The position numbers were made by a program, and so were the translations under genes. The notes under the pieces are model-generated. The model was not told where the DNA came from. It saw only the letters and a program-made list of their open reading frames with translations, and did no database searches. Shown here one piece after another: positions 1 through 64,000 of a stretch of DNA of 64,000 bases (positions are counted from its first letter, which is position 1; each line of letters starts with the position of its first letter). This stretch comes from Planctomycetaceae bacterium (lineage in GTDB: Bacteria > Planctomycetota > Planctomycetia > Planctomycetales > Planctomycetaceae). The stretch is taken from the NCBI GenBank assembly GCA_900299185.1, contig OMIV01000143.1, forward strand, positions 6,688 to 70,687, given 5' to 3'.

Positions 1-359
1 TTCTCTGCGATCTCGTTCAACGCCGAATTCAAGTAGTACCAGTAGTCGTCCTTCGGCAGTGGCAGCGTCGAGTCCATAGCGGTCGTACTACGAGCGGCAT
101 CCAGCACGGTCTCAACCGCCACCGAGTTCAAGAAGATCTCTTGGCAACTCTTTTCGAGCACCGTGCGGATCAACAACTTGCCGTTGTGCACCGAGTTCAA
201 GGACACGTTGAGTCGATCCAGAAACTCTTTGCGTTTCCAAGCAGACTGAGCACGGCGCTTACCGATCCACCAACCCAAGGCCATCATCACGAGGCCCGAC
301 ACGAGCTTCGACCAGTTGCCTTCAATCAGGTTTTCAACGGCTTCAATCAACTCGTCCAT
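1..359 (-). CDS. hypothetical membrane-anchored protein, 5' part only (runs off left edge)
   Basis: My own minus-strand translation starts at ATG 359, 16 nt after the thyX stop. It gives MDELIEAVENLIEGNWSKLVSGLVMMALGWWIGKRRAQSAWKRKEFLDRLNVSL... and stays open to position 1. It has one hydrophobic helix (LVSGLVMMALGWWIG). It is absent from the ORF track because it is truncated. No family recognised. Confidence 0.5.
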   Translation of the reverse strand, partial: MDELIEAVENLIEGNWSKLVSGLVMMALGWWIGKRRAQSAWKRKEFLDRLNVSLNSVHNGKLLIRTVLEKSCQEIFLNSVAVETVLDAARSTTAMDSTLPLPKDDYWYYLNSALNEIAE

Positions 360-374
360 GCGATCCCTATCCGC

Positions 375-1310
375 TTACTTTTGGAGGATGCCGAGCTTCT
401 GCAGTTTGGCTTCGCATTCATCGCGCTCACGACTGCGAGACAGCCCGCGCCAAGTCTCGTCTTGCACTTCCAAGAACAAGTCCTTGTGAAACGGCGGCAC
501 CAGTCCGCGAGTTGCCGCCGCCGCCATCAGCTTTTGAATGGCTTCAATTTCAAGGCGACTCAATGAGTCGGACTGCATGCGGTAATCGAGGAACGCTTCC
601 CACACCATCGGGAACAGTGGCTTCAGGATCTGCTCGCCAATCGTTGTCGCGTACTGACGAATCTCAAGCTGCGCGTGCGAGTCCATCCGCAGAGCCAAGA
701 AGTGCAGCAAGTTGTGTAGGTCGATCTTCCAATAGGCTTCGGTGTAGGTCGACAACGGCAAGTCTTTACGAGCTTGCTCGCGCGCGACACCGCGTTCGAT
801 GCGCTCTTGATAGACGCGCCGCGCGAGTGCTTGCAGTTCGAGTTCCGAGGTCGTCAACGCATCGCCCTGACTCGCTTCCAACACGCCGTCGCTGCCTTGT
901 CGATTAGAAGCCGCCTGCACGCGCCATTGATCCGGCGGAGTCGTTTGAGCGCCGTCAATCGCCAGTGAGTACCGCGTTGAGTACTCGTTAACGCTGGCCG
1001 TGCGATGACGAATCCACTGCCGCCAGCAGTCCATCGGGACTCGGACCAGCAGTTTGATCTCAGCCATCTCGAACGGGGTCGTATGCCGATGTCGCAGCAG
1101 GTATCGAATGAGGCCCCGATCGTCCGAGACCTTCTTGGTGCCGGCGCCGTAGCTAACTCGCGCCGCTTGCACGACCGAACTATCGTTGCCCATCACATCA
1201 ACCAGGCAAACGAAGCCATCATCCAGCACCGGCAGCTTCTTCCAACGCAGCACCTCGACGATGTCTTGGCCATCCTGATTATCAGCCACCTGCGAGCTAT
1301 CAGCAGTCAT
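375..1310 (-). CDS. thyX: flavin-dependent thymidylate synthase ThyX
   Basis: 311-aa ORF with ATG at 1310 and TAA at 375-377. The ThyX signature RHRxxSxxxxSxRY is present as RHRTASVNEYSTRY. Confidence 0.93.
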   Translation of the reverse strand: MTADSSQVADNQDGQDIVEVLRWKKLPVLDDGFVCLVDVMGNDSSVVQAARVSYGAGTKKVSDDRGLIRYLLRHRHTTPFEMAEIKLLVRVPMDCWRQWIRHRTASVNEYSTRYSLAIDGAQTTPPDQWRVQAASNRQGSDGVLEASQGDALTTSELELQALARRVYQERIERGVAREQARKDLPLSTYTEAYWKIDLHNLLHFLALRMDSHAQLEIRQYATTIGEQILKPLFPMVWEAFLDYRMQSDSLSRLEIEAIQKLMAAAATRGLVPPFHKDLFLEVQDETWRGLSRSRERDECEAKLQKLGILQK

Positions 1311-1492
1311 TCCGTCACTCCGAAATCATGTCTAATGAGACCCCATCGAGCCTCGCGAATTGGGGGGCGGATCTTAGGACACGCCGAGACTTCATCCACT
1401 CCGGCGCTGGCTGTCGGGTGACTCGCAGCCGATTTGCTCGATGTGTGCGGGAAGTGAGCGCTTTGTTGAATGAGCCAGCCAAGCATTCCAGT

Positions 1493-1714
1493 CCCCCTCG
1501 CCCCACTGGGGAGAGGGGTTAGAGGTGAGGGGCAATCGCAATCCGAGCTCCTGAATTCAAAGGGTTGCGCCGTTCGATGACGGGCGTCTCATGATCGATC
1601 AGCCAACAACAGCCGACGCGCGGCGACTTGATGAATCGGCCGAGCTTGAAACTCCGAGCGTCTCGTTTGTTGCCCCTCAACCCCCGGCCCCTCTCCCCAT
1701 AGGGGCGAGGGGAG
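1493..1714. repeat. pair of ~45-nt inverted repeats (G/C-tract palindromic element) flanking ~135 nt; MITE/REP-like
   Basis: Arm 1 (1493-1535) is ccccctcgccccactggggagaggggttagaggtgaggggcaa. The reverse complement of 1670-1714 is ctcccctcgcccctatggggagaggggccgggggttgaggggcaa. Both share the block order cccctcgcccc-N3-ggggagagggg...gaggggcaa. Each arm is itself a hairpin (cccctcgcccc / ggggagagggg, one mismatch). Track ORFs 1328..1522 and 1591..1809 that cross the arms look non-coding. Confidence 0.7.
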
Positions 1715-2099
1715 ATTTTGCGGGACCAACAACTCGAGTCGAGAACCCGGTGGCTTTAGTCAGTCTCTTGACGGCTGACTTCTCAGAACGACCGAACTCA
1801 TGTCGCTGATACGGCGATCGGGACTCTTGTCGTCGAGCGGGCGTTGCTGTCGCTTGTGGCTGATGCGGCTCACGAGCTTTCTCAACGTGACTTGAGCTGC
1901 GTCGCCGACGGGCACCGTGTTTCGTTTTGGCAACGCCTCGGTGTGACCCTCATGGTTGCGAGTTCCTGTCGAATTGCTGTGCGCGCTGCTGTCGGAAGGG
2001 AACGACAACGGCGTCGGCCTTGATGCATTCGACCCAACGTTCGCGCGTCCGGCCTCTCTCCCCTCAGAGGCTGGAGGCGTGGCGGAAATCGGTTGGCCC

Positions 2100-3005
2100 A
2101 TGAAGCCGTCACGTTCAACTCACACGAACGTGCTGGCGACAGCGGCCCTTGTGTCGTTGTGCGTTGTCATGCTTACTACTTCTTGGCTTCGAAATCTGCG
2201 TTCCGTCCAGCGTCGTCGTCGAGCACGGCCGTCGTGTTCCGAGCGGCTGGAATCGCGCGAGCTACTCGCCGCAGCCGCCGTGTATGTCGATGGTTTGTGG
2301 ACCGGTCTGCCGGTGGGCACGGACCCCGATGGCAGCGGACCGGCTACGAGCATTGGCGTCGATGCGTTCGCAGACATCGCTTCGGGAATCGCGGCAGTGG
2401 CCGATACGGGGACCGTTAACATCCGACCGGGCACCTATGTTGAAGCCGTGCAGATCTCGAAGCCTCTAACGCTGCAAGGCACCTCTAATCCGTTGTCGGT
2501 CATCATCGCGCCGGGAGCAGGCTCGAACGGCGTGACCATTGCGTCGCCTCACGGAGCCGTCGCGCTGCGGAACTTCACGATCAGCGGCACTCAAACAGCG
2601 GTCGACGTCACGACGAACGACGATGTGCTACTCGACCTGCTGGTGGCTGACGACAACGCCGTCGGAGTGCATGTGGCTCAAGCGGATGACCTCACCATCA
2701 ACGACGGTCGGTACGCGGACATCAGCGTGCGATCCACCGACAGCGTCACGCTGCAAGGTTCGCGAATTAACTCGACCGGCAACATCGACATCGAAACTCA
2801 GAACGCGATCTCGGTCGGCACCACGATCGATGTAGGAGCCAGCACACTTCGATTCATCGCGAACCTCGACGGCTCGGACAACGAAGGCTTCTCGCAAGCC
2901 ATCAACACCACGATCAAGACCACCAACGATTCCATCGATGCCGTGCGCATCGAAGTCAACACGCTGTTGGGTGGCAACGGCGACGCCACGATTGGCCGCA
3001 TTTAA
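2100..3005 (+). CDS. giant exported protein A, N-terminal piece (leader plus parallel beta-helix-like region), ends at an in-frame TAA
   Basis: ATG at 2100 gives MKPSRSTHTNVLATAALVSLCVVMLTTSWLRNLRSVQRRRRARPSCSERLESRELLAAA: a hydrophobic segment, an Arg run and the LExxExRxLL motif. It is followed by pectin-lyase-fold-like sequence (VNIRPGTYVEAVQISKPLTLQG, FTISGTQTAVDV...). TAA at 3003-3005 is in the same frame as ORF 3117..6743. Confidence 0.65.
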   Translation: MKPSRSTHTNVLATAALVSLCVVMLTTSWLRNLRSVQRRRRARPSCSERLESRELLAAAAVYVDGLWTGLPVGTDPDGSGPATSIGVDAFADIASGIAAVADTGTVNIRPGTYVEAVQISKPLTLQGTSNPLSVIIAPGAGSNGVTIASPHGAVALRNFTISGTQTAVDVTTNDDVLLDLLVADDNAVGVHVAQADDLTINDGRYADISVRSTDSVTLQGSRINSTGNIDIETQNAISVGTTIDVGASTLRFIANLDGSDNEGFSQAINTTIKTTNDSIDAVRIEVNTLLGGNGDATIGRI

Positions 3006-3116
3006 ACCGGCACGACCGACGATCCTGCGGGCGGTCGAGTCACCATCATCGCTCGCAACGGAGCGATCGCCGACAGCAACAGCGACGACATCAATCTCAT
3101 TGCCAGCAGCGCGATC

Positions 3117-6100
3117 TTGCTGGCCAGTGCCGGCATCGGCTCGATCGGTGATCGGTTCGAAACGTCGTTGCATCGAGTCACCGCCTCTGGCGGTTACAAC
3201 GGGCTGACGTTGTTCAACGACATTGCTCTGACCATCGACGATCTCGTGCCCAACATCCCTGCCATCGGAGCGTTGTCAGGAGTGGTGCAGGTCTCATCGC
3301 CGCGTTCCATCACCGTCGCTGGCGACATCATCAGCAAACGCGTGCTGCTGAAGTGTGACGAAAATTACGGGTACTCGGAGCTGCGGATTAAGTCGGGCGC
3401 CGCCGTGCGAGCGCTGTCTGGAAACGTCGAACTCGTCAGCGGCGACGACATCGCCTTGGAAGCAGGATCGTTGGTCGAATCGCTCACGGGCGGCGTCTAT
3501 CTCAAAGGCGATGACGGCAACTTCGACTTCGGCGTCGGTACGTCGATCTCCATTGATGGCCTCATCAACTCGGCGATTGGAACGCGAGCCGAAGGCAACA
3601 CCGACAAGGATGTGATCTCGGTTTCCCAGCTCGGCACGGGCGGACTGGTACTCGACGGCCTCGGTCGCGATGACCGTTACGTCGTCACCTACCCAAGCTT
3701 GCCCGCGACATTCGGCAGCACGCTGACCGTGCAAGATTCGGATACCGGCAACGATCAGCTCATAGTGAATGGCTCGGATGACTCCGACGAATTCTTCTTC
3801 ACAACGACTGATCCGCCGACGTCCATCGAGACCGAACAACTGACGCGCGGTAACTCGACCGCCGAGCGCATCATCATCGACGACAGCATCAACGGGCTGA
3901 CGATCAACACCGGCGAAGGCGCGGACATCGTGCATGTGCAGCCGACGTTTCTCTTCCCTGTCACCGTCAATGGCGGCGAGCCTTGCTTCGAGGACATCGG
4001 TTCGGAAAACGGCGACACGCTCGACTTCAACCCGCTCGGCAACGACTTCTCGATCAACGGCAACACGCTGCGAGCCGTCGGTAAGGATGGCATCTATCAA
4101 CCGATCAAGTTCCTCGACATCGAGAATCTGCCGCTGGATCCAGTTGGCACCGGCGAGACGCTGAAGTTCGACTTCAATCACACCAACACTGCGTCTTCGG
4201 TGCAGGAGTCTCCGACCGAGTCCGGCTACATCGGCGTGCGAGCAGGCACGCTGTACTCCGATGGTTTGGGCTATGGCTGGCAGGAGAAAGTCAGCAGCTT
4301 CGAACGAAACGACGGCTTCTATCTGGGACCGCAAAAGTTCTTACTGCAAGACGGTCACTCGCTGGGGCGACAAGCCACCTTCACCATCGATGTGCCCACG
4401 CCGGGCTATTACTCCGTCGGTGCGCTGATGGGGAATCCTTACAGCGACATGGCCGATGTCATGATCAAGAACGGCGACTCCAGCCAAGTGCTCGTCGACC
4501 ACATCACCTCGACCGCCGGGCATTCCACCGACGTTGAATTCGTCATCTATGTGCCGGACACCACGCTCGATCTGCGCTTCATCAATTCGCTGACGAACCC
4601 TGCTCTGCTGGGTCTCAACGCTCTCGAAGTCCGACCTGCCGAGATCCTCACGATGGGCTTGGATTCGTGCGACGCGCGGTACGTTGCCGACGGTGTGACG
4701 ACCGACACCTTGACGCTCTCGCATGCTCCCGCGAATTCCTACATCACCGTGTCGATCGATCTTGGCACGCTGGTGACAACTGACGCCGACCGCGAGATCT
4801 CCGGTGTGCAAGTTCTGACAGATGAAGAAGGCACGGCGACGATCCAAGTGCGGCGTCCGTTTGGCGGAGGCACGGCCACCGTCGAACTCGACGACGTGCG
4901 CGGCCTCGCAACAGGAGTGGCCGCGATCGAGTACGTGCTGCCCCAAGCTCGCAACTTCGACTTCAACCATGTGAATCGAGAATCAGCCGCGATCCCCTCG
5001 CCCACGATGACTCCAGTGGTCTCGCCGTCGAACCCAACCGGCTTCATCGGCGTGCTGCCCACGGACCTTTACACCGAGTCGCGCGGTTATGGTTGGCAGC
5101 TTCAACCTGGCAGCTTTGATGACTACGAGATCCCACAGGATTCTCGCTCGAACCTGCAGCGCGATGGTCACTTCGGTTCGTTCGCCGATGCCTTCACGGT
5201 CGACCTGCCCAACGATGTCTACGACGTGCGTTTGACGATGGGTTACAGCAAAGCGACGGACGCGATGTCCGTGCGAGCCAACGGAATGATGGTCGTTTCG
5301 AACGAAGACACTCTGCCCTTCGAGTACTTCCAAGCGTCGTTCCGCACGGAAGTCAGCAACGGGCAACTGCTGCTGGAGTTTGGTGACGGCGGCTTGATTC
5401 CGAACTGGGTTATCAACGGCTTAGAGATCCGCTCGACGACGATGGTTTCGCCGATCACGTTCACTCAACCGTTGGGCGACGTGGCAGCCAATGGGCGAGA
5501 AGTTCGCACGATTCACGCGACGTCAGACCTAGCTGCCGGTCAGCTCGTGACGGTCTCGACCACGCTGGGGACAGTTATCACCAGCGACGCCGACGCTCGT
5601 TTGGAAGGCGTCCAAGTTCCGGTCGGCACCGGCGGTGCGATCGCCTTTGATGTCCGTGCTCAGCAGCTATCCGGTACGCCGCGAGTTCGCATCGAGTCGA
5701 TCGATGGTCTGCATCAGGGCGAGATCAAGTCGAGCAGTTACCTGCGCTATGTCATCGATCAAGTGCGACGGTTCGACTTCAACCACATCGCGGGCTTCAC
5801 CGTGACTCCTACCGAGCCCGGCTTCATTGGCGTCAATCGGCTCGATACGGACGCCGAGCATGTCGGCTTCGGATTTGTGACGACGCCGAATTCGACCGAC
5901 TTCAGTGTCGCCACGCCGGATGACGCGGGTGATCTGACCAAAATTTCGAAGTCGAGCGTCGCTCCGTACCGCGATGGCATCTCCGGTCACTTCACGCTCG
6001 GCAGCCGCATCTTCCAAGTCGAAGCCAAGCCGGGAGTCGACTACGACATTCGCGTCTTCACCGGGCATCCCTTCCACGATCAAGCCACGCAGTCGAATGC

Positions 6101-6743
6101 CGAAGGAGTCGCCGGTTCCAAGTCCGTCACGACCCAAGCCGGGTTCTTCTCGTCGCTGACGTTCTTGGGCGCACACGACACCAATGGCGACGGCTTCATT
6201 GATATCTCGTTCGGCAACGCCGGTGGCATCTCACCGTTGTGGATCGTCACGGGACTTGATGTTGCGGAATCGTCGACCGGTCTGCCTCCAGCCGCACCGC
6301 TGCTGCCTGAGGCTGGAGATGCGGTGCCAACTGGCACCATGCCGACAACGCTATCGATTACTCAACTGCAAGCCGCTCGCACGATCGCCATCAACGCTTG
6401 GGCAGCAACGGGTCTGAGTTCCGCCGAGCTAGCGCGACTCAATGCGACGACGATCACGATCTCGAATCTGGATGCCGTCGGAGCACTCGGCCTAGCTGGC
6501 TCTCGAACGATCGTGATCGACGACGACGCAGCGGGCTTCGGTTGGCACACGACGACTGACGCGCCGGCTGCGAACCGCTTTGACTTGCTCACCGTCGTCG
6601 CGCACGAGCTTGGTCACATCATCGGTCGCAGCGATCTTGATCCCGGACTGTTTGCGAACGACTTGATGGCCGGATCGCTCGGACTGGGCACGCGACACTC
6701 GCAACTGGCCGCCATCGACGACTTCTTTGCTGGGCAGATTTAG
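3117..6743 (+). CDS. giant exported protein A, main body (beta-helix repeats, 3 lectin-like modules, C-terminal metzincin-motif tail); frame open from 3006, true start unclear
   Basis: 1208 codons; the track start is TTG 3117 and there is no nearby in-frame ATG. Contains the segment FFFTTTDPPTSIETEQLTRG. Three tandem modules of ~265 aa open with FDFNH...GY/FIGV...GYGW (or GFGF) at nt ~4161, ~4950 and ~5766. The tail is DDDAAGFGWHTT...LLTVVAHELGHIIGRSD...DLMAG, with HELGH at 6603-6617. Confidence 0.75.
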   Translation: MLASAGIGSIGDRFETSLHRVTASGGYNGLTLFNDIALTIDDLVPNIPAIGALSGVVQVSSPRSITVAGDIISKRVLLKCDENYGYSELRIKSGAAVRALSGNVELVSGDDIALEAGSLVESLTGGVYLKGDDGNFDFGVGTSISIDGLINSAIGTRAEGNTDKDVISVSQLGTGGLVLDGLGRDDRYVVTYPSLPATFGSTLTVQDSDTGNDQLIVNGSDDSDEFFFTTTDPPTSIETEQLTRGNSTAERIIIDDSINGLTINTGEGADIVHVQPTFLFPVTVNGGEPCFEDIGSENGDTLDFNPLGNDFSINGNTLRAVGKDGIYQPIKFLDIENLPLDPVGTGETLKFDFNHTNTASSVQESPTESGYIGVRAGTLYSDGLGYGWQEKVSSFERNDGFYLGPQKFLLQDGHSLGRQATFTIDVPTPGYYSVGALMGNPYSDMADVMIKNGDSSQVLVDHITSTAGHSTDVEFVIYVPDTTLDLRFINSLTNPALLGLNALEVRPAEILTMGLDSCDARYVADGVTTDTLTLSHAPANSYITVSIDLGTLVTTDADREISGVQVLTDEEGTATIQVRRPFGGGTATVELDDVRGLATGVAAIEYVLPQARNFDFNHVNRESAAIPSPTMTPVVSPSNPTGFIGVLPTDLYTESRGYGWQLQPGSFDDYEIPQDSRSNLQRDGHFGSFADAFTVDLPNDVYDVRLTMGYSKATDAMSVRANGMMVVSNEDTLPFEYFQASFRTEVSNGQLLLEFGDGGLIPNWVINGLEIRSTTMVSPITFTQPLGDVAANGREVRTIHATSDLAAGQLVTVSTTLGTVITSDADARLEGVQVPVGTGGAIAFDVRAQQLSGTPRVRIESIDGLHQGEIKSSSYLRYVIDQVRRFDFNHIAGFTVTPTEPGFIGVNRLDTDAEHVGFGFVTTPNSTDFSVATPDDAGDLTKISKSSVAPYRDGISGHFTLGSRIFQVEAKPGVDYDIRVFTGHPFHDQATQSNAEGVAGSKSVTTQAGFFSSLTFLGAHDTNGDGFIDISFGNAGGISPLWIVTGLDVAESSTGLPPAAPLLPEAGDAVPTGTMPTTLSITQLQAARTIAINAWAATGLSSAELARLNATTITISNLDAVGALGLAGSRTIVIDDDAAGFGWHTTTDAPAANRFDLLTVVAHELGHIIGRSDLDPGLFANDLMAGSLGLGTRHSQLAAIDDFFAGQI

Positions 6744-6861
6744 GAGCGAATCGAGAAGTCATTCCGAACTAAGGATGACAGGCACTGGGTGCTCGAAGAG
6801 CGTAGCAACTGAAACATCCACGCCCTTCCCGTTGGTCAGAGCGTGCCGCGCAAAAGATGTT

Positions 6862-6887
6862 CTCGTTCCCAGGCTCTTGGGAACGAG
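6862..6887. terminator. hairpin ctcgttccc-N8-gggaacgag in convergent gap (repeat family R3)
   Basis: Perfect 9-bp stem (6862-6870 / 6879-6887) with loop aggctctt. Lies between the stop of giant A (6743) and the stop of the minus-strand gene at 7010. The same stem core recurs at 29956-29996. Confidence 0.5.
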
Positions 6888-6889
6888 TT

Positions 6890-6990
6890 GGCAGAATTCG
6901 AGTTGCCCATCTCAGTCGCGGAGCGACTGAGCTACGTAGGCGAGTCGCTCCGCGACTCGCTGAAATCGAAATCCAACGATTGAAGACGCA
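6890..6990 (+). repeat. palindromic intergenic repeat family R2, copy 1
   Basis: Core is ctcagtcgcggagcgactgagctacgtaggcgagtcgctccgcgactcgctgaaatcgaaatcc (6911-6974). It contains nested palindromes: gagcgact/agtcgctc around ctacgtag, and cgagtcg/cgactcg. About 85% identical by eye to 48511-48574. Matches 56512-56575 in reverse orientation. Confidence 0.8.
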
Positions 6991-7009
6991 CTCGCTCTCC
7001 AGCAGTCCG

Positions 7010-9043
7010 TCATTTCGCTCGAGCTTCAGCTCGTTGCTGCCAAGCCCAGCGATACAAGTTACGGGTGTCGGCGTAGCGAGCTTTCGATGACGCACAGCCC
7101 AACACCACGAGCATCAAGCGGTCGTCGCCGCGAGCGGCTTGAGACACCAAGCACGCTCCGGCAGCGTCGGTCGTACCAGTCTTCAGGCCTTCATAGCCTT
7201 CGATGTCGAGTAGCTCGTTGGTGTTCTTCCATTTGAGGTTCCGCTGATAGCCGCCCGGTCCCGTGACTTGGCAACCATGCTGTCGGGTCTGAGCGATCTC
7301 CTTCAGCAACGGAATCTGCATCGCTTCCCAACCGAGCTTCAGCAGGTCTCTCGCACTGCTTTGATGACCGGTCTCAGTCAGACCATGCGGGTTCTTGTAA
7401 CGCGTCTCGGACATCCCCAGGGACGTCGCGGTGCGGTTCATCTCAGCCACAAACGGAAGCATGGGATCGGGAGTCTTGCTGTTCGACTTCTTCTCTTTGC
7501 CATTCTCCGCGCGAGCAAACCGAGGCCCGAAATGCTCGGCCAGTGCGACAGCCGCGTCGTTGCCCGAGGGCAGCAGCAAGCCATACAGCAGCTCGCGAAC
7601 GGGTAACTTCTCACCGGCCGTCACACCCGACGTTGTGCCCGTCGTGCGGTCGGCTCGTTTCGAAAACGTCACGACTTCATCCAAGACTTTGGCATCCTTG
7701 GAAGCCAACCGAGCGACCACAAACGCCGTCATGATCTTGGTGGTGCTCGCGAAATCGAGCGGATCTGTTTCATGGTCCGACCACAGCAACTGGCCGGTGC
7801 GAGCATCCCCGATGGCCCAGGCTTTGGCAGTGACGTAGGGCTGACCCGTCAGAGCATCAGCAGGCTGCTTGGGCTGCACTTCCGCGTTGATCTTGGCGGG
7901 TTCAGGCACAGGCTCGGGGTCACTCGATAACGGACCAAGCACCTTCCACGTCGCTTCTTCGACCACGCCGTTTGCCGTGAGCTTGTTCTCCTTTTGCAGC
8001 TTCAACACAGCGCTGTGAGTCGCCGGACCAAACTCGCCATCAACCATCAGATCGGGCGAGGGCTTCAATTGACGATTGAGCGCGCGTTGCAGCAATTCAA
8101 CTTGAGCCCAGCTGTCGCCTTGCTTAAGCGGTTCGTTCTTCGTCGGTGGTTCTTTCCATTGATCGTTGAAGTAGAAGAAGACTTCGCGAGCCAACCGCGA
8201 GCACAACATGCTGCCCGCATCGTCGTCCGCCCAACGACGATCCGAGTTGTTGCGAGTGAGCACACACATCGCGATCGGTCCCGCTTCCGATTCGATGATG
8301 CCAGCATCACAGCGAACCGCCGTCACCGCGCCGGTCTTATGAGCCAACTTGATCCCTTCCGGCAGCAGCCGCGCGAGCATCGTTTTGTCCTGACAAGCTC
8401 GCAGATGGTCGAGCATTTCGTCGCTGGCCGATTTCGAAACCAACTCGCGTCGTTGTAACAGTTCCAACAGCTTGATCATCTCGCGCGCCGTCGTGCTTCC
8501 CAGCCCGTACTTCTTGCTACGTTCCGGGAAGATCGAGGTATCGCCACGAAAGACTTTCGCGTGCAGCTTGGTCTCTTTGAGTCCCAGCGATTCCATGCGT
8601 TTGCCAACGGACGCCAATTCGATCTTGTCGACAACCAGGTTGGTCGCGGTGTTGTCCGAGTACGCGATCATCAGTCGAACGGCATCACGAATCGATAACT
8701 GCAAACCGGCAGAGAAGTGAGCCGTCAAAATGCCCGAACCCTGCACCTTGTCATCGTCGCGCAGCTTGATGACATCGCTTAACGCGAACTTGCCCGCAGC
8801 CGCTTGCTGATAGGCTTCAACCATCACAGCCAACTTAATCAGACTGGCCGTCGGCATGACTTCATCAGCGTGATGCTCGAACGATTCAGCCGACTCCAGA
8901 TGCTTCACCATTACCGCGACATCGCCCTGATGTCGTTCGATGATCGGCAAGAGCTTTTCATTGAGCCCCTCTGCGGCTAGCACCAGGGACGTCGAAACCA
9001 AAACCCACGCCGCGATGAAGCACGGCAACGATCGAAATGTCAT
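7010..9043 (-). CDS. secreted fusion protein: class A beta-lactamase-like serine hydrolase, PG-binding domain and S11 D-alanyl-D-alanine carboxypeptidase
   Basis: 677 aa with signal peptide MTFRSLPCFIAAWVLVSTSLVLAAEG. The N-terminal domain has S67-LIK, S129-DN and K236-TG, close to Ambler positions. The middle has a PG_binding_1-like motif, DGEFGPATHSAVLKLQKENKLTANGVVEEATWKVL. The C-terminal domain has S433-TTK, SGND and KTGTT, typical of peptidase S11. Confidence 0.85.
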   Translation of the reverse strand: MTFRSLPCFIAAWVLVSTSLVLAAEGLNEKLLPIIERHQGDVAVMVKHLESAESFEHHADEVMPTASLIKLAVMVEAYQQAAAGKFALSDVIKLRDDDKVQGSGILTAHFSAGLQLSIRDAVRLMIAYSDNTATNLVVDKIELASVGKRMESLGLKETKLHAKVFRGDTSIFPERSKKYGLGSTTAREMIKLLELLQRRELVSKSASDEMLDHLRACQDKTMLARLLPEGIKLAHKTGAVTAVRCDAGIIESEAGPIAMCVLTRNNSDRRWADDDAGSMLCSRLAREVFFYFNDQWKEPPTKNEPLKQGDSWAQVELLQRALNRQLKPSPDLMVDGEFGPATHSAVLKLQKENKLTANGVVEEATWKVLGPLSSDPEPVPEPAKINAEVQPKQPADALTGQPYVTAKAWAIGDARTGQLLWSDHETDPLDFASTTKIMTAFVVARLASKDAKVLDEVVTFSKRADRTTGTTSGVTAGEKLPVRELLYGLLLPSGNDAAVALAEHFGPRFARAENGKEKKSNSKTPDPMLPFVAEMNRTATSLGMSETRYKNPHGLTETGHQSSARDLLKLGWEAMQIPLLKEIAQTRQHGCQVTGPGGYQRNLKWKNTNELLDIEGYEGLKTGTTDAAGACLVSQAARGDDRLMLVVLGCASSKARYADTRNLYRWAWQQRAEARAK

Positions 9044-9212
9044 CGGAAGTCCTCGAGAGAATACGAAGTCGGCGGCAAGCTAAGATCGCACCGACTCAGA
9101 GGGAACTCACACTCCCCAACAGTGGGAAGCACTCCAGGGCGCGCTGGTCGCTGCGGGTTGGTCGCGATACGGTCTCGGAAGTCAGCTCAGTTGCCTGTGT
9201 TGTGAGGTTGTC

Positions 9213-10625
9213 ATGTCCGTCGTCCCGTTTGCGTTCAATCGTCGAACCTTCTTGAACTCTGCCGCTGCGGGTATCGGTGGGATCGCTCTGCAAGCGCTGC
9301 TGGCCGAGGCTCAAGCGGAGTCATCGCATCGAGGTGGTGCCACTCATCACCAGCCCACGGCGAAGTCTTTGGTGTGCCTCTTCCAACATGGAGGACCAAG
9401 CCAATGTGACCTCTTCGACGAAAAGCCATTGCTCTCGAAGTATCACGGCAAGCCCTATCCGGCTGGTGAGCTCGAGATCCACTTCGACAAGCAAAAAGGC
9501 AACGTGCTCGGTTCGCCCTACGCCTTTCGAAAGTTCGGCGAGTGCGGAATGCCGCTCAGCCAACTGTTGCCGCATACGGGCTCGATCGCAGACGACATCA
9601 CGCTCGTTCGCAGCATGTGGACCGAGTCCGTCGATCATGAGTCCGCGTTGCGTTTGATCCACACCGGTAAGTTCTTGGCCGGGCTGCCGACAATGGGTTC
9701 GTGGCTGGCGTATGCCTTGGGCACCGAGAACCGCAACCTGCCGACCTACGTGGTGCTTTCTGACCCCGGGGGCTTGCCCGTTGATGGTGAGAAGAATTGG
9801 ACGTCAGGCTTCTTGCCGCCGGTCTATCAAGGCACCGTGTTTCGATCGGGTAGCAATCCCGTTCTGCATCTGGCGACGCCGTCTGGGATTTCGAAGGACG
9901 CTCGGACGCGACAACTCCAGTTGCTCGACCGACTGAACCGCGATCACTTGCTGAGATTCCCCGGACATGAAGAACTCGAAGCACGCATTACCAACTTCGA
10001 GATCGCGGCCAACATGCAAACCGCAGTGCCCGAAGCGCTGGACCTCGCACAAGAGACGGCAGCAACGCAAAAGCTTTACGGGCTCGATAACCCGGCGACC
10101 GAGGAATACGGACGACGTTGCTTGATCACGCGGCGGCTGATTGAACGAGGAGTCCGTTTCGTGCAGCTCTTCCTCAACGGCCAACCATGGGACACTCACA
10201 GCAAGAACGCCGAGAGCTTGAAGGGCTTGTGTGCTCGCACCGATCAGCCCAGCGCGGCCTTGGTTAAAGACCTGCAGCAACGCGGACTGCTTAATGACAC
10301 CATCGTGCTGTGGACCGGCGAGTTCGGTCGGCTGCCGGTTTCTCAAGGAGCTGACGGCCGCGACCACGACCGCCATGCCTTCTCGTTGTGGCTGGCTGGA
10401 GGTGGTTTCAAAGCGGGCCACATGCACGGAGCGACGGACGACTTTGGCTACAAGTCGGTCGAGCAAAAGGTGTCGGTGCATGACCTGCATGCCACGCTGT
10501 TGCATGCGCTGGGTCTCGACCACGAGCGTCTGACGTACCCTCACGAAGGTCGCGACGCGAGCCTCTCTGACACTGAAGTTACGGGAGCGAAAGTGGTCTC
10601 GGAGTTATTGGCTCACGGGACGTAG
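9213..10625 (+). CDS. DUF1501 family (sulfatase-fold) protein with twin-arginine leader
   Basis: 470 aa. TAT motif FNRRTFLNSAAAGIGGIALQALLAEA. DUF1501 hallmarks QHGGPSQCDLFDEKP and WTGEFGRLPVSQGADGRDHDRHAFS. Confidence 0.88.
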   Translation: MSVVPFAFNRRTFLNSAAAGIGGIALQALLAEAQAESSHRGGATHHQPTAKSLVCLFQHGGPSQCDLFDEKPLLSKYHGKPYPAGELEIHFDKQKGNVLGSPYAFRKFGECGMPLSQLLPHTGSIADDITLVRSMWTESVDHESALRLIHTGKFLAGLPTMGSWLAYALGTENRNLPTYVVLSDPGGLPVDGEKNWTSGFLPPVYQGTVFRSGSNPVLHLATPSGISKDARTRQLQLLDRLNRDHLLRFPGHEELEARITNFEIAANMQTAVPEALDLAQETAATQKLYGLDNPATEEYGRRCLITRRLIERGVRFVQLFLNGQPWDTHSKNAESLKGLCARTDQPSAALVKDLQQRGLLNDTIVLWTGEFGRLPVSQGADGRDHDRHAFSLWLAGGGFKAGHMHGATDDFGYKSVEQKVSVHDLHATLLHALGLDHERLTYPHEGRDASLSDTEVTGAKVVSELLAHGT

Positions 10626-10657
10626 CAGGCTGTGAACGCGCCGCTCTGATCAAGACT

Positions 10658-10723
10658 CTCTGCGTTCTCTGCTCCTCTGTGGTGTCGTTTTTCTGTCACC
10701 GCAGAGGAGCAAAGAACGCTGAG
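10658..10723. terminator. long bidirectional hairpin between convergent DUF1501 gene and rpoD
   Basis: Left arm is ctctgcgttctctgctcctctgtggtg (10658-10684). The reverse complement of 10697-10723 is ctcagcgttctttgctcctctgcggtg, so 27 nt pair with 3 mismatches. The loop is T-rich (tcgtttttctgt). Confidence 0.65.
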
Positions 10724-10756
10724 ATGTAACTCGACCTTGCGGGTCTCAAGCACTGC

Positions 10757-12406
10757 TTAATTGACTGCGGCAAGTGATTCGAGGAAGCCCTTCAACTGCG
10801 TGCTGCGAACCGGGTGTTGCAGCTTGCGGACGGCCTTGGCCTCGATCTGCCGCACTCGTTCGCGAGTCACCTTGAAGATGCGTCCGACTTCTTCAAGCGT
10901 GTAGGTGTAGCCGTCACCCAAGCCGTAACGCAGCTTGATGATTTCTTGCTCGCGGAACGTCAGCGTGCTGAGCACGTCGTCGATCTTGCCCTTCAGCATG
11001 TCTTGAGCAGCCGAAGCCACCGGCGTGTCCGTGCTGGTATCTTTCAGAAACTCGCCGAAGCTAGCATCGCCGCTTTCACCGACAGGACGATCGAGGCTGA
11101 CGGGCTGACGACCGATCGCCAACGCTCGCTTGGCTTCTTCGATTGGCAGGTTGGCTGCCTGTGCGAGTTCTTCCACAGTGGGTTCACGTCCCAGATCATG
11201 CAGCAAGTCCAGCGAGACGCTGCGCAGTTTCGACATCGTCTCGATCATGTGAACCGGGATGCGAATCGTGCGCGCTTGATCGGAGATCGCTCGCGTAATC
11301 GCCTGCCGAATCCACCATGTTGCGTAGGTCGAAAACTTATAGCCGCGTCGGTACTCGAACTTCTCGACAGCTCGCATCAAGCCCGTGTTGCCCTCTTGAA
11401 TGAGGTCCAAAAAGCTCATACCACGATTGCGATACTTCTTGGCGATCGACACGACCAATCGCAGGTTGGCTGCGGAGAGATCGCGCATCGCTTGCTCGTA
11501 GTCGAAGAAGCGAGACTTCACGCGCTTCACTCGTTCGCGCAACGACGCGGGTGTTTCGAGCGTCGTAATCATCAGATCGCGCAGCTCGTTTTGAATCGCG
11601 GCTTTGTCGCTGTTGCCCACATCGAACGTGCGAATGCGGTTTAGTCGCTGTTCGAGTTCCGTCATGCGTTCGGAGATTTGCTCTAACCGCTTCATGACCG
11701 GCTGCAAGCGCTGCGTGCGAATGCTGAGTTCTTCAACCAGCGTGACCATCTTCAAACGCTTGAACTTCAACATGCGATCGCGTTCGCGCCGTTCTTCAGG
11801 AGCGATCGAGTTATTGAGAATCAGTTGCTCGGCCTCGGCGACGTATTGAGTGCGCAGCTTTTCGAGCGTCTGCAAGTTGAGCGGCATGCGACCGAGGATC
11901 TGCTGCTTCTCCAGCCCTTCGGTTTGCGATGTCTTGATCGTGCGATCAAACGGCAACTCGTTGGCCGCGACCTTGGTCAACACGTCGATGGTGGCTCGCA
12001 TGGCGAAGTCGCATTCAAGCAACTCGCGACGGAAGCGCCGGCGAGTGACTTCGATGCGCTTCGACATCGAGATCTCTTCCGCGCGCGTCAGCAATGGGAT
12101 CTCGCCCATTTGCGCCAAGTACATCTTCACCGGATCTGAAGTGCGCTTGCGGTTGTCTTCGAGTTCGACGTCTTCTTTGCGAACCTTCGTGCGAGCGACC
12201 TTCTGTCGCGATTGCAGCTCTTCTTCGGAAGAGTCCAACGCGATGATGTCCAGACTTAGTTCTTCCACATACATCAGCAGATTGTCGAGCTTCTCGGGAG
12301 TGGTCGCCTCGTCCGGCAGATAGTTATTGACCTGCGAGAACGTGAGGTAGCCCTGCTCTTGGCCCTGTGCGATGAGATCTTGAAGAGTTTCATCGACGAC
12401 TTGCAT
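10757..12406 (-). CDS. rpoD: primary RNA polymerase sigma factor (sigma-70, RpoD/SigA)
   Basis: 549 aa. Region 2 [29 protein letters not shown] and region 4 [30 protein letters not shown] at 12406 follows AAGGA. Lies 21 nt downstream of dnaG. Confidence 0.95.
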
Positions 12407-12427
12407 GAGCTGTCCTTTCGCTGAGAG

Positions 12428-14302
12428 TTACCGACGATTTGTGGCCCGTTTCTGATGGAACTCAGTGGCTTTCTTGAGGAGCGCGAATGGATCGATGTCG
12501 GGACCGTCTACTCGCAAAGCTTCCTTCGCCAACGCCTCTTGATGATTCCGTTCCTCACGCCGCCATTTGATGGTGTCGATGTTCTGTTTGAACAACGACG
12601 GGACTCCATCCGTCATCTCGGCCAGCTTCTGTTCGATTCCCTTCTGCCGTCCTTGCTCAGAGACCCAGACCGCCAGTCCTTTCAGCTCCAGGTCTTCCAT
12701 CTGCACCATCACTCGCTGGAACGTTGGCTCTTCGCCGAGTTCACAGACGTCGTAAATCACCTGCAATAAAAGTTGCAGGTCTGGGTTCTGGAAGTCGTCA
12801 GGTCCGACTTCCGTTCGCAATCGCTCGGCCAATTGAGGTCGAGCGAAGATGATCTCTATGAATTCACTTTCGAGCTTGTCGTCCTTGTTGAGCGGCTTGT
12901 TGTAGAAGTCGATTTTGCGTTGCGGCTTTACGACAGGAACAACCACCGGAGCGGGACGAATTTGAGACACTGCTGCAGAACCGGCCTGTCGAGCACGATC
13001 AAGTTGCTGTCGAACATCCGCTTCTGTGACACGCAATCGCGAGGACAGTCGCCCCAAGATCAACGCTTCGCGTGGCGAGCCTTCGAGCTTGGGAACTTTG
13101 GCCAACAGGTTGAGCATCTCGGTCAAAACCTTCTCACGTCCGTTGAGCGTTTTGACGTCGTTGTTCTTGATCTCCCAGTTGAGTCGGAACTCCCAGGCTT
13201 CCTGAGCGTTCGCGACATGTTCTTTGAACTGAGTAGCTCCATGAGCTTTCAGAAATTCGTCTGGGTCTTTGCCTTGCGGCACGTTCAACACTCGCAGATC
13301 AACGCTTTGCCCAAGCAGCATGCCCACGCCTCGCGCGGCGGCTCGCTGCCCGGCATCATCAGAGTCGTAGACCAGCACAATCTTCGGAGCGAAGGCTTTC
13401 AGTCGCGTGCATTGAGTCTCGGTGAGAGCCGTTCCCAATGTCGCCACCGTGTTGCCCACTCCGTGTTGGTGGCAGGCAACGCAATCGGCATACCCTTCTA
13501 CAACCAGGACTGTTTTCTCTTCGCGGATGGGCTCACGAGCTTGTGGCAGGCCATACAAAATGCGGCTCTTTTGAAACACCGCCGACTCAGGACTGTTGAT
13601 GTATTTGGCCGCATCATCTTTTGAACGCCCAGGAATTAGACGTCCTCCAAATGCCACAGTCCGCGATCGTTCGTCCTGAATTGGAAACACCACGCGGTCC
13701 ACGAACAGCGGCTGGTCGTAGTAACGTGACGATTCCTCTTTGTGTCCCAAGATCCGCGCTTCGTACATCGTCTCCAGATCGAACTGCTTCTGAGCGCGCC
13801 GAATAAACCACTCCCAATCATTGGGGTGATAGCCAATGCTGAATTTGTTGATGGTCTCGTCGTTGTAGCCGCGTTGCTTCACGTACTGCCGAGCAACCTC
13901 GGCTTCGGGACTCTTCAAGAAGAAGTTGTGAAGTTCGAGCTGCGCCCACTTCAACGCTTCGTACACAGCGGACTGACGACGGACTTCGTCAGGTTCTTTG
14001 TCTCCTAACTTTGGAAGCTCGATGTGAGCACGTTCGGCGAGGATCTTCATGGCCTCGGGGAACGCGACATTTTCGTGCCTCATGACCCACGAGAACACAT
14101 CGCCGCCGACATCAGAGCAGACCCAACATCGAAAGCTTTGACGATCTGGGTAGATCATCAACGACGGATTGCCGTCGTCATGCCAAGGACACTTGGTCGC
14201 GAAGTTCGGCCCCTTCTGAACCACCAAACGGTCCTGGCTAATCAACTGGACGATGTCCGTTCGGGAGCGAACCAATTCCTTAAGTTCGGCCGAGAATGAC
14301 AT
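12428..14302 (-). CDS. dnaG: DNA primase DnaG
   Basis: CHC2 zinc finger CPWHDDGNPSLMIYPDRQSFRCWVCSDVGGDVFSWVM and TOPRIM motifs EGYADCVACHQHG / VLVYDSDDAGQRAA. I prefer ATG 14302 (MSFSAELKELV, preceded by GGGAG) over the track start at 14380. Confidence 0.93.
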   Translation of the reverse strand: MSFSAELKELVRSRTDIVQLISQDRLVVQKGPNFATKCPWHDDGNPSLMIYPDRQSFRCWVCSDVGGDVFSWVMRHENVAFPEAMKILAERAHIELPKLGDKEPDEVRRQSAVYEALKWAQLELHNFFLKSPEAEVARQYVKQRGYNDETINKFSIGYHPNDWEWFIRRAQKQFDLETMYEARILGHKEESSRYYDQPLFVDRVVFPIQDERSRTVAFGGRLIPGRSKDDAAKYINSPESAVFQKSRILYGLPQAREPIREEKTVLVVEGYADCVACHQHGVGNTVATLGTALTETQCTRLKAFAPKIVLVYDSDDAGQRAAARGVGMLLGQSVDLRVLNVPQGKDPDEFLKAHGATQFKEHVANAQEAWEFRLNWEIKNNDVKTLNGREKVLTEMLNLLAKVPKLEGSPREALILGRLSSRLRVTEADVRQQLDRARQAGSAAVSQIRPAPVVVPVVKPQRKIDFYNKPLNKDDKLESEFIEIIFARPQLAERLRTEVGPDDFQNPDLQLLLQVIYDVCELGEEPTFQRVMVQMEDLELKGLAVWVSEQGRQKGIEQKLAEMTDGVPSLFKQNIDTIKWRREERNHQEALAKEALRVDGPDIDPFALLKKATEFHQKRATNRR

Positions 14303-14460
14303 CGAATACGACTCCCAAAAGTGAGGCTGACCAGCAGGCTGAGTGATACCGAGAAATGCGGCCCTAATTGCAACGAGCAATCAAACGCGAGCGTGTTCGG
14401 GACGGTGATGATCTCTGCATAGAGTCGAGACAACCAGCAGGGACTGTCACGTCAAATAAC

Positions 14461-14509
14461 GAAGGCACACACGGTGCGCCGTTCCTTCAGCGGCACACCG
14501 TGTGTGCCT
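14461..14509. other. perfect 16-bp-stem hairpin in the long non-coding region upstream of dnaG
   Basis: gaaggcacacacggtg (14461-14476) pairs with caccgtgtgtgccttc (14494-14509) with no mismatch. The loop is 17 nt and can extend the stem. The flanks are moderately T-rich on both strands. Function unknown (terminator, attenuator or end of an ncRNA). Confidence 0.5.
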
Positions 14510-14874
14510 TCTGTGTTCTTCCAACGGGCGAGCAAATCCGTGCCCTGCCAACGATTCCCAGCGACCAAGTCAGACCGAGTGGATCTCGTTCTGATCTCGT
14601 TGAATGATCAAGGCGAACGCCCTGTTGGTCCCCGTTGCCCGGCCAAGCCCGCGAACGGAAGTGCTTGAAGAATCGTCGCTTGCGGTCGCGGCCAACCGTG
14701 CCACGTCCGAACGGATCAAGTCTACCCCCGGATTCCAGAGCGGCCAACCAAGCTCGAAAAAGATGGAGCAAAGACACGACGTGCTGAGATCAGATTCGGC
14801 GCAACGTGAGATCTCTCGCTAGCAAGCCAACTCACCTGCAACCGGCAAAGTCATGGCGAAGAAGCCCCGAGACG

Positions 14875-14943
14875 AAAAAAGCCCGAAGCGCTCGCGAGTC
14901 CGTTTGGTCCGAATGTTCGGACGGACTCACGAGCGCTTCGGGC
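14875..14943 (-). terminator. rho-independent terminator of the YkgJ-family gene
   Basis: 23-nt stem: gcccgaagcgctcgcgagtccgt (14881-14903) pairs with acggactcacgagcgcttcgggc (14921-14943), one mismatch. An inner hairpin tccgaa-tg-ttcgga sits in the loop. An A6 run at 14875-14880 gives U6 after the hairpin on the minus strand, ~40 nt past the stop at 14986. Confidence 0.8.
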
Positions 14944-14985
14944 TTGTCGACATCGAGCTCGTTGACGCCTGGTGCTAAGGCAACG

Positions 14986-15627
14986 TTACGCCGCGATGCG
15001 TTGCCAAATGGCATTGAGGAACTCGGGAAAGAACAGCCAATCGCCGGGCTCTCGATTCCAGCGTTCCGCCAACAGGCGCATCAAAGCCATCTCTTCGCGG
15101 CATTGCTCGAACTCGGCCTGCTTCTCGCTCCAGTCGATGTCGTCGAGCCGCCATTGGCGACCACACAAGCGATACGCGGGATCGTTGCCAGGCCGACCGA
15201 ACTGCGGGATCGAAGCGATCTTCAACACGTCGTCCACCGATGTGGCCGGAAAGATGCGACAGGCCATTGGGCGATGTTCGTAGATCCCACAGGTCGCTCC
15301 CTCGGCGGCTTCCGCCAAGAAGCGGCAACGAGTCGCGCCGGAAAACGTCTGCGACTCAACATGCTTCAGACCGATCACGAAGGGCGTCTGTGGTTCGTCT
15401 TCAAAGTGGAAGTGAGGAACCTGACCGCGAGCGATCTTGCCTTCGGAATCATCCCACCTCACAGCAAAGTCCCAGAAGCTCAAACCCGTGCCTCGCGCGA
15501 TCCGAACGATGTCCCCCAGACTCAGTGGCACCACGAACGAACGGCAGCAGCCCGACTGACAGCCATCGCAGGGATGGCCCGACGAGGCATCTGGCAGGAC
15601 CGGGAGTTCGAGTAATTCGAGTGACAT
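14986..15627 (-). CDS. YkgJ-family cysteine-cluster protein (CxxCxxCC, UPF0153-like)
   Basis: 213 aa. N-terminal CDGCQSGCC cluster plus downstream CRFL...CGIYEHRPMACRIFP, typical of the putative Fe/Zn-chelating YkgJ family. Confidence 0.75.
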   Translation of the reverse strand: MSLELLELPVLPDASSGHPCDGCQSGCCRSFVVPLSLGDIVRIARGTGLSFWDFAVRWDDSEGKIARGQVPHFHFEDEPQTPFVIGLKHVESQTFSGATRCRFLAEAAEGATCGIYEHRPMACRIFPATSVDDVLKIASIPQFGRPGNDPAYRLCGRQWRLDDIDWSEKQAEFEQCREEMALMRLLAERWNREPGDWLFFPEFLNAIWQRIAA

Positions 15628-15897
15628 GATCGCAGGCGGGAAGAGGGCAGGACGAGAAGAAGCTGCTTTGATCTACCACATGCCGCGGTGTCTGGCCGAT
15701 CGATGTTGCCAAAACGCAACAAGACCACTGACTCGCCGCAGCCAGGGAGGGAATGTGCTGCCGACTTCAGGACTCAGCGAACCGCTCAGCAGCCCGACTT
15801 GCCATCGAGTCGCGGATATCAACCCTCGCTGGCGGTTCAGCGACTCGTCACATTGGCGGCCACTTACGTCCCCGTCCGTCGCCGTTGAGATTGACTG

Positions 15898-18800
15898 ATG
15901 CTGTTCGTTCCTCGTCGCTGCGTTGTCGCCTTGATGTGCTGCTGGCTGACTGGTCAGCCAGGTGTCGTTGTCGCGCAAGCACCCAGCGGCCAAGACGCCA
16001 GCCTGAAGCGATATGTCGAACTCCTGGAACGGCAGCCGAAGTCTGGAACGGTCTTCGACAAGCTCTACTCGCAGCACGCCGAACGCGGATCGTTGGACGA
16101 ACTGGTCTCGCACTATCAGCAGCGGATGAAGTCGCCCCCACATGACGGCGCGGCAGCGTTCATTGTCGGACTGATCGAGCTGCAACGAGGTCGCGATTCA
16201 GCAGCCGTCGCCGCGTTGCGTGCGGCTGAGTCGGCTCGTCCCGAGGACGCGCTCGTAAGTCTCGCATTGAGTCGCGCGCTGTTGTTGATTGGTGACCTCG
16301 ATGAAGCCACGCGCGCCTTTGATCGAGCCCTGACCAAGAAACCCAATCGACTGGATGTTCTCGACGCCGCGCTGTCGTTTGGTCAGTCGCTGCTGCGAGC
16401 TAATCGACAGCAAGATGCTGACCGAATTTGGAAGCAGCTCGATCAGCTCTTTCCGAATGACCCGCGAGTTCAAGAACGGCTGGCGGTGACAATAAGCACC
16501 GGCGGAGATCATGCCGCAGCAGCCGCTCGCTTCGAGAAGCTCAGTCGCTCTAGTGCCGAACCCAATCAACGCGTTCTCTGGCAAGTCCGTGCTCTCGAAG
16601 AGCGAGTTCTGCAAGGCGCCAAGTTGGCGGAAGTGCTCGGCCAGCTTGAGTCGCTGCAAGGCAATCTGAAGTCCGATAGTTGGATCGCCAAAGAGGTTGG
16701 TCAGCGCATCGAACAGCTCTTTCTGCGAACGGATGATCTCGCCGGATTGACGGCCTATTACCAACAGCAAGCTACTACTCGCCCCGAAGACATCGGCCTG
16801 CAAACTCGGTTGTCAGAACTACTCGCGCGACGCGGCAAGCTCGACGACGCACTCGCGGTCTTGCTGGCCGCTCAGCAACGTCATCCCACCAACGCTGCGT
16901 TACGACGCTCGGTCATCGACTGGCAACTGAAGCTGAAGAGATACCCTGCGGCGCAGCAGCAGTTCGCGGAACTGGATCGACTCGAACCTCGAAACGCCGA
17001 CACGTTACGAGGCTGGGGGCAAGCCGTTTGGTTGGATGAATCACAACCGGCTGGTTCACGTCGCGAAGCCGCTTTGGCGATTTGGATGAAGCTCGTTGAA
17101 AGCAAACCCAACGACGCGATCACGCTGCTGCAAACGGCAGAATTGTTACAGCGGCATGAACTCGATGCTGAAGCTCAAACGCTCTATCAGCGAGCCATCA
17201 ACGCCGCTCCGCACGAGCCGCAATACCGCGAAGACTTCGGCAACTTCTGGCTCTCACGCAATCGACGAGCAGAAGCACTGGCAGCCTGGCGCGAGATCGC
17301 CAGCGGCGAGCGCCAGACTCATGAGAACCAAGTCCGCCTGGCAAGCATCCTGCATCGAGCCGGCGAACTCGATGAAGCCCTCACCGTGCTCGCTACAGCC
17401 TGCCGCGACGAAGCCTCGCTTGCCGACATCTTGAAGTGGATCGAGTGGCAACGCGCGGCCCGCCGTTACGAAGGTCTGGCTGAGCTGATCGCGCGAGCTT
17501 CAAAGCTCGCCACTGATGTCGACCAACAACAGCACGTGCAGCAAGCTGAGCTAGAGTGGCTGACCGATAGCGGCGGTCTGTTTGATGAGATCACACGCAC
17601 GCGGCAGCGCTGTGAGCAAGATCCTGCGGCCACAAGTTGGCGACGATTAGCTGTGCTCTGTCGAGCGGCGCGGCGCTGGGATGAAGCCCTCGCGGCGATT
17701 CATCGAGCTACCGATTTAGAGCCCGGCTCGGTTGCGACGTGGCGTGAGTCTGCTCAGATCGCGATGAGCGCCGAGCGACCTCACGAAGCCCTCGCGATCT
17801 ATCGCCGTCTGCTGACGCTCGACTCCGCCCATCGAGCCGACGTGCTGCGCCAAGTGGCGACGCTTGAAAGTCGACTCGGACATGTTGACCCGGCCATTCA
17901 GGCGGCGCGCGAGATGACTGAAGTCGCTCCCGGCCAGCGCGAGTACCTCGACTTCTTCATCAATCTCTGTCTGCAACACGGTCGCGTCGAAGATGCCCTC
18001 GCGTCCTTGCGGCGAGCTGTTCGCGCCTTTCCCAACGACGCCAGCTTGCTGATGCAGTTGGCCGGCATCTTGGCGGGCCAAGAACGACTCGGCGAAGCCA
18101 TCGAAGTCGGATGGCAAGGCTACTCGACCGCCCGCGAACCGCGCGATCAAGTGCGGATCGCCGAACGCTTGGCGTTGTGGCATCAGCAAGCGAATCGCTG
18201 GCCGCTGTTCTTGGAACAGTTCGAACGACGTAAGCGTGAACCAGCAGGCGAATACGCCGCCACGCTCAGCCTCGCTGCGGGCTATCGCGCCGTTGGCGAC
18301 TTCGAGGCGGCTCGTCGAGAACTTGCCACTCAGCTCGTCAGCCGTCCCGATGATGTGGAATTATTGCGACAGCTCGTGCTCGATGCCGAAGCTCATCACC
18401 ACTGGTCCGATGCCGCTGAATTCCAACGTCGACTTGTCGAGCGGCAGCCCAACTTCGAAGAGCGACTGAAGCAAATACTCTTGATGGATCGTTCGGGAGA
18501 TGAAACCAGCTCGATCCAGAAAGCTCGTGAACTTGGTGCCGAGTTACGAGACCTGCCGACCTTTCTGAACTTCTCCGATGAGATCCTCAATCGAGGTCAC
18601 TTCGAACTCGCCGTGCGTGTGGTCGACTCGCGGTTGCGAGCCAATGCGTCCGAGTGGCCGGTGCGGTTGCGACTGGGCATTGCTCTCTGGCGAACCGGAC
18701 GCCAACTCGGAGCACAGCAACGCTTTCGAGAGATCCTGGTGCCAGTTCGCACCAGCAATACGTCGTCCGCAACGACAGCAGCGAAACCAAATATCGCAAC

Positions 18801-21800
18801 TTCGACCAACGACGGCGTCAGCATCTCCGAGCAACATTGGCAACGCCGCGCAGCGGCTACAGGCATGGCATCGTTTCTCTTCCCCCATGAGTTCACCGAT
18901 CCGCGACACTTACCGCGCGATATGCCCGAAGCCCGCATCGCCGCTCGCACCGCCCTGCTGCTGATCGGTCGCGGCACCGTCTTGAAGAAGGACATCGATC
19001 AATACTTCCAGTCGCTGCGACGGTTCGAACCGGCGCTGAGCACATTTGCCGATCGAATGCTTGCCGCTTCTCCACGCAGCAACGACGCAGCCGCAACCCC
19101 TGAGTTGGATGATGTCTGGGAGTGGTACCACGCGCTCGAACCCGTGGTGGCTCAATCGCACAACATCCATCTCTTTCGAGTCCGAGTGCGTGCGGCACTG
19201 AAACTCGCCGAGCAACCCGACGTCTTCAGTCATTGGGCTTTAGTCACTGCCGTCCCGGCTTCGCCAACACTCGAAGCAAACAACGGACGACCTGGCAACG
19301 AGCCGAGAACTCACGAACTGGTGACGATGGCGGCACTGCCGGATCTCGATGAGCGACTGGCAGCCAGTCGCAAGATCGTTGAAGCCGGGCCGTATGAATG
19401 GATGAAGCCGCGCTCCACTCGTGATGTTGAATCGACAGCCAAAGAGTTCGCCTCGGCAGCCGACTTCTTCAAGTTGCCTGCGGACCGACGACCGGAAGAC
19501 ATACCAGCCGCGACTCTTCAGGCATGGGGTCAAGCCGCAGTGACGACGAACGACGGCCCGTTGTTCGCTCGGCTCTTGGAACACGAACTCCGTCAGCTCG
19601 CACGTGCGCTGACTCAGCCTCTGAAGCCCGAATGGCAACCAAACTGCCGCTCATTGGTCGCGATCACATCCAACCGCGATGCCCAGAAGCCGGACGACAA
19701 ACTCCTGCTCCGTAAAGTGTCATCGTTCTTACTCAACATGGCGCTAGCACCCGCGTCCCCGAAGATCGTTAGCCAGGAAGTGATCCATCAGTTTGAAAAG
19801 CCCTTCGATCGCGAGTCGAATGAACTGCGCGACTTGCGAGTCATCGCGCGAGCTTTTGTGCTGTGGCGAGCCGGACAAGGCGCGATCACCGCGAACGGTA
19901 AGACGTCGACCTCACCCGGCGCTTTGCACGAGCAAGCTCAAGCGGCACTCGACTGGCTGCAAGCTGCACTCAACGAGACTCCGAACAACTACGCGCTTCG
20001 ATGCGAACTCGTGCTGTTGCTCAAGGAAGCAGAGCTGGTGGCCCGCGCGATCGAAGTCTTGAAGCAAGCTCAACCGAATGACTCGCTGAGTTTGTTTCAT
20101 CGCGACCGCACGCTGGTCGAACTCGGACAAGTGCAACGCGACGACGCGACAGTGCATGCCGCCGCGCGGCGTTTGGCAGCTCTCACAACCAACAGCCTGA
20201 CCGAACGTGAGATCGCGGCGCTGCTCATCAACTTGCAGGAACGCGACCTCGCTCTGCAGAAGGTCAATGAACTGCGACGCCGCTCAGGTCACGACCTGGG
20301 TTTGTTGGGCACGTTGTTGAAGATGTACCAACAGCTCGAGCAACCGCAGCTCGCCGCCGCGGTCGCGCATGACATCCTGACGCGAGTGCCCGAGTACCCC
20401 GTAAAGTCGCAGGGCACCTACACGCTGCAATCCAACACGATCATTCCTGATTCGCTGGCGGTGCTGGAGAAGGCCGAGAAGTCGTTCATCGAACCGCTGA
20501 TCGCGAGCCTCGATGCGGAGTTGCAGGTGCATCCGCAAGCAGCTCGTCCGCGCGAGTTGCTCAAGACTTATCGAGCTTTGATCGGCCAAGCCGAAGTCGG
20601 TGCCGTGCGCCGCGATGAAGTCACTAAGGCTCAAGGTCTGACCGCACCGCAATTGCTCGATCGAGCGCGACAACTCAGCGACGAAGGCCAGCGTGCAACT
20701 GCTTGCGAGCTTTCCGTGCTGGCGTATCGACGCGACCCCAAGTTGCTGCAGAGTCGGTTTGATGATGCGAGAAAGCTCTTCGCAGCGGCAGACCGAGGCA
20801 GTGATTTGTTGGCGTTGATTGTTGAACTCAAGCTAGCCGCAACTCCGGCGCTGCAAGACTCGGTCATTGAGTTTGCCCTCGAACGACTCGCCGACCCGCA
20901 AGCGGCCGATGTCGCGACAACTGTGCTCACGACGGCCTGGCCCATCATTCCTGCGAAGCGGCTCGACGACATCGCACAGCTCCATCATCCGCACCTGTGG
21001 AGACAATCGTCACCATTCACGCAGTGGGCATTGCAAGCCGTTATCCCGCAGACTGTCGACGCTGCGAAGCAACCCTGGCTGGGCATGATGAGCCGCCATG
21101 ACCAGACATCGTCCGCTCTGACACGACAGCTCGATGCCAATGGTCGAGCAGCAGTTCTGCGTGAAGCCACGCTCGCAGCACGAAAGACGTACCCCCACTG
21201 GAAGACGGGAGAAGTCATTCTGGCTCTGATCGAAGCCGACGAAGGACGCACCGTGGACTTCGAACGTCGGCTGACGGCGTTAGCGTCTGAACCGGATTTG
21301 CCCCTTCAAGCGCAGTTCGTGATCGCTGATGAAATCGCCAAGCGGCAGTCAGTCGAACGGATGGCAATTCGCGTCATGGAGCAGCTCGTAAAGCGACCTC
21401 ATGCGGAAGCCCGAGACCTCGCAAAAGACCCAGCTATCGTGCTGTCGAAGGTCTATCGTCGAGCTGGCCAAAGCGAGGCCTGCATCCCGTTGCTCGGTAG
21501 TTGGTTTGATCAACAGACGCGGTACGAAGACCAAGCCCAGCAGCAAGCGGAAGCTGAGACTTCGCTGCGTCGTATCCGCAACCTCGATCTCGCTGCCGGG
21601 GAGTTATCCTTACATCCGGTTCAGGCTCTGAGGTATCGACTGCGAGCGTTGCGACTGCTGGCGGCAGACAAGAAGACGGTGCCAACACGCGAGCGGCTGA
21701 CACTGGCTGCCGATGTCTTAGCTCGCACCACTGACGTGCTCAACAAAGCCTCGCCCAGCGATGCAGACTCGTTCTTCCAGCAATGGCTGTCCGCAGAACA

Positions 21801-22317
21801 ACAACTCGACGTACCAACTTTGTTGGTCGCATCTTCGAACGCCGCGACCGTTCGAGCCACGAGCCTGCTGGCTGAAGCTGCTCCCACGCTGGTCAACGAA
21901 CGGCCTGAGATCATCGAGACTGTTCGTCAGCGACTCCTCTCCAGAGCCGATGCGCAACGCGATTGGATGGCTCGCGTCGCACTGCTGCAGATCAATCTTT
22001 CGATGACGACAGCCACGGAAGAAGAACTCGCGCGAGAGCTCGAAGCCATAGCCACGGCGAACGACAGCAACGCAACCCGTTGGCTTAATGTCATCCCGAT
22101 TTTGAACCCGACGCTGACGCACTCATCAGCCCGAGTGCGAGCAGTTGCCGACGGACTTGCCAGGCGAGCAACGACCGCCGCGAGCCAGACCTCACCGCTT
22201 TGGGAAACCGCCGTTGAGTGGGAGCAACTGCAAGCCGCTCACGCACTCGGCGACCTGCCCCGTGAAGAGCAACTCGCCAAGCGGCTGACCGAGTTGTCGA
22301 CACCAGCAACCAAATGA
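15898..22317 (+). CDS. giant secreted TPR/helical-repeat protein (2139 aa)
   Basis: Signal-like N-terminus MLFVPRRCVVALMCCWLTGQPGVVVAQA. An uninterrupted Leu/Ala/Arg/Glu-rich helical repeat runs the whole length, with TPR-like units such as EATRAFDRALTKKPNRLDVLDAALSFGQSL and AQTLYQRAINAAPHEPQYREDFGNFWLS. No catalytic motif seen. Confidence 0.8.
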   Translation: MLFVPRRCVVALMCCWLTGQPGVVVAQAPSGQDASLKRYVELLERQPKSGTVFDKLYSQHAERGSLDELVSHYQQRMKSPPHDGAAAFIVGLIELQRGRDSAAVAALRAAESARPEDALVSLALSRALLLIGDLDEATRAFDRALTKKPNRLDVLDAALSFGQSLLRANRQQDADRIWKQLDQLFPNDPRVQERLAVTISTGGDHAAAAARFEKLSRSSAEPNQRVLWQVRALEERVLQGAKLAEVLGQLESLQGNLKSDSWIAKEVGQRIEQLFLRTDDLAGLTAYYQQQATTRPEDIGLQTRLSELLARRGKLDDALAVLLAAQQRHPTNAALRRSVIDWQLKLKRYPAAQQQFAELDRLEPRNADTLRGWGQAVWLDESQPAGSRREAALAIWMKLVESKPNDAITLLQTAELLQRHELDAEAQTLYQRAINAAPHEPQYREDFGNFWLSRNRRAEALAAWREIASGERQTHENQVRLASILHRAGELDEALTVLATACRDEASLADILKWIEWQRAARRYEGLAELIARASKLATDVDQQQHVQQAELEWLTDSGGLFDEITRTRQRCEQDPAATSWRRLAVLCRAARRWDEALAAIHRATDLEPGSVATWRESAQIAMSAERPHEALAIYRRLLTLDSAHRADVLRQVATLESRLGHVDPAIQAAREMTEVAPGQREYLDFFINLCLQHGRVEDALASLRRAVRAFPNDASLLMQLAGILAGQERLGEAIEVGWQGYSTAREPRDQVRIAERLALWHQQANRWPLFLEQFERRKREPAGEYAATLSLAAGYRAVGDFEAARRELATQLVSRPDDVELLRQLVLDAEAHHHWSDAAEFQRRLVERQPNFEERLKQILLMDRSGDETSSIQKARELGAELRDLPTFLNFSDEILNRGHFELAVRVVDSRLRANASEWPVRLRLGIALWRTGRQLGAQQRFREILVPVRTSNTSSATTAAKPNIATSTNDGVSISEQHWQRRAAATGMASFLFPHEFTDPRHLPRDMPEARIAARTALLLIGRGTVLKKDIDQYFQSLRRFEPALSTFADRMLAASPRSNDAAATPELDDVWEWYHALEPVVAQSHNIHLFRVRVRAALKLAEQPDVFSHWALVTAVPASPTLEANNGRPGNEPRTHELVTMAALPDLDERLAASRKIVEAGPYEWMKPRSTRDVESTAKEFASAADFFKLPADRRPEDIPAATLQAWGQAAVTTNDGPLFARLLEHELRQLARALTQPLKPEWQPNCRSLVAITSNRDAQKPDDKLLLRKVSSFLLNMALAPASPKIVSQEVIHQFEKPFDRESNELRDLRVIARAFVLWRAGQGAITANGKTSTSPGALHEQAQAALDWLQAALNETPNNYALRCELVLLLKEAELVARAIEVLKQAQPNDSLSLFHRDRTLVELGQVQRDDATVHAAARRLAALTTNSLTEREIAALLINLQERDLALQKVNELRRRSGHDLGLLGTLLKMYQQLEQPQLAAAVAHDILTRVPEYPVKSQGTYTLQSNTIIPDSLAVLEKAEKSFIEPLIASLDAELQVHPQAARPRELLKTYRALIGQAEVGAVRRDEVTKAQGLTAPQLLDRARQLSDEGQRATACELSVLAYRRDPKLLQSRFDDARKLFAAADRGSDLLALIVELKLAATPALQDSVIEFALERLADPQAADVATTVLTTAWPIIPAKRLDDIAQLHHPHLWRQSSPFTQWALQAVIPQTVDAAKQPWLGMMSRHDQTSSALTRQLDANGRAAVLREATLAARKTYPHWKTGEVILALIEADEGRTVDFERRLTALASEPDLPLQAQFVIADEIAKRQSVERMAIRVMEQLVKRPHAEARDLAKDPAIVLSKVYRRAGQSEACIPLLGSWFDQQTRYEDQAQQQAEAETSLRRIRNLDLAAGELSLHPVQALRYRLRALRLLAADKKTVPTRERLTLAADVLARTTDVLNKASPSDADSFFQQWLSAEQQLDVPTLLVASSNAATVRATSLLAEAAPTLVNERPEIIETVRQRLLSRADAQRDWMARVALLQINLSMTTATEEELARELEAIATANDSNATRWLNVIPILNPTLTHSSARVRAVADGLARRATTAASQTSPLWETAVEWEQLQAAHALGDLPREEQLAKRLTELSTPATK

Positions 22318-22468
22318 GTCGCTCATTCTGATATCGGAAGCTTCATCGTCGCTTCGTTTGAACTTGGCTCGTTCATCACGCGCCGAAGTGAAGACGCGAT
22401 GCACTCAAATCACCGCAGCACAAACACGGGTGTCTGTACTGCGGCGTCGAGATGTTGTTCCTCGCGGC

Positions 22469-25400
22469 TTAGATCGAATCGATCCAGTCAGCGATGAAGA
22501 TGAAGCCCAAGAGACGCTCGGTTGTTTGACGATTCACGCTGTCATCGGAAGTGGCCCCCAAGATGATCGCGGAGTCCGTCCCAGCGTTTCCGGCGATGAC
22601 GTCGGCTCCGGCATCGCCACGCATCAGGTCGTCACCGGCATTGCCGCGCAACGAATCATTGCCAACTCCACCGATCAGTGTGTCATTTCCACTACCGCCG
22701 TTGATCGAGTCGTTACCGGTGTAACCCGACAGAGCATCGTCGCCATCGTCGCCATTGAGCGTGTCGTTGCCGGCTCCACCATTGAGCGTGTCGTTACCCG
22801 CACCGCCGCTGATGAAGTCGTTGCCGGCTCGGCCCTTGAGCACGTCGGCACCATCCCCGCCATCCAGCGAGTCGTTGCCAGAACCGCCCAAGAGAGTGTC
22901 GTTGCCCACGCCGCCAATGAGCACCGCCGAACCCGAGAAGCTCGTCGCGTCCAACGTGTTGGCACTATCGCCGCCCGTGAGACGGACTCGATCAATCGAA
23001 CTGAGCGTGTCGGTATCGAAGCCAATGAAAGTGCTATCGCTGATCGTGAAATTCCGATCGCCCGAAGCGCTGATAGAGTCCACTCCCGCATCGCCGTTGA
23101 CGATGTCGCCGCCCAAGCCGGAGTCGAGCGAATCGTCTCCGTCGCCACCATTGAGTTGATCGGCTGCCGATCCCGAACGAATGGTGTCGTTCCCCGCGCC
23201 GCCATTGATGGTGACCGAACGAGAATATGCAGTCGTATCAATCGTGTTGGCAGCCGCGCTGCCGTTGATTGTCACGCGTTCGAACGGGCTAACAAGAACT
23301 TGGGCTCCATTGTTGAGGAACATGTCAATTCCATCGCCCGTGACATAAGTCTCGAAGAGCGTGAGCGTCGTCTGAGCTGTAAGACGCAGTACATCGTCTC
23401 CGTCTCCACCGTCGACAACATCGTCACCTGCTCCTGGGATTAAGGCGTCTCGACCAGAGCTACCGACGAGTTGGTCGTTACCGTCGTTGCCAGTCAACGA
23501 GTCATTGCCAGCTTCGCCATTCAGAAAGTCGTTCCCCAAGTCGCCCTGAAGTGAGTCGTTACCCGTTCCACCAAGTAGGTAGTCATCTCCGTCACTGCCC
23601 ATGAGGGAGTCGTTACCTATTTCGCCAACGAGATTGTCATTACCCGCGTTGCCTTGGATCTTGTCGTTGCCATCGCCTCCACGAATGAAGTCACTGTTAT
23701 TGCCACCAATCAACGTATCATTTCCGCCCTGCCCCGAGAGTCCCACAGGGCCCCGGAACTTCGACGCGTCGATGAAATCAGGCCCATCGGAACCAGAGAT
23801 GTTGGCAAATTCGATGCTGCGAAGCGTGTCGCGTCCGAGACCGACGGCCGAGGTATTGGTCAACACGTAGGACGGCGATGTGAAGAATTCGAGCAACTGA
23901 TCTTGGCCGCTGCCGCCAGCCACCAAATCGTCGCCGTAGTTGCTGGTAATGGTGTCGTCGCCGTCGCCCCCTAAGAGGGTGTCGTTCAATGGAGAGCCAA
24001 TTAAGAAGTCGCCTCCGGCACCACCGTTGAGCAACGATCGAGCGGTTTGACTCTGAAGAATGTCTTCGCCTTCGAGACCGAAGAACTGCGTGCTCCTCAG
24101 CGACGTATAAGCTTCGATAATCAGGTCGGTTTCGGCAGTACCTGTGACTGTCAGCGATTCGATGTCTGCGAAGGACATGAAGTGTGAGCGGTCATCGTCG
24201 ATGAAAACTTGATTGCCGAGGAATTCGATTCGACCCGCTCGCGGCAGCGTGTAACCCATGAAGTCGTTGCCCTGATCTCCGTTGATCACATCATCGCCGT
24301 AATAGGCTTCACCCTGACCGAGCGGCACATAGTCAAAAATGTCGTCGCCGGCGCCGCCGCTTTGAGTGTCGTCGCCATCATCGCCTTGCAACACGTCTTG
24401 GCCCGTTCCACCTCGCAGCACGTCGTTGCCAGGTCCACCCAGCAAGACGTCGTCACCACTCACTCCATCGAGAACGTCTTGGCCTACGTCACCGATCAAG
24501 ATGTCGCCACCGCCTCCACCATTCAGGCTGTCATCACCTTCGCCGCCATCCAATACATCGATGCCAGCACCGCCTTGGATGGTGTCATCTCCTCCATTGC
24601 CTTGGATGCCGTCGTTGTTGCGACCACCGATCAGCAGATCGTTGCCGTTGCTACCAGAAATCATGAGTGGTCTGGAGTACGCAGACGCATCGACTAGGCC
24701 GCCAAAGAAAAATCGACTGAGAGACAACGAGGCGTTCTCAATTCCGCTGAAGGTGGAATGGCCAAAAGTGTCAGACGGGAACGGGATCAATCCGCTGTTG
24801 GTAGCGACGTCTTCAAAACTCAAACCCGTAGAGATGACCGTCTGGAAGAACGCCTGGAATTCGGGTTCTCCCAAGAGGTGATCCAGTTCGGGACTTTCTC
24901 CGCGATGATGATTGAGAGCTTCACCCAGCTCGCCCCCGATCGAGTTCGATTTGATGAAGGCACTCAACGCCAAATTCATCTCATCGACACCGGCGGAGCC
25001 CAGCAAACTCTGGGTAGAAATTGTGACAGTGCCGGCTGGCAGGTCACTCGGCAATTGCCCTTCACCGATAATGAACTCGTAGCCCAACGTGACGTCAGAG
25101 TCGGTTAGCGTGATCTGTGAGAAAGATGACTCAACGAGCTGGTCATCACCCAGCCCACCATCCACCGAGTTAATGCCAGAGCCACCACTCAACGAATCGT
25201 TGCCCGCGCTGCCGCTGACGTCGTCATCGTCCTCGTCACCGGAGACCACGTCGTCGCCATCACCGCCATCGAGTAGGTCGTTGCCAGAGCCACCTGAAAG
25301 TAGGTCCGCTCCATCACCACCTTGCAGCAAGTCGTCTCCAAACCCGCCGAAGATGGATTCCGCTGCAGCACTGCCAATGACCGTATCGTTGCCAAACCCG

Positions 25401-28021
25401 GCATCGATTTGTGGCGCACCGTTAAATGCTGGTAGTCCCAGAATTTCGAGCCGATCATCGCCGCCCTGCAGTTGCACGGTGATGGATGAGAGCGACGACA
25501 TTGACGACGACGCAATGCGAACGGTGTGAGGATCCAGTTGCTCGCCGCCAATCGTCTGAATCAACAGCGTGTCTTCGTGGACGATCAGATCTCCGTTATC
25601 TGTCATCGAAATCGTCATCTGGTTGGCAACAGATGCGTATGGCGACTCGTTGACAGAAATCTGGGAGTTAACGGTTACTTCATTTGAGAAGTGCGTCACT
25701 TCGACGGTCACAGTCGGCGTAGAGATGAGATCACCAATACCGAAGCTGGCATCAGCCACAGATCCATTTGGCTCGACATAGACGACAGGCGTCGTGGTTG
25801 CGAACTCGTTGGGTTCGAGCGCAACTCGAACTTGATAGATGCCTCGCCCCTGTTGCTCGAAGGAGTAGTGGCCGTCTTCATCAGTCAGCCGCCACGGCTC
25901 TTCAGCAAGTCCATCGAAGTGACCATCGCCACTGACGGGATTGTTGAGCACGCCGTCGCCGTTGAGGTCGATGAAGACTCCTCGATGAGCAATCGCTGTT
26001 TCGTCTTCATCGCGATAGCTATTGCCGTTTGCGTCTTGGAAAACGGTGCCCGTGATGTCGAAGCGGCGGAAGTTACCAAAGTCCGCGACGGTGATTTCGC
26101 GACCGGGATGCACCGTGACGAGCTGGCTGCGCGTGTCATCTCGCAAGGTGATCAAGATCCGCGCGTAGTTGTTGGTCTCATCCAACTCGGTGAAGTGGTT
26201 CTCGGGATCCACGATCGCTTCGAGCCAGTATTGGCCCGGCTCTAAGCCCGCGACGTTGACCTCTTGGCCCGGCGTGCCTGCTCCATAGATGTCTTCCCAA
26301 CCGACTGAAATTTCTTGCTCGGTGTCGCAGCCCAGTCCACTGCCGTCTGGGTCAGCGTTGGGCAACGGCGGAGTCGTCGGGTACTGAGCAACGTCAATCA
26401 AGCAGAAGCTGGTCTTCTCGCCGCCTCGCACTTGCTCGCCCAACTCCGGCACACCGTCGCTGTTCGCATCGGGTGTTGCGGCAAAGAGCCGGTACTCGGC
26501 GAACTCGTTGAAGTGGATGTGATTGTGCTCGGGATGAAACTCGAAGAGCCCCGCGAGCCGTTCGGTGTAGCCACCTTGATCGTCATAGATCCGCTGATAG
26601 ACGTTCTGCGTGCCGTCGTGATTGTCTTCACCACCCACGATTCGCAGCGGTCCATTTCCAACGTTGGGAGTGCCCTGACTGAAGCGGATGACGTCGCCGT
26701 CGCGATAGACATCGCGCAGGCCATTAACGGGATCAACGACCAGATCCGGCAAGAGTGCGGCAGGGTCATCAGCCGTGCCAACCGGAGGCTGAACGACCTC
26801 GAAGGAACCCGCTTGAATGACGGGGTTATCACCCACCAGCGGCACTGAGTTGGCTGGCGGCGCAGTGATCTCTTCACCTTCAGGAGTGACTTCGCGAACG
26901 AGGTACTCACCGGCCGGTACGTCGTTGAAAACGTAGTAGCCCGGATGCACGACGATGTAGTCATCGAACAGTTCTTCTTGGGTGAAGGTCACAGTCGTTC
27001 GCAGCACTTCTTCAGTCAGTGGATCGAGCAGCTCGATCGTTACTCCGTTCTCGCCCTCTTCGCTGAAGTCGCGGAATCCGTTGCCGTTGCCGTCGAGGAA
27101 GACAAAGCCGCTGATGGAACCAGGCAACTCATGCAATCCGAAGTTGGCTGTTGCAGCAGACGATCCACCATCAACGGCAACAACTTGCACGTTCGAGTTG
27201 GTCGGCTGAGTGACTTCTAAGCCTGGAAGAGTTACGACACCGACCGCATACGTACCGCTCTCTAGTTCGGAGAAGTGATAGTTGCCTTCTGAGTCAGTGA
27301 GCTGAAGCGGTTCGGCGTTAGGAGTCTTGGTTGTGATCGCCGAGATCGACCAGTTGAGCAACGTGCCCTCATCTCCTTGAGCGCCGTCGACGATTTCCAA
27401 AGTCCAAGGTCCATCGACGCTGAGCCCGTCAAATACTGACAAGCTCTCGATCGGACGGAAGGAGCCGTTGAACGGTGCATTGCCCTCGGCAATCCCTAGA
27501 TCCGCTTCGTCATCGAATGTTGTGACTTGATAGTTGTCGCCACCACTACCGAGGTTCTCCGACAGCGTTACGCGGATCCCCTGCGGGCCGATGAGCGTCA
27601 ACGTTAAGTCGCCATCGAAGGTGTGAGTGAGCTCAACATTGACGTTGAGGTCGATAATGTTGCCACCTTCAAATCCGATGGAAAGAGGGCGAATGATCGT
27701 GATGCCTGATGTAATCGTGCCTACTTCTGGAATCGCCATCGGCAATCCGTCACCCGGATAAACTTCGCGCGGTGACTCGTAGGTGCCGTTGTTATTGAGG
27801 TCCAAGAACACGCCCACGCCCGCCAGTCCGGTGTCTCCAACGTCGCGAGCACCATTGCCGTTGAGGTCCTCGAAGACCGTGCCCGAGACAGCACCAGTCC
27901 CCGACAAAAGCTGCCGCGCTTCGAGCTGCTCGAGTCGCCGAGGATCGAGTCGCGAACGGTTCCGACGAGTGACCGACTTACCGATCGTCTTGATCCAACG
28001 ACGCCATGAATTGTGCAACAT
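22469..28021 (-). CDS. giant RTX (hemolysin-type Ca-binding repeat) protein with SdrD-B/Cna-B-like domains, a P-domain and a lysyl-oxidase-like domain
   Basis: 1850 aa. The N-terminus is Arg-rich with [12 protein letters not shown]. SdrD-B-like units include [31 protein letters not shown] and [32 protein letters not shown]. From about residue 852 onward (nt ~22502-25468) there are many GGxGxDxLx nonapeptides, e.g. [24 protein letters not shown] and [24 protein letters not shown]. Confidence 0.9.
26144..26764 (-). other. lysyl oxidase (LOX)-like copper amine oxidase domain inside the RTX protein (residues ~420-626)
   Basis: Motif-by-motif match to the animal LOX catalytic domain, recalled from memory. 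LPDLVVDP vs [24 protein letters not shown] vs [36 protein letters not shown] vs [21 protein letters not shown] (Cu ligands H499/H501/H503, nt 26513-26527). [11 protein letters not shown] vs EGHKASFCLED (K536). WEDIYGAG...[28 protein letters not shown] vs CYDTYGAD...[28 protein letters not shown] (Y579). Confidence 0.8.
27332..27739 (-). other. proprotein-convertase P-domain-like module (residues ~95-230) without an adjacent subtilisin domain
   Basis: [50 protein letters not shown]...[43 protein letters not shown] follows the P-domain pattern (H.y.GDL...L.sP.Gt...L...F.D.a...g.f.P...L..F.G....G.W.L.v.D....D.G.L..W.l). Confidence 0.65.
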
Positions 28022-28355
28022 CAGGCCCGACCTTTCTGCTCGACGAGTTCAGACAACGAGCGATTGAATAAGTAAGTGAGTGAGGGGCAGTCAGTGACCG
28101 GCGTGCCCAAGCCGTCCTCGCCATCCGCTGCGGATCTATCCAATCCGTTCATCGCCACAGTGGAGCGGAAGCTAGGGCAACCTCAACAGGCTGAGCAAGA
28201 TAGGCAGCATGAAACCAAGCCGACTGATCTTGAGCCGTTTTTGCCACTCGCATTATGTAGAGGCCAGCCAGGCAACCTGAGTCGTCGTCGAGGGAATCAT
28301 GGGACGATGACGACAGACGGCGCGGCCTTGGCTCTTCGGTGCGAAAGGATTCGCT

Positions 28356-29927
28356 ATGCGTTCGGCTCTGCTCTTGCCGGGCTTGGTGTTATGGGCCTGT
28401 ATTGCTGGTGCGATTGGATCGTCGGTCGCAGGGGCTGCTGAGCCTCCGTTTGCTGGCGTTGTCGCCAACGACGAAGCCTTGGTCCGCAGCGGCGCGGACG
28501 AGGACTATTACCCGACGATGAAGCTCAGCCGCGGCGCGCCTTTGAATGTCGTGCGTGAGGACTTCGGCTGGTACGTCATTGAACCGCCGACGGGCAGCTA
28601 CAGCTGGGTTAATGCCGAGCACGTAGAACGCCGCGCGGGCAATCGAGGTATCGTCACTGCCGACACTTGGGACCGACTGGGTTCTGATCTGGATATCGCG
28701 GACAATGAGCCCGTTCGTCATCGATTGGCCAAGCGCGAGACCGTTGAGATTCTGGGTGAAGCCGAAGTCTCCACCGAACGTGGCAAGGTCAAGATGCTGA
28801 AGATCAAGCCACCCCGCGGTGAGTATCGCTACATCCGCAAAGGCGATGTAGAGCCCGCCACCGCTGATTCACCCAAGGCGGGCGAGTTGCCCTTGGCGCT
28901 GACCGACAAAAAGAAGCCCGCAGCTTCCAAACCGGAAAGCAAGGCCGGGAAGGGCAGTGACGAAAAGCCCATCGCCAATTTGCTCCCCGCTAACGACAAC
29001 GAAGGCGTCCCAACTCCCAAGGTCGAACAAGAAACTCCCGCAGCACTGCCGGAGCCGAAAGCCACTAAGCCCACTGAAGCAGTCGCATCCTCTGAAATCC
29101 CGCCGGGCCACATTGATGCCAACGTCCGACTGAAGCAGATCGACGATGAGTTCCGAGTCATGGCTGAAAAGCCCTCGGCTGAATGGAACTTGGCCAGCAT
29201 TCGGGACCAATACACCGAGCTCCGCGGCTACATCGAGGACGCTGACTTTCGTAAGGAAGTGGATAAGCGACTGGCTGCGGTCGGTCGTTATCAGACGCGC
29301 TACAACGACTTCATCGCCGTGCAGCAGATCATGAAAGATACTGAAGCTCGCGACGAACAGATCCGGCAACAATTCTTACAGGGCCGACAAAACGTCGCGA
29401 TGCAGACGCCGGTAACAACTCATGTTTCAAGATCGAACCAAACTCCAACCAGCAGCGACCCGTTCGCTCAACCAACGACTCAGCTAACACCACAGCCTCA
29501 GCCCAGCACTCAGCCTCGTCAGCCACAACCACAAGCTGGTCAACAGCCTCAACAGTGGCCCTATCGACCACAACAGGCATGGGGAGCGACTCAACCGCAG
29601 AACGGGCGACCGACCATGCCCGGTGTGCAGCCGACTCCAGCAACCGGACCGAGCTTCATGACTCCGCCGCTGCTACCTCGGAAGTATGACGGAGCAGGCA
29701 TCGTGCAACGCTCGGCCCTGAACCGTCCTGGTTGGCCGCAGCATGTGTTGATCGCTCCCGATGGCCGAGTCTTGACGTACCTTCAAGCTGGCCCCGGAGT
29801 TGATCTCGACCGTTACGTCGGCAAGTCGATGGGCATGATCGGTCAACGAGGCTTCCGCCAAGACTTGAATGCGGATCTGCTGGTGGTGCAACAAGCCGCT
29901 CCGGTGCGTTTAAAGACCGGGCCGTAG
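28356..29927 (+). CDS. secreted SH3b-domain protein with coiled-coil and Pro/Gln-rich low-complexity region
   Basis: 523 aa with signal peptide MRSALLLPGLVLWACIAGAIGSSVAGAA. SH3b-like region ALVRSGADEDYYPTMKLSRGAPLNVVREDFGWYVIEPPTGSYSWVNAEHV. P/Q tract QPTTQLTPQPQPSTQPRQPQPQAGQQPQQWPYRPQQ. Confidence 0.7.
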   Translation: MRSALLLPGLVLWACIAGAIGSSVAGAAEPPFAGVVANDEALVRSGADEDYYPTMKLSRGAPLNVVREDFGWYVIEPPTGSYSWVNAEHVERRAGNRGIVTADTWDRLGSDLDIADNEPVRHRLAKRETVEILGEAEVSTERGKVKMLKIKPPRGEYRYIRKGDVEPATADSPKAGELPLALTDKKKPAASKPESKAGKGSDEKPIANLLPANDNEGVPTPKVEQETPAALPEPKATKPTEAVASSEIPPGHIDANVRLKQIDDEFRVMAEKPSAEWNLASIRDQYTELRGYIEDADFRKEVDKRLAAVGRYQTRYNDFIAVQQIMKDTEARDEQIRQQFLQGRQNVAMQTPVTTHVSRSNQTPTSSDPFAQPTTQLTPQPQPSTQPRQPQPQAGQQPQQWPYRPQQAWGATQPQNGRPTMPGVQPTPATGPSFMTPPLLPRKYDGAGIVQRSALNRPGWPQHVLIAPDGRVLTYLQAGPGVDLDRYVGKSMGMIGQRGFRQDLNADLLVVQQAAPVRLKTGP

Positions 29928-29955
29928 TCCGTCGCAAACTCGCTGCATCGCTGTA

Positions 29956-29996
29956 AGCCCACTCGTTCCCATGCTCTGCCGGGGAACGAGTGGGCT
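29956..29996. terminator. bidirectional hairpin between convergent SH3b gene and gpsA (repeat family R3)
   Basis: Perfect 15-bp stem: agcccactcgttccc (29956-29970) pairs with gggaacgagtgggct (29982-29996). Loop is atgctctgccg. It shares the ctcgttccc/gggaacgag core and a loop of the form a-N-gctct with the hairpin at 6862-6887. Confidence 0.7.
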
Positions 29997-29997
29997 G

Positions 29998-30987
29998 TCA
30001 CTCCTTCTTCGGCGGTCGCCCCATGAGTGATGCCGTCGCCGCGGCAGGCGGCTTGCCTTCGAACAAGACGGCATGCACTTCGCGAGTGATGGGCATATCA
30101 AGATTGTGCTTCAGCGCGAGGTCGTTGACGGACCGAGTGGTTCTCACACCTTCAGCCACGGCCGTCATCTGAGACAGGATCTGCTCCAACGTTTCGCCGC
30201 GTCCGAGTCGCTCTCCAACATGCCGATTGCGGCTGTGACGACTAATACACGTCGTGATGAGATCCCCCAAACCAGCAAGCCCAAACAGCGTCGTCGGGTC
30301 TGCTGCCAACGCCGATCCGAAGCGCGTCATCTCTGCGAGACCACGCGTCATAAGAGCCGACTTCGCGTTGTCTCCCAGTCCCAGCCCATCACAGATGCCA
30401 ACAGCAATCGCGAGCACATTCTTCAGCGCTCCACCCAGCTCGACACCGACGATGTCTTCGTTGGTGTAAACCCGAAAGCGATCGGTGCTGAAGAGATCCT
30501 GCACCAGCCGCGCTGCTGCCAGATCATGCGACGCCGCCACAACACTGCAGGGCAGCCGATTCGCAAACTCTTCGGCATGACTCGGACCACCCAGCACAAC
30601 CACTCGATCGGTTTCAAGTGCCTCGCGAATGATCTCGCTGGGGCGCGAGAACGTAGAGTTCTCAATCCCCTTGATCACGCTGACCACAATGGGATTCGTC
30701 GTCAGATGCGGCTTCACAGCCGACAACGCATCTCGCAGGAACGAGGTCGGGATCGCTGCCACCAAGATGTCGGCGTCTTGCACGGACATCGCTAAGTCCG
30801 AGCTGATGAGGACGCCGTCTGGGATGCGAACACCGGGCAACAACCGCTGGTTTTCTCGCGTGCGATGCATGTCCGCGACGAAGTCCGCGTTGCGAGCCCA
30901 CAACGTCACGGAATGTCCTGAACGATCTCCAAGCAATACCGAGCATCCCGTGCCCATTGCTCCGCCGCCCAATAGCGTGATCTTCAT
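29998..30987 (-). CDS. gpsA: NAD(P)H-dependent glycerol-3-phosphate dehydrogenase
   Basis: Start chosen at ATG 30987 (MKITLLGGGAMGTGCSVLL, a Rossmann GxGxxG). Typical GpsA blocks: NQRLLPGV, GPSHAEE, GALKNVLAIAVGICDGLGLGDNAKSALMTRGLAEM, EGVRTTRSV. The track ORF extends 54 codons further upstream. Confidence 0.9.
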   Translation of the reverse strand: MKITLLGGGAMGTGCSVLLGDRSGHSVTLWARNADFVADMHRTRENQRLLPGVRIPDGVLISSDLAMSVQDADILVAAIPTSFLRDALSAVKPHLTTNPIVVSVIKGIENSTFSRPSEIIREALETDRVVVLGGPSHAEEFANRLPCSVVAASHDLAAARLVQDLFSTDRFRVYTNEDIVGVELGGALKNVLAIAVGICDGLGLGDNAKSALMTRGLAEMTRFGSALAADPTTLFGLAGLGDLITTCISRHSRNRHVGERLGRGETLEQILSQMTAVAEGVRTTRSVNDLALKHNLDMPITREVHAVLFEGKPPAAATASLMGRPPKKE

Positions 30988-31185
30988 GATGAGTGGTTTC
31001 TGCCGATCAATCCGGTCGTAGCGGAGGGTTCCGTCGCAGATCGTTGGCATTAGAGATTGGCAATTTGCCAATCGCCAAACGCGACCTAGTTTTGAAGCGA
31101 TTGAGTGGCATTCCGCCGTCAATCGTGACGAGGTGTTTTCGTGGAACACTGCGGGCCAAACACAGCGTCCTTCGGAGGATTCTTA

Positions 31186-31434
31186 ATGCAAGCCGCCACC
31201 CTACAACAGCCAGTCGAAACCACCGGATTCGTTGATCGTCGACGTTCATTTGCCGGTCATCGTCCTGACGGCCCCGAGCGTCGCCAGTTCCGCGACGGCA
31301 ATGCCTCGTTGAACTCAGAAGTTCGTGAACTGCAAGACGCGATCGATACCTACAAGGTCTCGAACCATCGCAAGTTCATCACGACTCAAGAGCTTTACGA
31401 TGTGATCTATGAACTCGGCTATCGGAAGTTCTAA
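31186..31434 (+). CDS. small hypothetical protein (82 aa)
   Basis: ATG at 31186 gives MQAATLQQPVETTGFVDRRRSFAGHRPDGPERRQFRDGNASLNSEVRELQDAIDTYKVSNHRKFITTQELYDVIYELGYRKF. The composition looks coding, but no family was recognised. Confidence 0.45.
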   Translation: MQAATLQQPVETTGFVDRRRSFAGHRPDGPERRQFRDGNASLNSEVRELQDAIDTYKVSNHRKFITTQELYDVIYELGYRKF

Positions 31435-31593
31435 ACCAACGAACTCTCACTTTTGACTGTCGATCAGACGGGGCCACTCACCCGTCTTGTTCGTTGACGG
31501 ACTCGCGATAACTCCCAGCCTTGCCAGTTCGCGGTTCATCCAACCACAGTGAGTCGAGCACATCGTTCCTCACTCTGCTCTCAGGATGAATTC

Positions 31594-32181
31594 ATGTCGG
31601 ACGCGGATCGTTTTGAAGTCGAACTCAAGTTTCCCTTAGGCGACCAGCGAGCTGTTGTCGTCGAGCAACTGCGGACGATGGGTGCGACGTGCGGCGAAAC
31701 CGTGCCGCAGGCCGATCGCTACTTCAATCATCCGCAACGCGACTTCGCTGAGACCGACGAAGCTTTTCGTATTCGCTCGATCGGTGAGTTGAACGTCGTG
31801 ACCTACAAAGGCCCCAAGATCGACTCGCGCACCAAGACGCGGCGCGAGATCGAATTGCCGATTGGCCCCAGTGCCCAAACCGCCGAGCAACTGGCTGAGG
31901 TGTTGACGATCCTCAGCTTTCGTCCTGTCGCCACCGTTCGCAAGCAACGACAGCCCTGGCATCTCACTCAGAGCGAATGGCATTTCGAAATCGCGTTGGA
32001 TGAGGTCGAGCAAGTGGGTTCGTATCTCGAGATCGAACTCGTCGCGAACAAGGCTCAACTCGCAGCCGCCCAAACTGCCGTTCTCGACCTCGCCGCCAAG
32101 CTGGGACTCGACGCGCCCGAAAAGCGGTCGTATCTCCGCATCTTTCTCGAACGAACTCAACAACCAGCCCGCGGCGAGTAG
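31594..32181 (+). CDS. CYTH-domain protein (class IV adenylate cyclase CyaB-like / triphosphate tunnel metalloenzyme)
   Basis: ATG at 31594 gives MSDADRFEVELKFPL, carrying the ExExK CYTH signature. Also QADRYFNHP, AFRIRS, LTYKGP, RREIELPI and a C-terminal YLEIELV. Length ~195 aa, typical of CyaB. Confidence 0.8.
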   Translation: MSDADRFEVELKFPLGDQRAVVVEQLRTMGATCGETVPQADRYFNHPQRDFAETDEAFRIRSIGELNVVTYKGPKIDSRTKTRREIELPIGPSAQTAEQLAEVLTILSFRPVATVRKQRQPWHLTQSEWHFEIALDEVEQVGSYLEIELVANKAQLAAAQTAVLDLAAKLGLDAPEKRSYLRIFLERTQQPARGE

Positions 32182-32573
32182 CGCGTGAGATCCGTCTCTT
32201 CGATGAGACATGCAATGTTCTGGTTGTTGCCAAGTTTGCTAACCGCAGTGTTCCAAAGGCTGAACGATGCAAACTGCGACTTAACGCTCAATTGTGAAAC
32301 AGCCTGCGATCGGCTCCCAACCTTCGTTCGGGTTATGAGGATTGCAACGGTCGTCATGGCCATGTGGTGCGGGTTGCACGGGTTAGCAAGCTCGCCACCC
32401 GCGAGCTTGCTCTTACGTCCGACATGAATGTCCGCTGAGGCACATCGGGCAAGTGAGTTGCTCTTGGCAGATCCGCTTTGCGCCCAAGTTGGGTTCGCAG
32501 CCAGTGTAGACCACGGACGGGTCGGAGTTGGCTGCGCGTATCTGCCGTTCAATCTCCATCGCAAGTTGTTCTC

Positions 32574-33251
32574 ATGAAACTTCGCAACTGGCTGGCCCGC
32601 GCTGTTCGTCCGGTAGTCTCTTCCCGCCTCAACAACGCCACCCAATCGCGTCGCTCTACATACCTATCGCGCCGCCTCACCGCCGCCACTCTCGAAACTC
32701 TGGAAGATCGCGCCTTGCTGTCGTCGATCTCGGCCAGCCTCGTGAACGGCGACTTAACAATCAGCGATTCAGACGCGACCGGTAAGAACAACTTCCTCTC
32801 GGTCAGTGTGAGCGGCTCGAACCTCGTTGTTTCAGACTCCTTTGAAACATTTATTGCGGCTCCGTCCGGTGGGGTGCTCAGCAATGGAAACACGACGTTG
32901 ACGATTCCGCTGGCCTCAGTGACCGGCACATTGACCATTGATGGGGGCAAGGGCACAGACAACATCTCGATCAACGCGCTCAATGGTTTGCTGGGCGGAC
33001 TGTCGGTCAATGGTGGCGAAGGCGATGACTCCGTCACGTTTAATGGAGACATCACATTCGCGACGAACGCCAGTCTCGATGTTGATCTTCAGAACGATGC
33101 TGCCACACCCGGAGTGGACCAAGTCACCGTCAATAACGATGCGAATCTGGTGCTATCTGGCACCGGGCCGGCGACGATGAAGGTCAGCAAGAGCATTCAA
33201 TTTAATCCGGGGTCGAGCCTCATCACGGCAAACGGCAACCTCACACTCTAA
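32574..33251 (+). CDS. giant exported protein B, N-terminal piece (leader plus beta-helix-like region), ends at an in-frame TAA
   Basis: ATG at 32574 gives MKLRNWLARAVRPVVSSRLNNATQSRRSTYLSRRLTAATLETLEDRALLSS. It continues with LTISDSDATGKNNFLSVSVSGSNLVVSD...GGKGTDNISINALNG...NGGEGDDSVTFNGD. TAA at 33249-33251 is in the same frame as ORF 33321..39281. Confidence 0.65.
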   Translation: MKLRNWLARAVRPVVSSRLNNATQSRRSTYLSRRLTAATLETLEDRALLSSISASLVNGDLTISDSDATGKNNFLSVSVSGSNLVVSDSFETFIAAPSGGVLSNGNTTLTIPLASVTGTLTIDGGKGTDNISINALNGLLGGLSVNGGEGDDSVTFNGDITFATNASLDVDLQNDAATPGVDQVTVNNDANLVLSGTGPATMKVSKSIQFNPGSSLITANGNLTL

Positions 33252-33320
33252 GCCAATCAACAAGCTGTCGCGTCGACCGGTGAGTTCGGCGGCATTCGAC
33301 TTGATAACTCCACGATCGCG

Positions 33321-36300
33321 GTGACGGGCACGGGCACGTTGTCGATGGCCGGCACGGGTGGCAGTGTGGGACGTGGAACGCTCGGAATTGAGGTACGCGG
33401 CGGCAGCACTGTTTCAGGCGGGACGACGGGAACGATGACGCTCGTCGGGCACGGTGGAGCGACAACCGATACCGACTCGCAAGGTATTCATGTGCGCGAC
33501 GGAATCGTCACTTCGCTCGGCGCGAACGTCAGTCTCACTGGCTTTGGTGGCAATGCAGGTTCGGGAACCGCGTTGGGGGTGCTCGTGAATCGGAACTCGA
33601 CAGAGACGAAAGTCACGGCCGGCGGTTCGGGCAATGTGACCGTGATCGGCACGGGTGGCTCAGGCAGCGGCAATTTGAATGTTGGAGTCGCAGTTGCTGG
33701 AGGCATTATTACATCCAGTGGCGGCAATGTGACCGTCACTGGCATAGGCAGTGGGAACGCGTCCGGGAAATTGAATATCGGTGTCGGTGTTGTGGGCGGG
33801 ACCATCGAAGCAACGGGCTCGGGCACGCTGACGGTGACGGGAACCGGCGGGGCGGGAGCAGCGGCTCACGGAATCGACTTCAACATCACCGGCGCATTTG
33901 GAACTCCACCCGCGAATATCTCGACTGTGAATGGCACTCTCAGCGTGATTGGCACTCCAGGAGCGGGCGATGGTTCGTTCGGCATCAACTTGTGGAAGAA
34001 CGGCACGATTTCAACCACGGGTACTGGCAATGCATCGCTCAAGACGGACAGCCTCGAAATCGACGTTTCAGACACACCAGGCACGATCAACGTCGGTGCC
34101 AATGCGATCAAGATCGTCCCAGCGACCAATGGAGTGACGCTCGACCTATCTTCAGCCGAATATGCTCGCATCTCGGCGGGCAGAATTCTCTACAACGGCA
34201 CAATCGACGGTAAGACGCCGACGTCGAATCCGACAGTCGATCTTTCCGTGAGCACCAATGCAGCCTCTGAATCCGGCCAGACAAAAGTGACCGTGACAGC
34301 AACGGCTTCTGCGGCGGTCAGTGGCGATCAAACCGTGACGGTGGGAGTCAGTGGCAGCGGAATTACATCGAACGATTACACGTTGTCGGGGACGACGATC
34401 ACCATCCCCAGCGGCAAGCAATCGGGCAGTGTGACATTCACGGTGCAAGACGACTCAGAGAACGAAGGCTCCGAGACCGCAACGATCTCGATCTCGAATC
34501 CGTCATCAGGCGTAACGCTCGGTAAGAGCAAGTCTCAAAACGTCGTCATCACAGACAACGATGGTCCGACCTCGGTCGATATACCGCAAACCGGAACCGG
34601 GCCGGTCACGATGAAGTTGGTTGGCGGTAACATCGTCATTACTCAAGACGGCAAGACGTTGGCGCAGATCCCAGCGTCCGATCAGCCCCTTCAAATCAAC
34701 GGCACTGCGGCTAACGATGACGTCTTCATCCTCGACCTCTCTGGCGGCGATCCGACTCCAACAGGCGGGCTGATTTTCAACGGCGGAGCAGGCGGCAATG
34801 ACGTGTTGCGAATTGTCGGCACAGGCCAAGACGCCACGTATTCGCCGGATAGTTTCGTCACCGGCAATGGCGTCATCGAGGTCAACGGTAAGACGATCAC
34901 GTTCGTCGGGCTCGAACCCGTCGACATGTTCGGCTTCGGTACTGTCACACTCAATCTGCCTAACGGAGACGACATCCTCACGGTGACGAATGATGTCGAC
35001 TTCACATTCGGCGGAATGAACCCTGCCATTCGAGTTGCTGGTACGTCCGGCGGTGTGGCTATTGAGACGGTTGCCATCTGGAGCGGTTCCACGCTCGTCA
35101 TCGATACCACTCTGAACTCAGATGGCGACGATAGCATCACGATCAACGGCGCCGATCTGACCGCCGCCAACATCTCGAATCTGACGATCAATACGGGTTC
35201 CGGATCGGATGCCATCGCCATCAATGGTGATGTGACTCTCGACGGCAACTTGGCCATGACCACCGCGGCAGGAGCGATCACTCAAGCAGGCTCAGCCGTC
35301 AGTGTCGGCGGGACGACCACCATCAATACCGGGTCGGCGGACATTGCACTTACCAGCGCAACGAATGACTTCGTTGGCCCTGTCACTCTGACCGGCGCGA
35401 ACATTTCGATCGCCGATGCCAACGACATGACGCTGACCAGCGTCACCGCGTCAGGCGACGTCTTGGTAACAACCGACGACGCACTCACATTGATCGGCAC
35501 GATCAACGCGGGTGATGGCACCATCACGCTCAACGTGAATACGGACGGAGCAGGGGCCGACGACTTCACCATGCTGCCTGGCTCAGTCATCACGACGTTG
35601 AATAGCACCTCGGACGCGGTTGTCATCACGGTTAATAACTTGGGTGGTGGCACAGGCGACGCCATCATCCAACTCATCACTACGGCCAAAGACTGCGGCC
35701 CGACGCTTGGTCGAGTCACCATTGATGCCAACGGCGGAGCAGTTGTCGACGGCAACGCGGGATCGGTGAACGTGGTCTCTGGAGCCACGATTCTGCTCGG
35801 CCAAGAAGGTGTCGGTTCGGCGATCGATACGTTCGATACCGAAGTCGGCATGACCGAAGGCGTCGGTGGTTCGGGCGGCTTCTATGTGCTGAACACCGGC
35901 AATCTGACAGTTGGTGGATTGAGCGCCACGATCGGCATCTCGACCACCACCGGAGACATCGATCTCCGAACGACGGGCTCGCTGACTGTTACGGAAGATG
36001 TCGACTCGACCGGAGCAACCGGCAACATCTTGTTGAGTGCCATCGAGAGCGCTGGATTCGGCAGCGACCTGACGATCAACGACAATCTCTCGATCAGCTC
36101 GCCAGGCGGCAGCATTCAATTGCTGGGCGGCGACAACGTCACGATTGGAACGGGCGGCTCAATCTCAGCACCGACCGGCAGCATCACCATTAGCGGAGAC
36201 AGCGGCGATCTCGATCCCGATGGAGCAAAACTGACAGTTGCCGCGCAGCTTGTGTCTGGCTTGGGAACCGCGATCAACGGCGGCAACGACAACGACAAGT

Positions 36301-39281
36301 ACTCGCTGACTTACCCAACGGGCGTCTTGAATTCGGGAACGGTGACGATCGGTGATACCGGCGGAACTGACGCAGCGACGGTCAGTGGATCCAGCGCCGC
36401 AGATACCTTGTTCTTTACCACGGCCGAGCCTCCAACCACGGCCACGACAGAACAAGTGACGCGCGGCGACGCCGTCTCTGAGCCCATCATTCTGCCGAGC
36501 GGCTTGGAGTCATTTTGGTTCCGCGGTGGAGATGGCGCAGACACCTTCACCGTGCAGCCATCGAAGTTGTTCCCCGTCACTGTGGATGGTGGTAACCCCG
36601 GCGTGGCTCTTGGCGACACGCTCGTGCTCGACACCTTCAGCAACACGTTCTCGTTCGATGGCAAGACCGTCTTGGTGAATGGCGGTACGCCAGCCTTCAA
36701 AGGCGTCACGATCATCAACATTGAAGACATGCCGCTGGAACCAGTCTCAAACGGGCCTGTGCAGCGCTACGACTTCAACGCTCGCACGGTCGTTGGCGGA
36801 GTTTATGTCTCCACGCCGACTCAAACCGGATACACCGGAGTGCAAGCCGACACCCTCTACTCGCAAGGTCTCGGCTACGGTTGGAATGAAGTGCTCGTGC
36901 CGGTGCTTAATGGCACCAACAGCGGTCCCGCTGGAGATCTCGTCAACGACGGGGTGATGTATTCGACGGGTACTTCGGAAGACTGGCCGCTCTTCAAAGC
37001 CGACATCGGCAACGGTTGGGTGCAAGTCACGGTGAACTATGGCCATCCCGAGAAGAACATGGATGGCATGCGAATCGTGAATGTCGACACCAACGAGTAT
37101 GTCGCGACCGGACTATCGACCGACCTGGGCGAATCCGCATCGACGACCTTCTTCGTGCTCGTCACCGATGGCTCGGTCGACCTGAGATTCGAAGACGTCA
37201 CCAACAGTCGCATGATGACGATCAATGGCATCGATCTGCGTCCGGCCAATCTCTTCACCGTCGGCTTCTCGAATGCTCCGACCGGTGCGCTCAATGCTGA
37301 CGGCACCTCGGTCGACCTATTCGACATTGTGGGAGGCCCGATCAACGGCCTCTTTACGGTGTCGGTCACAGCCGGGACGATCGTCAGCAGCGATGCGGAC
37401 TTGAGGATCGATGGCTTCCAAGTGGCGACAGATGGCACCGGAGCCGGCACGATCCAAATCCAACGACCGAGCGCCGTGAGCACGTCACTCGTCGGGATGA
37501 AGACTCCGACCGGCGAAGACATTGGTTGCGTCGCGATCGACTACGCACGAGTCAACAGCCAGCTCTTCGACTTCAACACCACCGAGTCAGCCACCGAGCC
37601 GGGTTACACGCCGGTGCTGACTACGAACGCCTACTCCAGTGCCACGGGATACGGCTGGCTGTCTCAGCCCAACCATTACAGCATGCTGACGCCGCTGGTT
37701 GATCCGCATGCCGACCTGCTCAACGACGGTCATCGCGGCAGCACCGCTGACACGTTCCGAGTGGATCTCGATAACGGCGAGTACGAAGTTCACGTCTACA
37801 TGGGCGACAACGGCGATCATGTTGGTGTAAGCCTCGCCTTGAACGGCACGACGGTACTCAGCAACCAACCGCTGAGCCGAACGAAGATCTTCGATGCCAT
37901 CTACACCGTGACCGTGTCGTCCGAGCAACTCGATCTGACGTTCTCGGCGAACGACAAGTTCTTCAACGATCCGTACTGGGTCGTAAATGCCATCGAGATT
38001 CGTCCGCTGAGCACAGTAACTCCGATCTACATCGAGCCTGTAGGAGATGTTCCAGCCGACGGTTCGACGATCACCACAGTTCAAGCCACGTCTTTGCTGG
38101 CTGCTGGCGCCCAAGTGACGGTCACGTCGACATTGGGAACGATTACTTCGGCGGACGTGAACCCGAATCTCAACGGGATTCAGGTGACGGTGGGAGGTGG
38201 TGGAGCGATCTCGTTCGACATTCAATCGCCCACGCTCGCTGGAGTTCCACAAGTTGAATGGAAGGCCGTTGACGGGTCCGCTCATGGCATCGTGTATGAC
38301 GAGCATTGCTTCGAGTTTGTGATCTTGCCGGTTCGCCGGCTCGACTTTAATCGTGGTTTCAGCAGCAGCACGATGTCAGCCACTGCCGCTGGATTCTTCG
38401 GAGTTCCAACCAACAGCAACTATCAAACAGTGGGCTGGGGCTGGTCGTCACAACCTGGCGACTTCACGACTCCGGTTACGCCCAGTGGAGTGACGACCTC
38501 GGCTCTCTACTCTGACGGACATCACATCGGTGCGATGTTCGATCCACGCACGCTCTATGTCCAAGCCGGCAGCGGCACGACTTATGACGTCCGAGCCTAT
38601 CTCGGCAGCTTCGGAGCAGGTCACGATCCGGTCTATGTAACCGCCGAAGGTACTACTCAAGTTGCCACGATCACTGATTGGAACGAGTTCACGATCGTGA
38701 CGATCTTGGGAGCCACTGACATCAACAACGACGGCTTCATCGGCATCACGTTTGAAGATCGAACGCACTACAACCTCAACGACATCATTCGTCCGTTTGG
38801 TGGCCGCAATGGTTGGGCCATCGTTGGCCTCGACATTGCCGACCAATCCGTCGGTTTGCCGGTCGCCGCGCCGTTACTTGCAGCCGTCAGCCAATCCACA
38901 GCCGCCAAGCAACTCTCGCTCAGCGACGTCAACACATTATTGCCGTTTGCTAAGTCCATAATCGCCGCCACGAACCTCAGTTCCGCGCAACAAATAGCAC
39001 TCGCTGCCGCGAAGATTGAGATCTCTGATCTCAGCCAACTGGGAGCGTTGGGACTGACCGAAGGGCTGCTCATCACCCTTGATGACGATGGAGCTGGTTT
39101 TGGTTGGAACACGAGCATCGACGCCGTTGCGTCCGACGAATACGACCTGCTAACCGTGCTGGCTCATGAGCTGTCTCATGCCATCGGTTGCGACCATTCC
39201 GACTCCGGCTTGATGGCTCCAGTGCTTGATCTCGGAGTGCGATTGGTCGACTTGGACGGCGTATTTGCCTCGGGCTTCTAA
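33321..39281 (+). CDS. giant exported protein B, main body (Gly/Thr-rich beta-helix repeats, Calx-beta, 3 lectin-like modules, C-terminal metzincin motif); frame open from 33252
   Basis: 1986 codons. The track start is GTG 33321 and the first in-frame ATG is 33345. Repeats such as GTGGSGSGNLNVGVAVAGGIITSSGGNVTVTGIGSG. Calx-beta-like segment at ~34233-34563 (ITIPSGKQSGSVTFTVQDDSENEGSETATISISN...NVVITDND). Segment LFFTTAEPPTTATTEQVTRG. Three modules open with YDFN/FDFN/LDFN at ~36762, ~37561 and ~38335. The tail is DDDGAGFGWNT...LLTVLAHELSHAIGCDHSDSGLMAP, with HELSH at 39164-39178. Confidence 0.8.
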   Translation: MTGTGTLSMAGTGGSVGRGTLGIEVRGGSTVSGGTTGTMTLVGHGGATTDTDSQGIHVRDGIVTSLGANVSLTGFGGNAGSGTALGVLVNRNSTETKVTAGGSGNVTVIGTGGSGSGNLNVGVAVAGGIITSSGGNVTVTGIGSGNASGKLNIGVGVVGGTIEATGSGTLTVTGTGGAGAAAHGIDFNITGAFGTPPANISTVNGTLSVIGTPGAGDGSFGINLWKNGTISTTGTGNASLKTDSLEIDVSDTPGTINVGANAIKIVPATNGVTLDLSSAEYARISAGRILYNGTIDGKTPTSNPTVDLSVSTNAASESGQTKVTVTATASAAVSGDQTVTVGVSGSGITSNDYTLSGTTITIPSGKQSGSVTFTVQDDSENEGSETATISISNPSSGVTLGKSKSQNVVITDNDGPTSVDIPQTGTGPVTMKLVGGNIVITQDGKTLAQIPASDQPLQINGTAANDDVFILDLSGGDPTPTGGLIFNGGAGGNDVLRIVGTGQDATYSPDSFVTGNGVIEVNGKTITFVGLEPVDMFGFGTVTLNLPNGDDILTVTNDVDFTFGGMNPAIRVAGTSGGVAIETVAIWSGSTLVIDTTLNSDGDDSITINGADLTAANISNLTINTGSGSDAIAINGDVTLDGNLAMTTAAGAITQAGSAVSVGGTTTINTGSADIALTSATNDFVGPVTLTGANISIADANDMTLTSVTASGDVLVTTDDALTLIGTINAGDGTITLNVNTDGAGADDFTMLPGSVITTLNSTSDAVVITVNNLGGGTGDAIIQLITTAKDCGPTLGRVTIDANGGAVVDGNAGSVNVVSGATILLGQEGVGSAIDTFDTEVGMTEGVGGSGGFYVLNTGNLTVGGLSATIGISTTTGDIDLRTTGSLTVTEDVDSTGATGNILLSAIESAGFGSDLTINDNLSISSPGGSIQLLGGDNVTIGTGGSISAPTGSITISGDSGDLDPDGAKLTVAAQLVSGLGTAINGGNDNDKYSLTYPTGVLNSGTVTIGDTGGTDAATVSGSSAADTLFFTTAEPPTTATTEQVTRGDAVSEPIILPSGLESFWFRGGDGADTFTVQPSKLFPVTVDGGNPGVALGDTLVLDTFSNTFSFDGKTVLVNGGTPAFKGVTIINIEDMPLEPVSNGPVQRYDFNARTVVGGVYVSTPTQTGYTGVQADTLYSQGLGYGWNEVLVPVLNGTNSGPAGDLVNDGVMYSTGTSEDWPLFKADIGNGWVQVTVNYGHPEKNMDGMRIVNVDTNEYVATGLSTDLGESASTTFFVLVTDGSVDLRFEDVTNSRMMTINGIDLRPANLFTVGFSNAPTGALNADGTSVDLFDIVGGPINGLFTVSVTAGTIVSSDADLRIDGFQVATDGTGAGTIQIQRPSAVSTSLVGMKTPTGEDIGCVAIDYARVNSQLFDFNTTESATEPGYTPVLTTNAYSSATGYGWLSQPNHYSMLTPLVDPHADLLNDGHRGSTADTFRVDLDNGEYEVHVYMGDNGDHVGVSLALNGTTVLSNQPLSRTKIFDAIYTVTVSSEQLDLTFSANDKFFNDPYWVVNAIEIRPLSTVTPIYIEPVGDVPADGSTITTVQATSLLAAGAQVTVTSTLGTITSADVNPNLNGIQVTVGGGGAISFDIQSPTLAGVPQVEWKAVDGSAHGIVYDEHCFEFVILPVRRLDFNRGFSSSTMSATAAGFFGVPTNSNYQTVGWGWSSQPGDFTTPVTPSGVTTSALYSDGHHIGAMFDPRTLYVQAGSGTTYDVRAYLGSFGAGHDPVYVTAEGTTQVATITDWNEFTIVTILGATDINNDGFIGITFEDRTHYNLNDIIRPFGGRNGWAIVGLDIADQSVGLPVAAPLLAAVSQSTAAKQLSLSDVNTLLPFAKSIIAATNLSSAQQIALAAAKIEISDLSQLGALGLTEGLLITLDDDGAGFGWNTSIDAVASDEYDLLTVLAHELSHAIGCDHSDSGLMAPVLDLGVRLVDLDGVFASGF

Positions 39282-39636
39282 GCTCAACTCTTGCCGTCAG
39301 AAGCTGCGTTCAAGCAGATCAAAAAGCAAACGATTCTAAGACCGCAAGAGTCTTGGCGCGCTCCCCGCTGACGACGTGATTGTTGGTGTGCGCTGTCCAT
39401 GATTGCCTCACCTTTATCTTCATAGATCTGCCGCAGACAGTGCCCTGAAAGCACCGATGAGATCGTGCCACGAATTGGGTACAACAAACTCAATAGCGTC
39501 CTTGCACGGGGCAGACCTGTTGTAACGACTACATTCCAGTCACAAGGTCGCTCATCCTTTCTGATCCAATTCATTCCATCGACGCCACCTAAGTCGATGG
39601 CACCATACGAGCCTCGTCATTCGTGCCAATTCCCCC

Positions 39637-40815
39637 ATGGAGTTTTTCATGAGACGTCGTTTGATTCCTGGGTCGTGCATCCTCGCTTACGGACTCTTAT
39701 TGGCTTTCGGTTTTGCACAACCAACGATGAAGCCATCAGTCGCTGCGGCAGCGGACGACGACAAGATCGATTTCGAGCGTGCGAAGCAGTTGTTTCGACG
39801 TCGCGAACGTGGCGAGAAGCTGTCCGATGACGAGGCCGCGTATCTCAAACGAGCAATCGAAGCCCGCAATCGAGTCAACAATTCGGCGGGTCAATCGCCG
39901 CGACGAGGAGAACTGACGCCGCGCGAGTCCGTCGGTCTCAAGCCGCTCAATGATATGAAGGCTGACGATCGGTACCTCGGCGAAGACGGCGGTTTGTATG
40001 GCAAAGGTCTCAATACTCCGCCCGATGCCCATCGCCGAGCTGCAGAGAACGAACTTGCTCAAATTCGGCCACTCAATGTTGATGGCAAGCCAGACTCATC
40101 GGGATGCATCGGCTTCATCTCAATCAGCATGTCGAACGCAACGCAGGAGTTTTCGCGCTTCAAACAAGTTGCTGATAACGACGCTGCGAAGTCATCGAAA
40201 CTAACGATCGTTGACTGTGCTCAGGGCGGCCAAGCAATGGCTGAATGGGTCTCGCCGTCAGCACCTGCATGGCGGGAAACTGATCGCCGCTTGCAAGCCG
40301 CTGGAGTCTCGCCGCAGCAGGTGCAAGTTGTGTGGATCAAGCTCGCGAACAAAGGCCCGACCGGTACGTTGGAAGAGCACGGTCGCAAGCTACAACGCGA
40401 CACTCGGGCGGTGCTTCAGAATGCCAAGGCCAAATTCCCAAACGTGCGCATCGCGTATCTGTCGAGCCGCATTTATGGCGGCTACACATCCGGAGCACTG
40501 AATCCGGAACCCTATGCCTATGAGTCCGCGTTTGCCGTGCGCTGGCTGATTCAAGATCAGATCGCCGCACAACAAGAGTTGAACTTCGATCCCAGTCGAG
40601 GAACGGTCAAAGCTCCTCTGTTGTTATGGGGTCCGTATCTTTGGGCTGACGGCACGACACCGCGTCAGCCCGACAAGCTGAGTTACAAAAGAGAAGATCT
40701 CGCCGGCGACGGCACGCATCCCTCCGAACTCGGTCGAGATAAAGTCGCGCGTGTGATGCTGACCTTCTTCAAGAACGATCCGCTGGCGAAATCATGGTTT
40801 GTCGGACAGCGCTAA
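39637..40815 (+). CDS. secreted hypothetical protein, possibly SGNH/GDSL-type hydrolase
   Basis: 392 aa with signal-like MRRRLIPGSCILAYGLLLAFGFA (alternative ATG at 39649). Weak SGNH-like blocks: GFISISMSNATQEF (a possible Ser block) and GDGTHPSELG (DxxH block). The function call is tentative. Confidence 0.5.
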   Translation: MEFFMRRRLIPGSCILAYGLLLAFGFAQPTMKPSVAAAADDDKIDFERAKQLFRRRERGEKLSDDEAAYLKRAIEARNRVNNSAGQSPRRGELTPRESVGLKPLNDMKADDRYLGEDGGLYGKGLNTPPDAHRRAAENELAQIRPLNVDGKPDSSGCIGFISISMSNATQEFSRFKQVADNDAAKSSKLTIVDCAQGGQAMAEWVSPSAPAWRETDRRLQAAGVSPQQVQVVWIKLANKGPTGTLEEHGRKLQRDTRAVLQNAKAKFPNVRIAYLSSRIYGGYTSGALNPEPYAYESAFAVRWLIQDQIAAQQELNFDPSRGTVKAPLLLWGPYLWADGTTPRQPDKLSYKREDLAGDGTHPSELGRDKVARVMLTFFKNDPLAKSWFVGQR

Positions 40816-41292
40816 AGCCGAACATTCTTGGCGTGCTTCAGCTTGAAGAAGCCCTTCGACTGAGCGGCATGCGAGCATCAAGAAAGCCGAGGTCTCCTCG
40901 TCTCTGAAGAATCGTTTTGAGAACCGTATGCCGCCTCCGACCCAACTCGGACAACGACTGCAAGAACCGCCGCCAGAGCATTTCGAGAACTACCGAGCAA
41001 TCAACTAGTCCGTCCCCTGACGGCCTGAGTTCGCTCAGTCTCTACACCATCTCCTAAACCACCACATCGAGTAATAATCACGACACCGTTCGTAAGCCAG
41101 AATTTGGTGTGACTCGACGAAGGGTTGATTCGGCTGGCTGGTCGACGTCAGTAACAAGCACTTCGTTAAATGACGCGAAGTAGTTAGTGCAGATGACACT
41201 GATATTCGCGACAACATTGCAAACGCAGCTCCATCCTGCGGCGGTTACGATCGGGTCGTTCCAAACCAGTGAATTGTTGAAGGAGTAGTCTT

Positions 41293-42144
41293 ATGCGACA
41301 GAACATTCTTATTGCGAATGTGGTGTTGTGCTTCACGGTCTCGCTCTGTTTTGGGCAAGATTACAAGTCCGTGCGAGAGGCTCGGGCGGAAGCGGCGAAA
41401 CATCTGCAAGCTCGGAACTTTGCGGCCGCTCAAGCGCCGCTCGAAGCGGCATTGAAGTTGACGCCCGAAGATGATTTGAAACAGCGGGTCGAGCTCTATC
41501 GCTCATTGATGTCGTCTTACCGCACTCTCAACAACGTCGAAAATATGGTGGAGTCGGTCGAGTACATTCTGACCAATAGCGACGGGCAAACCGAACGGTC
41601 GATCATCGCGACAGATTTCGTGTCGTTCCTCCATCAGCGCGGAAAGACCGACTTTGCAGTGGAGCGGTACGAGACGAAGTTGAAAGAGGATTCGAAAGAT
41701 CCGACAGCACTTGCGGTCTTATCGACGCTCTACCAGCGTGTTATCCGCGAGAAAAAAGAACGCGGACAATTACTGGAAGCCGAACTCAAGAACTTGAATC
41801 GTGAACGCACCATCGCAAAGGCCGAACGACTAGAAAAGGCCGCTGGTGCTGACACCAAAACTGCCGCGTCCAACTGGAAAGACGTTGCCAAGACTTGGCT
41901 CGAAGCGGGTGACAAGGAGAAGGCTAAGGCTGCAGCTGAAAGGTCCGTTCAAGCGAGTCCCGAAGGACGGTCGGATTTGCTAACGATGTACTGGCTCGAA
42001 GGCTTGGGAGATGTCTATGCCGAGCTTGGCGATTCAGCAAAAGCCATCGAACAGTACGAGAAGTCCGTCACCAAAGCCCCGTCCGAACCGCTGAAGAAGT
42101 CGCTTCGAGAAAAGATCGAAAAGCTGCAGAAGTCATCCAAGTAA
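41293..42144 (+). CDS. secreted TPR-like/helical protein
   Basis: 283 aa. ATG is preceded by AAGGAG (41279-41284). Signal peptide MRQNILIANVVLCFTVSLCFGQD. The sequence is helical and Lys/Glu/Ala-rich with TPR-like pairs (e.g. LGDVYAELGDSAKAIEQYEKSVTKAP). Confidence 0.65.
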   Translation: MRQNILIANVVLCFTVSLCFGQDYKSVREARAEAAKHLQARNFAAAQAPLEAALKLTPEDDLKQRVELYRSLMSSYRTLNNVENMVESVEYILTNSDGQTERSIIATDFVSFLHQRGKTDFAVERYETKLKEDSKDPTALAVLSTLYQRVIREKKERGQLLEAELKNLNRERTIAKAERLEKAAGADTKTAASNWKDVAKTWLEAGDKEKAKAAAERSVQASPEGRSDLLTMYWLEGLGDVYAELGDSAKAIEQYEKSVTKAPSEPLKKSLREKIEKLQKSSK

Positions 42145-42658
42145 TTCTAAGTCGTGGGTCCTGCATGTCGTTCAGCTTTTATGGTTATGTCGGCAACGGA
42201 TTGATCGACACCACCCAAGCGACTTAAACGACGGTACTGCTCGGTGAAGCCATATTGCCCGGCTACAGCTATGTCCGCCTTCGTGCCGTGCGAATCATGC
42301 AAATCGCGAATCGGGAGTTGTTGAAGCCTTATGCTGCTCGCGGCGAGGAATGAGGCTTTCCGTTGCTACATTCGCCAGAGCGTGGCGAAGCTGGACCTGA
42401 GTGTGACACGACTACGTTCTGGCGAACGTAGCGACCTCAATCGTGGCCCCGTAAAGAATACGACTTTCCTCAACATCAGAACGAAGTTGATCGTCCGCCG
42501 CAGGTCACTACGGGCGACGAACGTCGTGATGCGACAGCTTGCAACTTGCTCTTGGCACTTTTCTGCGCGTGGCACTGTCGAGACTCGGCCTCCGAATGCG
42601 TTACATAGGAGAGACCGAGCTACGTCGAACGACAGCCCTCACTTCGAAAGCCACCGCG

Positions 42659-44608
42659 ATGAAAGTCTGGTTCAACAAAGTCCATGAAAGCCGGCGGCAA
42701 AGCATCGACACCGAGCACCCCGAGATCTCGATTGGTCGCGATCGTGGCAACGTGCTCGTGCTGCAAAGCCCAATGGTCTCTAAACGGCAAGCGATAGTGC
42801 GACGGGACGACGGGCAACTCGTTCTGCAGAACATTGGCATCAATAGCTGCATGGTCGGCGATACCGAAGTCATGGGCGGGGATTCGGTGCAGTTTGCAGC
42901 CGGCGAAACCGTCCGCATTGGCCCGTTCACTCTGACCTTCGAGTCCGATGAAGCGGCACCAATCAGTCGAGCTGAGTTGGAAGCACACCTGCGTTCGATC
43001 ATGGCTGACCTGGAATTGAAGGTGCATCGCAAGTTGCTCGCGCGGTTCGATCTGTACGAACTCGAGACCAATCAACTCGGCGATACGAACAGCATCCTGT
43101 TACTCGAACGCCATATCGAAGACGTCTGCCGCGAACTCAATTTGTTTGGCCCTGAGAACGACGCGCTCCTGGAAGAAGTCATTGGGCTCATCCTGCGCGA
43201 CCTCATGATCAATCAGCTCATCTTGGAGAGCGATCGCAATCAGCACGATTCGCTCGCGAAGCTGACATACAACGAATACGACGTTCCCCAGACGCTCGTG
43301 CCAGAGCGCGAGACCGAACTGCAAAGCTTGGTGCTCTTCGTCCGCGAGCGCATTCAATTGGATGAGCAGCCCGATCTCAGCTCGCAAATTCAGAGAGTGG
43401 AATACAAGTTCGGCGACGTCTTCCCGCTGGTCCGTCCGCACCTGCATAAGGAGCTGCGGCGTTATGTCATTCTGCGGCGATTGAAGAAGGATCTCAAAGA
43501 CACGGTCTTCGGTTTTGGACCGCTGCAAGACTTATTACGTGCCCCGACGATCTCTGAAATAATGGTCGTGAAGAGCGATCAGATTTACGTCGAACGCGAA
43601 GGCGTGCTCGAACTCTCTGGACGTCGCTTCCTGTCAGACAAAGTCACTGAGTCGATCATCGAACGCATCGTCGCCGGAGTCGGTCGCCGTATCGATAAGA
43701 GTCAGCCGCTCGTCGATGCACGCTTGCCTGATGGCTCGCGCGTGAATGCGATCATCCCGCCGCTGGCAACGCGCGGCCCGTGCTTGACCATTCGAAAGTT
43801 TCCGGCGTTCCGCTTCACGATGGACGATCTCATTGAGCGTCGCAGCATCACCTCGGCAGCCGCGATGTTCTTGCGAGCGTGCGTTGTCGATAAGCAAAAC
43901 ATCCTCGTCAGCGGTGGTACGGGCACCGGTAAGACGACGATGCTGAATGTCTTGTCGAGCTTCATTCCGCATCGCGAACGCGTCGTTACGATCGAAGACA
44001 CGACGGAATTGCAATTACACCAAGATCACGTGGTGACTTTGGAAGCCAAGCATCGCAACGTCGAAGGCACTGGCGAATACACCATTCGAGATCTCGTGAA
44101 GAACGCACTGCGAATGCGGCCTGATCGCATCATCGTCGGCGAGTGTCGCGGCGGTGAGGCTCTCGACATGTTGCAGGCCATGAATACCGGTCACGACGGC
44201 TCGATGACTACCATTCACGCCAATAGTACCGAAGATGTTTTGAAGCGGCTGGAAGTCCTCGTCTTGATGGCCGTTGATCTGCCAGTGGTCTCGATTCAAC
44301 GCCAGACAGCATCGGCGATCGACATCGTCGTGCAGATTGAACGCAAGCCGGGCGGTCGCCGCATCGTGACTCAAATCTCAGAGATCGCGGGCTTCGATCA
44401 AGACCGCAATGAACTCATCGTGCACGACATCTTCAACGAGCGCAATGGTTCGTCGCTGCAGCCGACCGGCTATATGCCGACGTTCGTTGAATCCCTGATG
44501 GAGAAGGGCTTGCTCAAACTGGAATTCCTCTACGGTCAGACCGAACGGTTCGTGCCAGAAGAAGAGGCTCAGCAACCAGTTCGCATGCCCGCGCGACAGC
44601 GAACTTGA
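42659..44608 (+). CDS. FHA-domain fused CpaF/TadA-family (VirB11-like) secretion ATPase
   Basis: ATG at 42659 (MKVWFNKVH). FHA-like N-terminus ([46 protein letters not shown]...RIGPFTLTF, nt ~42659-42943). Walker A is [10 protein letters not shown] (~43912-43938). CpaF blocks: [39 protein letters not shown]. Confidence 0.88.
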
Positions 44609-44674
44609 TGGCTCAATTGGCTGATCGCAGACCTCTCACTGGCTCTTTCACTTCGACTTGCTTGCTGAATCACG

Positions 44675-45772
44675 ATGCCCATCTCTGCCCCCGAACGTAC
44701 TCACCCCAGACCCGCGTTTCCTCCACCAGTGCATTACGGCCCATTGCGTTTGGTCAGCCGCTATTTGCTCTCGCCCCTTGCCGGTTTCACGACGTTGCCG
44801 TTTCGACGCATCGTCCGCCAGATCGGAGGAGTAGGGCTGGCGACTACGGATCTCATCAGTGCGGCGGCGTTGCTGCATCTCAATGAGAAGACCTTGCGGA
44901 TGATCGAGACGTGCGATGAAGACAAGCCATTCGCCGTGCAGATCTTTGGAGCCGACCCGCAGATGATGGTGGATGCCGCTCAGATGTTGACCGAGCGCGG
45001 AGCAGATTCGATCGACATCAACATGGGCTGCCCGGTGAATCGCATTGCGGGATCAGGTGCCGGGGCAGGCATGATGTGCCAACGCGATGCCACCTTTGAT
45101 TTGGTGCGGCGAGTCGTCGAAGCCGTCTCGTTGCCAGTCACCGTGAAGATGAGATTGGGTTGGGATGACCAATCACTGACCGCGCCCGAGTTCGCTCGAG
45201 AGTTCGAACAGCTCGGCGTTGCAGCCATCGCGATCCACGGTCGCACTCGAGCACAAGGTTTCTCGGGTACCGTGAATCTCGACGGCATCCGGCAAGTCGT
45301 ACAAGCCGTGAATCGCATTCCCGTCATTGGCAACGGCGACATTCGCAGCATCGCTGACGCCGCGCGAATGCTGGAAGTCACAGGTTGCCAAGGAGTGTCG
45401 ATCGGCCGCGGAGCACTCGCCAATCCGTGGTTCTTCAAGCAGCTCACACAGTGGGAAGAGACCGGCGGTTGGGATCCACCGGGCTCGTTTGAAGACCGGC
45501 TCGAACTCATGCAACGACAGTTTGGATACCTCGAAGCTCAATGGGGCTTTGCCCGAGCGATCACGCGTTTCCGCAAGATGGGCCATTGGTATTTGAAGTT
45601 CATGCGAGTGAACTCGTCCTTGCGCGACCAGTTTCAAAAGGCGGCTACTCGCGAGCAATTCGACGCGGCGATGGCTCGCATCAACGAAGTCGGCCCGGTG
45701 GGAGGACACCGCACCGGCGTGCTGCCCGACATGCACATCCCGGTGCCTGCCGGGCCGGTCGATCGCTGGTGA
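44675..45772 (+). CDS. dus: tRNA-dihydrouridine synthase
   Basis: 365 aa. Dus motifs: LSPLAGFTTLPFRRIV, FAVQIFGADP, IDINMGCPV (catalytic Cys), VTVKMRLGW, IAIHGRTR, PVIGNGDI. Confidence 0.9.
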   Translation: MPISAPERTHPRPAFPPPVHYGPLRLVSRYLLSPLAGFTTLPFRRIVRQIGGVGLATTDLISAAALLHLNEKTLRMIETCDEDKPFAVQIFGADPQMMVDAAQMLTERGADSIDINMGCPVNRIAGSGAGAGMMCQRDATFDLVRRVVEAVSLPVTVKMRLGWDDQSLTAPEFAREFEQLGVAAIAIHGRTRAQGFSGTVNLDGIRQVVQAVNRIPVIGNGDIRSIADAARMLEVTGCQGVSIGRGALANPWFFKQLTQWEETGGWDPPGSFEDRLELMQRQFGYLEAQWGFARAITRFRKMGHWYLKFMRVNSSLRDQFQKAATREQFDAAMARINEVGPVGGHRTGVLPDMHIPVPAGPVDRW

Positions 45773-45897
45773 TCTCGTCTTGTTGGGTTTTGCCGAAGCG
45801 CCGTAAATTCGCCCGATAGACCCGCGCCGTTCGATCGGTGCTTTCACTTCGTCGGCATTCCCGAGCATTGCTCGATCGCGAACAGAGAATTCGTCTT

Positions 45898-47142
45898 ATG
45901 CAAACAAGGAAGTTGCATCAGATCTTCGCCTATTTGGCTCTGATCTTTATTTGCTGGCCATGCTTTCGACCGCTGGAAGCCAGTCTCAGCTTCGGCGACG
46001 TCTTCTTGGTACTCGCAGCAGCGATGAACCTGCAGCACTTCGGCAAGCTGAAACCATTCCATGTCCTGCTCTTGTCCTCGGTGCCCACGATCATCCTGAC
46101 CCAAGTCTTCGATCCTGATGGTTCGCCCGAGGCGGTCATTCAAGCGGCGTACATCTTTGGCTTTGTGTTGCCATTCGGTTGGATTGCCTTCGTCGGCATT
46201 CCGGTGCATCGAGTCGTAACCGTCTTGTTGATGTCTGAAGGAGTCAGCTCGCTGATTGCGCTTGGTCAGACGTTTGGCTTCTTGGAAGCGTTTGGTCGCG
46301 CCCGCGTGTGGGGCACTTTGGATGCTTATCGAGCTGCCGGGTTTAACACGTCATGCAGCGGTCTATGCATGAATCTAACCTCGATGTTCTGCTTGCTCTT
46401 GTATGTTCGCGAACAACGCATGCGGGTGGTGATGTTGTCACTGCTCTTGATTGGACTGGTCGCGACGATGGCCAAGTCGACCATCTTCGCGATCCCTGCC
46501 ATCCTGTTTTACCTCTACTGGGAACCCAATCGCTGGAAAGTGATTGCTCGCTTTGGTGGGCTTGCGACAGTTCTCGCCCTGGTTGTTGTTTTCTCCCCCA
46601 CCCTGCAGTTGAAGATCGAAAACGTGATCGCCAGCGTGACCCGACGAGCTGACGGTTTGGATTTCTCGATGTACGAGCGGCTGTCGACAGTGCGCTATGC
46701 CTTAGAGTTTGTGCCCGAGTGTTACATCGTTGGTCTGGGCTACGAGGGCACGGCCATGACGTTAACTCAGCACCTCGGCAACACGGTGCACGTCTTTCAT
46801 ATCGGTATCGTGTTGATCGGCGGCCTTGTGGGAGCAGTGCTGCATTACGCCGGATATGGATTGATGCTGCGCGACGCCACCAAGCTCAAACACTACCCGC
46901 TTGTCGTGCTGGTGTTCTCTCACTGGCTATCAGTGTGCACGATGCCGGTGCTGATGCTCTCGAATCAATACATCCCACTCATTATGTGCGGAGTCATCTT
47001 GTTTGCGGTTTCTGAGCAAGCGGAGTTCGACGAAATGAAAGCTCAATTCGAAGCCAAACGCCGCCAAGCGGCGGCTGCTCGCCAACCTCGCAAAGCCGTC
47101 GTGCCGGCAACGCTTCCGACTCCAGCACAAGCCATGAGTTAG
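45898..47142 (+). CDS. polytopic membrane protein, O-antigen ligase/polymerase (Wzy_C)-like
   Basis: ATG at 45898 (MQTRKLHQIFAYLALIFICW). About 10 hydrophobic helices and a charged C-terminal tail. The family assignment rests on topology and general resemblance only. Confidence 0.5.
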   Translation: MQTRKLHQIFAYLALIFICWPCFRPLEASLSFGDVFLVLAAAMNLQHFGKLKPFHVLLLSSVPTIILTQVFDPDGSPEAVIQAAYIFGFVLPFGWIAFVGIPVHRVVTVLLMSEGVSSLIALGQTFGFLEAFGRARVWGTLDAYRAAGFNTSCSGLCMNLTSMFCLLLYVREQRMRVVMLSLLLIGLVATMAKSTIFAIPAILFYLYWEPNRWKVIARFGGLATVLALVVVFSPTLQLKIENVIASVTRRADGLDFSMYERLSTVRYALEFVPECYIVGLGYEGTAMTLTQHLGNTVHVFHIGIVLIGGLVGAVLHYAGYGLMLRDATKLKHYPLVVLVFSHWLSVCTMPVLMLSNQYIPLIMCGVILFAVSEQAEFDEMKAQFEAKRRQAAAARQPRKAVVPATLPTPAQAMS

Positions 47143-47242
47143 CACTTAGCGAGTGACTGCAGCACAAGATGCGAAGTCACGACGAGCAAACTCGCGATCC
47201 GTTTCAGCAAGCTTCTCGACACTTCGCAGCATGGAAGAACGG

Positions 47243-48391
47243 CTACTTAGCTTCATTAGCAGGCTCGGTCTTGTCTGTCTTGCTGACGATCAGCTCGACG
47301 AGCACTTCCGAGCCTCTTGGTGGCAATCGTTCGTGCCACGCCTCGAAGCTCAGCGACTCGTTGCCGTTGGCCGAACTTTCTACTGCGACGTCGATCATGG
47401 CAGTCGAAAAGTTCGCCACACAGATCACATAACCGCCCTCAGCCAGATACTTCTTTCCGTTCTCGGCTTCGTCGCTAAAGCCGCTGCCCACGAAGACAAA
47501 GTCCGCATTAGTTTCTCGTGGCAGACCTTCTTCATAGAAGCGATTGATCGTGGCTCGGTACTTCTTGTCCGCACTGAGCTTCAACAAACTCGTGCGTTCT
47601 TCGATCGACATCGGTCCGTACCAGATGAGGAACTTGTTGACCGGGTCATAGCGCAAGTTGCTGTCGTCAGGAATCTTCAAGCTCGGCGGCAACTCCTCAA
47701 ACTTCTCTTCATGGAAGCGATCGCGCGAATGGCGAATCCACTGCTGAGCCGACATGCGATGCACGTTTTGAGCGGTGTCGACCCAATGCACGAAGACCTC
47801 AATCTTGTCGCCCGAAGGTGGTGAGTACTCCGGGCTGAACTTCACTGGCTGACCTTCCTTCGCCCCTAATGCCACCAGCCCGCCATGAATCGTGTAAGCC
47901 TCGGAGTCGATCGTCAGAATGGACTCGTGCTCTTTGGTTTGTTTGAGGCACAAGAACATTTCGAGCGGACCGCGCGTCAAACACACCTTTGTCTTGAGAA
48001 GCACTCGCTTGCCGGTGAAGTCCAACAACACCGTGCCTTGAGGATTCAACGGTGTGAGCTTGGCCCCCTCCAATAAGTCAGCCGGCAGCTTGGTTGGTGG
48101 TAGTTCTTTGCCATTGGGAGCGACTGAAGGCGCTGGCTCACCCGGCGGCGTCGCGACTTGAGCTGTGGCAGGGGAGTTTTTGGAATCCGCGTCCGACGGC
48201 ATTGGTTCGGTCGGAGCTGGTTGCTCGGTCGTCTTCATTGTGGCCGTTGAGCCTGCAACTGCCGATGGGGACTCGGCCTTCGTAGCTGGCGAGGCAACTT
48301 CTGTCGGCGTCGGTTTCGATTCACCGCAGCCCACAACAAGGCACAACCAAGTGAGGCTGAAGGCAGTCGCGAGATTCCAACACATACGCAT
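47243..48391 (-). CDS. lipoprotein of unknown function (possibly YdjY-domain-like)
   Basis: Start chosen at ATG 48391: MRMCWNLATAFSLTWLCLVVGCGES, with lipobox LVVGC. A Pro/Thr/Ala-rich linker follows, then a globular region with GPLEMFLCLKQTKEHESILT...TIHGGLVALGAKEGQPV. The resemblance to the YdjY family is recalled from memory and unverified. Confidence 0.7.
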   Translation of the reverse strand: MRMCWNLATAFSLTWLCLVVGCGESKPTPTEVASPATKAESPSAVAGSTATMKTTEQPAPTEPMPSDADSKNSPATAQVATPPGEPAPSVAPNGKELPPTKLPADLLEGAKLTPLNPQGTVLLDFTGKRVLLKTKVCLTRGPLEMFLCLKQTKEHESILTIDSEAYTIHGGLVALGAKEGQPVKFSPEYSPPSGDKIEVFVHWVDTAQNVHRMSAQQWIRHSRDRFHEEKFEELPPSLKIPDDSNLRYDPVNKFLIWYGPMSIEERTSLLKLSADKKYRATINRFYEEGLPRETNADFVFVGSGFSDEAENGKKYLAEGGYVICVANFSTAMIDVAVESSANGNESLSFEAWHERLPPRGSEVLVELIVSKTDKTEPANEAK

Positions 48392-48493
48392 GACACGGCT
48401 CCGAGTAAGCGAACTTCGTTCGAGACGAGGAAGTGATTGGAACGAATTCACTTCGTTTGAGCACCTTGGTAACCGGACAAAGTTTGCACGACT

Positions 48494-48580
48494 TCGGTCG
48501 AGTCTTGCGCACTCAGTCACTGAGCGTCTGAGCTACGTAGGCGAGTCGCTCTGCGAGTCGCAGAATCAAAATCAATGTCG
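48494..48580 (+). repeat. palindromic intergenic repeat family R2, copy 2
   Basis: actcagtcactgagcgtctgagctacgtaggcgagtcgctctgcgagtcgcagaatcaaaatca (48511-48574) aligns with 6911-6974 with a few substitutions. It lies just 3' of the mgsA stop (48588) and 5' of the lipoprotein gene. Confidence 0.8.
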
Positions 48581-48587
48581 GGACACG

Positions 48588-49016
48588 TCACGGTCTCTGA
48601 GCTTTGAGTTGAATGACGACGGCCTCAGCAGTGGCCAGATTGGTCGCCAGCGGAATGCGATGCACATCGCAGACTCGCATTAAGGCCGAGACATCGGGCT
48701 CATGCGGCTGAGCGGTCAAAGGATCTCGAAAGAAGAGCACCGCTTTGACATGTCCTTCAGCGACTCGGCCACCAATCACCAGGTCGCCGCCTTCGGGACC
48801 ATGCACGACACGTTCGACAGTCAGCCCCAATTCATCCGCCAATCGTTTGCCTGTCTGGCCAGTCGCCACGAGACGTTGATGTCGGAAGAATTCCACATAG
48901 CGACCAATGAACTCAATGAGTTCCTGCTTGCGAGCATCGTGCGCAATGAGAGCAATCACAGTCTTTGGCTCCAGGCATGAGCGATGAGGCCAACCGACTG
49001 ATGAGTACGTCGTCAT
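48588..49016 (-). CDS. mgsA: methylglyoxal synthase
   Basis: Start chosen at ATG 49016 (142 aa). MgsA blocks: IALIAHDARK, LVATGQTG, HGPEGGDLVIG, VLFFRDPLTAQPHEPDVSALMRVCDVHRIPLATNLATA. Confidence 0.9.
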   Translation of the reverse strand: MTTYSSVGWPHRSCLEPKTVIALIAHDARKQELIEFIGRYVEFFRHQRLVATGQTGKRLADELGLTVERVVHGPEGGDLVIGGRVAEGHVKAVLFFRDPLTAQPHEPDVSALMRVCDVHRIPLATNLATAEAVVIQLKAQRP

Positions 49017-49160
49017 CACCGTCTCGATTGCCTCGTCAATGACGCGACCATGGTATGTGAAGCGATCAGAAATCGAGACCATCCAAAAGCAAACAGAGGT
49101 GGCATGTTCGACTCTTTGAATCGAACGCGCCACCTCTGTTAGGTCGATCAAGAACTAATC

Positions 49161-50939
49161 TCAGTTTGTAGAAGGCACACCAGGCAGCAATCGCAGTGGC
49201 CGATTGGCAGCGATCTGGCGGAAGGCGTCCTTAAGGTTGGCTTCGTACTCAGCAAAGGTGGCCCCACCGGGAACCGAGAAGTGCAAGCCGCCCGTGATGT
49301 CAGCAATCTGTTGCATCAACGAGGTGTCGGCATCGGCACCGACGCTGACAGTCATCACGCGGATCTTGGAGTTCTTGCAGAGTGTGGCTTCATCGAGTGC
49401 CGCCTGTGTGGGATTAGTTCCACCCAAATTCGGCAGACCGTCAGTCATCAACACGATCATGCGATAAGCCATCGGTCGGGAATTCTGTTCGAGCTCCAAC
49501 CGAGCGACTTGCAGACCAGCCTTGATGTTTGTGCCGCCCGTGTAATGCCCCGCCTGTCGTTGCCGATACAGAGTCTTCACCGAGCTGAGATTGTCGGTCA
49601 GCCCACTCTCTTTGATGGCTCCGGTAGAGTTGGTATGCGAGTAGATCGAAAGTCCGATTCGGTCGTCGGCCTCAACATCCGCGATGTAGTCCACCAGCGT
49701 GTCCGAAGCATTCTTCACCATCGTCACTGGCTGTGCCGAACACACCCACATACCAGGGCTACTGGAGGCCGTCGGATATGTCTCCATCCAATAGTTGATG
49801 AGGCACATGATGCCATACTTGTACCGGAACCCGGCCGTATTCACGTAACTGCTCGTGTTGACGTAGTTCACGAATTCCAGCCACGAGCCACCGGGGTGCG
49901 GGTACGTCCCCAAGCCCAACTTGGTGACGATGTCGCTATCAGCGAAGTTGAATTTCTCACCCCAAGCTTCCGTCGAGAGATTCGTGTTGGTGCCCGATAA
50001 GACCCACACGTTGGTGATGCGCTTGTTGTTGTTGGAACCACTCCCTTGGAAGGTGCCTGTCGTGCCGCTGAGGCTGCTGAAAGTTTGCGTGTTGTTGTTG
50101 GAGAACTTGAGCCGCACCGTCGTCAGATTCATCGTCGATGTCACAGAGGCTTGGGTGCCTTTAAACGTGACCGAGATGTGAGGAATCGTGCCGCTCGCCG
50201 CGACGCCCTGTGACGTCAGGTACGACGGAGTAAACGGCATGCTGCCATATGCTGGGCTGCCGAGGTCTTGCCACATCTGCGTGATCGCGTTGGTCACCAC
50301 CGACTGTCCCAACACAGGGATCTGCTGGAATTCGGTGTCGTCATTCATGGATGCCGAAAAGTCCAAGCACAGCATCATGTCGCGTGGCTGGAAGGTTGCG
50401 ATGGATGTCGAGTTCAAGCTGGCTGTGTCATTGCCCATAGCCGGAGCGAAGAACAACGGCAGGCGACGATCCGTGGCTGTCTGGCCGTTGGACACAACAT
50501 CCAATCGACCATCAACTCTCACGATGTTGTAGGGTTGGTAGGCGGCTCCCCATTGATACACGAACTTTTGCTGAGCCACGTTCCATTCTTGTCGCCCCAA
50601 TTGAATGTCGACATCGGGATCAAGAACTAAGCCGGGATTGGTGCCGACGCGATTCAAAGCCGCAATCTCCATGACAGCATTCTTCACGTTCTGAGCAACG
50701 AGCGTTTGATCGCCGTTGCAGTCTAACTCCATCGCCCCCGCCAGCGTGGCTGCATCAACTGCGTTTTGAAGCTGCGACTTCACAACGGCGATGTAGCCGA
50801 TGTCGATCGTGAAGGCGGCGAATCCAATCATGGCAACCAGTAACGCTGCACTTAGCAGCATCACGTTGCCTCGACGGAGTCCGTGCGAGAAAGAATTCTT
50901 CAGAGTGAAAGCGCTGCGCATGATCGAACCTCGTGGCAT
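49161..50939 (-). CDS. TadG/TadE-like N-terminal domain plus von Willebrand factor A domain protein
   Basis: 592 aa (alternative ATG at 50921). Tad_N-type anchor: [49 protein letters not shown]. vWA MIDAS motif [15 protein letters not shown], plus [15 protein letters not shown] and [13 protein letters not shown]. Confidence 0.8.
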
Positions 50940-51032
50940 GCAAGCAATGGTTTCGATTCGGCCCGACGGTTAGTACTGTCCCGCGCGTTCACGGCGAGAC
51001 TTCATCTTCGTTCGCAGCAGCAAGGAGCCCAC

Positions 51033-51371
51033 ATGGCGACCATCTTTCAGAAGATCATCGACAAGCAGATTCCGGCAGACATCGTCTATGAGGACGATCA
51101 ATGCCTGGCCTTCCGCGATATCAATCCTCAAGCGCCAACTCACGTACTGGTGATCCCCAAGCGCGAGATCAAATCGATCGACGCACTAAGCCCCAGCGAC
51201 GGACCGCTCATCGGACACTTGTTTGTGGTCGTTCGCCAGATCGCTCAACAACTCGGGCTGAGCGATGGCTATCGCACCGTCATCAACTGCGGACGGGACG
51301 GGGGGCAATCGGTGGACCACATTCACATTCACCTGCTCGCGGGACGTTCGCTGAGCTGGCCGCCGGGCTAA
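51033..51371 (+). CDS. HIT-family (histidine triad nucleotide-binding) protein
   Basis: ATG at 51033 gives [43 protein letters not shown]... It carries the histidine triad VDHIHIHLL. 112 aa. Confidence 0.9.
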
Positions 51372-51704
51372 TGAAGCGGCTGATTTGCAGCATTTCGGCA
51401 AGTGTTTCATCCAGCATACGGCGATTGCCTGCGGGGTTCTCAACCTCTGTCGTTGTTGCCTCTGGGCATCGCGAATGTTGCCGCGCCGCAACATGTGGCG
51501 AAGAGGCTGCATCTCGGTCATAGCCGGAGTTCTCATTGAGCCAGCTACAGAAGACAGGAGTCTGAAAGGTTCACAACCGAGGTCGCATCAACACCGCCGC
51601 CTCGCGAAACGAAGCGCACGCACTCGAGCCGCGTGAGCTCGGGATGAGTTCTTCCATGAGACATCGCGAGGCGAGTCTCCCGACTTCGACATCTCCAAAA
51701 CAAA

Positions 51705-51742
51705 AGAGCGTCGTTCAGGCATTGCTGCCCGAACGACGCTCT
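51705..51742 (-). terminator. rho-independent terminator of gap
   Basis: 12-bp stem: agagcgtcgttc (51705-51716) pairs with gaacgacgctct (51731-51742). On the minus strand it is followed by tttgttttgg. It lies ~40 nt past the gap stop (51780). Confidence 0.8.
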
Positions 51743-51779
51743 TCATTTATGAGTCAGCCGCATTGCTGCGACTTATCAA

Positions 51780-52886
<1,107 letters not shown>

Positions 52887-53195
52887 TCAATAACGAAGAG
52901 ACGCGCGAAGTTCTTATGAGTGCATTCCGCGCGCAATTTGGGCTCAATCCCGGCAAAGGGCGGGATCGTAACAGCGCGACTTTGACCGTCAACGACGACG
53001 CTCGTGACTCCCTCAGTCGACTTGCTGACAAGCAGCATTTCTGCCACAACGGCAGGCGTTCTGAACTAATTCCATTCTTGCGGCGTCTTATCAACCTCAA
53101 CGGAGAGCGAGAGATACGTCGTCATAGCAAGAAATGGCACGTTCGCTGCACCCTGTGACGTGTTCTCTCCCCCAGCCAGCGAAGAGGTCACAATC

Positions 53196-53750
53196 ATGGT
53201 TACGAAATCTGCCCAACGCGTGATGCGGCGGCTGACCAAGGCCGAAGGCTACCTCGAACTTGGAATGCCCGACCAAGCGCTTCTCGAACTGAAGTCGATC
53301 GAAGACCCAGGACCATTTAGCGTCCCGCACCTTCTGATGACGGCCGCAGCACTAAAGGCTCAAGGCCGCACGGACGAGGCTTCCGAATCCTTGCGAAAAG
53401 TCGCGCAGAACTTGCCGAAGGTTTCCAGCCAAGAGGTGTGGATCTCGCTAGGAAAGTTCTTAAGCAAGATGAGCAAAGCCATTGAACCAGCAGATCTTGA
53501 AAAGATTCTCGACAGCGGTGGTTTGAAGCCATTGACCCTCGCAGTTGCGAAGATTGAACCCGAATCACAGTCCGAGACCGAAGAAGAAATCGACGAAGAC
53601 GAGATCCGCGTTGAGATCCCGAACTTCGGTAGCTTCTCAGTGAAAGTGGAACCCGGCCAGTCGTTGACAATCAAGATCGAGCGGCCCAGCGCCGCCCCTG
53701 AAGACGACAGCGATGATGATGAACTCGACGATGAGAAAGATGCTGCCTAA
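53196..53750 (+). CDS. hypothetical protein with acidic C-terminal tail
   Basis: ATG at 53196 (MVTKSAQRVMRRLTKAEGYLELGMPDQALLEL, TPR-like). The C-terminus is strongly acidic (SETEEEIDEDE...PEDDSDDDELDDEKDAA). No family recognised. Confidence 0.55.
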   Translation: MVTKSAQRVMRRLTKAEGYLELGMPDQALLELKSIEDPGPFSVPHLLMTAAALKAQGRTDEASESLRKVAQNLPKVSSQEVWISLGKFLSKMSKAIEPADLEKILDSGGLKPLTLAVAKIEPESQSETEEEIDEDEIRVEIPNFGSFSVKVEPGQSLTIKIERPSAAPEDDSDDDELDDEKDAA

Positions 53751-53784
53751 GCGTCGGTAACGACCGAAGCAATGCAGAAACAAA

Positions 53785-53812
53785 AAGGCCGTCCTCATTC
53801 GAGGACGGCCTT
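53785..53812. terminator. bidirectional rho-independent terminator
   Basis: Perfect 12-bp stem: aaggccgtcctc (53785-53796) pairs with gaggacggcctt (53801-53812), loop attc. An A-run lies upstream and ctttattt downstream. It sits between convergent stops at 53750 and 53840. Confidence 0.85.
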
Positions 53813-53839
53813 CTTTATTTCACAAGCGAAGCGCAAGAC

Positions 53840-54175
53840 TTACTTGCTGCCAGGCAGCTTGCCGTCCTTCAGGAGGTCGCCGAAGGTCTTGCCTTCGACA
53901 GCGCTCTTCTCGGACTCGATCTTGCCGAGAGCTTCGTCAATCTTCTTCTCGTCAGCTTCATTCTTACCAACAGCCTTGCCCAAAGCGTCGCCGTAGTTGT
54001 TCTTCTCTTTCTTCTCTTTGCCAGGATGGCAAACCGAGCAGTCAACCTTGTTGGCCTCAGCAACCTTTGGGTACTTCTTCTCGAAGGCACTCTTGTACTT
54101 CGGGCGAGCATCAGCCGAGCTGAAGGCCGAGGCCAAGAACATGCCGGCAACCGCGACCACAACGAGATTACGCAT
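53840..54175 (-). CDS. small secreted Lys/Glu-rich protein with a single CxxCH heme-c motif
   Basis: 111 aa with signal peptide MRNLVVVAVAGMFLASAFSSADA. Motif CSVCH. No Met or second His follows it. Highly charged (KEKKEKNNYGD, EADEKKIDEALGKIESEK). Confidence 0.6.
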   Translation of the reverse strand: MRNLVVVAVAGMFLASAFSSADARPKYKSAFEKKYPKVAEANKVDCSVCHPGKEKKEKNNYGDALGKAVGKNEADEKKIDEALGKIESEKSAVEGKTFGDLLKDGKLPGSK

Positions 54176-54708
54176 TCCAAACTCCTCCAGCGCTCGAAAG
54201 ATGTCTTTTCAAAGTCGTCCGCGTCGCTTCGAGCAGATTGACGATGCGGCGAGTCGTATACGGCGTCTGAATTCTAACCGTGAGGCTAGATAACGCGTCG
54301 GGATTACAATCAGCCCGAATTGATGTGTCAACGAACGGTCGTCGCGACGATCACGCTCGTGACGCTTACCAACCCCAAATCGGTGCACGATATGAGCGGT
54401 AGCGGCTGACGCCAAACAGGCCCCCATCAATCGGTTGGAGGCCCGGCCTGCTAGACCCGAGCAGACCAACGCATCTCAATCGGCACGATCGGTTCAATTC
54501 TACTGATCAGAGCTTGCTGTCTCGTTGCTCGGGTCATCGCGAACTACCTCGCCGCGCAGCCAGTGCTATGCTTGCCCTGATCTCCCATTTTGCCTCTGCT
54601 TGTCAGTAGCTCAACTGAATGGCTCTCGCTGGATCATGCAGACGGATCGCCAGAGGGAGTACCGCATTCCGAACTCACCTTCCCACATTTCTCCTCAGTG
54701 GATCGATC

Positions 54709-55728
54709 ATGGCCGAACGCCTCAGTGGAATCTTCACCCCAAACCTCGTGCCATTAGACGCTCAAGGTGAGATCAACGAACCAGAGTTTCGACGCTACAT
54801 CGACTGGCTCATTGAGCGCGGAGTGCATGGCCTTTATCCCAACGGTTCGACCGGCGAGTTCACTCGTTTCACCGTTGAAGAGCGACGTCGCATCATTGAG
54901 ATCGTTTGTGATCAAACCCGAGGTCGCGTGCCGATTCTGGCCGGAGCGGCTGAAGCCAATGTCAAAGAGACCATCAGGGCGTGCGAGTACTACTACGAGC
55001 TCGGAGCACGGGCCGTCGCGATCGTCGCCCCGTTCTATTACAAGCTGAGTCCCAAGTCGGTTTACGCCTACTTCAAAGAGATTGGCGACAACACTCCGAT
55101 CGACGTGACCCTTTACAATATTCCGCTCTTCGCCAGTCCGATCGACGTGCCAACGGTTCAGAGATTGTCCGAGGAATGCCCAAAGATCGTCGCGATCAAG
55201 GATTCCTCGGGAGACATCCCGCACATGATTCGGATGATTCAGGCCGTGCGTCCGAACCGTCCTGAGTTCTCATTCCTCACCGGATGGGACGCCGCATTGA
55301 TGCCAATGTTATTGGTCGGTTGCGACGGCGGAACGAACGCCAGTTCGGGAGTTGTACCTGAAATTACACGTCGCCTGTATGACCTCACGTTGGCATTGAA
55401 GATCGAGGAAGCTCGCAAGGTGCAGTACGACCTGGTGACGTTGTTCGATTCAATGCTCTTCACCGCCGAGTTCCCAAATGGGTTCCGCGCTGCTGTCGAT
55501 CTGCGCGGCTTCAACATGGGGCAGGGGCGTCAACCTCAGTCAGACGAGCAGAAAACAGACCTCGCAAAACTCAGCCGTTCGATACAGTGCCTGCTGTCCG
55601 AGCACGGCTTTACGGACCAACCCGTTGGCGGTTGTCCGATCGCTCAAGCTGCTCCGGTCAACGATAAAGAGGTCGCGACGATCGTGCAGTCGGTGCTCGC
55701 CGAACTGAAGCAACGCGGAATTGTTTAG
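54709..55728 (+). CDS. dihydrodipicolinate synthase / N-acetylneuraminate lyase family (DapA-like) class I aldolase
   Basis: ATG at 54709 ([16 protein letters not shown]). Motifs [23 protein letters not shown] and the Schiff-base Lys context [10 protein letters not shown]. The specific substrate cannot be determined from sequence alone. Confidence 0.8.
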
Positions 55729-55819
55729 AGCAACAATCCTGCCTGGCGACTCAGACGATGATGTCGCCAGGAGACGTTGCCAAACACGCTGACGCGACCA
55801 TCAACGATGGAGATGATTC

Positions 55820-56503
55820 ATGTCAGCGGTTAGTCCGAGTTCAGCGTTGGTCCTTTTCTCTGGCGGCCAAGACTCAACCACCTGCCTCTACTGGGCCAAG
55901 CAACGCTTCGAACGCGTTGAAGCAATCGGCTTCGACTACGGCCAAAAACATCGGGTCGAACTTGAGCAAGCACAGCGGATTGCTGATCTCGCGAAAGTGC
56001 GTTTCACGGTCTTCGATATTCGAGGCACGCTTTCTGGATCCGCTCTGACAGAGCACTACAAAGACGTCTCTGCTCAGCACGACAAGAACGCAGCACTTCC
56101 AGCGTCATTTGTCCCGGCTCGGAATGCATTGTTTCTGACACTCGCTGCAGGGCACGCCTACAACCTCGGCATCCAAGACCTGGTCGGCGGAATGTGTCAG
56201 ACGGATTACTCCGGCTATCCCGATTGTCGACGCGTCTTTGTCGACGCCATGCAAACGGCCATGTCGCTGGCGACGGCCGTCGATCTGAGATTCCACACGC
56301 CGTTGATGTACCTCACCAAAGCCGAAACATGGCGACTCGCCAAAGAGCTCGGAGCCTTTGAGGTTGTCCGCGACCTGACACACACCGACTACAACGGCGA
56401 CCACACGACCTACAACGAGTGGGGCTATGGCAAGCTCGATAACCCGGCTTCGGAGCTAAGAGCCAAGGGTTACTTCGAAGCGAAGGCCAACGGCTGGATC
56501 TAG
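55820..56503 (+). CDS. queC: 7-cyano-7-deazaguanine synthase
   Basis: 227 aa. PP-loop LFSGGQDSTTC. FDYGQKH. Zn-Cys cluster context CQTDYSGYPDCR. Confidence 0.92.
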   Translation: MSAVSPSSALVLFSGGQDSTTCLYWAKQRFERVEAIGFDYGQKHRVELEQAQRIADLAKVRFTVFDIRGTLSGSALTEHYKDVSAQHDKNAALPASFVPARNALFLTLAAGHAYNLGIQDLVGGMCQTDYSGYPDCRRVFVDAMQTAMSLATAVDLRFHTPLMYLTKAETWRLAKELGAFEVVRDLTHTDYNGDHTTYNEWGYGKLDNPASELRAKGYFEAKANGWI

Positions 56504-56504
56504 T

Positions 56505-56600
56505 GTATCTTCAAGGATTGAATTTCGAGCGATGCGAGTCGCCTACGTAGCTCAGTCGCTCCGCAACTGAGATTGGCGCCCGAAGTCTGAGCATTGCAGA
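56505..56600 (-). repeat. palindromic intergenic repeat family R2, copy 3 (inverted orientation, shorter variant)
   Basis: The reverse complement of 56512-56575 is atctcagttgcggagcgactgagctacgtaggcgactcgcatcgctcgaaattcaatcc. It matches 6908-6975 apart from loss of one hairpin arm. It lies between the convergent stops of queC (56503) and the DUF1549/1553 gene (56705). Confidence 0.75.
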
Positions 56601-56704
56601 CGCACTCGGTCGCTCAAAGAAACAACCCATTCCCTGCGTGCCGAATAATTCGGGATGCCGGAAATGGGTTGTTGATCTGATCGCTCGAACTTCAGCAGCG
56701 GCGA

Positions 56705-59161
56705 TTAGTGCTGGAATAAGAATTCCTTCGAGTTCAGGATCGCCCAGCCGATGTCTTCCAGCGCCAAGTTGCGATCCATGTTCGCTGCGAGGTGCTTCTT
56801 CGCGGCTTCGACTTCCGCAGCAACGGGGTTGCGGCTGAGAGCGGCGAGATACAGCGAGGTTATGATCTCGTCGTCGGTCTTGCCCGCCTTGATGGCGGCG
56901 TGAATGCGACCGTTGGCGTCTCGCAGTTTGTTGTGAACCGTCGGGCCGTTGATCATCTGCAGGGCCTGAGACAGGTTCGACTCCGAACTGCGTTCACATT
57001 GGCAAGCCATCTCGCGTTGTGGCTGACCGAAGACCTTCAAGAAGTAATTGTCGGTCGGCGGTGAGGGCAACTCGATTGCTCGCGTACCGGCAGGCATGCC
57101 ACCGTAAGACTCATTCACTCCGGTCACTTGGCAGATCGCGTCGAGCAGTTGCTCCGCAGCCAACAAGCGAGTGTTAGCGTGCGAGTGATAGATCTCGTCG
57201 GTCGTGTTGAACGAGTTCTTCTTCGAGCTGAGTTGATAGGTGCGGCTCAGCATGATCGTGCGGATCGCCCAACGTTGGCTGAACTTGTTCTGAGCGAATT
57301 GCTTCGACAGTTCATCGAGCAGTTCAGCGTTAGATGGAGGATTCGAATCGCGGAAGTCGTCAACTGGCTCGACGATGCCGCGTCCCATCAAGTGACCCCA
57401 AATGCGATTCACCGCCGACTTCGCGAAGAACGGATTCTCCGGCGAGACGAGCCACTTCGCGAACACCGCGCGGCGATCTTCTTCATTGGGCACATCAACA
57501 TCGCCCTTCAGGAGCAGATGCACTTTCATTTGCTTGCCCGTGCGAGGCTGAGTGCTCTCGCCCGACTTCGTCACGTAAATGACTTCGTCCGTCGGACCGT
57601 TCGGAGCAGCGGCTTCACCCTTCTGTCGACCGATGCGAGTAAAGGCGGCCGCGATGCCGTAGTAGTTATCTTGAGTCCAACGCTCGAACGGATGATTGTG
57701 GCACTTCGCGCATTGAATGCGGATGCCGAGGAAGAGCTGCGCCGTCGTTTCGGTCGCGTCCTGTGGGTCACGCGCCGCTCGCCAATAGTTGGCAGGCGGG
57801 TTTTCGTATGCACTGCCTGAAGACGTCAGCAGTTCGTATGCAAACTCATCCCAACCTCGATCATTACGCACGCCTTCGTAGATCCAACGTTGGAACTTGT
57901 GGGCTCCGGTCGGAGTGACCTTTGCATTGTTCGAACGCAGGATGTCAGCCCACTTCAAGGTCCAGAACTCGGCGTAGTCGTCGCTGTCGAGCAGTTGATC
58001 GACGAGTTTCGCGCGGCGATCAGGGCTCTTGTCGGCGAGGTACGCTTGCGATTCCTCGATCGACGGCAAGCGACCGGTCACGTCGAGATACGCACGACGC
58101 AAGAACTCTTCGTCCGAGCACAGATCAGACGGAGCAATCTTGAGCTGTTGCAACTTCTTGAAGATGAGGTTGTCGACGAAGTTTTGAGCCGGCGGATTGC
58201 TCCATTGGAAGCCGGGGACGTCTTCGAGGAACGTCATGTAAGAGGTCGCCATCTTGTCGAGATACCGCGCCAGCACAGCCGTCTCGCCGCGACCGATCTT
58301 CTCTACAAGGCCATTCGGAGTAACAGTCGCCACACTCTCGTTCGACGAACTAAAGACGGTCAGCGCGGTGAGATCTCTCACGGAACCGTCAGTGAAAGTG
58401 CCCTTCACGAAGAGCTGCTGCCGAGCACCGGGCTGCTTGATCGTGCGAGCGTTCGGACCAACTTCAATCTTTACGAGATCTGGTACGGTCGGTTGATCGA
58501 GCTGCAAACCCTCGCCAATCCAACCCTGCAACGCTTTGTAGCTCGCGTCGCCCTTGTTGATGCGCTTGCCGCCGCCGTGAGCGACGTCCATCAGCGCCTT
58601 CTTGAGAATCAAGCTCTCATCGGGCTTGAGCGTATTGGTACGGCGACCGAAGTACTCGGATCTCAGCGTCAGAATGTCGAGTGGCGGATCGAAGCCTCGC
58701 AACGACAACCGGAAGCCGCCCTTGCCCGATGGCGAGCCGTGACAAGCTCCCATGTTGCAACCGGACTTAGTGAGCGCTGCCAACGTCTCGTTCTTAAAGC
58801 TGACGGGAGCAGGCATCCCAAAGTTCTTCACACTGGCGTCGACTGTCGCACTCGCCCCGCCGAGCTTTGCTGTAATCGTCGCGGCACCATCAGCAGCCGG
58901 CTTGGCGAGCTGTCCGTCGATCGCAACGACGTTCGGAGCCGACGAAGAGAACGTCACACGATCGGTGACATCACGAACTTCGCCGTTAGCAAACTTGCCG
59001 CTGACAACCAGTTGTTGCTGAGCACGATTGCCAATGAGTTCGAACTTACCAACCTCAATACTGAGTTCAGTTGGAAGTTCCTGATCAGCCGCGAGACAAA
59101 GCCCGCTCAACGCCGTCAAACAAACGGCACTGCGAAGTAGCCAAGCACGAATTGAAATCAT
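56705..59161 (-). CDS. DUF1549/DUF1553 (PSD1/PSCyt-associated) protein with Big_2-like domains
   Basis: Start chosen at ATG 59161 (MISIRAWLLRSAVCLTALSGLCLAA). DUF1549 hallmark SGCNMGACHGSPSGKGGFRLSLRGFDP. Central CAKCHNHPFERWTQDNYYG. DUF1553-type C-terminus (MACQCERSSESNLSQALQMINGP). Confidence 0.88.
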   Translation of the reverse strand: MISIRAWLLRSAVCLTALSGLCLAADQELPTELSIEVGKFELIGNRAQQQLVVSGKFANGEVRDVTDRVTFSSSAPNVVAIDGQLAKPAADGAATITAKLGGASATVDASVKNFGMPAPVSFKNETLAALTKSGCNMGACHGSPSGKGGFRLSLRGFDPPLDILTLRSEYFGRRTNTLKPDESLILKKALMDVAHGGGKRINKGDASYKALQGWIGEGLQLDQPTVPDLVKIEVGPNARTIKQPGARQQLFVKGTFTDGSVRDLTALTVFSSSNESVATVTPNGLVEKIGRGETAVLARYLDKMATSYMTFLEDVPGFQWSNPPAQNFVDNLIFKKLQQLKIAPSDLCSDEEFLRRAYLDVTGRLPSIEESQAYLADKSPDRRAKLVDQLLDSDDYAEFWTLKWADILRSNNAKVTPTGAHKFQRWIYEGVRNDRGWDEFAYELLTSSGSAYENPPANYWRAARDPQDATETTAQLFLGIRIQCAKCHNHPFERWTQDNYYGIAAAFTRIGRQKGEAAAPNGPTDEVIYVTKSGESTQPRTGKQMKVHLLLKGDVDVPNEEDRRAVFAKWLVSPENPFFAKSAVNRIWGHLMGRGIVEPVDDFRDSNPPSNAELLDELSKQFAQNKFSQRWAIRTIMLSRTYQLSSKKNSFNTTDEIYHSHANTRLLAAEQLLDAICQVTGVNESYGGMPAGTRAIELPSPPTDNYFLKVFGQPQREMACQCERSSESNLSQALQMINGPTVHNKLRDANGRIHAAIKAGKTDDEIITSLYLAALSRNPVAAEVEAAKKHLAANMDRNLALEDIGWAILNSKEFLFQH

Positions 59162-59276
59162 GAGACGTCCTTCTTTTGGAGTGCGGTGACTCGTAACCGC
59201 ATTGAAAGGTCGCAAAGCAATTTTCTCTTGAGACTAAAACTGATGTGTCCTGCCGACGTACTGATTTGCCACTCGC

Positions 59277-59315
59277 CTTCATTGGTTTCCAATCTGAGAT
59301 GCGAAACCAATGAAG
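59277..59315. other. perfect 13-bp hairpin in an AT-rich spacer
   Basis: cttcattggtttc (59277-59289) pairs with gaaaccaatgaag (59303-59315), with a 13-nt loop. It lies in the 277-nt gap between the PPC-domain gene and the DUF1549/1553 gene. No clear U-tract directly follows on either strand. Confidence 0.5.
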
Positions 59316-59438
59316 CAGGAGTTGCAGCGGTATTCATTTTTCTGTCTCAAATCTTCCTGTCGTTTACATACTTTTCAGACAAGAAGAGCAGAGACGAGAA
59401 ATTAAGACATTAGCTCTGATTCGGTTTAATGAGCGTTC

Positions 59439-61766
59439 TTATTCCACGGTGAGAGCGACGTTGCCGGAAGTCCCAGCGAACTTCGCCATTCCTACTGTGA
59501 CTTCTGCTTTCACTTGGATGTTGTTGACTGCTCCCTTCGCAGCATCAGCAGCGACGGTCAGAGCGACTTCTGCTTCGTTCTTATCAGCGTGGATGGTCGC
59601 GGCGGCGGCGGTCACTCCCTTGGGCAAGTTGACGAAGGTCAGCACGGCGTCACCCTTCAACGCTGGGTTGCGAGCGATCGTCACTTTCACATTCACCGTT
59701 CCCCCAGCAGCAACTTTGTCAGCTGCTCCGGCGGCCGTAACGGTCAGCGGGGCGGCCAGTTTCAATGTCACTCCGGGCACCGTTTCGGCGACGGTGTTAT
59801 TGCCTTGCTTGATGGTGCCAATTAGCACCGCAGTGAAGTCTCCCAACGCGGCTTTGTCGGTCGCTTTGAAGACGATCTCAACTTCGTTGGTGCCCTTCGC
59901 GATCGGCTTGATGTCGGCAGTGATATTCGCGGGCAAGCCACCCTTGGCAGCTTCAGGAGTCGTGGCGAAGTTGATGACTTCATCAAAGCCCTGATCTCGA
60001 TCGACGATCAACTTGGCCGACGCCTGCAGATTCTGTCCGAAAGTGACTTCAGAAGGTTCGATGCGGAATCGCACGGCGGGCTTCTTGCCGACGGCGAGCG
60101 ACACATCGTTCGTCAAGTTTTGAGGAGCCCATTGCACGTTGGCGAAAGCCGCTCGCAAAGCACCGTTGGTATCCGCAGTGGCCGTCACATCTTTGTCGCC
60201 AATCTTTGCGGTGCCGACGATCGTCACTGGGATGGCTTTGCTTGTCGCAGCATCAGCAGCGCTGCGAATCGTCAGAACAACCGTATTGACTCCTGGCCCC
60301 ATCACCGTTGGAACACTTACGACACCTTCAGGCAAGCCAGTCGCCGTGATTTGAATTGGACCGGCGTAGTTCGCACGAGTCGCAGTAATGGTGACGTTCG
60401 CCGTTGAGAGGGCTCCGATGTTGATCGTGTTGGCCGAGGCCGCGAGAGAGAAGTCGGGCGCGGTGGGCGTCACTTCGATGCGATAACTATGAGCCGGTCC
60501 GCCGCGACGATGCAGCTCTTCAACGGCAACGTAGTAGTCGCCATCCTCGGGGAACGTCGCCGGGACGACGCAATCACTGCCGCCGAAGTCTTCTTTCGCG
60601 GCGATCTGCCCGCCGGTCTTATTGAGCACTCGCAACAACAGCGAAGTCGGCGCACCTGGTCGCTGCGTCATACCGGTGAAGGTGACGGCTTGTCCCTTTT
60701 TCGCGGCGAAGACAAAGAAGTCTTGATCGCCAGCTTTCTCGAAGCGTCCATTGATCGAGTGCCCCAACTCCACTCGCGTCGCTTTCGCGAGTTCATCATT
60801 GGGCTCAGCTTCAACGGCTTCCGGCTGATCGTTCACTCGCAGCAGAGCGAACCCGCTGCTCTTTCCATTCGGTCGCTTGCCAGAGATCGCAGCCCAACCC
60901 AGCGGTGTAGTAGCGGGGATCGTCACGTCTTGAGCAGGTACGTCCGCCGCCGACAAACCAGCAAACGCGATCTTCGCGGCTTGCCCTCGTTGCACTCCCA
61001 ACGGATACGGAGTCGACACGACCGGGAAATCCCCAAGTCGCAGTCGATAGTGATAGCCATCACCGCCGCGATATTGGATATCGCGAATCTCGACGATGTA
61101 CTCGCCCGCTTCTTTGAAGGTGTGGATCAACTGCGAATCGCTGCGCAGTCCGGGCACGTCGTCGCTATAGGCCAGTTCGCGTCCCTTAGCAGTGAGCACT
61201 CGAATCATCGGATCGAGGTTCGAACCCATGCGACGAGCAACAGCTTCAATGGAGACTTGCAGCCCAGCTTCGGCTTTGAACTTGAAGTACTGCATCTGCA
61301 GGTTGCCGACCGTGCCATCCACTGCGGCGGGCAGCGTGATTTCTTGAGCGGTCGCCGGACTGACGTTCGAACCCACCGAAGCCACCGACGGCAGATCGTC
61401 GACCAGCACCAGCCTCATTGCCGACGCGCCGCCCGGAGTGGCGACTCGCACTGCATGAATTCCTACAGGAGTCGTCGACGGCACGGTAACTCGATAAGTC
61501 ACCTCGCCCGCGTTCTTGCCGTTATCGGCCACGTCAGGAGCCAGCACGCTCTCCGCCACGAAGCTGGTCCAAAGCTGAGTCGCACCGGCGAGATTCCCGC
61601 CTCGCACTTTGATGTTGGTGGCCGTACCCGGAGCAACCGCTTGAGGAGTCGTGCCAGCTATTGTTGGCACTTGAGCGAGCACATCGGACGGAAGGCCAAA
61701 GACTCCCAGACCAAAACTTAGAGATCCCATTGCGCCCAGGCTGACGATTCTCGAACGAAGCAGCAT
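59439..61766 (-). CDS. secreted multi-domain protein with pre-peptidase C-terminal (PPC)-like domains
   Basis: Start chosen at ATG 61766 (MLLRSRIVSLGAMGSLSFGLGVFGLPSDVLA). Two PPC-like units: ATAQEITLPAAVDGTVGNLQMQYFKFKAEAGLQVSIE...YRLRL and EPNDELAKATRVELGHSINGRFEKAGDQDFFVFAAKKGQAVTF...YRIEV. An Ig-like Ala/Thr/Val-rich C-terminal half follows. Confidence 0.75.
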   Translation of the reverse strand: MLLRSRIVSLGAMGSLSFGLGVFGLPSDVLAQVPTIAGTTPQAVAPGTATNIKVRGGNLAGATQLWTSFVAESVLAPDVADNGKNAGEVTYRVTVPSTTPVGIHAVRVATPGGASAMRLVLVDDLPSVASVGSNVSPATAQEITLPAAVDGTVGNLQMQYFKFKAEAGLQVSIEAVARRMGSNLDPMIRVLTAKGRELAYSDDVPGLRSDSQLIHTFKEAGEYIVEIRDIQYRGGDGYHYRLRLGDFPVVSTPYPLGVQRGQAAKIAFAGLSAADVPAQDVTIPATTPLGWAAISGKRPNGKSSGFALLRVNDQPEAVEAEPNDELAKATRVELGHSINGRFEKAGDQDFFVFAAKKGQAVTFTGMTQRPGAPTSLLLRVLNKTGGQIAAKEDFGGSDCVVPATFPEDGDYYVAVEELHRRGGPAHSYRIEVTPTAPDFSLAASANTINIGALSTANVTITATRANYAGPIQITATGLPEGVVSVPTVMGPGVNTVVLTIRSAADAATSKAIPVTIVGTAKIGDKDVTATADTNGALRAAFANVQWAPQNLTNDVSLAVGKKPAVRFRIEPSEVTFGQNLQASAKLIVDRDQGFDEVINFATTPEAAKGGLPANITADIKPIAKGTNEVEIVFKATDKAALGDFTAVLIGTIKQGNNTVAETVPGVTLKLAAPLTVTAAGAADKVAAGGTVNVKVTIARNPALKGDAVLTFVNLPKGVTAAAATIHADKNEAEVALTVAADAAKGAVNNIQVKAEVTVGMAKFAGTSGNVALTVE

Positions 61767-62310
61767 GCTGGTCTCCAGAAGCAGTTGAATTCGCCGTGAC
61801 GCTGCACCGGCCGTTGAAAGAGTCGATCGGCTAATAGACATCACGAGCGAAGAAGAGGCGGGAAACGAAAGGCTGGTGCGGACACGGCGATTTGAGGATG
61901 GTCGCCAAGGGTGGGTGAGTGCCACCTATCGAGCGGCACTGATGGGCCAGACTATAGGCCCGCTGGAAAGCGAGCGTCAAAGCTGAAGAGGCAAACTTCA
62001 AGAACTCTGCAGTGACCGAACTTTCGTGACAGGCGAGGGAGTTGAAACAGCCATCAACGACCGCGCGCCGATTGTCGCACCGAGCGCGCGGATCGACTCA
62101 GAGCCTCGCCCCGTCAGTGGCTCATTGGCTCAGTTTGTCGCACGGCTCATCACACCAGAGCGACGCAGACAACAGCGATCCATTGCGGCACACGAAATGC
62201 CAACCGCTGATGGGACTGCGCCAATTCGTCTCGTTTGATGAAGCCCGCGCGTCCCAAGCCTGCCTTCGCACCCTCCTGCTTCCTTCCCGCCATCTTCAGT
62301 GAGCCGCCTC

Positions 62311-62871
62311 ATGAATCGTCGGTCCGCACTGGCTTTCATCGCGCGCGTCTGCGCGGCGTTGTGTTCGGTCGTTATTGCTATTCCCGGAGTGGCTTATGTC
62401 GTCGATGGGCTTCGACGACGAAGCAGCAGTCAATCCACCAAGCAGCGCGTCGCTCGGTTAATGGACCTGCCGCCCAACAAACCGGTGCAAGTCGCCGTTG
62501 TGGGTAATCGCAAAGATGCTTGGATGTCCTACCCCAACGAAACCGTAGGCCGCGTTTGGCTGATTCGCCGGAACGACGACAAGACTCCGGCGAACGAGAC
62601 CAAGGTCGATGCCTTCACGGCCACCTGCCCTCACTTGGGTTGCTCCATTCAGCTCGCTGCAAATCAGCAGTTTGTTTGCCCCTGCCACAAGGCCGTCTTC
62701 GGTTCGGACGGCCAACAAGTGCAAGCCGCTGGGCATAAGGCTCCGGCCCCGCGCGGAATGGATTCGTTGGAGTGCCAGCTTGTCGAAGACCCGCAATCCA
62801 AACAGTGGTGGGTCGAAGTGACGTTCCAACGCTTCCAACAAGGGTCAGCGACCAAGCACCCCGTGACCTAA
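62311..62871 (+). CDS. Rieske [2Fe-2S] subunit of a cytochrome bc/b6f-type complex
   Basis: ATG at 62311 gives MNRRSALAFIARVCAALCSVVIAIPG, a TAT-type leader (the track start at 62299 is GTG). Rieske boxes CPHLGC and CPCHKAVF. Confidence 0.9.
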   Translation: MNRRSALAFIARVCAALCSVVIAIPGVAYVVDGLRRRSSSQSTKQRVARLMDLPPNKPVQVAVVGNRKDAWMSYPNETVGRVWLIRRNDDKTPANETKVDAFTATCPHLGCSIQLAANQQFVCPCHKAVFGSDGQQVQAAGHKAPAPRGMDSLECQLVEDPQSKQWWVEVTFQRFQQGSATKHPVT

Positions 62872-62963
62872 GACGCGCTTTTGATCCACAAGAGACTCTC
62901 AAAACGACTTGATGAGTCCTGACATGACAGCGATGCACTTGGAGATACACCGTGTTGAAACCC

Positions 62964-64000
62964 ATGCGAGACTGGCTTGATCAACGAACCGGCTACCGCA
63001 GCTTGTTGGCTCCGTGGCGGCAACGCGTTCTGCCACATGGACCAAGCTGGGCGCTGTCCAGCGCCAGCGTGCTGTTGTGGCTGTTGGTGATTGAGGTCGT
63101 GACCGGCTTTCTGTTGATGGGCACCTACACGCCCTCCACAACCGGAGCTTGGGCCAGCGTTCTCTTCATTGAGCAAAGTTGGGCCGGCTCGTTCATCCGC
63201 GGAGTCCACTACTTCGCCGCGCATGCCATGATCGTGTTATTTGCCTTACACATCGTCCGAGTCCTCATCGCTGCGGCATTTCGTCCGCCGCGAGAACTCA
63301 TCTGGATCACCGGCCTGCTGCTGATGCCGCTGATTATCGGCTGGGCCATGACCGGCAACCCGCTGGCCGCGTCGCAAAAGGGCATGATTCAGATTGAAGT
63401 CGAAGGCAACATCATGGGAGCCACTCCTGTGATCGGCTCGCTGTTGCAGCGGTTGCTGATTGGCGGAGATGAAGTCGGACAAGTCACGCTCACTCACCTT
63501 TACTTCTTGCATGTTGCGGCGATTCCAGCGTTGGCTCTGCTGCTGCTGGTGCTCCACATCCAGCAAGTGCAACGACACGGGATTACGTCTGATCCAGATC
63601 TCGCCAACGCATCGACTCCATCCACCATGCTGCCGTATTGGCCCTATCAATCGGCTCGCAACATGATCGTGCTGACGATCGTGCTCGGAGCGATCTCGGC
63701 CTGCGCGATCATTCTCAAAGCTCCGCTCGAAGCACCGGCTGATCCCACCGTTCCTTACTCGCCACGTCCCGAGTGGTACTTCCGCTGCCTCTTCGAACTG
63801 CGGCATTACTTCACGGGCCAGTTCGAGTTCATCGCAACGCATGTCGTACCTGCCGTGGCGTTGTTGGTGCTGCTCGCGTTGCCCGTCATCGATCGCAAAC
63901 TGCCGCGATTGCCGAGCCTCCTCTTTAGATCCACCGTCGTTGTCGTTGGTCTGGCCAGTCTGCTTGGACTGACCGGCATCTCGCTGTGGCGCGACTATGA
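62964..64000 (+). CDS. cytochrome b (fused b6 plus subunit-IV-like), 3' end off window
   Basis: My own translation; the gene is absent from the track because it is truncated. MRDWLDQRTGYRSLL...GVHYFAAHAMIVLFALHIVRV (helix B, His-x13-His). THLYFLHVAAIPALALLLLVLHIQ (helix D, His-x14-His). Qo-site PEWYF (YSPRPEWYFRCLF). Alternative in-frame starts are GTG 62952 and TTG 62955. Confidence 0.88.
   Translation, partial: MRDWLDQRTGYRSLLAPWRQRVLPHGPSWALSSASVLLWLLVIEVVTGFLLMGTYTPSTTGAWASVLFIEQSWAGSFIRGVHYFAAHAMIVLFALHIVRVLIAAAFRPPRELIWITGLLLMPLIIGWAMTGNPLAASQKGMIQIEVEGNIMGATPVIGSLLQRLLIGGDEVGQVTLTHLYFLHVAAIPALALLLLVLHIQQVQRHGITSDPDLANASTPSTMLPYWPYQSARNMIVLTIVLGAISACAIILKAPLEAPADPTVPYSPRPEWYFRCLFELRHYFTGQFEFIATHVVPAVALLVLLALPVIDRKLPRLPSLLFRSTVVVVGLASLLGLTGISLWRDY

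What the first reader, a model, noticed from the sequence alone, without database searches (positions are those of the whole stretch)
2100..6743. Giant gene A is one continuous 1546-codon frame interrupted by a single in-frame TAA
Track ORFs 1956..3005 and 3117..6743 share a frame. I translated the 111 nt between them (3006-3116) and found no stop. The protein reads straight through the TAA at 3003-3005: ...NGDATIGRI*TGTTDDPAGGRVTIIARNGAIADSNSDDINLIASSAILLASAGIGSIGDRF... The beta-helix-like character is the same on both sides. The export leader (hydrophobic NVLATAALVSLCVVMLTT, an Arg run, LESRELL) exists only on the 301-codon upstream piece. The 1208-codon downstream piece has no nearby in-frame ATG (the track start is TTG 3117) and no leader of its own. 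There is no frameshift or second stop anywhere in 4.6 kb, which is unlike an old, decaying pseudogene.
Basis: seen in the sequence. Interest (0 to 1): 0.65.

Follow-up and report, generated by a model that had tools for sequence, protein, structure and literature searches.

The report
Recent nonsense mutation splits large gene
A large secreted-protein gene of a freshwater planctomycete carries a real premature TAA stop where three related organisms have ordinary sense codons, so it is most likely a very young broken gene, which is an ordinary event.

Summary
ORFs 1956..3005 and 3117..6743 share a frame and are separated only by TAA 3003-3005. The stop is derived, not conserved. Three uninterrupted orthologues read CAG (Gln), CTC (Leu) and ATC (Ile) at that column, and an in-window paralogue reads Ile. 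TAA is the commonest genuine terminator in the window, so the code is not reassigned. No RNA structure follows the stop. The same TAA appears in every near-identical assembly I could reach (99.95-99.98% identity), which argues against an assembly error. dN/dS is 0.07-0.10 on both sides. The window lineage shows no excess amino-acid change downstream (27 vs 27). The lesion is therefore very young, under about 0.007 substitutions per site, and the lack of a second lesion is expected. The 'hydrophobic leader' probably lies in a conserved structured 5' leader (1970-2099). The gene ends with TAG. The paralogue at 32574..39281 carries its own independent in-frame TAA (33249) at a non-homologous position, which suggests loss of the shared function in this population. 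Verdict: a young nonsense pseudogene or null allele, of low interest.

The parts
1970..2099 (+). Conserved, probably structured, non-coding 5' leader upstream of the gene. It overlaps the 5' end of track ORF 1956..3005.
   Evidence: The block is conserved in all four orthologous loci, even though dS exceeds 1 in the coding part. L003 has an insertion of about 130 nt between this block and the ATG, so it is not coding. RNAalifold predicts 36 pairs, 5 with compensatory changes, including a hairpin of about 19 bp. The block is unique in the window.
2100..2102 (+). It is probably not the start.
   Evidence: This codon is AAG in L001. In L003 the frame is closed 13 codons upstream of the equivalent region.
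2169..2171 (+). Probable true start codon (MLTTSWLRNLRSVQRRRRARPSCSERLESRELLAAA...).
   Evidence: It is the only start codon conserved in the window, L001, L003 and L004. The same N-terminal pattern (M..S/N-W..R, Arg-rich, LE.R.LL) begins gene C and the 1850-aa protein at 28021(-).
2169..3002 (+). Upstream coding piece of 278 codons: Arg-rich leader with LESRELL, then the first part of a beta-helix-like repeat region.
   Evidence: There is a weak NosD-like hit at nt 2385-2711 (TIGR04247, E 7.7e-8, below its cutoff). Omega against L001 is 0.098.
3003..3005 (+). Premature in-frame TAA, a lineage-specific nonsense codon.
   Evidence: The aligned codons are CAG (L001), CTC (L003) and ATC (L004). 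Paralogue C has Ile here. The same TAA is in L002, which is 99.98% identical. ORFs bounded by it are called on at least 3-4 further contigs.
3006..6740 (+). Downstream 1245 codons, now cut off from the start and leader. They hold the rest of the repeat region, three FDFNH-initiated modules (nt 4167, 4956, 5772) of which only one matches Pfam AGA-YXIM_GBD, and a C-terminal HExxHxxGxxD domain.
   Evidence: PF21254 scores 51.1 bits against a cutoff of 27, at nt 5037-5429. YxiM (2o14) matches at E 4e-8. HELGHIIGRSD lies at nt 6603-6635. Omega is 0.071, and lineage-specific amino-acid changes are 27 vs 27.
3117..3119 (+). TTG, the first possible restart codon, 37 codons after the stop. A product starting here would have no leader.
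   Evidence: No Shine-Dalgarno-like sequence is visible upstream in the sequence.
6741..6743 (+). Genuine terminator of the gene (TAG).
32574..39281 (+). Paralogue 'gene C', which has its own independent in-frame TAA at 33249-33251. It consists of 225 codons, the stop, then 2009 codons.
   Evidence: Residues 130-1521 of A align with residues 864-2232 of C at 35% identity, so the two stops are at non-homologous positions. The same TAA is in L005, which differs by 6 SNPs in 11.8 kb. Remote homologues are collinear across the junction. The 225-aa module lies inside or at the N-terminus of proteins of 1000-5373 aa.

Best explanation
Gene A encodes one large exported multidomain protein of about 1524 aa. 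It has an Arg-rich LE.R.LL leader, a beta-helix-like region, three FDFNH-initiated modules (one matching the galactose-binding-like AGA-YXIM_GBD family) separated by spacer segments, and a C-terminal HExxHxxGxxD zinc-peptidase-like domain. In this population a sense codon, most simply CAA (Gln) changed by one C-to-T transition, became TAA at codon 279. Translation from ATG 2169 now stops inside the repeat region and yields a 278-aa fragment. The remaining 1245 codons are no longer made as part of an exported protein, apart from trace near-cognate readthrough or leaderless reinitiation at TTG 3117. The event is so recent that the downstream sequence has had no time to decay. It is therefore a young pseudogene or null allele, not a recoding device. 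A paralogue 30 kb away was hit independently by another TAA, which suggests that the family's shared function has become dispensable or disadvantageous in this lineage. Shown: the stop exists, it is derived, it is reproducible across assemblies, and purifying selection acted on both halves until very recently. Inferred: loss of function, the ancestral codon, and the reason for the parallel hit.
For: The orthologues are uninterrupted. P0006/L001 reads GRIQTGTTDD with CAG. L003 is a 1528-aa ORF with CTC. L004 has ATC. Paralogue C aligns straight through the stop column with Ile. The TAA is present in L002, which differs by 2 SNPs in 11.7 kb. ORFs bounded by it are called on further contigs, including a 101.6-kb scaffold. 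TAA ends 10 of the 25 other ORFs, including thyX, dnaG and rpoD. Omega between the window and L001 is 0.098 upstream and 0.071 downstream, with dS about 0.6. Polarised changes downstream are 27 vs 27 non-synonymous and 96 vs 95 synonymous. That bounds neutral evolution since the stop to under about 0.0074 substitutions per site, where only about 0.7 further stops are expected. The other genes in the window give full-length family matches, so the sequence is not generally degraded.
Against: No reads were available, so allele frequency and base-call support were not tested. The concordant assemblies may all come from one sample or project (SRR1514963 / SAMN02905733) and so may not be independent. 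There is no positive sign of relaxed selection downstream, which fits a functional gene as well as it fits a very young pseudogene. Two paralogues each carrying exactly one TAA in the 5' part is a coincidence that a regulated mechanism would also explain.
Confidence: 0.8

Rival explanations
1. The TAA is read through or suppressed, either by design or conditionally (leaky termination or a UAA-suppressor tRNA). In that case a small, regulated amount of the costly full-length protein is still exported, and the paralogue is controlled in the same way.
For: Both halves show strong purifying selection and no extra lesions. Two paralogues each carry one in-frame TAA early in the gene.
Against: The stop is absent from all three orthologues, and the column is a variable sense position (Q/L/I). 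UAA is the main genuine terminator in the window. From general knowledge, UAA is the least leaky stop in bacteria. No structure lies downstream (z = +0.36). No tRNA is in the window. The two stops are at non-homologous positions. The lack of decay is expected at the bounded age.
Confidence: 0.05
2. The TAA is an assembly, consensus or base-call artefact, and the real genome has a sense codon.
For: The window appears to come from a metagenome assembly. No reads could be inspected. The concordant assemblies may share the same reads.
Against: The same TAA appears in assemblies from different pipelines that differ from the window by SNPs elsewhere. The local sequence is not a homopolymer or a repeat. 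A C-to-T change that survives consensus in several assemblies is unlikely. The rest of the window is clean.
Confidence: 0.05
3. The stop allele is one of two co-existing alleles in the population, null and intact. The assemblies report only the majority allele, so the gene is still functional in part of the population.
For: Assemblies of this population differ by SNPs at about 2-5 per 10 kb, so it is not clonal. Surface-protein genes are often polymorphic for null alleles (general knowledge).
Against: No intact allele of this species is in the 15-billion-protein collection. The 90% cluster holds only stop-bounded ORFs plus the 87%-identical orthologue. All reachable contigs carry the TAA.
Confidence: 0.08
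4. The split is functional. A short secreted N-terminal protein and a separate 1208-aa protein started at TTG 3117 now act as two genes.
For: Gene callers annotate two ORFs.
Against: The orthologues and the paralogue are single genes, and conserved sequence runs through the 37 codons between the stop and TTG (omega 0.08-0.3). The downstream piece has no leader. No ATG lies nearby.
Confidence: 0.02

Closest known systems
Bacterial pseudogenes created by a single nonsense mutation (young, unitary pseudogenes or null alleles; reviewed in PMC11078800, found and not read in detail)
   Same: There is one premature stop inside an otherwise intact reading frame. The orthologues are intact. The stop is lineage-specific. 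There are no other lesions yet.
   Different: Loss of expression has not been shown here. There is no detectable relaxation of selection, which means the event is very recent. A paralogue was hit in parallel.
Large and 'giant' surface-protein genes of Planctomycetes (Reva & Tuemmler threshold of 5 kb, as cited in Kohn et al. 2016, PMC5177795)
   Same: It is a planctomycete gene for a long, repetitive, presumably exported protein. It lies among housekeeping genes, and several other very long genes are in the same window.
   Different: Gene A is 4.57 kb from ATG 2169 and so falls just under the 5-kb threshold. Gene C is 6.7 kb and exceeds it. Interruption by stops is not a described property of these genes.
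Programmed stop-codon readthrough or recoding (selenocysteine at UGA, pyrrolysine at UAG, leaky UGA in bacteria; general knowledge)
   Same: There is an in-frame stop with coding sequence on both sides.
   Different: The codon is UAA. It is not conserved in orthologues. There is no recoding signal or downstream structure. UAA is used as the normal terminator nearby.
YxiM / beta-agarase galactose-binding-like domain (Pfam PF21254; PDB 2o14)
   Same: The region at nt 5037-5429 matches above the Pfam cutoff. Gene C carries the same domain.
   Different: Here the module sits in a much larger beta-helix and HExxH architecture of unknown function. No esterase or agarase catalytic domain was detected.

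Membership tests
Nonsense-mutation pseudogene / null allele | The stop codon lies inside sequence that is homologous, on both sides, to one uninterrupted gene in relatives | tested here: met
   L001, L003 and L004 are collinear and uninterrupted, with CAG, CTC and ATC at the column. The paralogue has Ile there.
Nonsense-mutation pseudogene / null allele | The stop is real in the genome, not an error | tested here: inconclusive
   It is present in all reachable assemblies, L002 and further contigs. The reads could not be examined, and the assemblies may share a sample.
Nonsense-mutation pseudogene / null allele | Relaxed selection or further lesions downstream of the stop | tested here: not met
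   Lineage-specific amino-acid changes are 27 vs 27, there is no second stop or frameshift, and omega is 0.071. This is expected if the stop is younger than about 0.007 substitutions per site, so it dates the event and does not exclude membership.
Nonsense-mutation pseudogene / null allele | Loss of the full-length product | not testable with these tools
   This needs proteomics, Ribo-seq or a reporter assay.
Programmed stop-codon readthrough | The stop codon is conserved at the same position in orthologues | tested here: not met
   All three orthologues have sense codons.
Programmed stop-codon readthrough | A leaky stop, a favourable context, or a stimulatory downstream RNA structure | tested here: not met
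   The stop and context are UAA-A. The fold of 2994-3120 gives z = +0.36 against shuffles. No Rfam match reaches its gathering score.
Stop-codon reassignment (alternative genetic code) | The codon is not used as a terminator by ordinary genes of the genome | tested here: not met
   TAA ends 10 of the 25 other ORFs in the window, including thyX, dnaG and rpoD.
Stop-codon reassignment (alternative genetic code) | A cognate suppressor tRNA with anticodon UUA | not testable with these tools
   The window holds no tRNA. The rest of the genome was not available.
AGA-YXIM_GBD (PF21254) domain-containing proteins | A match above the Pfam gathering score | tested here: met
   The score is 51.1 bits against a cutoff of 27, at residues 678-808 of the downstream piece. 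PDB 2o14 matches at E 4.4e-8.
Right-handed parallel beta-helix (NosD / Beta_helix) | A family-level HMM match or a confident beta-helix model across the junction | tested here: inconclusive
   TIGR04247 scores 31 bits against a cutoff of 300. There is no Pfam hit. The AF2 single-sequence model of the orthologue's N-terminal 627 aa has pLDDT 43.5 and is unusable.
Metzincin-like zinc peptidase (NF038122 / Peptidase_M10) | A zinc-binding motif and a family HMM match above the cutoff | tested here: inconclusive
   HELGHIIGRSD (HExxHxxGxxD) is present at nt 6603-6635. NF038122 scores only 27.6 bits against a cutoff of 80. In gene C, Matrixin scores 20.8 against 24.
Planctomycete 'giant genes' (>5 kb) | Gene length above 5 kb | tested here: not met
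   2169..6743 is 4575 nt, and 4644 nt from ATG 2100. The threshold is taken from PMC5177795. Gene C, at 6708 nt, meets it.

The most novel reading that the evidence does not exclude
Two paralogous, very costly surface-protein genes are each gated by one early in-frame UAA. They would be expressed only at low level, or only under some conditions, through UAA suppression or readthrough. That would be a translational throttle not described in Planctomycetes.
Probability: 0.04. Interest if true: 0.75.

Novelty: new member of a known kind. Interest (0 to 1): 0.17.

Why it matters
For annotation, the two ORFs should be merged and flagged as one gene with an internal stop, starting at ATG 2169 and not at the upstream TTG or ATG. 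For biology, it is a small, dated example of very recent gene inactivation in a free-living freshwater planctomycete. Two paralogues were knocked out independently, which fits selection against, or loss of need for, a particular surface structure. It does not point to a new mechanism.

Tried and rejected
1. Genetic-code reassignment was rejected, because TAA is the commonest true terminator in the window.
2. A readthrough signal was not found. No downstream structure exists, no Rfam family reaches its threshold in 1300-3300, and no tRNA is in the window.
3. Structure prediction across the junction failed. The orthologue's first 627 aa, folded without an alignment, gave pLDDT 43.5 and was unusable, so no fold search was run.
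4. PDB sequence search with the upstream piece found nothing.
5. The first word-based protein search was nearly empty, probably because repeats saturated it. The orthologue came from the cluster listing instead.
6. Look-ups of several window proteins for more assemblies returned nothing on record.
7. The genome and metagenome scans each returned only one orthologous locus.
8. I asked whether the two TAAs sit at homologous positions, which would point to gene conversion or a common signal. They do not, and there is no DNA similarity around them.
9. No close orthologue of gene C was found, so its ancestral codon is unknown.

Full report
**1. Observation.**
- ATG 2100 opens a frame that ends at TAA 3003-3005.
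- The same frame continues without a stop to 6740.
- The junction reads ...NGDATIGRI*TGTTDDPAGGRVTIIARNG...
- The first possible start after the stop is TTG 3117.
- An open frame of 1245 codons is far beyond chance at this composition (P about 6e-20). The longest open frame in 20 shuffles was 342 codons.
- The genuine terminator of the gene is TAG 6741-6743.

**2. One gene or two?** The 90%-identity cluster of the downstream ORF holds a 1493-aa protein from a Logan assembly (P0006).
- Its contig, L001, is about 87% identical in DNA to the window and is uninterrupted. The codon aligned with the TAA is CAG, and the protein reads GRIQTGTTDD.
- A GTDB MAG of an uncultured Planctomycetaceae bacterium (L003) has a 1528-aa uninterrupted ORF with CTC at that column.
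- A JGI metagenome contig (L004) has ATC there.
- Gene A also has a paralogue in the window, gene C (32574..39281). Residues 130-1521 of A align with residues 864-2232 of C at 35% identity. The alignment runs straight through A's stop column, where C has Ile.

The two ORFs are therefore one gene. The stop column is an ordinary, variable sense position (Q/L/I), and the TAA is derived in the window's lineage. The simplest path is CAA to TAA by one C-to-T transition (inference).

**3. Is the stop real?** L002 is an ENA assembly of the freshwater metagenome SRR1514963 (PRJNA254927). One paper describes that project as freshwater (PMC8407206).
- L002 is 99.98% identical to window 1..11743, with 2 SNPs, and carries the same TAA.
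- The stop-bounded downstream ORF (P0004) is on 4 contigs, including a 101.6-kb scaffold.
- The stop-bounded upstream ORF is on at least 3 contigs.
- No intact allele of this species is in the collection.
- The sequence around the stop is not repetitive.

The assemblies may share reads, so this excludes an assembler artefact but does not replace a read pile-up.

**4. Recoding?**
- TAA ends 10 of the 25 other ORFs in the window, including thyX, dnaG and rpoD. The codon is therefore a terminator in this organism.
- The fourth base after the stop is A, which is unremarkable.
- The 127 nt from the stop onward fold no better than shuffles (z = +0.36).
- Rfam finds nothing above threshold.
- The window holds no tRNA.
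- The stop is not conserved, so programmed readthrough fails its main criterion.

**5. Age of the lesion.**
- Codon alignments of the four orthologues give omega = 0.098 upstream and 0.071 downstream for window vs L001, with dS about 0.6.
- I polarised changes with L003 and L004 as outgroups. Downstream of the stop the window lineage has 27 amino-acid changes against 27 in L001, and 96 synonymous changes against 95.
- At most about 2.7% of the branch can therefore have been neutral, which is under about 0.0074 substitutions per site. Over that span only about 0.7 further stops would be expected.
- Diversity among the assemblies is 2-5 SNPs per 10 kb, which is far lower.

'No second lesion in 4.6 kb' is thus what a young nonsense allele predicts. 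It is not evidence that the gene is kept whole.

**6. Start and leader.**
- ATG 2100 is AAG in L001.
- In L003 the frame is closed just upstream, and about 130 nt are inserted there.
- The only start conserved in all four loci is ATG 2169, giving MLTTSWLRNLRSVQRRRRARPSCSERLESRELLAAA...
- Gene C (MKLRNWLARAV...LETLEDRALLSS) and the 1850-aa RTX protein at 28021(-) ([10 protein letters not shown]...[12 protein letters not shown]) begin in the same way.
- The block 1970-2099 is conserved in all four loci. RNAalifold predicts a long hairpin for it with compensatory changes.

**7. What the protein is.**
- The N-terminal region is beta-helix-like. The NosD-like match is weak and below its cutoff.
- Three FDFNH-initiated modules follow. 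One of them matches Pfam AGA-YXIM_GBD above the cutoff and matches YxiM, PDB 2o14.
- The C-terminal domain carries HELGHIIGRSD, an HExxHxxGxxD motif. It resembles a metzincin-type site, but the family HMM scores are below cutoff.
- It is best described as a large exported, probably glycan-binding surface or extracellular protein. Its precise function is unknown.
- At 4.57 kb it is just under the 5-kb 'giant gene' threshold used for Planctomycetes (PMC5177795).

**8. The parallel case.**
- Gene C has its own in-frame TAA at 33249-33251. A 225-codon leader-bearing piece precedes it and 2009 open codons follow.
- The same TAA is in L005, a 101.6-kb scaffold that differs by 6 SNPs in 11.8 kb. The same two-ORF split (225 aa plus 1978 aa) is called on the L006 contig, whose DNA I did not compare.
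- Remote homologues align collinearly across the junction.
- In the exhaustive search the 225-aa module sits inside or at the N-terminus of proteins of 1000-5373 aa. A minority of shorter hits (roughly 120-500 aa) are also listed, and they may be fragments cut by contig ends.
- The two stops are at non-homologous positions with no local DNA similarity, so they are independent events.
- The other genes in the window give full-length family matches, so there is no general decay.

Two independent knock-outs of the only two members of this family in the window suggest that the shared function was lost, or selected against, in this population. This is inference.

**9. Verdict.** This is a real, lineage-specific premature stop in a single large gene. 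It is most likely a very young nonsense pseudogene or null allele (confidence about 0.8). Rival readings are an artefact (0.05), readthrough or suppression (0.05), a segregating polymorphism with an intact allele (0.08) and a functional split (0.02). The kind of event is well known, and interest is low.

Noticed in passing
window 32574-39281 (+), TAA at 33249-33251: A second large gene, a paralogue of gene A, is also cut by a single in-frame TAA. The junction reads ...ITANGNLTL*ANQQAVAS..., with a 225-codon leader-bearing piece upstream and 2009 open codons downstream. The same stop is in another assembly (L005), and the same split is called in a third (L006). Homologues span the junction.
   Followed up: yes
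window 1970-2099 (+): A block of about 130 nt upstream of gene A is conserved in all four orthologous loci although synonymous sites are saturated. A long hairpin is predicted (CGGCCTC..TCCCCTC..GAGGCTG and extension) with 5 compensatory pairs, followed by GGAGG. It has no Rfam match and is unique in the window. It may be a cis-regulatory leader RNA.
   Followed up: partly
window 2169 (+), 32574 (+), 28021 (-): Three large exported proteins share an N-terminal pattern: M-x2-3-(S/N)-W-x-R, an Arg-rich stretch, then LE.LE.R.LL(A/S). It looks like a lineage-typical export or sorting leader. I did not test it against any described signal family.
   Followed up: partly
window 2169-3002 (+): Upstream of the stop the window lineage has 14 lineage-specific amino-acid changes against 3 in L001 (binomial p = 0.013), although synonymous counts are equal (18 vs 18). 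The changes are mostly conservative (S to T/N, V to L/I). This is unexplained.
   Followed up: no
window 10757-14380 (-): dnaG and rpoD are adjacent in the same frame and separated only by TAA plus 7 codons. rpoD has its own ATG, so these are ordinary neighbouring genes and not a split gene.
   Followed up: yes
window 22469-28021 (-): A 1850-aa protein combines a proprotein-convertase P-domain, SdrD-B-like domains, a lysyl-oxidase domain and about 15 RTX repeats. This is an unusual domain mix and the gene is intact.
   Followed up: no
L003 about 1700-1830: In the L003 orthologue about 130 nt are inserted between the conserved leader element and the conserved ATG.
   Followed up: no
proteins P0179 (246 aa) and P0073 (248 aa): Two short stand-alone relatives of gene C's 225-aa N-terminal piece have a similar length. 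They could be further truncated copies in other organisms, or fragments at contig ends.
   Followed up: no

Follow-up and report, generated by a model that had tools for sequence, protein, structure and literature searches.

The way in which the largest proteins of planctomycetes and of several other phyla are exported has been a question since a motif at their N-termini was described in 2004, and the cargoes concerned include surface fibres of 1 MDa and the giants of the Chlorochromatium symbiosis. The same question is raised by the 64,000-nucleotide stretch of a Planctomycetaceae genome analysed here (hereafter, the window), in which three giant proteins begin with related Arg-rich leaders. 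The initial annotation had pointed to the motif shared by these leaders as a candidate export, sorting or processing signal, a proposal that gained support from the restriction of the motif to N-termini and from the giant proteins with extracytoplasmic domains that carry it. Judging from the comparisons presented below, the leader most likely addresses these giants to a little-studied export machine, composed of a SecA-like ATPase, a membrane protease and a TolC-like channel, and not to Sec or Tat.

A three-part leader on giant proteins

The RTX/lysyl-oxidase giant, of 1,850 aa, is encoded on the minus strand (22469..28021), and Pfam models recognised HemolysinCabind (21 stretches), SdrD_B, P_proprotein and Lysyl_oxidase domains in it. 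Its leader corresponds to residues 1-41 of the translation (27899..28021, minus strand), which comprise three parts. First, a Trp box of the form M-x4-W-R-x-W-I occupies residues 1-13 (27983..28021, minus strand); this box is lineage-specific, being conserved in the orthologues P0005, P0011, P0013 and P0024 and present in some genomes of the same family (G070, G270) but not in other families. Second, residues 14-28 (27938..27982, minus strand) form a basic Arg/Ser-rich linker, recognised by the composition of 51 leaders of this genome. Third, the core motif spans residues 29-40 (27902..27937, minus strand), as indicated by the translation and by an alignment of 42 leaders (A1), and the first SdrD-B-like domain begins about 5 residues after the leader. 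This leader was kept in orthologues at 49-80% identity. The extreme C-terminal tail, together with the stop codon (22469..22540, minus strand), was likewise conserved in orthologues, and related tails (..EI[DN]E.F.[LF]....W[IL]D.[IL]*) terminate most leader-carrying RTX proteins of the genome.

The other two giants, both encoded on the plus strand, are devoid of RTX repeats. Gene A (2169..6743, with one in-frame TAA at 3003-3005) encodes a galactose-binding-like domain in its C-terminal part, and its leader, MLTTSWLRNLRSVQRRRRARPSCSERLESRELLAAAAV (2169..2282), contains the core motif ERLESRELLAA (2241-2273). In 29 of the 51 leaders of this genome, the sixth residue counted from the Met is a Trp, and the start of protein A is therefore most likely the ATG at 2169 (MLTTSWLRNL) and not that at 2100, which would place the hydrophobic stretch upstream of 2169 outside the protein. 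Gene B (32574..39281, with one in-frame TAA at 33249-33251) encodes Calx-beta and DUF5649 domains, and its leader (32574..32732) reads MKLRNWLARAV...RRLTAATLETLEDRALLSSIS, with the core motif LETLEDRALLSS at 32691-32726. The three motif sites thus lie exactly where they had initially been annotated.

The motif [L]E.LE.R.LL[SAT] occurs far above chance in this 7.9-Mb genome, in which about 56 ORFs carry it: an iterated HMM recovered 53-56 ORFs from the whole genome, and a strict regular expression matched its six-frame translation 6 times, against no match for the reversed expression. Among genes of at least 500 aa, the motif fell within the first 150 residues in 38 of 38 matches, whereas 18% would be expected, and no internal match preceded by a basic stretch was found in this genome at HMM scores of at least 4 bits. 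Its frequency rose from 0.2% of the small proteins to 16-27% of those longer than 1,500 aa, the upper value being that of the largest. In this way, both the positional restriction to N-termini and the enrichment on giant proteins with extracytoplasmic domains, which the initial annotation had put forward for checking, were borne out, as was its statement that such motifs recur on very large Planctomycetota proteins, the leader motif being widespread across the phylum. The domains found in the leader proteins include RTX, cadherin/Big, FG-GAP, trypsin, PATR, GH18 and Calx-beta.

In the 42-leader alignment the Arg of the core is invariant and the residues E, L, E and L are each conserved in at least 90% of the sequences. 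The invariant Arg is specified by 6 codons and the Leu positions by 5-6 codons among the leaders of this genome, which indicates that the protein sequence, rather than a repeat in DNA or RNA, is under selection. The leader is a protein-level element, exclusively N-terminal, and its carriers in this genome, about 56, are for the most part very large and equipped with extracytoplasmic domains. A repeat at the nucleotide level, a regulatory RNA element or a chance low-complexity likeness, for which nothing speaks beyond the recurrence itself, is refuted by this codon diversity at conserved residues, by the silence of the reversed motif and by the preservation of the motif among the orthologues at their level of protein identity; its probability is next to nil.

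Across the lineage, the leader follows the pattern Met-x4-Trp-[LIV]-x2-[LIV], about 25 Arg/Ser-rich residues and the motif, and is devoid of a hydrophobic core. The linkers of 51 leaders contained 25.7% R, 12.4% S and 2.2% D+E, compared with 6.9% R genome-wide. Within 4 genes of each of the 56 leader genes, in both directions, no gene family was enriched, and therefore an operon-linked partner of the leader is not apparent in this genome.

The invariance of the Arg and the near invariance of the Glu would also suit a processing site or propeptide, such as a protease recognition site at E-x-R, with no role in translocation, and subtilisin/kexin-type proteins with P-domains are frequent among the carriers of the motif in this phylum. 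However, such a site would leave unexplained how proteins lacking any other signal cross the membrane, why the motif is strictly N-terminal, its link to a SecA-like/TolC gene cluster and its substitution for Sec signal peptides (both discussed below), and this explanation is considered very improbable.

Relation to catalogued leaders and classical signals

The motif is not new: it is already catalogued as PF07595 ('Planctomycete extracellular', Planc_extracel) and as NF012209 ('LEPR-8K' or LEPR-XLL), although the window copies score below the cut-offs of both, and the instance in the window is consequently no discovery. Studholme, Fuerst and Bateman (2004), as quoted in PMC8567305, gave the consensus RRLxxExLExRxLLA, a sequence taken for a putative N-terminal export signal. 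The window leaders resemble PF07595 in this core, with the E, L, E, R and LL aligning in all three of them, and also in the N-terminal position, the occurrence in Planctomycetota and the predicted surface or giant nature of the carriers. However, the model is only 20 residues long and leaves the Trp box and the basic linker uncovered. Its match to the RTX/lysyl-oxidase leader (residues 29-42) scored 17.5 bits for the leader alone and 11.5 bits within the full protein, and proteins B and A scored 11.4 and 7.8 bits, all of them below the gathering threshold of 25.5 bits, which no ORF of the genome reached (best score, 19.5 bits). The NF012209 model, with a curated cut-off of 17 bits, shares with the window leaders the LE-x-R-x-LL core and the location at the N-terminus of very long proteins from several phyla; it differs in having P where the local consensus has D, S, T or A. 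No match to it at E<=10 was obtained when the three leaders alone were scanned against NCBIfam, and only 2-3 ORFs of the genome (on C114, C217 and C178) exceeded its cut-off. Taken together, the window leader is a lineage-specific form of the LEPR-XLL or 'Planctomycete extracellular' leader, made up of the Trp box, the Arg/Ser-rich linker and LE.LE.R.LL[SAT].

The leaders had been described as Arg-rich, without a hydrophobic region, and as belonging to none of the Sec, lipoprotein and Tat types, and the three statements held. In the 51 leaders of this genome, the highest Kyte-Doolittle mean over 11 residues was 1.52 at most (median, 0.69), and the h-region of about 7-15 residues that follows the basic n-region of Sec (SPase I) signal peptides is absent. 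Equally absent is the Tat pattern S/T-R-R-x-F-L-K with its h-region, since the RR is followed by LEQLE and no h-region. Genuine Tat-type signals, as previously annotated, occur in the same window in a DUF1501 protein (..FNRRTFL and a hydrophobic stretch, at 9213) and in a Rieske-like ORF (MNRRSALAF.., at 62311). A lipobox Cys was found in neither the RTX/lysyl-oxidase nor the B leader, which also lack an h-region, and no Gly-Gly cleavage motif occurs in the three window leaders. A hydrophobic region hidden downstream of the motif was rejected as well: domain 1 of the RTX/lysyl-oxidase protein begins about 5 residues past LLSG, and a Gemmataceae variant, LExRxxP (P0004), is followed by polar sequence.

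Homologues from Acidobacteria, Ignavibacteriales and Actinokineospora carry a hydrophobic Sec signal peptide at the leader position. The leader thus stands, as the comparison of N-termini shows, where homologues in other phyla have a classical Sec signal peptide.

Another possibility is that a type I-like signal at the C-terminus, formed by the RTX repeats and the tail, drives export, and that the leader serves in retention, tethering or quality control, staying behind and holding the giant protein on the cell, much as the retention module at the N-terminus of LapA-type adhesins does. This would fit the presence of the leader on 34 of the 44 RTX proteins of the genome (OR 251, p 8e-49), the remainder being mostly fragments or missed variants, as well as the conserved acidic-hydrophobic tails kept in orthologues. 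Moreover, about 10 clustered Arg would oppose exit from the cytoplasm, and motif proteins of T. immobilis occur in the SDS-soluble envelope fraction: proteomics detected 20 of 52 such proteins, 8 of them in the SDS fraction only. However, canonical type I secretion was rejected for this genome, in which the models of the PrtD-type ABC protein and of HlyD remained far below their cut-offs (TIGR01842, best score 247 versus 510; TIGR01843, 57 versus 209), and a Pfam scan of the candidate ABC exporters (those on C231 and C287 in full, that on C91 in its first 300 residues) revealed neither a C39 nor a C39-like domain. In addition, many leader proteins of this genome and of related genera have no RTX repeats, and homologues have Sec signal peptides in place of the leader. 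Export by the C-terminal signal is therefore decidedly unlikely, even though the reading with a dedicated export machine gives no account of the C-terminal RTX repeats and conserved tail found in about 34 leader proteins. The N-terminal domains of the long ABC exporters on C231 and C287 could be assigned to no family. A MacB/MacA pair adjoins an RTX gene on C260, as a single occurrence.

A candidate export machine

The initial annotation had also suggested looking for a co-occurring secretion machinery, and this search points to one specific gene cluster. On contig C156 (8275-18772), genes for a TolC-like protein, a short SecA, an MFP and an M50-MFP lie in a row, and further paralogues (two M50-MFP and two short SecA) were found on C14, C173, C357 and C179. 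The genome has, in three copies, a cluster composed of a short SecA-like ATPase, a PqqD-like/M50/adaptor fusion, a second adaptor and TolC. In the short SecA, both nucleotide-binding domains and the preprotein cross-linking domain are present, with the C-terminal scaffold and wing missing. In the fusion, HExxH and NxxPxxxxDG were invariant in 16 of 16 sequences, the M50 part is similar to the leader protease of daptides (1e-46), and the N-terminal domain matched PqqD in 9 of 14 members (best E-value, 2e-8), no such match being obtained for the copy of this genome scanned alone. An inner-membrane channel was not identified for the candidate machine. A literature search found no description of a cluster combining short SecA, M50, HlyD and TolC.

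Across phyla, 568 relatives were found, and the synteny of the cluster was conserved in 14 of 20 Planctomycetota loci. A leader gene was directly adjacent in 4 of these 20 loci and at none of the three copies in the present genome. The short SecA was discarded as a phylum-wide marker: the search cannot split it cleanly from the housekeeping SecA, both giving similar E-values, so that only copy number and ORF length are usable.

Outside the planctomycetes, the association between leader and machine was assessed with NF012209 over whole genomes and by direct inspection in four genomes. Of the 14 machine-encoding genomes from outside the planctomycetes, 12 had leaders above the cut-off, versus none of 14 control genomes, and nearly all of these leaders lay on ORFs of 1,500-13,000 aa. 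In Dyella, Histidinibacterium, Desulfomicrobium and Nitrospira, a leader-bearing giant ends directly upstream of an operon of MFP, M50-MFP and SecA genes, in this order. Dyella has no other such giant and Histidinibacterium has one more; in Desulfomicrobium, for which the contig match is provisional, the adjacent giant is probably the sole one, and in Nitrospira three leader ORFs in tandem lead up to the operon. A regular-expression scan for leaders in 80 cross-phylum loci, which gave 10 matches versus 6.3 expected and barely exceeded its internal-hit control, was replaced by these two approaches. Within the planctomycetes, leader-rich genomes were enriched for M50-MFP (OR 4.5, p 2e-6), also when the own family was left out (OR 2.8, p 0.005), the co-occurrence figures as a whole carrying no phylogenetic correction. 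In Chlorobium chlorochromatii, LEPRxLL giants arrive at the partner cell, and an additional secA is expressed together with them.

The M50-MFP fusion was nevertheless absent, even by profile search, from 25 of 54 leader-rich planctomycete genomes, most of which have a single SecA, so that dependence of the leader on this machine cannot be universal. This result favours an unconventional Sec signal, in which the housekeeping SecA/SecYEG would accept a basic leader without a hydrophobic core and the short SecA clusters would be accessory or unrelated. Recognition could indeed be shared, given the close paralogy between the short SecA and SecA and the preprotein-binding domain that the former keeps; furthermore, the leader lies at the position of the Sec signal peptide of homologues, and the invariant Arg is followed by about 10-13 uncharged residues with a median Kyte-Doolittle mean of 1.6. 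However, neither the lack of a hydrophobic region nor the first folded domain lying so close to the motif in the RTX/lysyl-oxidase protein is expected of a Sec signal, the polar sequence after the Gemmataceae LExRxxP equally argues against it, and the non-planctomycete leaders both co-occur with and adjoin the dedicated cluster. An unconventional Sec signal is thus judged unlikely.

The reading in which the leader is an export address tag, recognised by a dedicated envelope-spanning machine, is as a whole judged slightly more probable than not. In this proposal, the tag would be read in the cytoplasm by a machine of type I-like layout, of which three sets exist here. The PqqD-like N-terminal domain of the fusion would bind the leader, the short SecA paralogue would supply ATP-driven threading, and the M50 intramembrane metalloprotease of the same fusion would cut the leader off near LL[SAT]. 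The fusion would also add a periplasmic adaptor, while the second adaptor, with its long cytoplasmic N-terminus, and the TolC-like channel would complete the conduit. We infer the binding, the cleavage and the translocation path from the predicted domains of these proteins. There is an even chance that this constitutes a distinct secretion pathway for giant proteins, in which unfolded chains of 1,000-13,000 residues would leave N-terminus first and have their leader clipped, three machines serving at least some 56 substrates. The Trp box might sort the substrates among the three machines.

Comparison with known systems and annotation of leader genes

The proposed machine recalls several known systems. 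As in RiPP biosynthesis (daptide protease NF041824; lasso-peptide B1), in which PqqD-like elements read the leader peptide and membrane proteases cut it, PqqD-like and M50 domains are combined with a short, helix-prone motif; however, the cargo here has 1,000-13,000 aa and is no small peptide, a SecA-like ATPase, adaptors and TolC are added, and the binding and cleavage are putative. Double-glycine/PCAT leaders are also N-terminal, amphipathic and devoid of a hydrophobic core, and are removed during one-step export, but in the present case neither Gly-Gly nor, in the exporters inspected, C39 was found, and the motor would be SecA-like instead of ABC. LapA, MpIBP and SiiE are likewise giant repetitive surface proteins with C-terminal RTX and a TolC-dependent architecture; they rely, however, on a C-terminal signal, ABC/HlyD and a folded N-terminal retention module, whereas the proteins discussed here have a basic leader of 40-55 residues and no canonical ABC/HlyD. 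The ESPR of autotransporters and TpsA proteins (PF13018) is an N-terminal extension of very large secreted proteins with a conserved Trp near residues 6-10, but a complete signal peptide of the classical type comes after it, whereas no hydrophobic region is found after the window leader.

What is added here to the catalogued motif is the three-part structure of the leader, the Sec signal peptides in its place in homologues from other phyla and a link to a conserved cluster with a plausible receptor, peptidase, motor and outer-membrane channel, which together make the export question directly testable. Gene callers often place the starts of leader genes inside the leader, and since the curated models also miss most copies of this lineage, the surface proteomes of such genomes are under-annotated.

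Leaders of the giant proteins and their anatomy

Translation of the window revealed that the three motif sites of the initial annotation were present exactly at 2241–2273 in protein A (..RRRRARPSCSERLESRELLAAA), at 27902–27937 (minus strand) in the RTX/lysyl-oxidase (RTX/LOX) protein and at 32691–32726 in protein B, and the Tat-type signals with which they had been contrasted, on a DUF1501 protein and a Rieske-like ORF, were both found in the window. The RTX/LOX protein (22469–28021, minus strand; 1,850 aa) carried the leader at its N-terminus, where LLSG was separated by ~5 residues from the first SdrD-B-like domain, and protein B started at ATG 32574 on the plus strand (MKLRNWLARAV...RRLTAATLETLEDRALLSS). 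Alignment of 51 leaders of this genome divided the leader into a Trp box (Met-x4-Trp-[LIV]-x2-[LIV]), a linker of 25.7% Arg, 12.4% Ser and only ~2% acidic residues, and the motif itself, with a median of 39 residues from Met to E-x-R. In 29 of the 51 leaders Trp occupied residue 6 exactly, and 46 had ATG as the start codon. Following the residue-6 rule, the start of protein A is most likely ATG 2169 (MLTTSW), so that a hydrophobic stretch encoded upstream would fall outside the protein. The most hydrophobic 11-residue window of any leader had a Kyte-Doolittle mean of at most 1.5 (median 0.69), so that no h-region is present, as had been claimed earlier for the RTX/LOX protein and protein B.

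Giant genes A and B were each interrupted by a single in-frame TAA (3003–3005 and 33249–33251, respectively), past which the protein sequence clearly resumed in the same frame; splits into consecutive ORFs were also seen in several other leader genes of the assembly. Translated Nextera adaptor remnants (..LSLIHI, ..VSYTHLRAHE, ..DVYKRQ..) were present at the ends of contigs C214, C200 and C107, and one within an ORF on C38, a sign that reads may have been left untrimmed and that the assembly may contain one chimeric join or more. A (6560–6743, plus strand), B (39100–39281, plus strand) and C178:74274–84902 had in common a C-terminal module, ..LLTV[VL]AHELGH.IG...D.GLM..L..G.R....[IL]D.[FV]FA... 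up to the stop, with an HExxH motif inside, and related endings (..DTGLM..L.PG.R.LP....D.FF.. and stop) occurred on two leader proteins (L021, L022) of a same-family genome. A fourth leader gene was found on the same contig, ~16 kb past the window end (C143:86552–89158; MLLTSWLKRL...FTRLEDRMVLSV; 829+ aa, truncated where the contig ends). Giant gene B is followed, 3 kb further downstream, by a gene for a T2SSE/CpaF-type ATPase with a fused FHA domain (42539–44608, plus strand); further pilus or secretion genes were absent next to it.

Family membership and distribution of the motif

The leader is a known kind in a lineage-specific form. Pfam PF07595 ('Planctomycete extracellular') aligned to the leader core and NCBIfam NF012209 ('LEPR-8K', LEPR-XLL domain) spanned the same core; the window leaders scored below the curated cut-offs of both, and no ORF of this genome passed that of PF07595. 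They are best called members of this known kind that are under-detected by current models. Public gene calls often begin within the leader, as in homologues P0022, P0027, P0007 and P0018 (e.g. MLEARLVLSS.., MLELLECRLVLNG..), so that database leaders are truncated and missed by domain models. The Trp box was retained in RTX/LOX orthologues (49–80% identity over the N-terminal 420 residues) and in some same-family genomes, and was absent from other families.

Studholme et al. (2004), as quoted in PMC8567305, put forward the consensus RRLxxExLExRxLLA as a putative novel export signal at the N-terminus. Tuwongella immobilis has 52 motif carriers, including 8 of its 10 longest proteins, and proteomics detected 20 carriers, 8 of them in the SDS-soluble fraction only (PMC8567305). 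The Chlorobium chlorochromatii giants Cag_663 and Cag_665 present LEPRxLL N-termini (2026 preprint). The recurrence of the motif in Planctomycetota, noted initially, was reproduced with a profile of this genome's leaders, which matched repeatedly in many of the phylum's families.

Across the whole 7.87-Mb, 383-contig assembly, the strict motif regex gave 6 matches in six-frame translation and the reversed regex none; an HMM grown iteratively from these matches converged on 53 ORFs, or 56 with a basic-upstream-stretch filter. All 38 matches in genes of at least 500 aa lay within the first 150 residues (18% expected), and the motif was carried by 0.2% of proteins <300 aa, 16% of those of 1,500–2,500 aa and 27% of those >2,500 aa, showing the N-terminal restriction and enrichment in giant proteins for which a test had been proposed initially. 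No internal match in which a basic stretch preceded the motif was found in the genome by the HMM at ≥4 bits. Six codons were used for the invariant Arg and five or six at the Leu positions, indicating that conservation acts at the protein level.

Leader carriers harbored extracytoplasmic domains, namely RTX, SdrD-B, cadherin/Big, FG-GAP, trypsin, PATR, GH18 and Calx-beta. When the N-terminal region of the RTX/LOX protein was compared with its homologues, those of Acidobacteria, Ignavibacteriales (with a T9SS sorting domain) and Actinokineospora (with an LPXTG-like end) had ordinary hydrophobic signal peptides in place of the leader; the planctomycete homologues of Gemmataceae, Isosphaera, Phycisphaerales and Tepidisphaeraceae had leader variants. 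Several lines, the domains and the Sec-type replacement, agree on a predicted export signal, one of the candidate roles named in the initial annotation, with a mechanism that is here a proposal.

Candidate export machinery and alternative routes

No partner gene recurring beside leader genes and no canonical type I secretion components, the ABC/HlyD pair included, were found in this genome. A complete cluster with all genes in one direction (C156:8275–18772) comprised genes for a TolC-like protein, a SecA paralogue (631 aa), an adaptor (637 aa) and a Peptidase_M50–HlyD fusion (722 aa). The SecA paralogue kept the DEAD, preprotein cross-linking and P-loop domains and lacked the C-terminal scaffold and wing. 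Two further loci each of fusion and short secA lay elsewhere in the genome (C14:2224–4494, C173:7403–9634, C357:29241–31229, C179:5701–7662), all of these and C156 being outside the window. This gives three fusions and three short SecA paralogues in addition to a housekeeping SecA, and a complete cluster with a TolC-like gene at C156 alone. The HExxH and NxxPxxxxDG catalytic motifs were invariant in 16 fusion homologues, the protease part was closest to the daptide leader-removing intramembrane protease, and in 9 of 14 homologues the first ~125 residues matched PqqD, the fold that recognizes RiPP leaders.

Gene order (adaptor, M50 fusion, short SecA) was kept in 14 of 20 Planctomycetota loci, at four of which a leader gene was the immediate neighbour. 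Scanning a single genome for each species retrieved 568 relatives, from Planctomycetota, Verrucomicrobiota, Nitrospira, Alpha-, Beta- and Gammaproteobacteria, Desulfomicrobium and others. The co-occurrence of leader and machinery, proposed as a test at the outset, was observed in 12 of 14 non-planctomycete cluster genomes, whose LEPR-XLL leaders exceeded the curated cut-off and were nearly all carried by ORFs of 1,500–13,000 aa; none of 14 named control genomes had any. The sole LEPR-XLL giant of Dyella sp. OK004, one of the two of Histidinibacterium lentulum and what is probably the single one of a Desulfomicrobium MAG (contig match inferred, not confirmed) end just upstream of the operon, as does the last of three tandem leader ORFs leading to it in a Nitrospira MAG. 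In C. chlorochromatii, a horizontally acquired extra secA is co-expressed with the LEPRxLL giants, which pass to the partner cell, and a TolC gene lies between them (2026 preprint).

The reading we consider most likely, by a modest preference, is that the leader is an address tag for a short-SecA/PqqD-M50-adaptor/TolC machine. Leader binding, leader cleavage and the direction of transport are predictions for a set of SecA-type motor, fusion, adaptor and TolC, among which no inner-membrane channel was recognized. Leader-rich planctomycete genomes were enriched for the fusion (29/54 vs 51/247, OR 4.5; OR 2.8 excluding the own family; both phylogeny-uncorrected). The fusion was missing from 25 leader-rich genomes even by profile search, most of them with a single SecA. 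There, another route, possibly general Sec, may serve the leader, or alternatively the motifs may be a functionally different variant.

A less likely explanation that we keep in consideration is that export depends on a C-terminal signal, with the leader serving to retain the protein. It draws on the very strong tie of the leader to RTX repeats (34/44 RTX proteins, OR 251) and to conserved C-terminal tails in this genome, which the address-tag model leaves unexplained. The leader is present here on nearly all RTX-repeat proteins whose N-terminus is intact, and the tails of these proteins read ..EI[DN]E.F.[LF]....W[IL]D.[IL] or ..D.LDT[VI]...L..L before the stop; orthologues of the RTX/LOX protein (tail at 22469–22540, minus strand) retain ..FIFIADWID.[ILV] at this end. 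At C260:11494–16871, genes for a MacA-like adaptor and a MacB-type ABC transporter immediately precede that of an RTX protein of 428 aa whose N-terminus resembles the leader, a single occurrence that may be a coincidence.

What the first reader, a model, noticed from the sequence alone, without database searches (positions are those of the whole stretch)
26144..26764. Lysyl-oxidase-like copper amine oxidase domain embedded in a 1850-aa RTX protein
Residues ~420-626 match the animal lysyl oxidase catalytic domain motif by motif; details are in the feature entry. The Cu site H-x-H-x-H is present within [12 protein letters not shown], the same spacing as [11 protein letters not shown]. A Lys sits in the GEKTSFCL context (LOX has GHKASFCL), and a Tyr in WEDIYGAG (LOX has CYDTYGAD). 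These are the two residues that form the LTQ cofactor. The C-terminal PG.Y.L...V.P......E.DE/Y.NN block is also present. LOX cross-links lysines in extracellular matrix proteins. Here the domain sits between Cna-B/SdrD-like stalk domains and about 1000 residues of Ca-binding RTX repeats. This suggests a secreted or surface enzyme that could covalently cross-link surface, holdfast or matrix proteins, or prey and host proteins. I am not aware that this LOX-plus-RTX architecture has been characterised.
Basis: partly seen in the sequence, partly recalled or inferred. Interest (0 to 1): 0.7.

Follow-up and report, generated by a model that had tools for sequence, protein, structure and literature searches.

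The report
Surface-displayed bacterial lysyl oxidase giant
A 1,850-residue surface protein of a freshwater planctomycete carries an intact relative of the copper enzyme domain that animals use to cross-link collagen, set among adhesin-type stalk modules and followed by about 1,000 residues of calcium-binding repeats; related bacteria keep the same layout, and what the enzyme acts on has not been tested.

Summary
Window 26144-26764 (minus strand) encodes residues 420-626 of an 1,850-aa ORF (22469-28021). It matches Pfam Lysyl_oxidase above the curated cut-off (40 bits against 20.4). A profile of its relatives hits human LOXL2 (5ZE3, E 2.8e-16), and an AlphaFold model (pLDDT 87.5) has LOXL2 as its best PDB fold match (E 9.5e-9). 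The copper histidines (H499/H501/H503, plus H496), the cofactor pair K536/Y579, the LOXL2 calcium-site residues and one disulfide (C540-C565) are invariant in nine homologues with the same layout. That layout is a planctomycete N-terminal surface-export motif, SdrD_B modules, a P-domain, LOX and then RTX repeats. LOX is the best-conserved part (70% identity against 22-49% elsewhere). It probably buds out of a split SdrD_B module, as ligand-binding domains do in RTX adhesins. Bacterial LOX domains are known and very common in metagenomes, usually fused to surface or secretion modules; RTX occurs in about one in ten and was acquired more than once. No type I secretion genes or conserved neighbours were found. 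The substrate is unknown. The organism's own giant surface proteins are very lysine-poor, which argues against self-matrix cross-linking. Verdict: a real LOX family member in an uncharacterised, conserved variant architecture.

The parts
22469..28021 (-). Whole gene: 1,850-aa exported multidomain protein (stop codon included)
   Evidence: ORF list and translation. The exact protein occurs on freshwater metagenome contigs. Nine full-length homologues have the same layout.
27902..27943 (-). N-terminal planctomycete cell-surface export motif [14 protein letters not shown] (residues 27-40); no hydrophobic Sec-type core
   Evidence: Weak Pfam Planc_extracel hit at residues 29-42. The motif is conserved in alignment A3. 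It occurs only 3 times in the six-frame translation of the window, each time at the N-end of a large ORF. The maximum Kyte-Doolittle value over 11 residues in the first 70 aa is 0.89. Literature: RRLxxExLExRxLLA is a proposed export signal of surface giants (PMC8567305).
27773..27892 (-). SdrD_B module 1, N-terminal half (residues 44-83)
   Evidence: Alone it scores 24.8 bits over profile positions 6-37. Joined to residues 232-297 it scores 55.0 bits over profile positions 6-87 of 112.
27341..27649 (-). Proprotein-convertase P-domain (residues 125-227), inserted in split SdrD_B module 1
   Evidence: Pfam PF01483 46.7 bits. Present in 10 of 10 family members. Chimera test.
27131..27328 (-). SdrD_B module 1, C-terminal half (residues 232-297)
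   Evidence: Chimera test; closing hairpin [16 protein letters not shown].
26858..27118 (-). SdrD_B module 2, body (residues 302-388)
   Evidence: Pfam PF17210, profile positions 2-75 of 112. Foldseek matches SdrD and UafA B domains over about 87 columns at rmsd 1.5-4 A.
26144..26764 (-). Lysyl-oxidase catalytic domain (residues 420-626; the fold starts at LPDLV 424-428)
   Evidence: Pfam 40 bits above the 20.4 cut-off. Profile against 5ZE3 gives E 2.8e-16. AlphaFold pLDDT 87.5 and pTM 0.81. Foldseek top hit 5ZE3, E 9.5e-9, TM 0.56. Mean identity to homologues is 70%, the highest of any segment.
26513..26536 (-). Copper site HPEHNHIH (H496, H499, H501, H503)
   Evidence: Aligned to LOXL2 H623/H626/H628/H630. 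Invariant in A3 and A4. Coordinates checked.
26414..26416 (-). K536, the LTQ lysine and the only lysine in the LOX domain
   Evidence: Aligned to LOXL2 K653. Invariant in A1, A3 and A4. Lysine count.
26285..26287 (-). Y579, the LTQ tyrosine
   Evidence: Aligned to LOXL2 Y689. Invariant in A1, A3 and A4.
26327..26404 (-). C540...C565, the only two cysteines of the whole protein and the predicted single disulfide
   Evidence: Aligned to LOXL2 C657 and C673, which form a disulfide in 5ZE3 (PMC5899467). Invariant in A3. Cysteine count.
26168..26188 (-). ELDETNN (E612, D614, N617, N618): structural Ca2+ site, together with D426-L427 at 26741-26746
   Evidence: Aligned to LOXL2 E722, D724, N727 and N728. 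LOXL2 Ca2+ ligands are D549, L550, E722, D724, N727 and N728 (PMC5899467). All are invariant in A3. The D426/L427-to-D549/L550 match rests on my recalled LOX 'PDLV' start motif, not on a tool alignment.
26069..26128 (-). [20 protein letters not shown] (residues 632-651): probable closing hairpin of SdrD_B module 2, making LOX an insert in a split module
   Evidence: It has the same xVxVxxGxxxxxxxFG pattern as the ends of modules 1 and 3. An HMM built from those two ends finds 632-650 as the only other hit in the protein (5.6 bits, E 0.0014). DFGNF is conserved in all homologues. The Pfam chimera test was inconclusive (44.3 to 45.4 bits).
25739..26059 (-). SdrD_B module 3 (residues 655-761)
   Evidence: Pfam SdrD_B 32.1 bits; fragments P0002 and P0003 show the same LOX-then-SdrD_B order.
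22592..25399 (-). RTX calcium-binding region (residues 875-1810): about 38 nonapeptides in blocks separated by non-repeat modules
   Evidence: Pfam HemolysinCabind 283.7 bits; 38 regex matches listed; 14% Asp, 19% Gly and no Cys.
22472..22591 (-). Conserved non-repeat C-terminal tail (residues 1811-1850, ...[17 protein letters not shown])
   Evidence: Conserved in the A3 consensus; 43% mean identity. Its role is not tested; it could be a beta-roll cap or a C-terminal secretion signal.

Best explanation
The gene encodes an exported, cell-surface-associated giant protein of a freshwater planctomycete. Its one enzymatic module is a catalytically competent member of the lysyl oxidase family.

Shown here:
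- The LOX fold is present.
- The copper-binding histidines, the Lys/Tyr pair that forms the LTQ cofactor, the structural Ca2+ site and one disulfide are all present and invariant across a conserved protein family.
- LOX is the most strongly conserved part of that family.

Inferred mechanism:
- The protein is exported using the planctomycete N-terminal RRL..LE.R.LLS motif. Type I secretion through the RTX end is a less likely alternative.
- The roughly 1,000-residue RTX region and the SdrD_B modules bind Ca2+ outside the cell and stiffen into a stalk or anchor.
- The P-domain and the LOX domain bud sideways from split SdrD_B modules, as ligand-binding domains do in RTX adhesins.
- The LOX domain binds Cu2+ and converts K536 and Y579 autocatalytically into lysine tyrosylquinone.
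- It then oxidises primary amines (peptidyl lysine being the family's canonical substrate) to aldehydes, releasing H2O2 and NH3, at the cell surface or on whatever the protein touches.

The substrate and the biological purpose are not established. Candidates are covalent attachment or cross-linking of foreign proteins, amine scavenging, and peroxide production.
For: Domain identity:
- Pfam Lysyl_oxidase scores 40 bits against a 20.4 cut-off.
- The profile hits 5ZE3 at E 2.8e-16.
- The AlphaFold model has pLDDT 87.5, and its Foldseek top hit is 5ZE3 at E 9.5e-9 with probability 1.0.

Catalytic competence:
- H496, H499, H501, H503, K536, Y579, C540, C565, E612, D614, N617 and N618 are invariant in 10 proteins that share only 37-56% identity overall.
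- H499, H501, H503, K536 and Y579 are also invariant in 64 more distant multidomain relatives.
- Relatives that lost the histidines exist (P0011 and P0026), so retention here is informative.
- The LOX segment shows 70% mean identity against 22-49% for other segments.
- An archaeal homologue is an active, BAPN-sensitive amine oxidase (PMC6452851).

Export and surface location:
- The N-terminal motif is present, and literature ties it to surface giants.
- There is no Sec-type hydrophobic core.
- The composition is Cys-free and acidic, and the RTX region is large.
- Across the family, LOX is fused to extracellular or secretion modules. In 64 proteins these were PPC 29, SdrD_B 13, P-domain 11, RTX 7, T9SS tail 4 and dockerin 4.

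Split-module display:
- The chimera of the two halves of module 1 scores 55.0 bits against 24.8 for the N-half alone.
- A closing hairpin follows the LOX domain.
- The two-domain model has pTM 0.75.
- The RTX-adhesin precedent is described in PMC12077191.
Against: - No enzymatic data exist for this protein or any close relative.
- No T1SS genes or any conserved neighbours were found in this window or in four homologous loci, so the export route is unresolved.
- Only one of the five disulfides of the animal catalytic domain is retained.
- The N-terminal 77 positions of the Pfam model are not matched, so the active-site surroundings differ from the animal enzymes.
- The insertion of LOX into SdrD_B module 2 rests on a short motif (5.6 bits). 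Pfam and Foldseek could not confirm it.
Confidence: 0.7

Rival explanations
1. Self-matrix cross-linker. The surface-tethered LOX oxidises lysines of the bacterium's own surface, holdfast or matrix proteins, so that the resulting allysines condense into covalent cross-links, as in animal collagen and elastin.
For: Peptidyl lysine is the canonical LOX substrate. The protein sits among other giant secreted proteins in the window. LOX domains are often fused to adhesin-type modules such as cadherin-like, FG-GAP, SdrD_B and LapA.
Against: The obvious candidates are extremely lysine-poor. The LOX protein itself has 8 Lys in 1,850 aa. The two other giants in the window have 1.4% K. Non-LOX RTX giants next to homologues have 0.36-0.71% K, against 3-7% for cytoplasmic proteins. 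No lysine-rich, collagen-like or elastin-like partner gene is conserved next to the gene.
Confidence: 0.12
2. Broad-specificity extracellular amine oxidase used for metabolism or competition. The domain deaminates free or polymer-bound primary amines near the cell to release ammonium for uptake, or to generate H2O2 against competitors. The giant scaffold only keeps it at the surface.
For: The only characterised prokaryotic LOX in the held library has relaxed specificity (taurine, glycine, polyamines, aminoglycosides, polymyxin), and its authors propose nitrogen acquisition or competition (PMC6452851). The family is very widespread in environmental bacteria with many alternative export tags.
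Against: Frequent fusion to PPC, P-domain, cadherin-like and other binding modules, together with display from a split stalk module, suggests action on a bound macromolecular target rather than on small solutes. No amine or ammonium transport genes are linked.
Confidence: 0.25
3. Released type I secretion substrate. The RTX region and C-terminal tail act as a T1SS export signal and Ca2+-driven folding ratchet, as in serralysin-type enzymes, and the protein is released into the medium rather than held on the cell.
For: About 38 nonapeptides and a conserved non-repeat C-terminal tail. No Sec signal, no Cys outside the LOX domain, and an acidic composition. A Hyphomicrobiaceae protein has LOX + RTX + Peptidase_M10_C, the classic serralysin-type T1SS layout.
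Against: No ABC transporter, membrane-fusion protein or TolC-like gene was found in 64 kb here or in homologous loci. The N-terminus carries the planctomycete surface-export motif, which other non-RTX giants in the same window share. The RTX region is interrupted by large non-repeat modules and is far longer than a secretion domain needs to be.
Confidence: 0.3
4. Non-catalytic module. The LOX-like domain is a metal-binding or purely structural beta-sandwich (CARDB-like) that has lost amine-oxidase function.
For: The C-terminal third resembles CARDB domains. Some relatives (P0011, P0026) have lost the histidine triad. Four of the five animal disulfides are absent.
Against: All residues needed for Cu binding and LTQ formation are invariant across homologues at 37-56% overall identity, and LOX is the most conserved segment. 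The whole-domain fold match is to LOXL2, not merely to CARDB.
Confidence: 0.07

Closest known systems
Animal lysyl oxidases (LOX, LOXL1-4; structure 5ZE3 of human LOXL2)
   Same: Same Pfam family above the cut-off. Same fold (Foldseek E 9.5e-9). Same HxHxH copper motif preceded by a fourth His, the same LTQ Lys (G-x-K-x-SFCL) and Tyr (D-x-Y), the same Ca2+ ligands (E-x-D-x-x-NN plus PDL) and the C657-C673 disulfide.
   Different: About 18-20% identity over the structural alignment. Only 1 of 5 catalytic-domain disulfides is kept. The N-terminal 77 Pfam positions are not matched by sequence. There is no SRCR domain or propeptide. It is embedded mid-protein in a bacterial adhesin-like scaffold rather than at the C-terminus. 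Lys-536 is the only lysine in the domain.
Stand-alone prokaryotic LOX proteins (Haloterrigena turkmenica HTU-LOX; Streptomyces, myxobacterial and other 'lysyl oxidase family proteins')
   Same: Same domain with the conserved catalytic residues. HTU-LOX shows that prokaryotic members can be active, BAPN-sensitive amine oxidases (PMC6452851). The nearest small relatives are 250-400-aa planctomycete proteins with signal peptides (P0004-P0010, 42-47% identity).
   Different: Those are single-domain or nearly so; the 2015 survey found only three multidomain prokaryotic cases (PMC4448552). This one is a 1,850-aa, eight-plus-module surface protein. It keeps the first His (H496), which that survey reported as absent from bacterial sequences.
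RTX adhesins of Gram-negative bacteria (LapA, MpIBP, Aeromonas AhLap)
   Same: A giant size, Ca2+-dependent beta-sandwich extender modules, and functional domains that bud from 'split' extender domains. A C-terminal RTX beta-roll region is followed by a short non-repeat tail (PMC12077191).
   Different: The budding module is an oxidase, not a lectin, vWFA or ice-binding domain. There are only three extender modules. The RTX part makes up half the protein and is interrupted by non-repeat modules. The N-terminus is a planctomycete export motif, not a LapA-type retention module. No T1SS or LapG/LapD genes lie nearby.
Serralysin-type T1SS enzymes (catalytic domain + RTX + Peptidase_M10_C)
   Same: An enzyme domain followed by an RTX beta-roll. 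A true LOX version of this layout exists in Hyphomicrobiaceae (L029, 614 aa).
   Different: The window protein has no Peptidase_M10_C match, has adhesin modules on both sides of the enzyme, and has an N-terminal export motif.
CARDB domains (PDB 2KL6, 3IDU)
   Same: The C-terminal beta-strands and the D/E-x-x-NN metal site of the LOX core match CARDB by sequence and fold.
   Different: CARDB lacks the His hairpin, the Lys strand and the Tyr strand. It covers less than half of the LOX domain (TM 0.25-0.30 on the query).

Membership tests
Lysyl oxidase family (Pfam PF01186; LTQ-dependent copper amine oxidases) | Significant match to the family profile above the curated threshold | tested here: met
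   40.0 bits against a gathering score of 20.4, E 4.2e-10, profile positions 78-197 of 204. All 10 full-length homologues and 64 of 64 surveyed relatives also match.
Lysyl oxidase family (Pfam PF01186; LTQ-dependent copper amine oxidases) | Copper-binding His-x-His-x-His hairpin | tested here: met
   H499, H501 and H503 (with H496 upstream) align to LOXL2 H626, H628 and H630. Invariant in A3 and A4.
Lysyl oxidase family (Pfam PF01186; LTQ-dependent copper amine oxidases) | Lys and Tyr precursors of the lysine tyrosylquinone cofactor at the homologous positions | tested here: met
   K536 aligns to K653 and Y579 to Y689. Both are invariant in every alignment made.
Lysyl oxidase family (Pfam PF01186; LTQ-dependent copper amine oxidases) | LOX catalytic-domain fold | tested here: met
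   AlphaFold model with pLDDT 87.5 and pTM 0.81. Foldseek best PDB hit is 5ZE3 at E 9.5e-9, probability 1.0, TM(query) 0.56 over 250 columns. The next hits are CARDB domains at E >= 2.7e-3.
Lysyl oxidase family (Pfam PF01186; LTQ-dependent copper amine oxidases) | Structural Ca2+ site (LOXL2 D549, L550, E722, D724, N727, N728) | tested here: met
   E612, D614, N617 and N618 are aligned by HMMER. D426 and L427 are assigned by the conserved PDL start motif. All are invariant in A3. Ligand list from PMC5899467.
Lysyl oxidase family (Pfam PF01186; LTQ-dependent copper amine oxidases) | Five conserved disulfides of the animal catalytic domain | tested here: not met
   Only C540 and C565 exist in the whole protein. 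They correspond to C657-C673. This is a feature of the animal subfamilies, not of the Pfam family. Most bacterial relatives also have 2 Cys in the domain (89 of 162).
Lysyl oxidase family (Pfam PF01186; LTQ-dependent copper amine oxidases) | LTQ actually formed; BAPN-sensitive amine oxidase activity | not testable with these tools
   Requires expression, quinone staining or mass spectrometry, and an H2O2-release assay.
Lysyl oxidase family (Pfam PF01186; LTQ-dependent copper amine oxidases) | Juxtaposition of the three His with the Tyr (and the Lys) in 3D | not testable with these tools
   Model coordinates are not exposed. In 5ZE3 the Lys and Tyr are 16.6 A apart in the precursor state, so only the His-Tyr cluster would be diagnostic.
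RTX proteins / type I secretion substrates | Tandem GGxGxDxUx nonapeptides near the C-terminus | tested here: met
   HemolysinCabind 283.7 bits. 38 regex matches between residues 892 and 1810.
RTX proteins / type I secretion substrates | No cleavable N-terminal Sec signal; uncleaved C-terminal signal | tested here: inconclusive
   There is no hydrophobic N-terminal core and the C-terminal tail is conserved. However, the N-terminus carries a different, planctomycete-specific export motif.
RTX proteins / type I secretion substrates | Linked ABC transporter / membrane-fusion protein / outer-membrane factor genes | tested here: not met
   None found among the ORFs of the 64-kb window that were scanned or in loci of homologues. 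T1SS genes can be unlinked, so this does not exclude T1SS.
RTX adhesins (LapA/MpIBP/AhLap type) | Functional domains projecting from split beta-sandwich extender domains | tested here: inconclusive
   For the P-domain it is met: the chimera of the two SdrD_B halves scores 55.0 bits against 24.8. For LOX the support is moderate: a closing-hairpin HMM hit at 632-650, E 0.0014. Pfam and Foldseek were uninformative.
RTX adhesins (LapA/MpIBP/AhLap type) | N-terminal retention module and long tandem extender region | tested here: not met
   No LapA or retention-domain hit in this protein. There are only three SdrD_B modules.
Planctomycete cell-surface proteins with the N-terminal RRLxxExLExRxLLA motif (Pfam PF07595) | Motif near the N-terminus after a basic stretch | tested here: inconclusive
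   [14 protein letters not shown] at residues 27-40 fits the core LExRxLL[AS] by eye and is conserved in homologues. The Pfam hit is below threshold (11.5 bits against 25.5), and the motif is two residues shorter than the R. baltica consensus.

The most novel reading that the evidence does not exclude
The protein is a 'catalytic adhesin'. A planctomycete displays a lysyl oxidase on a Ca2+-stiffened stalk. On contact, the enzyme converts lysines (or other amines) of a foreign surface, such as algal, cyanobacterial or detrital protein, into aldehydes. These then form covalent Schiff-base or aldol links, giving enzymatically cured, irreversible attachment or prey and particle capture. This would be a bacterial use of the chemistry that animals use to build extracellular matrix. 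The extreme lysine poverty of the cell's own exoproteome would then be a self-protection trait.
Probability: 0.15. Interest if true: 0.8.

Novelty: new variant of a known kind. Interest (0 to 1): 0.5.

Why it matters
Lysyl oxidases are studied almost entirely as animal matrix cross-linkers and drug targets. Their function in prokaryotes is called 'enigmatic' or 'cryptic' in the only biochemical study held here (PMC6452851).

This locus, with the survey around it, shows three things:
- Bacterial LOX domains are abundant. There are 1,986 50%-identity clusters at E <= 1e-30, although that count also includes CARDB-repeat proteins.
- They are predominantly parts of extracellular, adhesin-like or secretion-tagged multidomain proteins, not the simple single-domain enzymes of the 2015 survey.
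- One planctomycete family has kept a LOX domain with every catalytic residue intact as the most conserved element of a giant surface protein.

That turns the open question of what bacterial LOX does into a concrete, testable case: a defined domain to express, a defined surface location, and clear alternative substrates.

It also offers a disulfide-poor LOX with a single lysine and two cysteines. Such a protein may be much easier to produce and crystallise in the mature LTQ state than the animal enzymes, for which only a zinc-bound precursor structure exists.

Tried and rejected
1. Lysine depletion as a LOX-specific self-protection signature. The protein has 0.43% K, and K536 is the only Lys in the domain. 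But 162 LOX relatives have a median of about 1% K both inside and outside the domain. Non-LOX giant secreted neighbours are equally poor, at 0.36-1.4%. I therefore rejected it as specific evidence. It remains an argument against self-matrix substrates.
2. Conserved gene neighbourhood. Four homologue loci plus this one share no neighbours and have no copper chaperone, T1SS or lysine-rich partner.
3. T1SS genes in the window: none among the ORFs of 150 aa or more that were scanned.
4. Pfam chimera test for LOX being inserted in SdrD_B module 2. The gain was negligible (44.3 to 45.4 bits). Foldseek on the two-domain model aligned only the 87-column N-part of the module. A custom hairpin HMM gave only modest support.
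5. The search for related loci with the 26-sequence alignment failed because no stretch was conserved enough. It was repeated with the 11 closest sequences.
6. The promoter and terminator scan of 22200-28450 found no promoter-like site and no more terminator-like sites than in shuffles.
7. No second LOX copy exists in the window (tblastn).
8. Literature searches for LOX with Planctomycetes or with RTX proteins returned nothing relevant.
9. The word-indexed homologue search returned only 26 hits and missed the full-length family. The exhaustive profile search was needed.
10. The hypothesis of a single origin for LOX-RTX fusions was rejected. RTX-bearing proteins outside this family have non-RTX nearest neighbours in LOX-domain identity.

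Full report
**What is at the coordinates**

The finding lies on the minus strand. Window 22469-28021 is a single ORF of 1,850 codons. Window 26144-26764 translates exactly to its residues 420-626.
- [13 protein letters not shown] (H496, H499, H501, H503)
- GGEKTSFCL (K536, C540)
- GWEDIYGAG (Y579)
- [24 protein letters not shown]

I verified the codon coordinates of each. The exact protein is on record from freshwater metagenome assemblies (ENA ERZ937630 and ERZ23495462, contigs up to 101 kb). The window's other genes include DUF1501 and PSCyt2/PSD1 proteins, which I recall as families greatly expanded in Planctomycetota. Together with the N-terminal motif described below, they point to that phylum.

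**Is it really a lysyl oxidase domain?**

Yes, by four independent lines of evidence.
- Pfam Lysyl_oxidase matches residues 493-629 at 40.0 bits against a curated cut-off of 20.4 (E 4.2e-10).
- Searching the PDB with the single sequence puts human LOXL2 (5ZE3) first, but weakly (E 0.073). A profile of the domain and 25 relatives hits 5ZE3 at E 2.8e-16.
- An AlphaFold model of residues 400-640 is confident (pLDDT 87.5, pTM 0.81). Its best PDB fold match is again 5ZE3 (E 9.5e-9, probability 1.0, TM 0.56 over 250 columns). The next matches are CARDB domains, about five orders of magnitude worse.
- The HMMER alignment, read with an offset of 317 between 5ZE3 chain numbering and LOXL2 numbering (my own counting), maps the functional residues one for one.

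| Role | Window protein | Human LOXL2 |
|---|---|---|
| His preceding the Cu motif | H496 | H623 |
| Copper ligands | H499, H501, H503 | H626, H628, H630 |
| LTQ lysine | K536 | K653 |
| LTQ tyrosine | Y579 | Y689 |
| Disulfide | C540-C565 | C657-C673 |
| Ca2+ ligands | E612, D614, N617, N618 | E722, D724, N727, N728 |

The LOXL2 paper names D549, L550, E722, D724, N727 and N728 as the ligands of a structural Ca2+. It also names C657-C673 as a disulfide (PMC5899467). The window domain starts with LPDLV. From my memory of the human LOX sequence, this is the same motif that begins the animal catalytic domain and contains D549/L550.

The 'C-terminal block' of the finding is therefore the Ca2+ site. 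It is shared with CARDB domains and is not LOX-specific on its own.

**Differences from the animal enzymes**
- Only one of the five catalytic-domain disulfides is retained. C540 and C565 are the only cysteines in the whole 1,850-residue protein.
- The first 77 positions of the Pfam model are not matched by sequence.
- Identity over the structural alignment is about 18%.

**A conserved family, not a one-off fusion**

The word-indexed homologue search found only 26 relatives. Most are 250-400-aa stand-alone planctomycete proteins, and one is named 'lysyl oxidase family protein' by NCBI.

The exhaustive profile search found 11,991 clusters at E <= 1e-3 and 1,986 at E <= 1e-30. These are upper bounds, because proteins with 15-26 CARDB repeats also score through profile positions ~200-240.

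Nine cluster representatives align with the window protein end to end at 37-56% identity: P0065, P0069, P0071, P0074, P0096, P0112, P0131, P0081 and P0062. All nine have P_proprotein, SdrD_B and Lysyl_oxidase, and eight of them also have RTX repeats.

Across this family the LOX segment is by far the best conserved. Its mean identity is 70%, against 22-49% for every other segment. The residues H496, H499, H501, H503, K536, Y579, C540, C565, P425-D426-L427, E612, D614, N617 and N618 are all invariant.

In 64 more distant multidomain relatives, the three copper histidines and the Lys and Tyr are again invariant. Two relatives (P0011, P0026) have lost the histidines. Loss therefore does happen, and retention here indicates selection for catalysis.

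An archaeal family member has been shown to be an active amine oxidase sensitive to 3-aminopropionitrile, with relaxed substrate specificity (PMC6452851).

**Anatomy of the whole protein**
- **N-terminus.** Residues 27-40 read [14 protein letters not shown] and follow a basic stretch with no hydrophobic core. This fits the planctomycete motif RRLxxExLExRxLLA. [quoted passage not shown] In Tuwongella it marks 52 proteins, including 8 of the 10 longest, several of which were recovered only in the SDS-soluble envelope fraction (PMC8567305). The Pfam model for it scores below threshold here. Even so, the core LE.R.LL[SA] occurs only three times in the six-frame translation of the window, each time at the start of a large ORF, and it is conserved in the homologues.
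- **Split module 1.** Residues 44-83 and 232-297 are the two halves of one SdrD_B module, split by the P-domain (residues 125-227). The N-half alone scores 24.8 bits, while the joined halves score 55.0 bits over profile positions 6-87.
- **Split module 2.** Residues 302-388 form the body of a second SdrD_B module. The LOX domain follows. After it comes [20 protein letters not shown] (632-651), which has the same xVxVxxGxxxxxxxFG closing-hairpin pattern as the ends of modules 1 and 3. An HMM built only from those two ends picks residues 632-650 as the sole additional hit in the protein (5.6 bits, E 0.0014). DFGNF is conserved in all homologues.
- **Interpretation of the split modules.** I infer, with moderate confidence, that LOX also buds from a split module. 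This is the arrangement by which RTX adhesins project their ligand-binding domains away from the stalk axis (PMC12077191). Pfam and Foldseek could not confirm it. The pTM of 0.75 for residues 297-655 is compatible with a fixed two-domain unit.
- **C-terminal half.** A third SdrD_B module (655-761) and a poorly conserved segment lead into about 940 residues holding 38 RTX nonapeptides. These sit in blocks separated by non-repeat modules and end in a conserved 40-residue tail.

**Export route and context**

No ABC transporter, membrane-fusion or TolC-type gene was found in the window ORFs that were scanned. Those neighbours include:
- a TPR giant
- an SH3 protein
- GpsA
- a CYTH protein
- a Calx-beta giant
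- housekeeping genes

None was found in four loci of homologues either, and those loci share no neighbours with this one or with each other. The gene therefore appears to stand alone.

The N-terminal motif is shared with non-RTX giants in the same window. I therefore favour the planctomycete-specific export route and give type I secretion about 0.3.

LOX-RTX fusions nevertheless exist in a classic T1SS layout elsewhere. A 614-aa Hyphomicrobiaceae protein has LOX + RTX + Peptidase_M10_C. RTX-bearing LOX proteins outside this family have non-RTX nearest neighbours in LOX-domain identity, so the fusion arose at least three times.

**What the wider family says about function**

Relatives were found in 223 species-level genomes. 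The 80 best loci come from many phyla and include the following groups:
- Planctomycetota
- Verrucomicrobiota
- Hydrogenedentota
- Nitrospirota
- Alphaproteobacteria
- myxobacteria

Many of those LOX-containing ORFs are 800-2,400 aa long.

In 64 relatives of 450-1,100 aa, the fusion partners were as follows:

| Partner module | Proteins (of 64) |
|---|---|
| PPC | 29 |
| SdrD_B | 13 |
| P_proprotein | 11 |
| CARDB | 10 |
| CarboxypepD_reg | 9 |
| RTX | 7 |
| T9SS sorting tail | 4 |
| Dockerin | 4 |
| Cadherin-like | 5 hits (two Pfam models, 3 + 2) |
| NIDO | 3 |
| LapA | 1 |

PEP-CTERM-like tails are also visible in P0010, P0011 and P0026. A 2,397-aa Planctomycetaceae protein combines LOX with FG-GAP, cadherin-like and RTX modules.

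The bacterial LOX domain is thus an extracellular enzyme module. It is attached interchangeably to surface-display, binding and secretion modules of the kind found on secreted proteases and adhesins. That favours a macromolecular, surface-bound target, but it does not identify the target.

**Lysine poverty**

The protein has 8 lysines in 1,850 residues, and K536 is the only one in the LOX domain. This holds across the family, where members have 3-11 Lys.

I tested whether this is a LOX-specific self-protection trait, and it is not. The two other giants in the window have 1.4% K. Non-LOX RTX giants next to homologues have 0.36-0.71% K, against 3-7% for cytoplasmic proteins.

The consequence is that the cell's own giant surface proteins offer very few lysines to cross-link. 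This weakens the self-matrix reading and leaves foreign proteins or other amines as the more likely substrates.

**Comparison with what is known, and novelty**

Bacterial and archaeal LOX homologues have been known since 2015. That survey listed five bacterial phyla, not including Planctomycetes. [quoted passage not shown] It also reported the first histidine as absent from bacterial sequences (PMC4448552).

This clade differs on all three points. No paper in the held library connects LOX with RTX proteins or with Planctomycetes. Precomputed Pfam annotation of this very protein does already list the domains.

I therefore classify it as a genuine member of the LOX family in a new, conserved variant architecture. 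It is uncharacterised rather than unseen.

**Verdict**

| Claim | My estimate |
|---|---|
| LOX membership | about 0.95 |
| Catalytic competence | about 0.75 |
| Surface or extracellular location | about 0.8 |
| Split-module display of LOX | about 0.6 |
| Type I secretion | about 0.3 |
| Self-matrix cross-linking | about 0.1 |
| Overall interest | 0.5 |

Noticed in passing
window 32478-39281 (+): ORF 32478-33251 (257 aa, carrying the N-terminal LETLEDRALLSS export motif) and ORF 33321-39281 (1,986 aa; Calx-beta, DUF5649, galactose-binding-like and matrixin-like C-end) are in the same frame. A single TAA at 33249-33251 separates them, and the peptide reads through smoothly. This is probably one gene of roughly 2,250 aa with an in-frame stop, either a pseudogene or an assembly error.
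   Followed up: partly
window ~2247 (+), ~32700 (+), ~27925 (-): The planctomycete motif [LVIM]E.R.[LVMI][LMF][SATD] occurs only three times in the six-frame translation of the window. Each time it follows a basic stretch near the N-end of a large secreted-looking ORF. This is consistent with a shared non-Sec export signal (PMC8567305).
   Followed up: partly
window 27131-27892 (-), residues 44-297: The proprotein-convertase P-domain (residues 125-227) is inserted inside an SdrD_B module. The N-half alone scores 24.8 bits and the two halves joined score 55.0 bits. P-domain and PPC modules, usually seen on secreted proteases, are the commonest partners of bacterial LOX domains.
   Followed up: partly
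window 26144-26260 (-), residues ~588-626; P0027, P0028, P0035 and others: The last ~40 profile positions of the LOX domain (the beta-strand plus the E-x-D-x-x-NN calcium site) match CARDB domains by sequence and fold. Giant proteins with 15-26 CARDB repeats score as well as true LOX proteins in the profile search. The LOX core may derive from a CARDB-like sandwich. Counts of 'LOX homologues' from profile searches are inflated by this.
   Followed up: partly
window-wide; loci L083 and L084: Giant secreted proteins of these planctomycetes are strikingly lysine-poor whether or not they carry LOX (0.36-1.4% K against 3-7% in cytoplasmic proteins) and nearly cysteine-free. The cause is unknown. 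Possibilities are protection from a surface lysyl oxidase, protease resistance, or nitrogen economy.
   Followed up: partly
P0011, P0026 (alignment A1): Two LOX-family proteins have lost the histidine triad and the SFCL cysteine but keep the Lys and Tyr positions. They end in PEP-CTERM-like tails (VPEP...hydrophobic...RRR), and P0026 also has a dockerin hit. These are possible pseudo-enzymes.
   Followed up: no
L029 9980-11824 (+), Hyphomicrobiaceae MAG; also L020, L028: These are compact LOX-RTX proteins of about 600-700 aa. L029 has LOX at the N-end followed by RTX and a serralysin-type Peptidase_M10_C domain, the classic layout of a type I secreted enzyme. They would be simpler experimental models of an RTX-linked LOX.
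   Followed up: partly
L003 (CAZZAQ010000009.1): The closest genomic LOX-domain relative (57% identity, in an 870-aa ORF) sits on a contig of a MAG labelled 'uncultured Bifidobacterium sp.'. That is an implausible host for this planctomycete-type protein, so the contig is probably mis-binned.
   Followed up: no
window 28022-28355: The LOX gene and the divergently oriented 523-aa SH3-domain gene (28356-29927) share a 334-bp intergenic region with no sigma-70-like promoter match. Terminator-like hairpins across the scanned stretch (22200-28450) are no more frequent than in shuffles.
   Followed up: no
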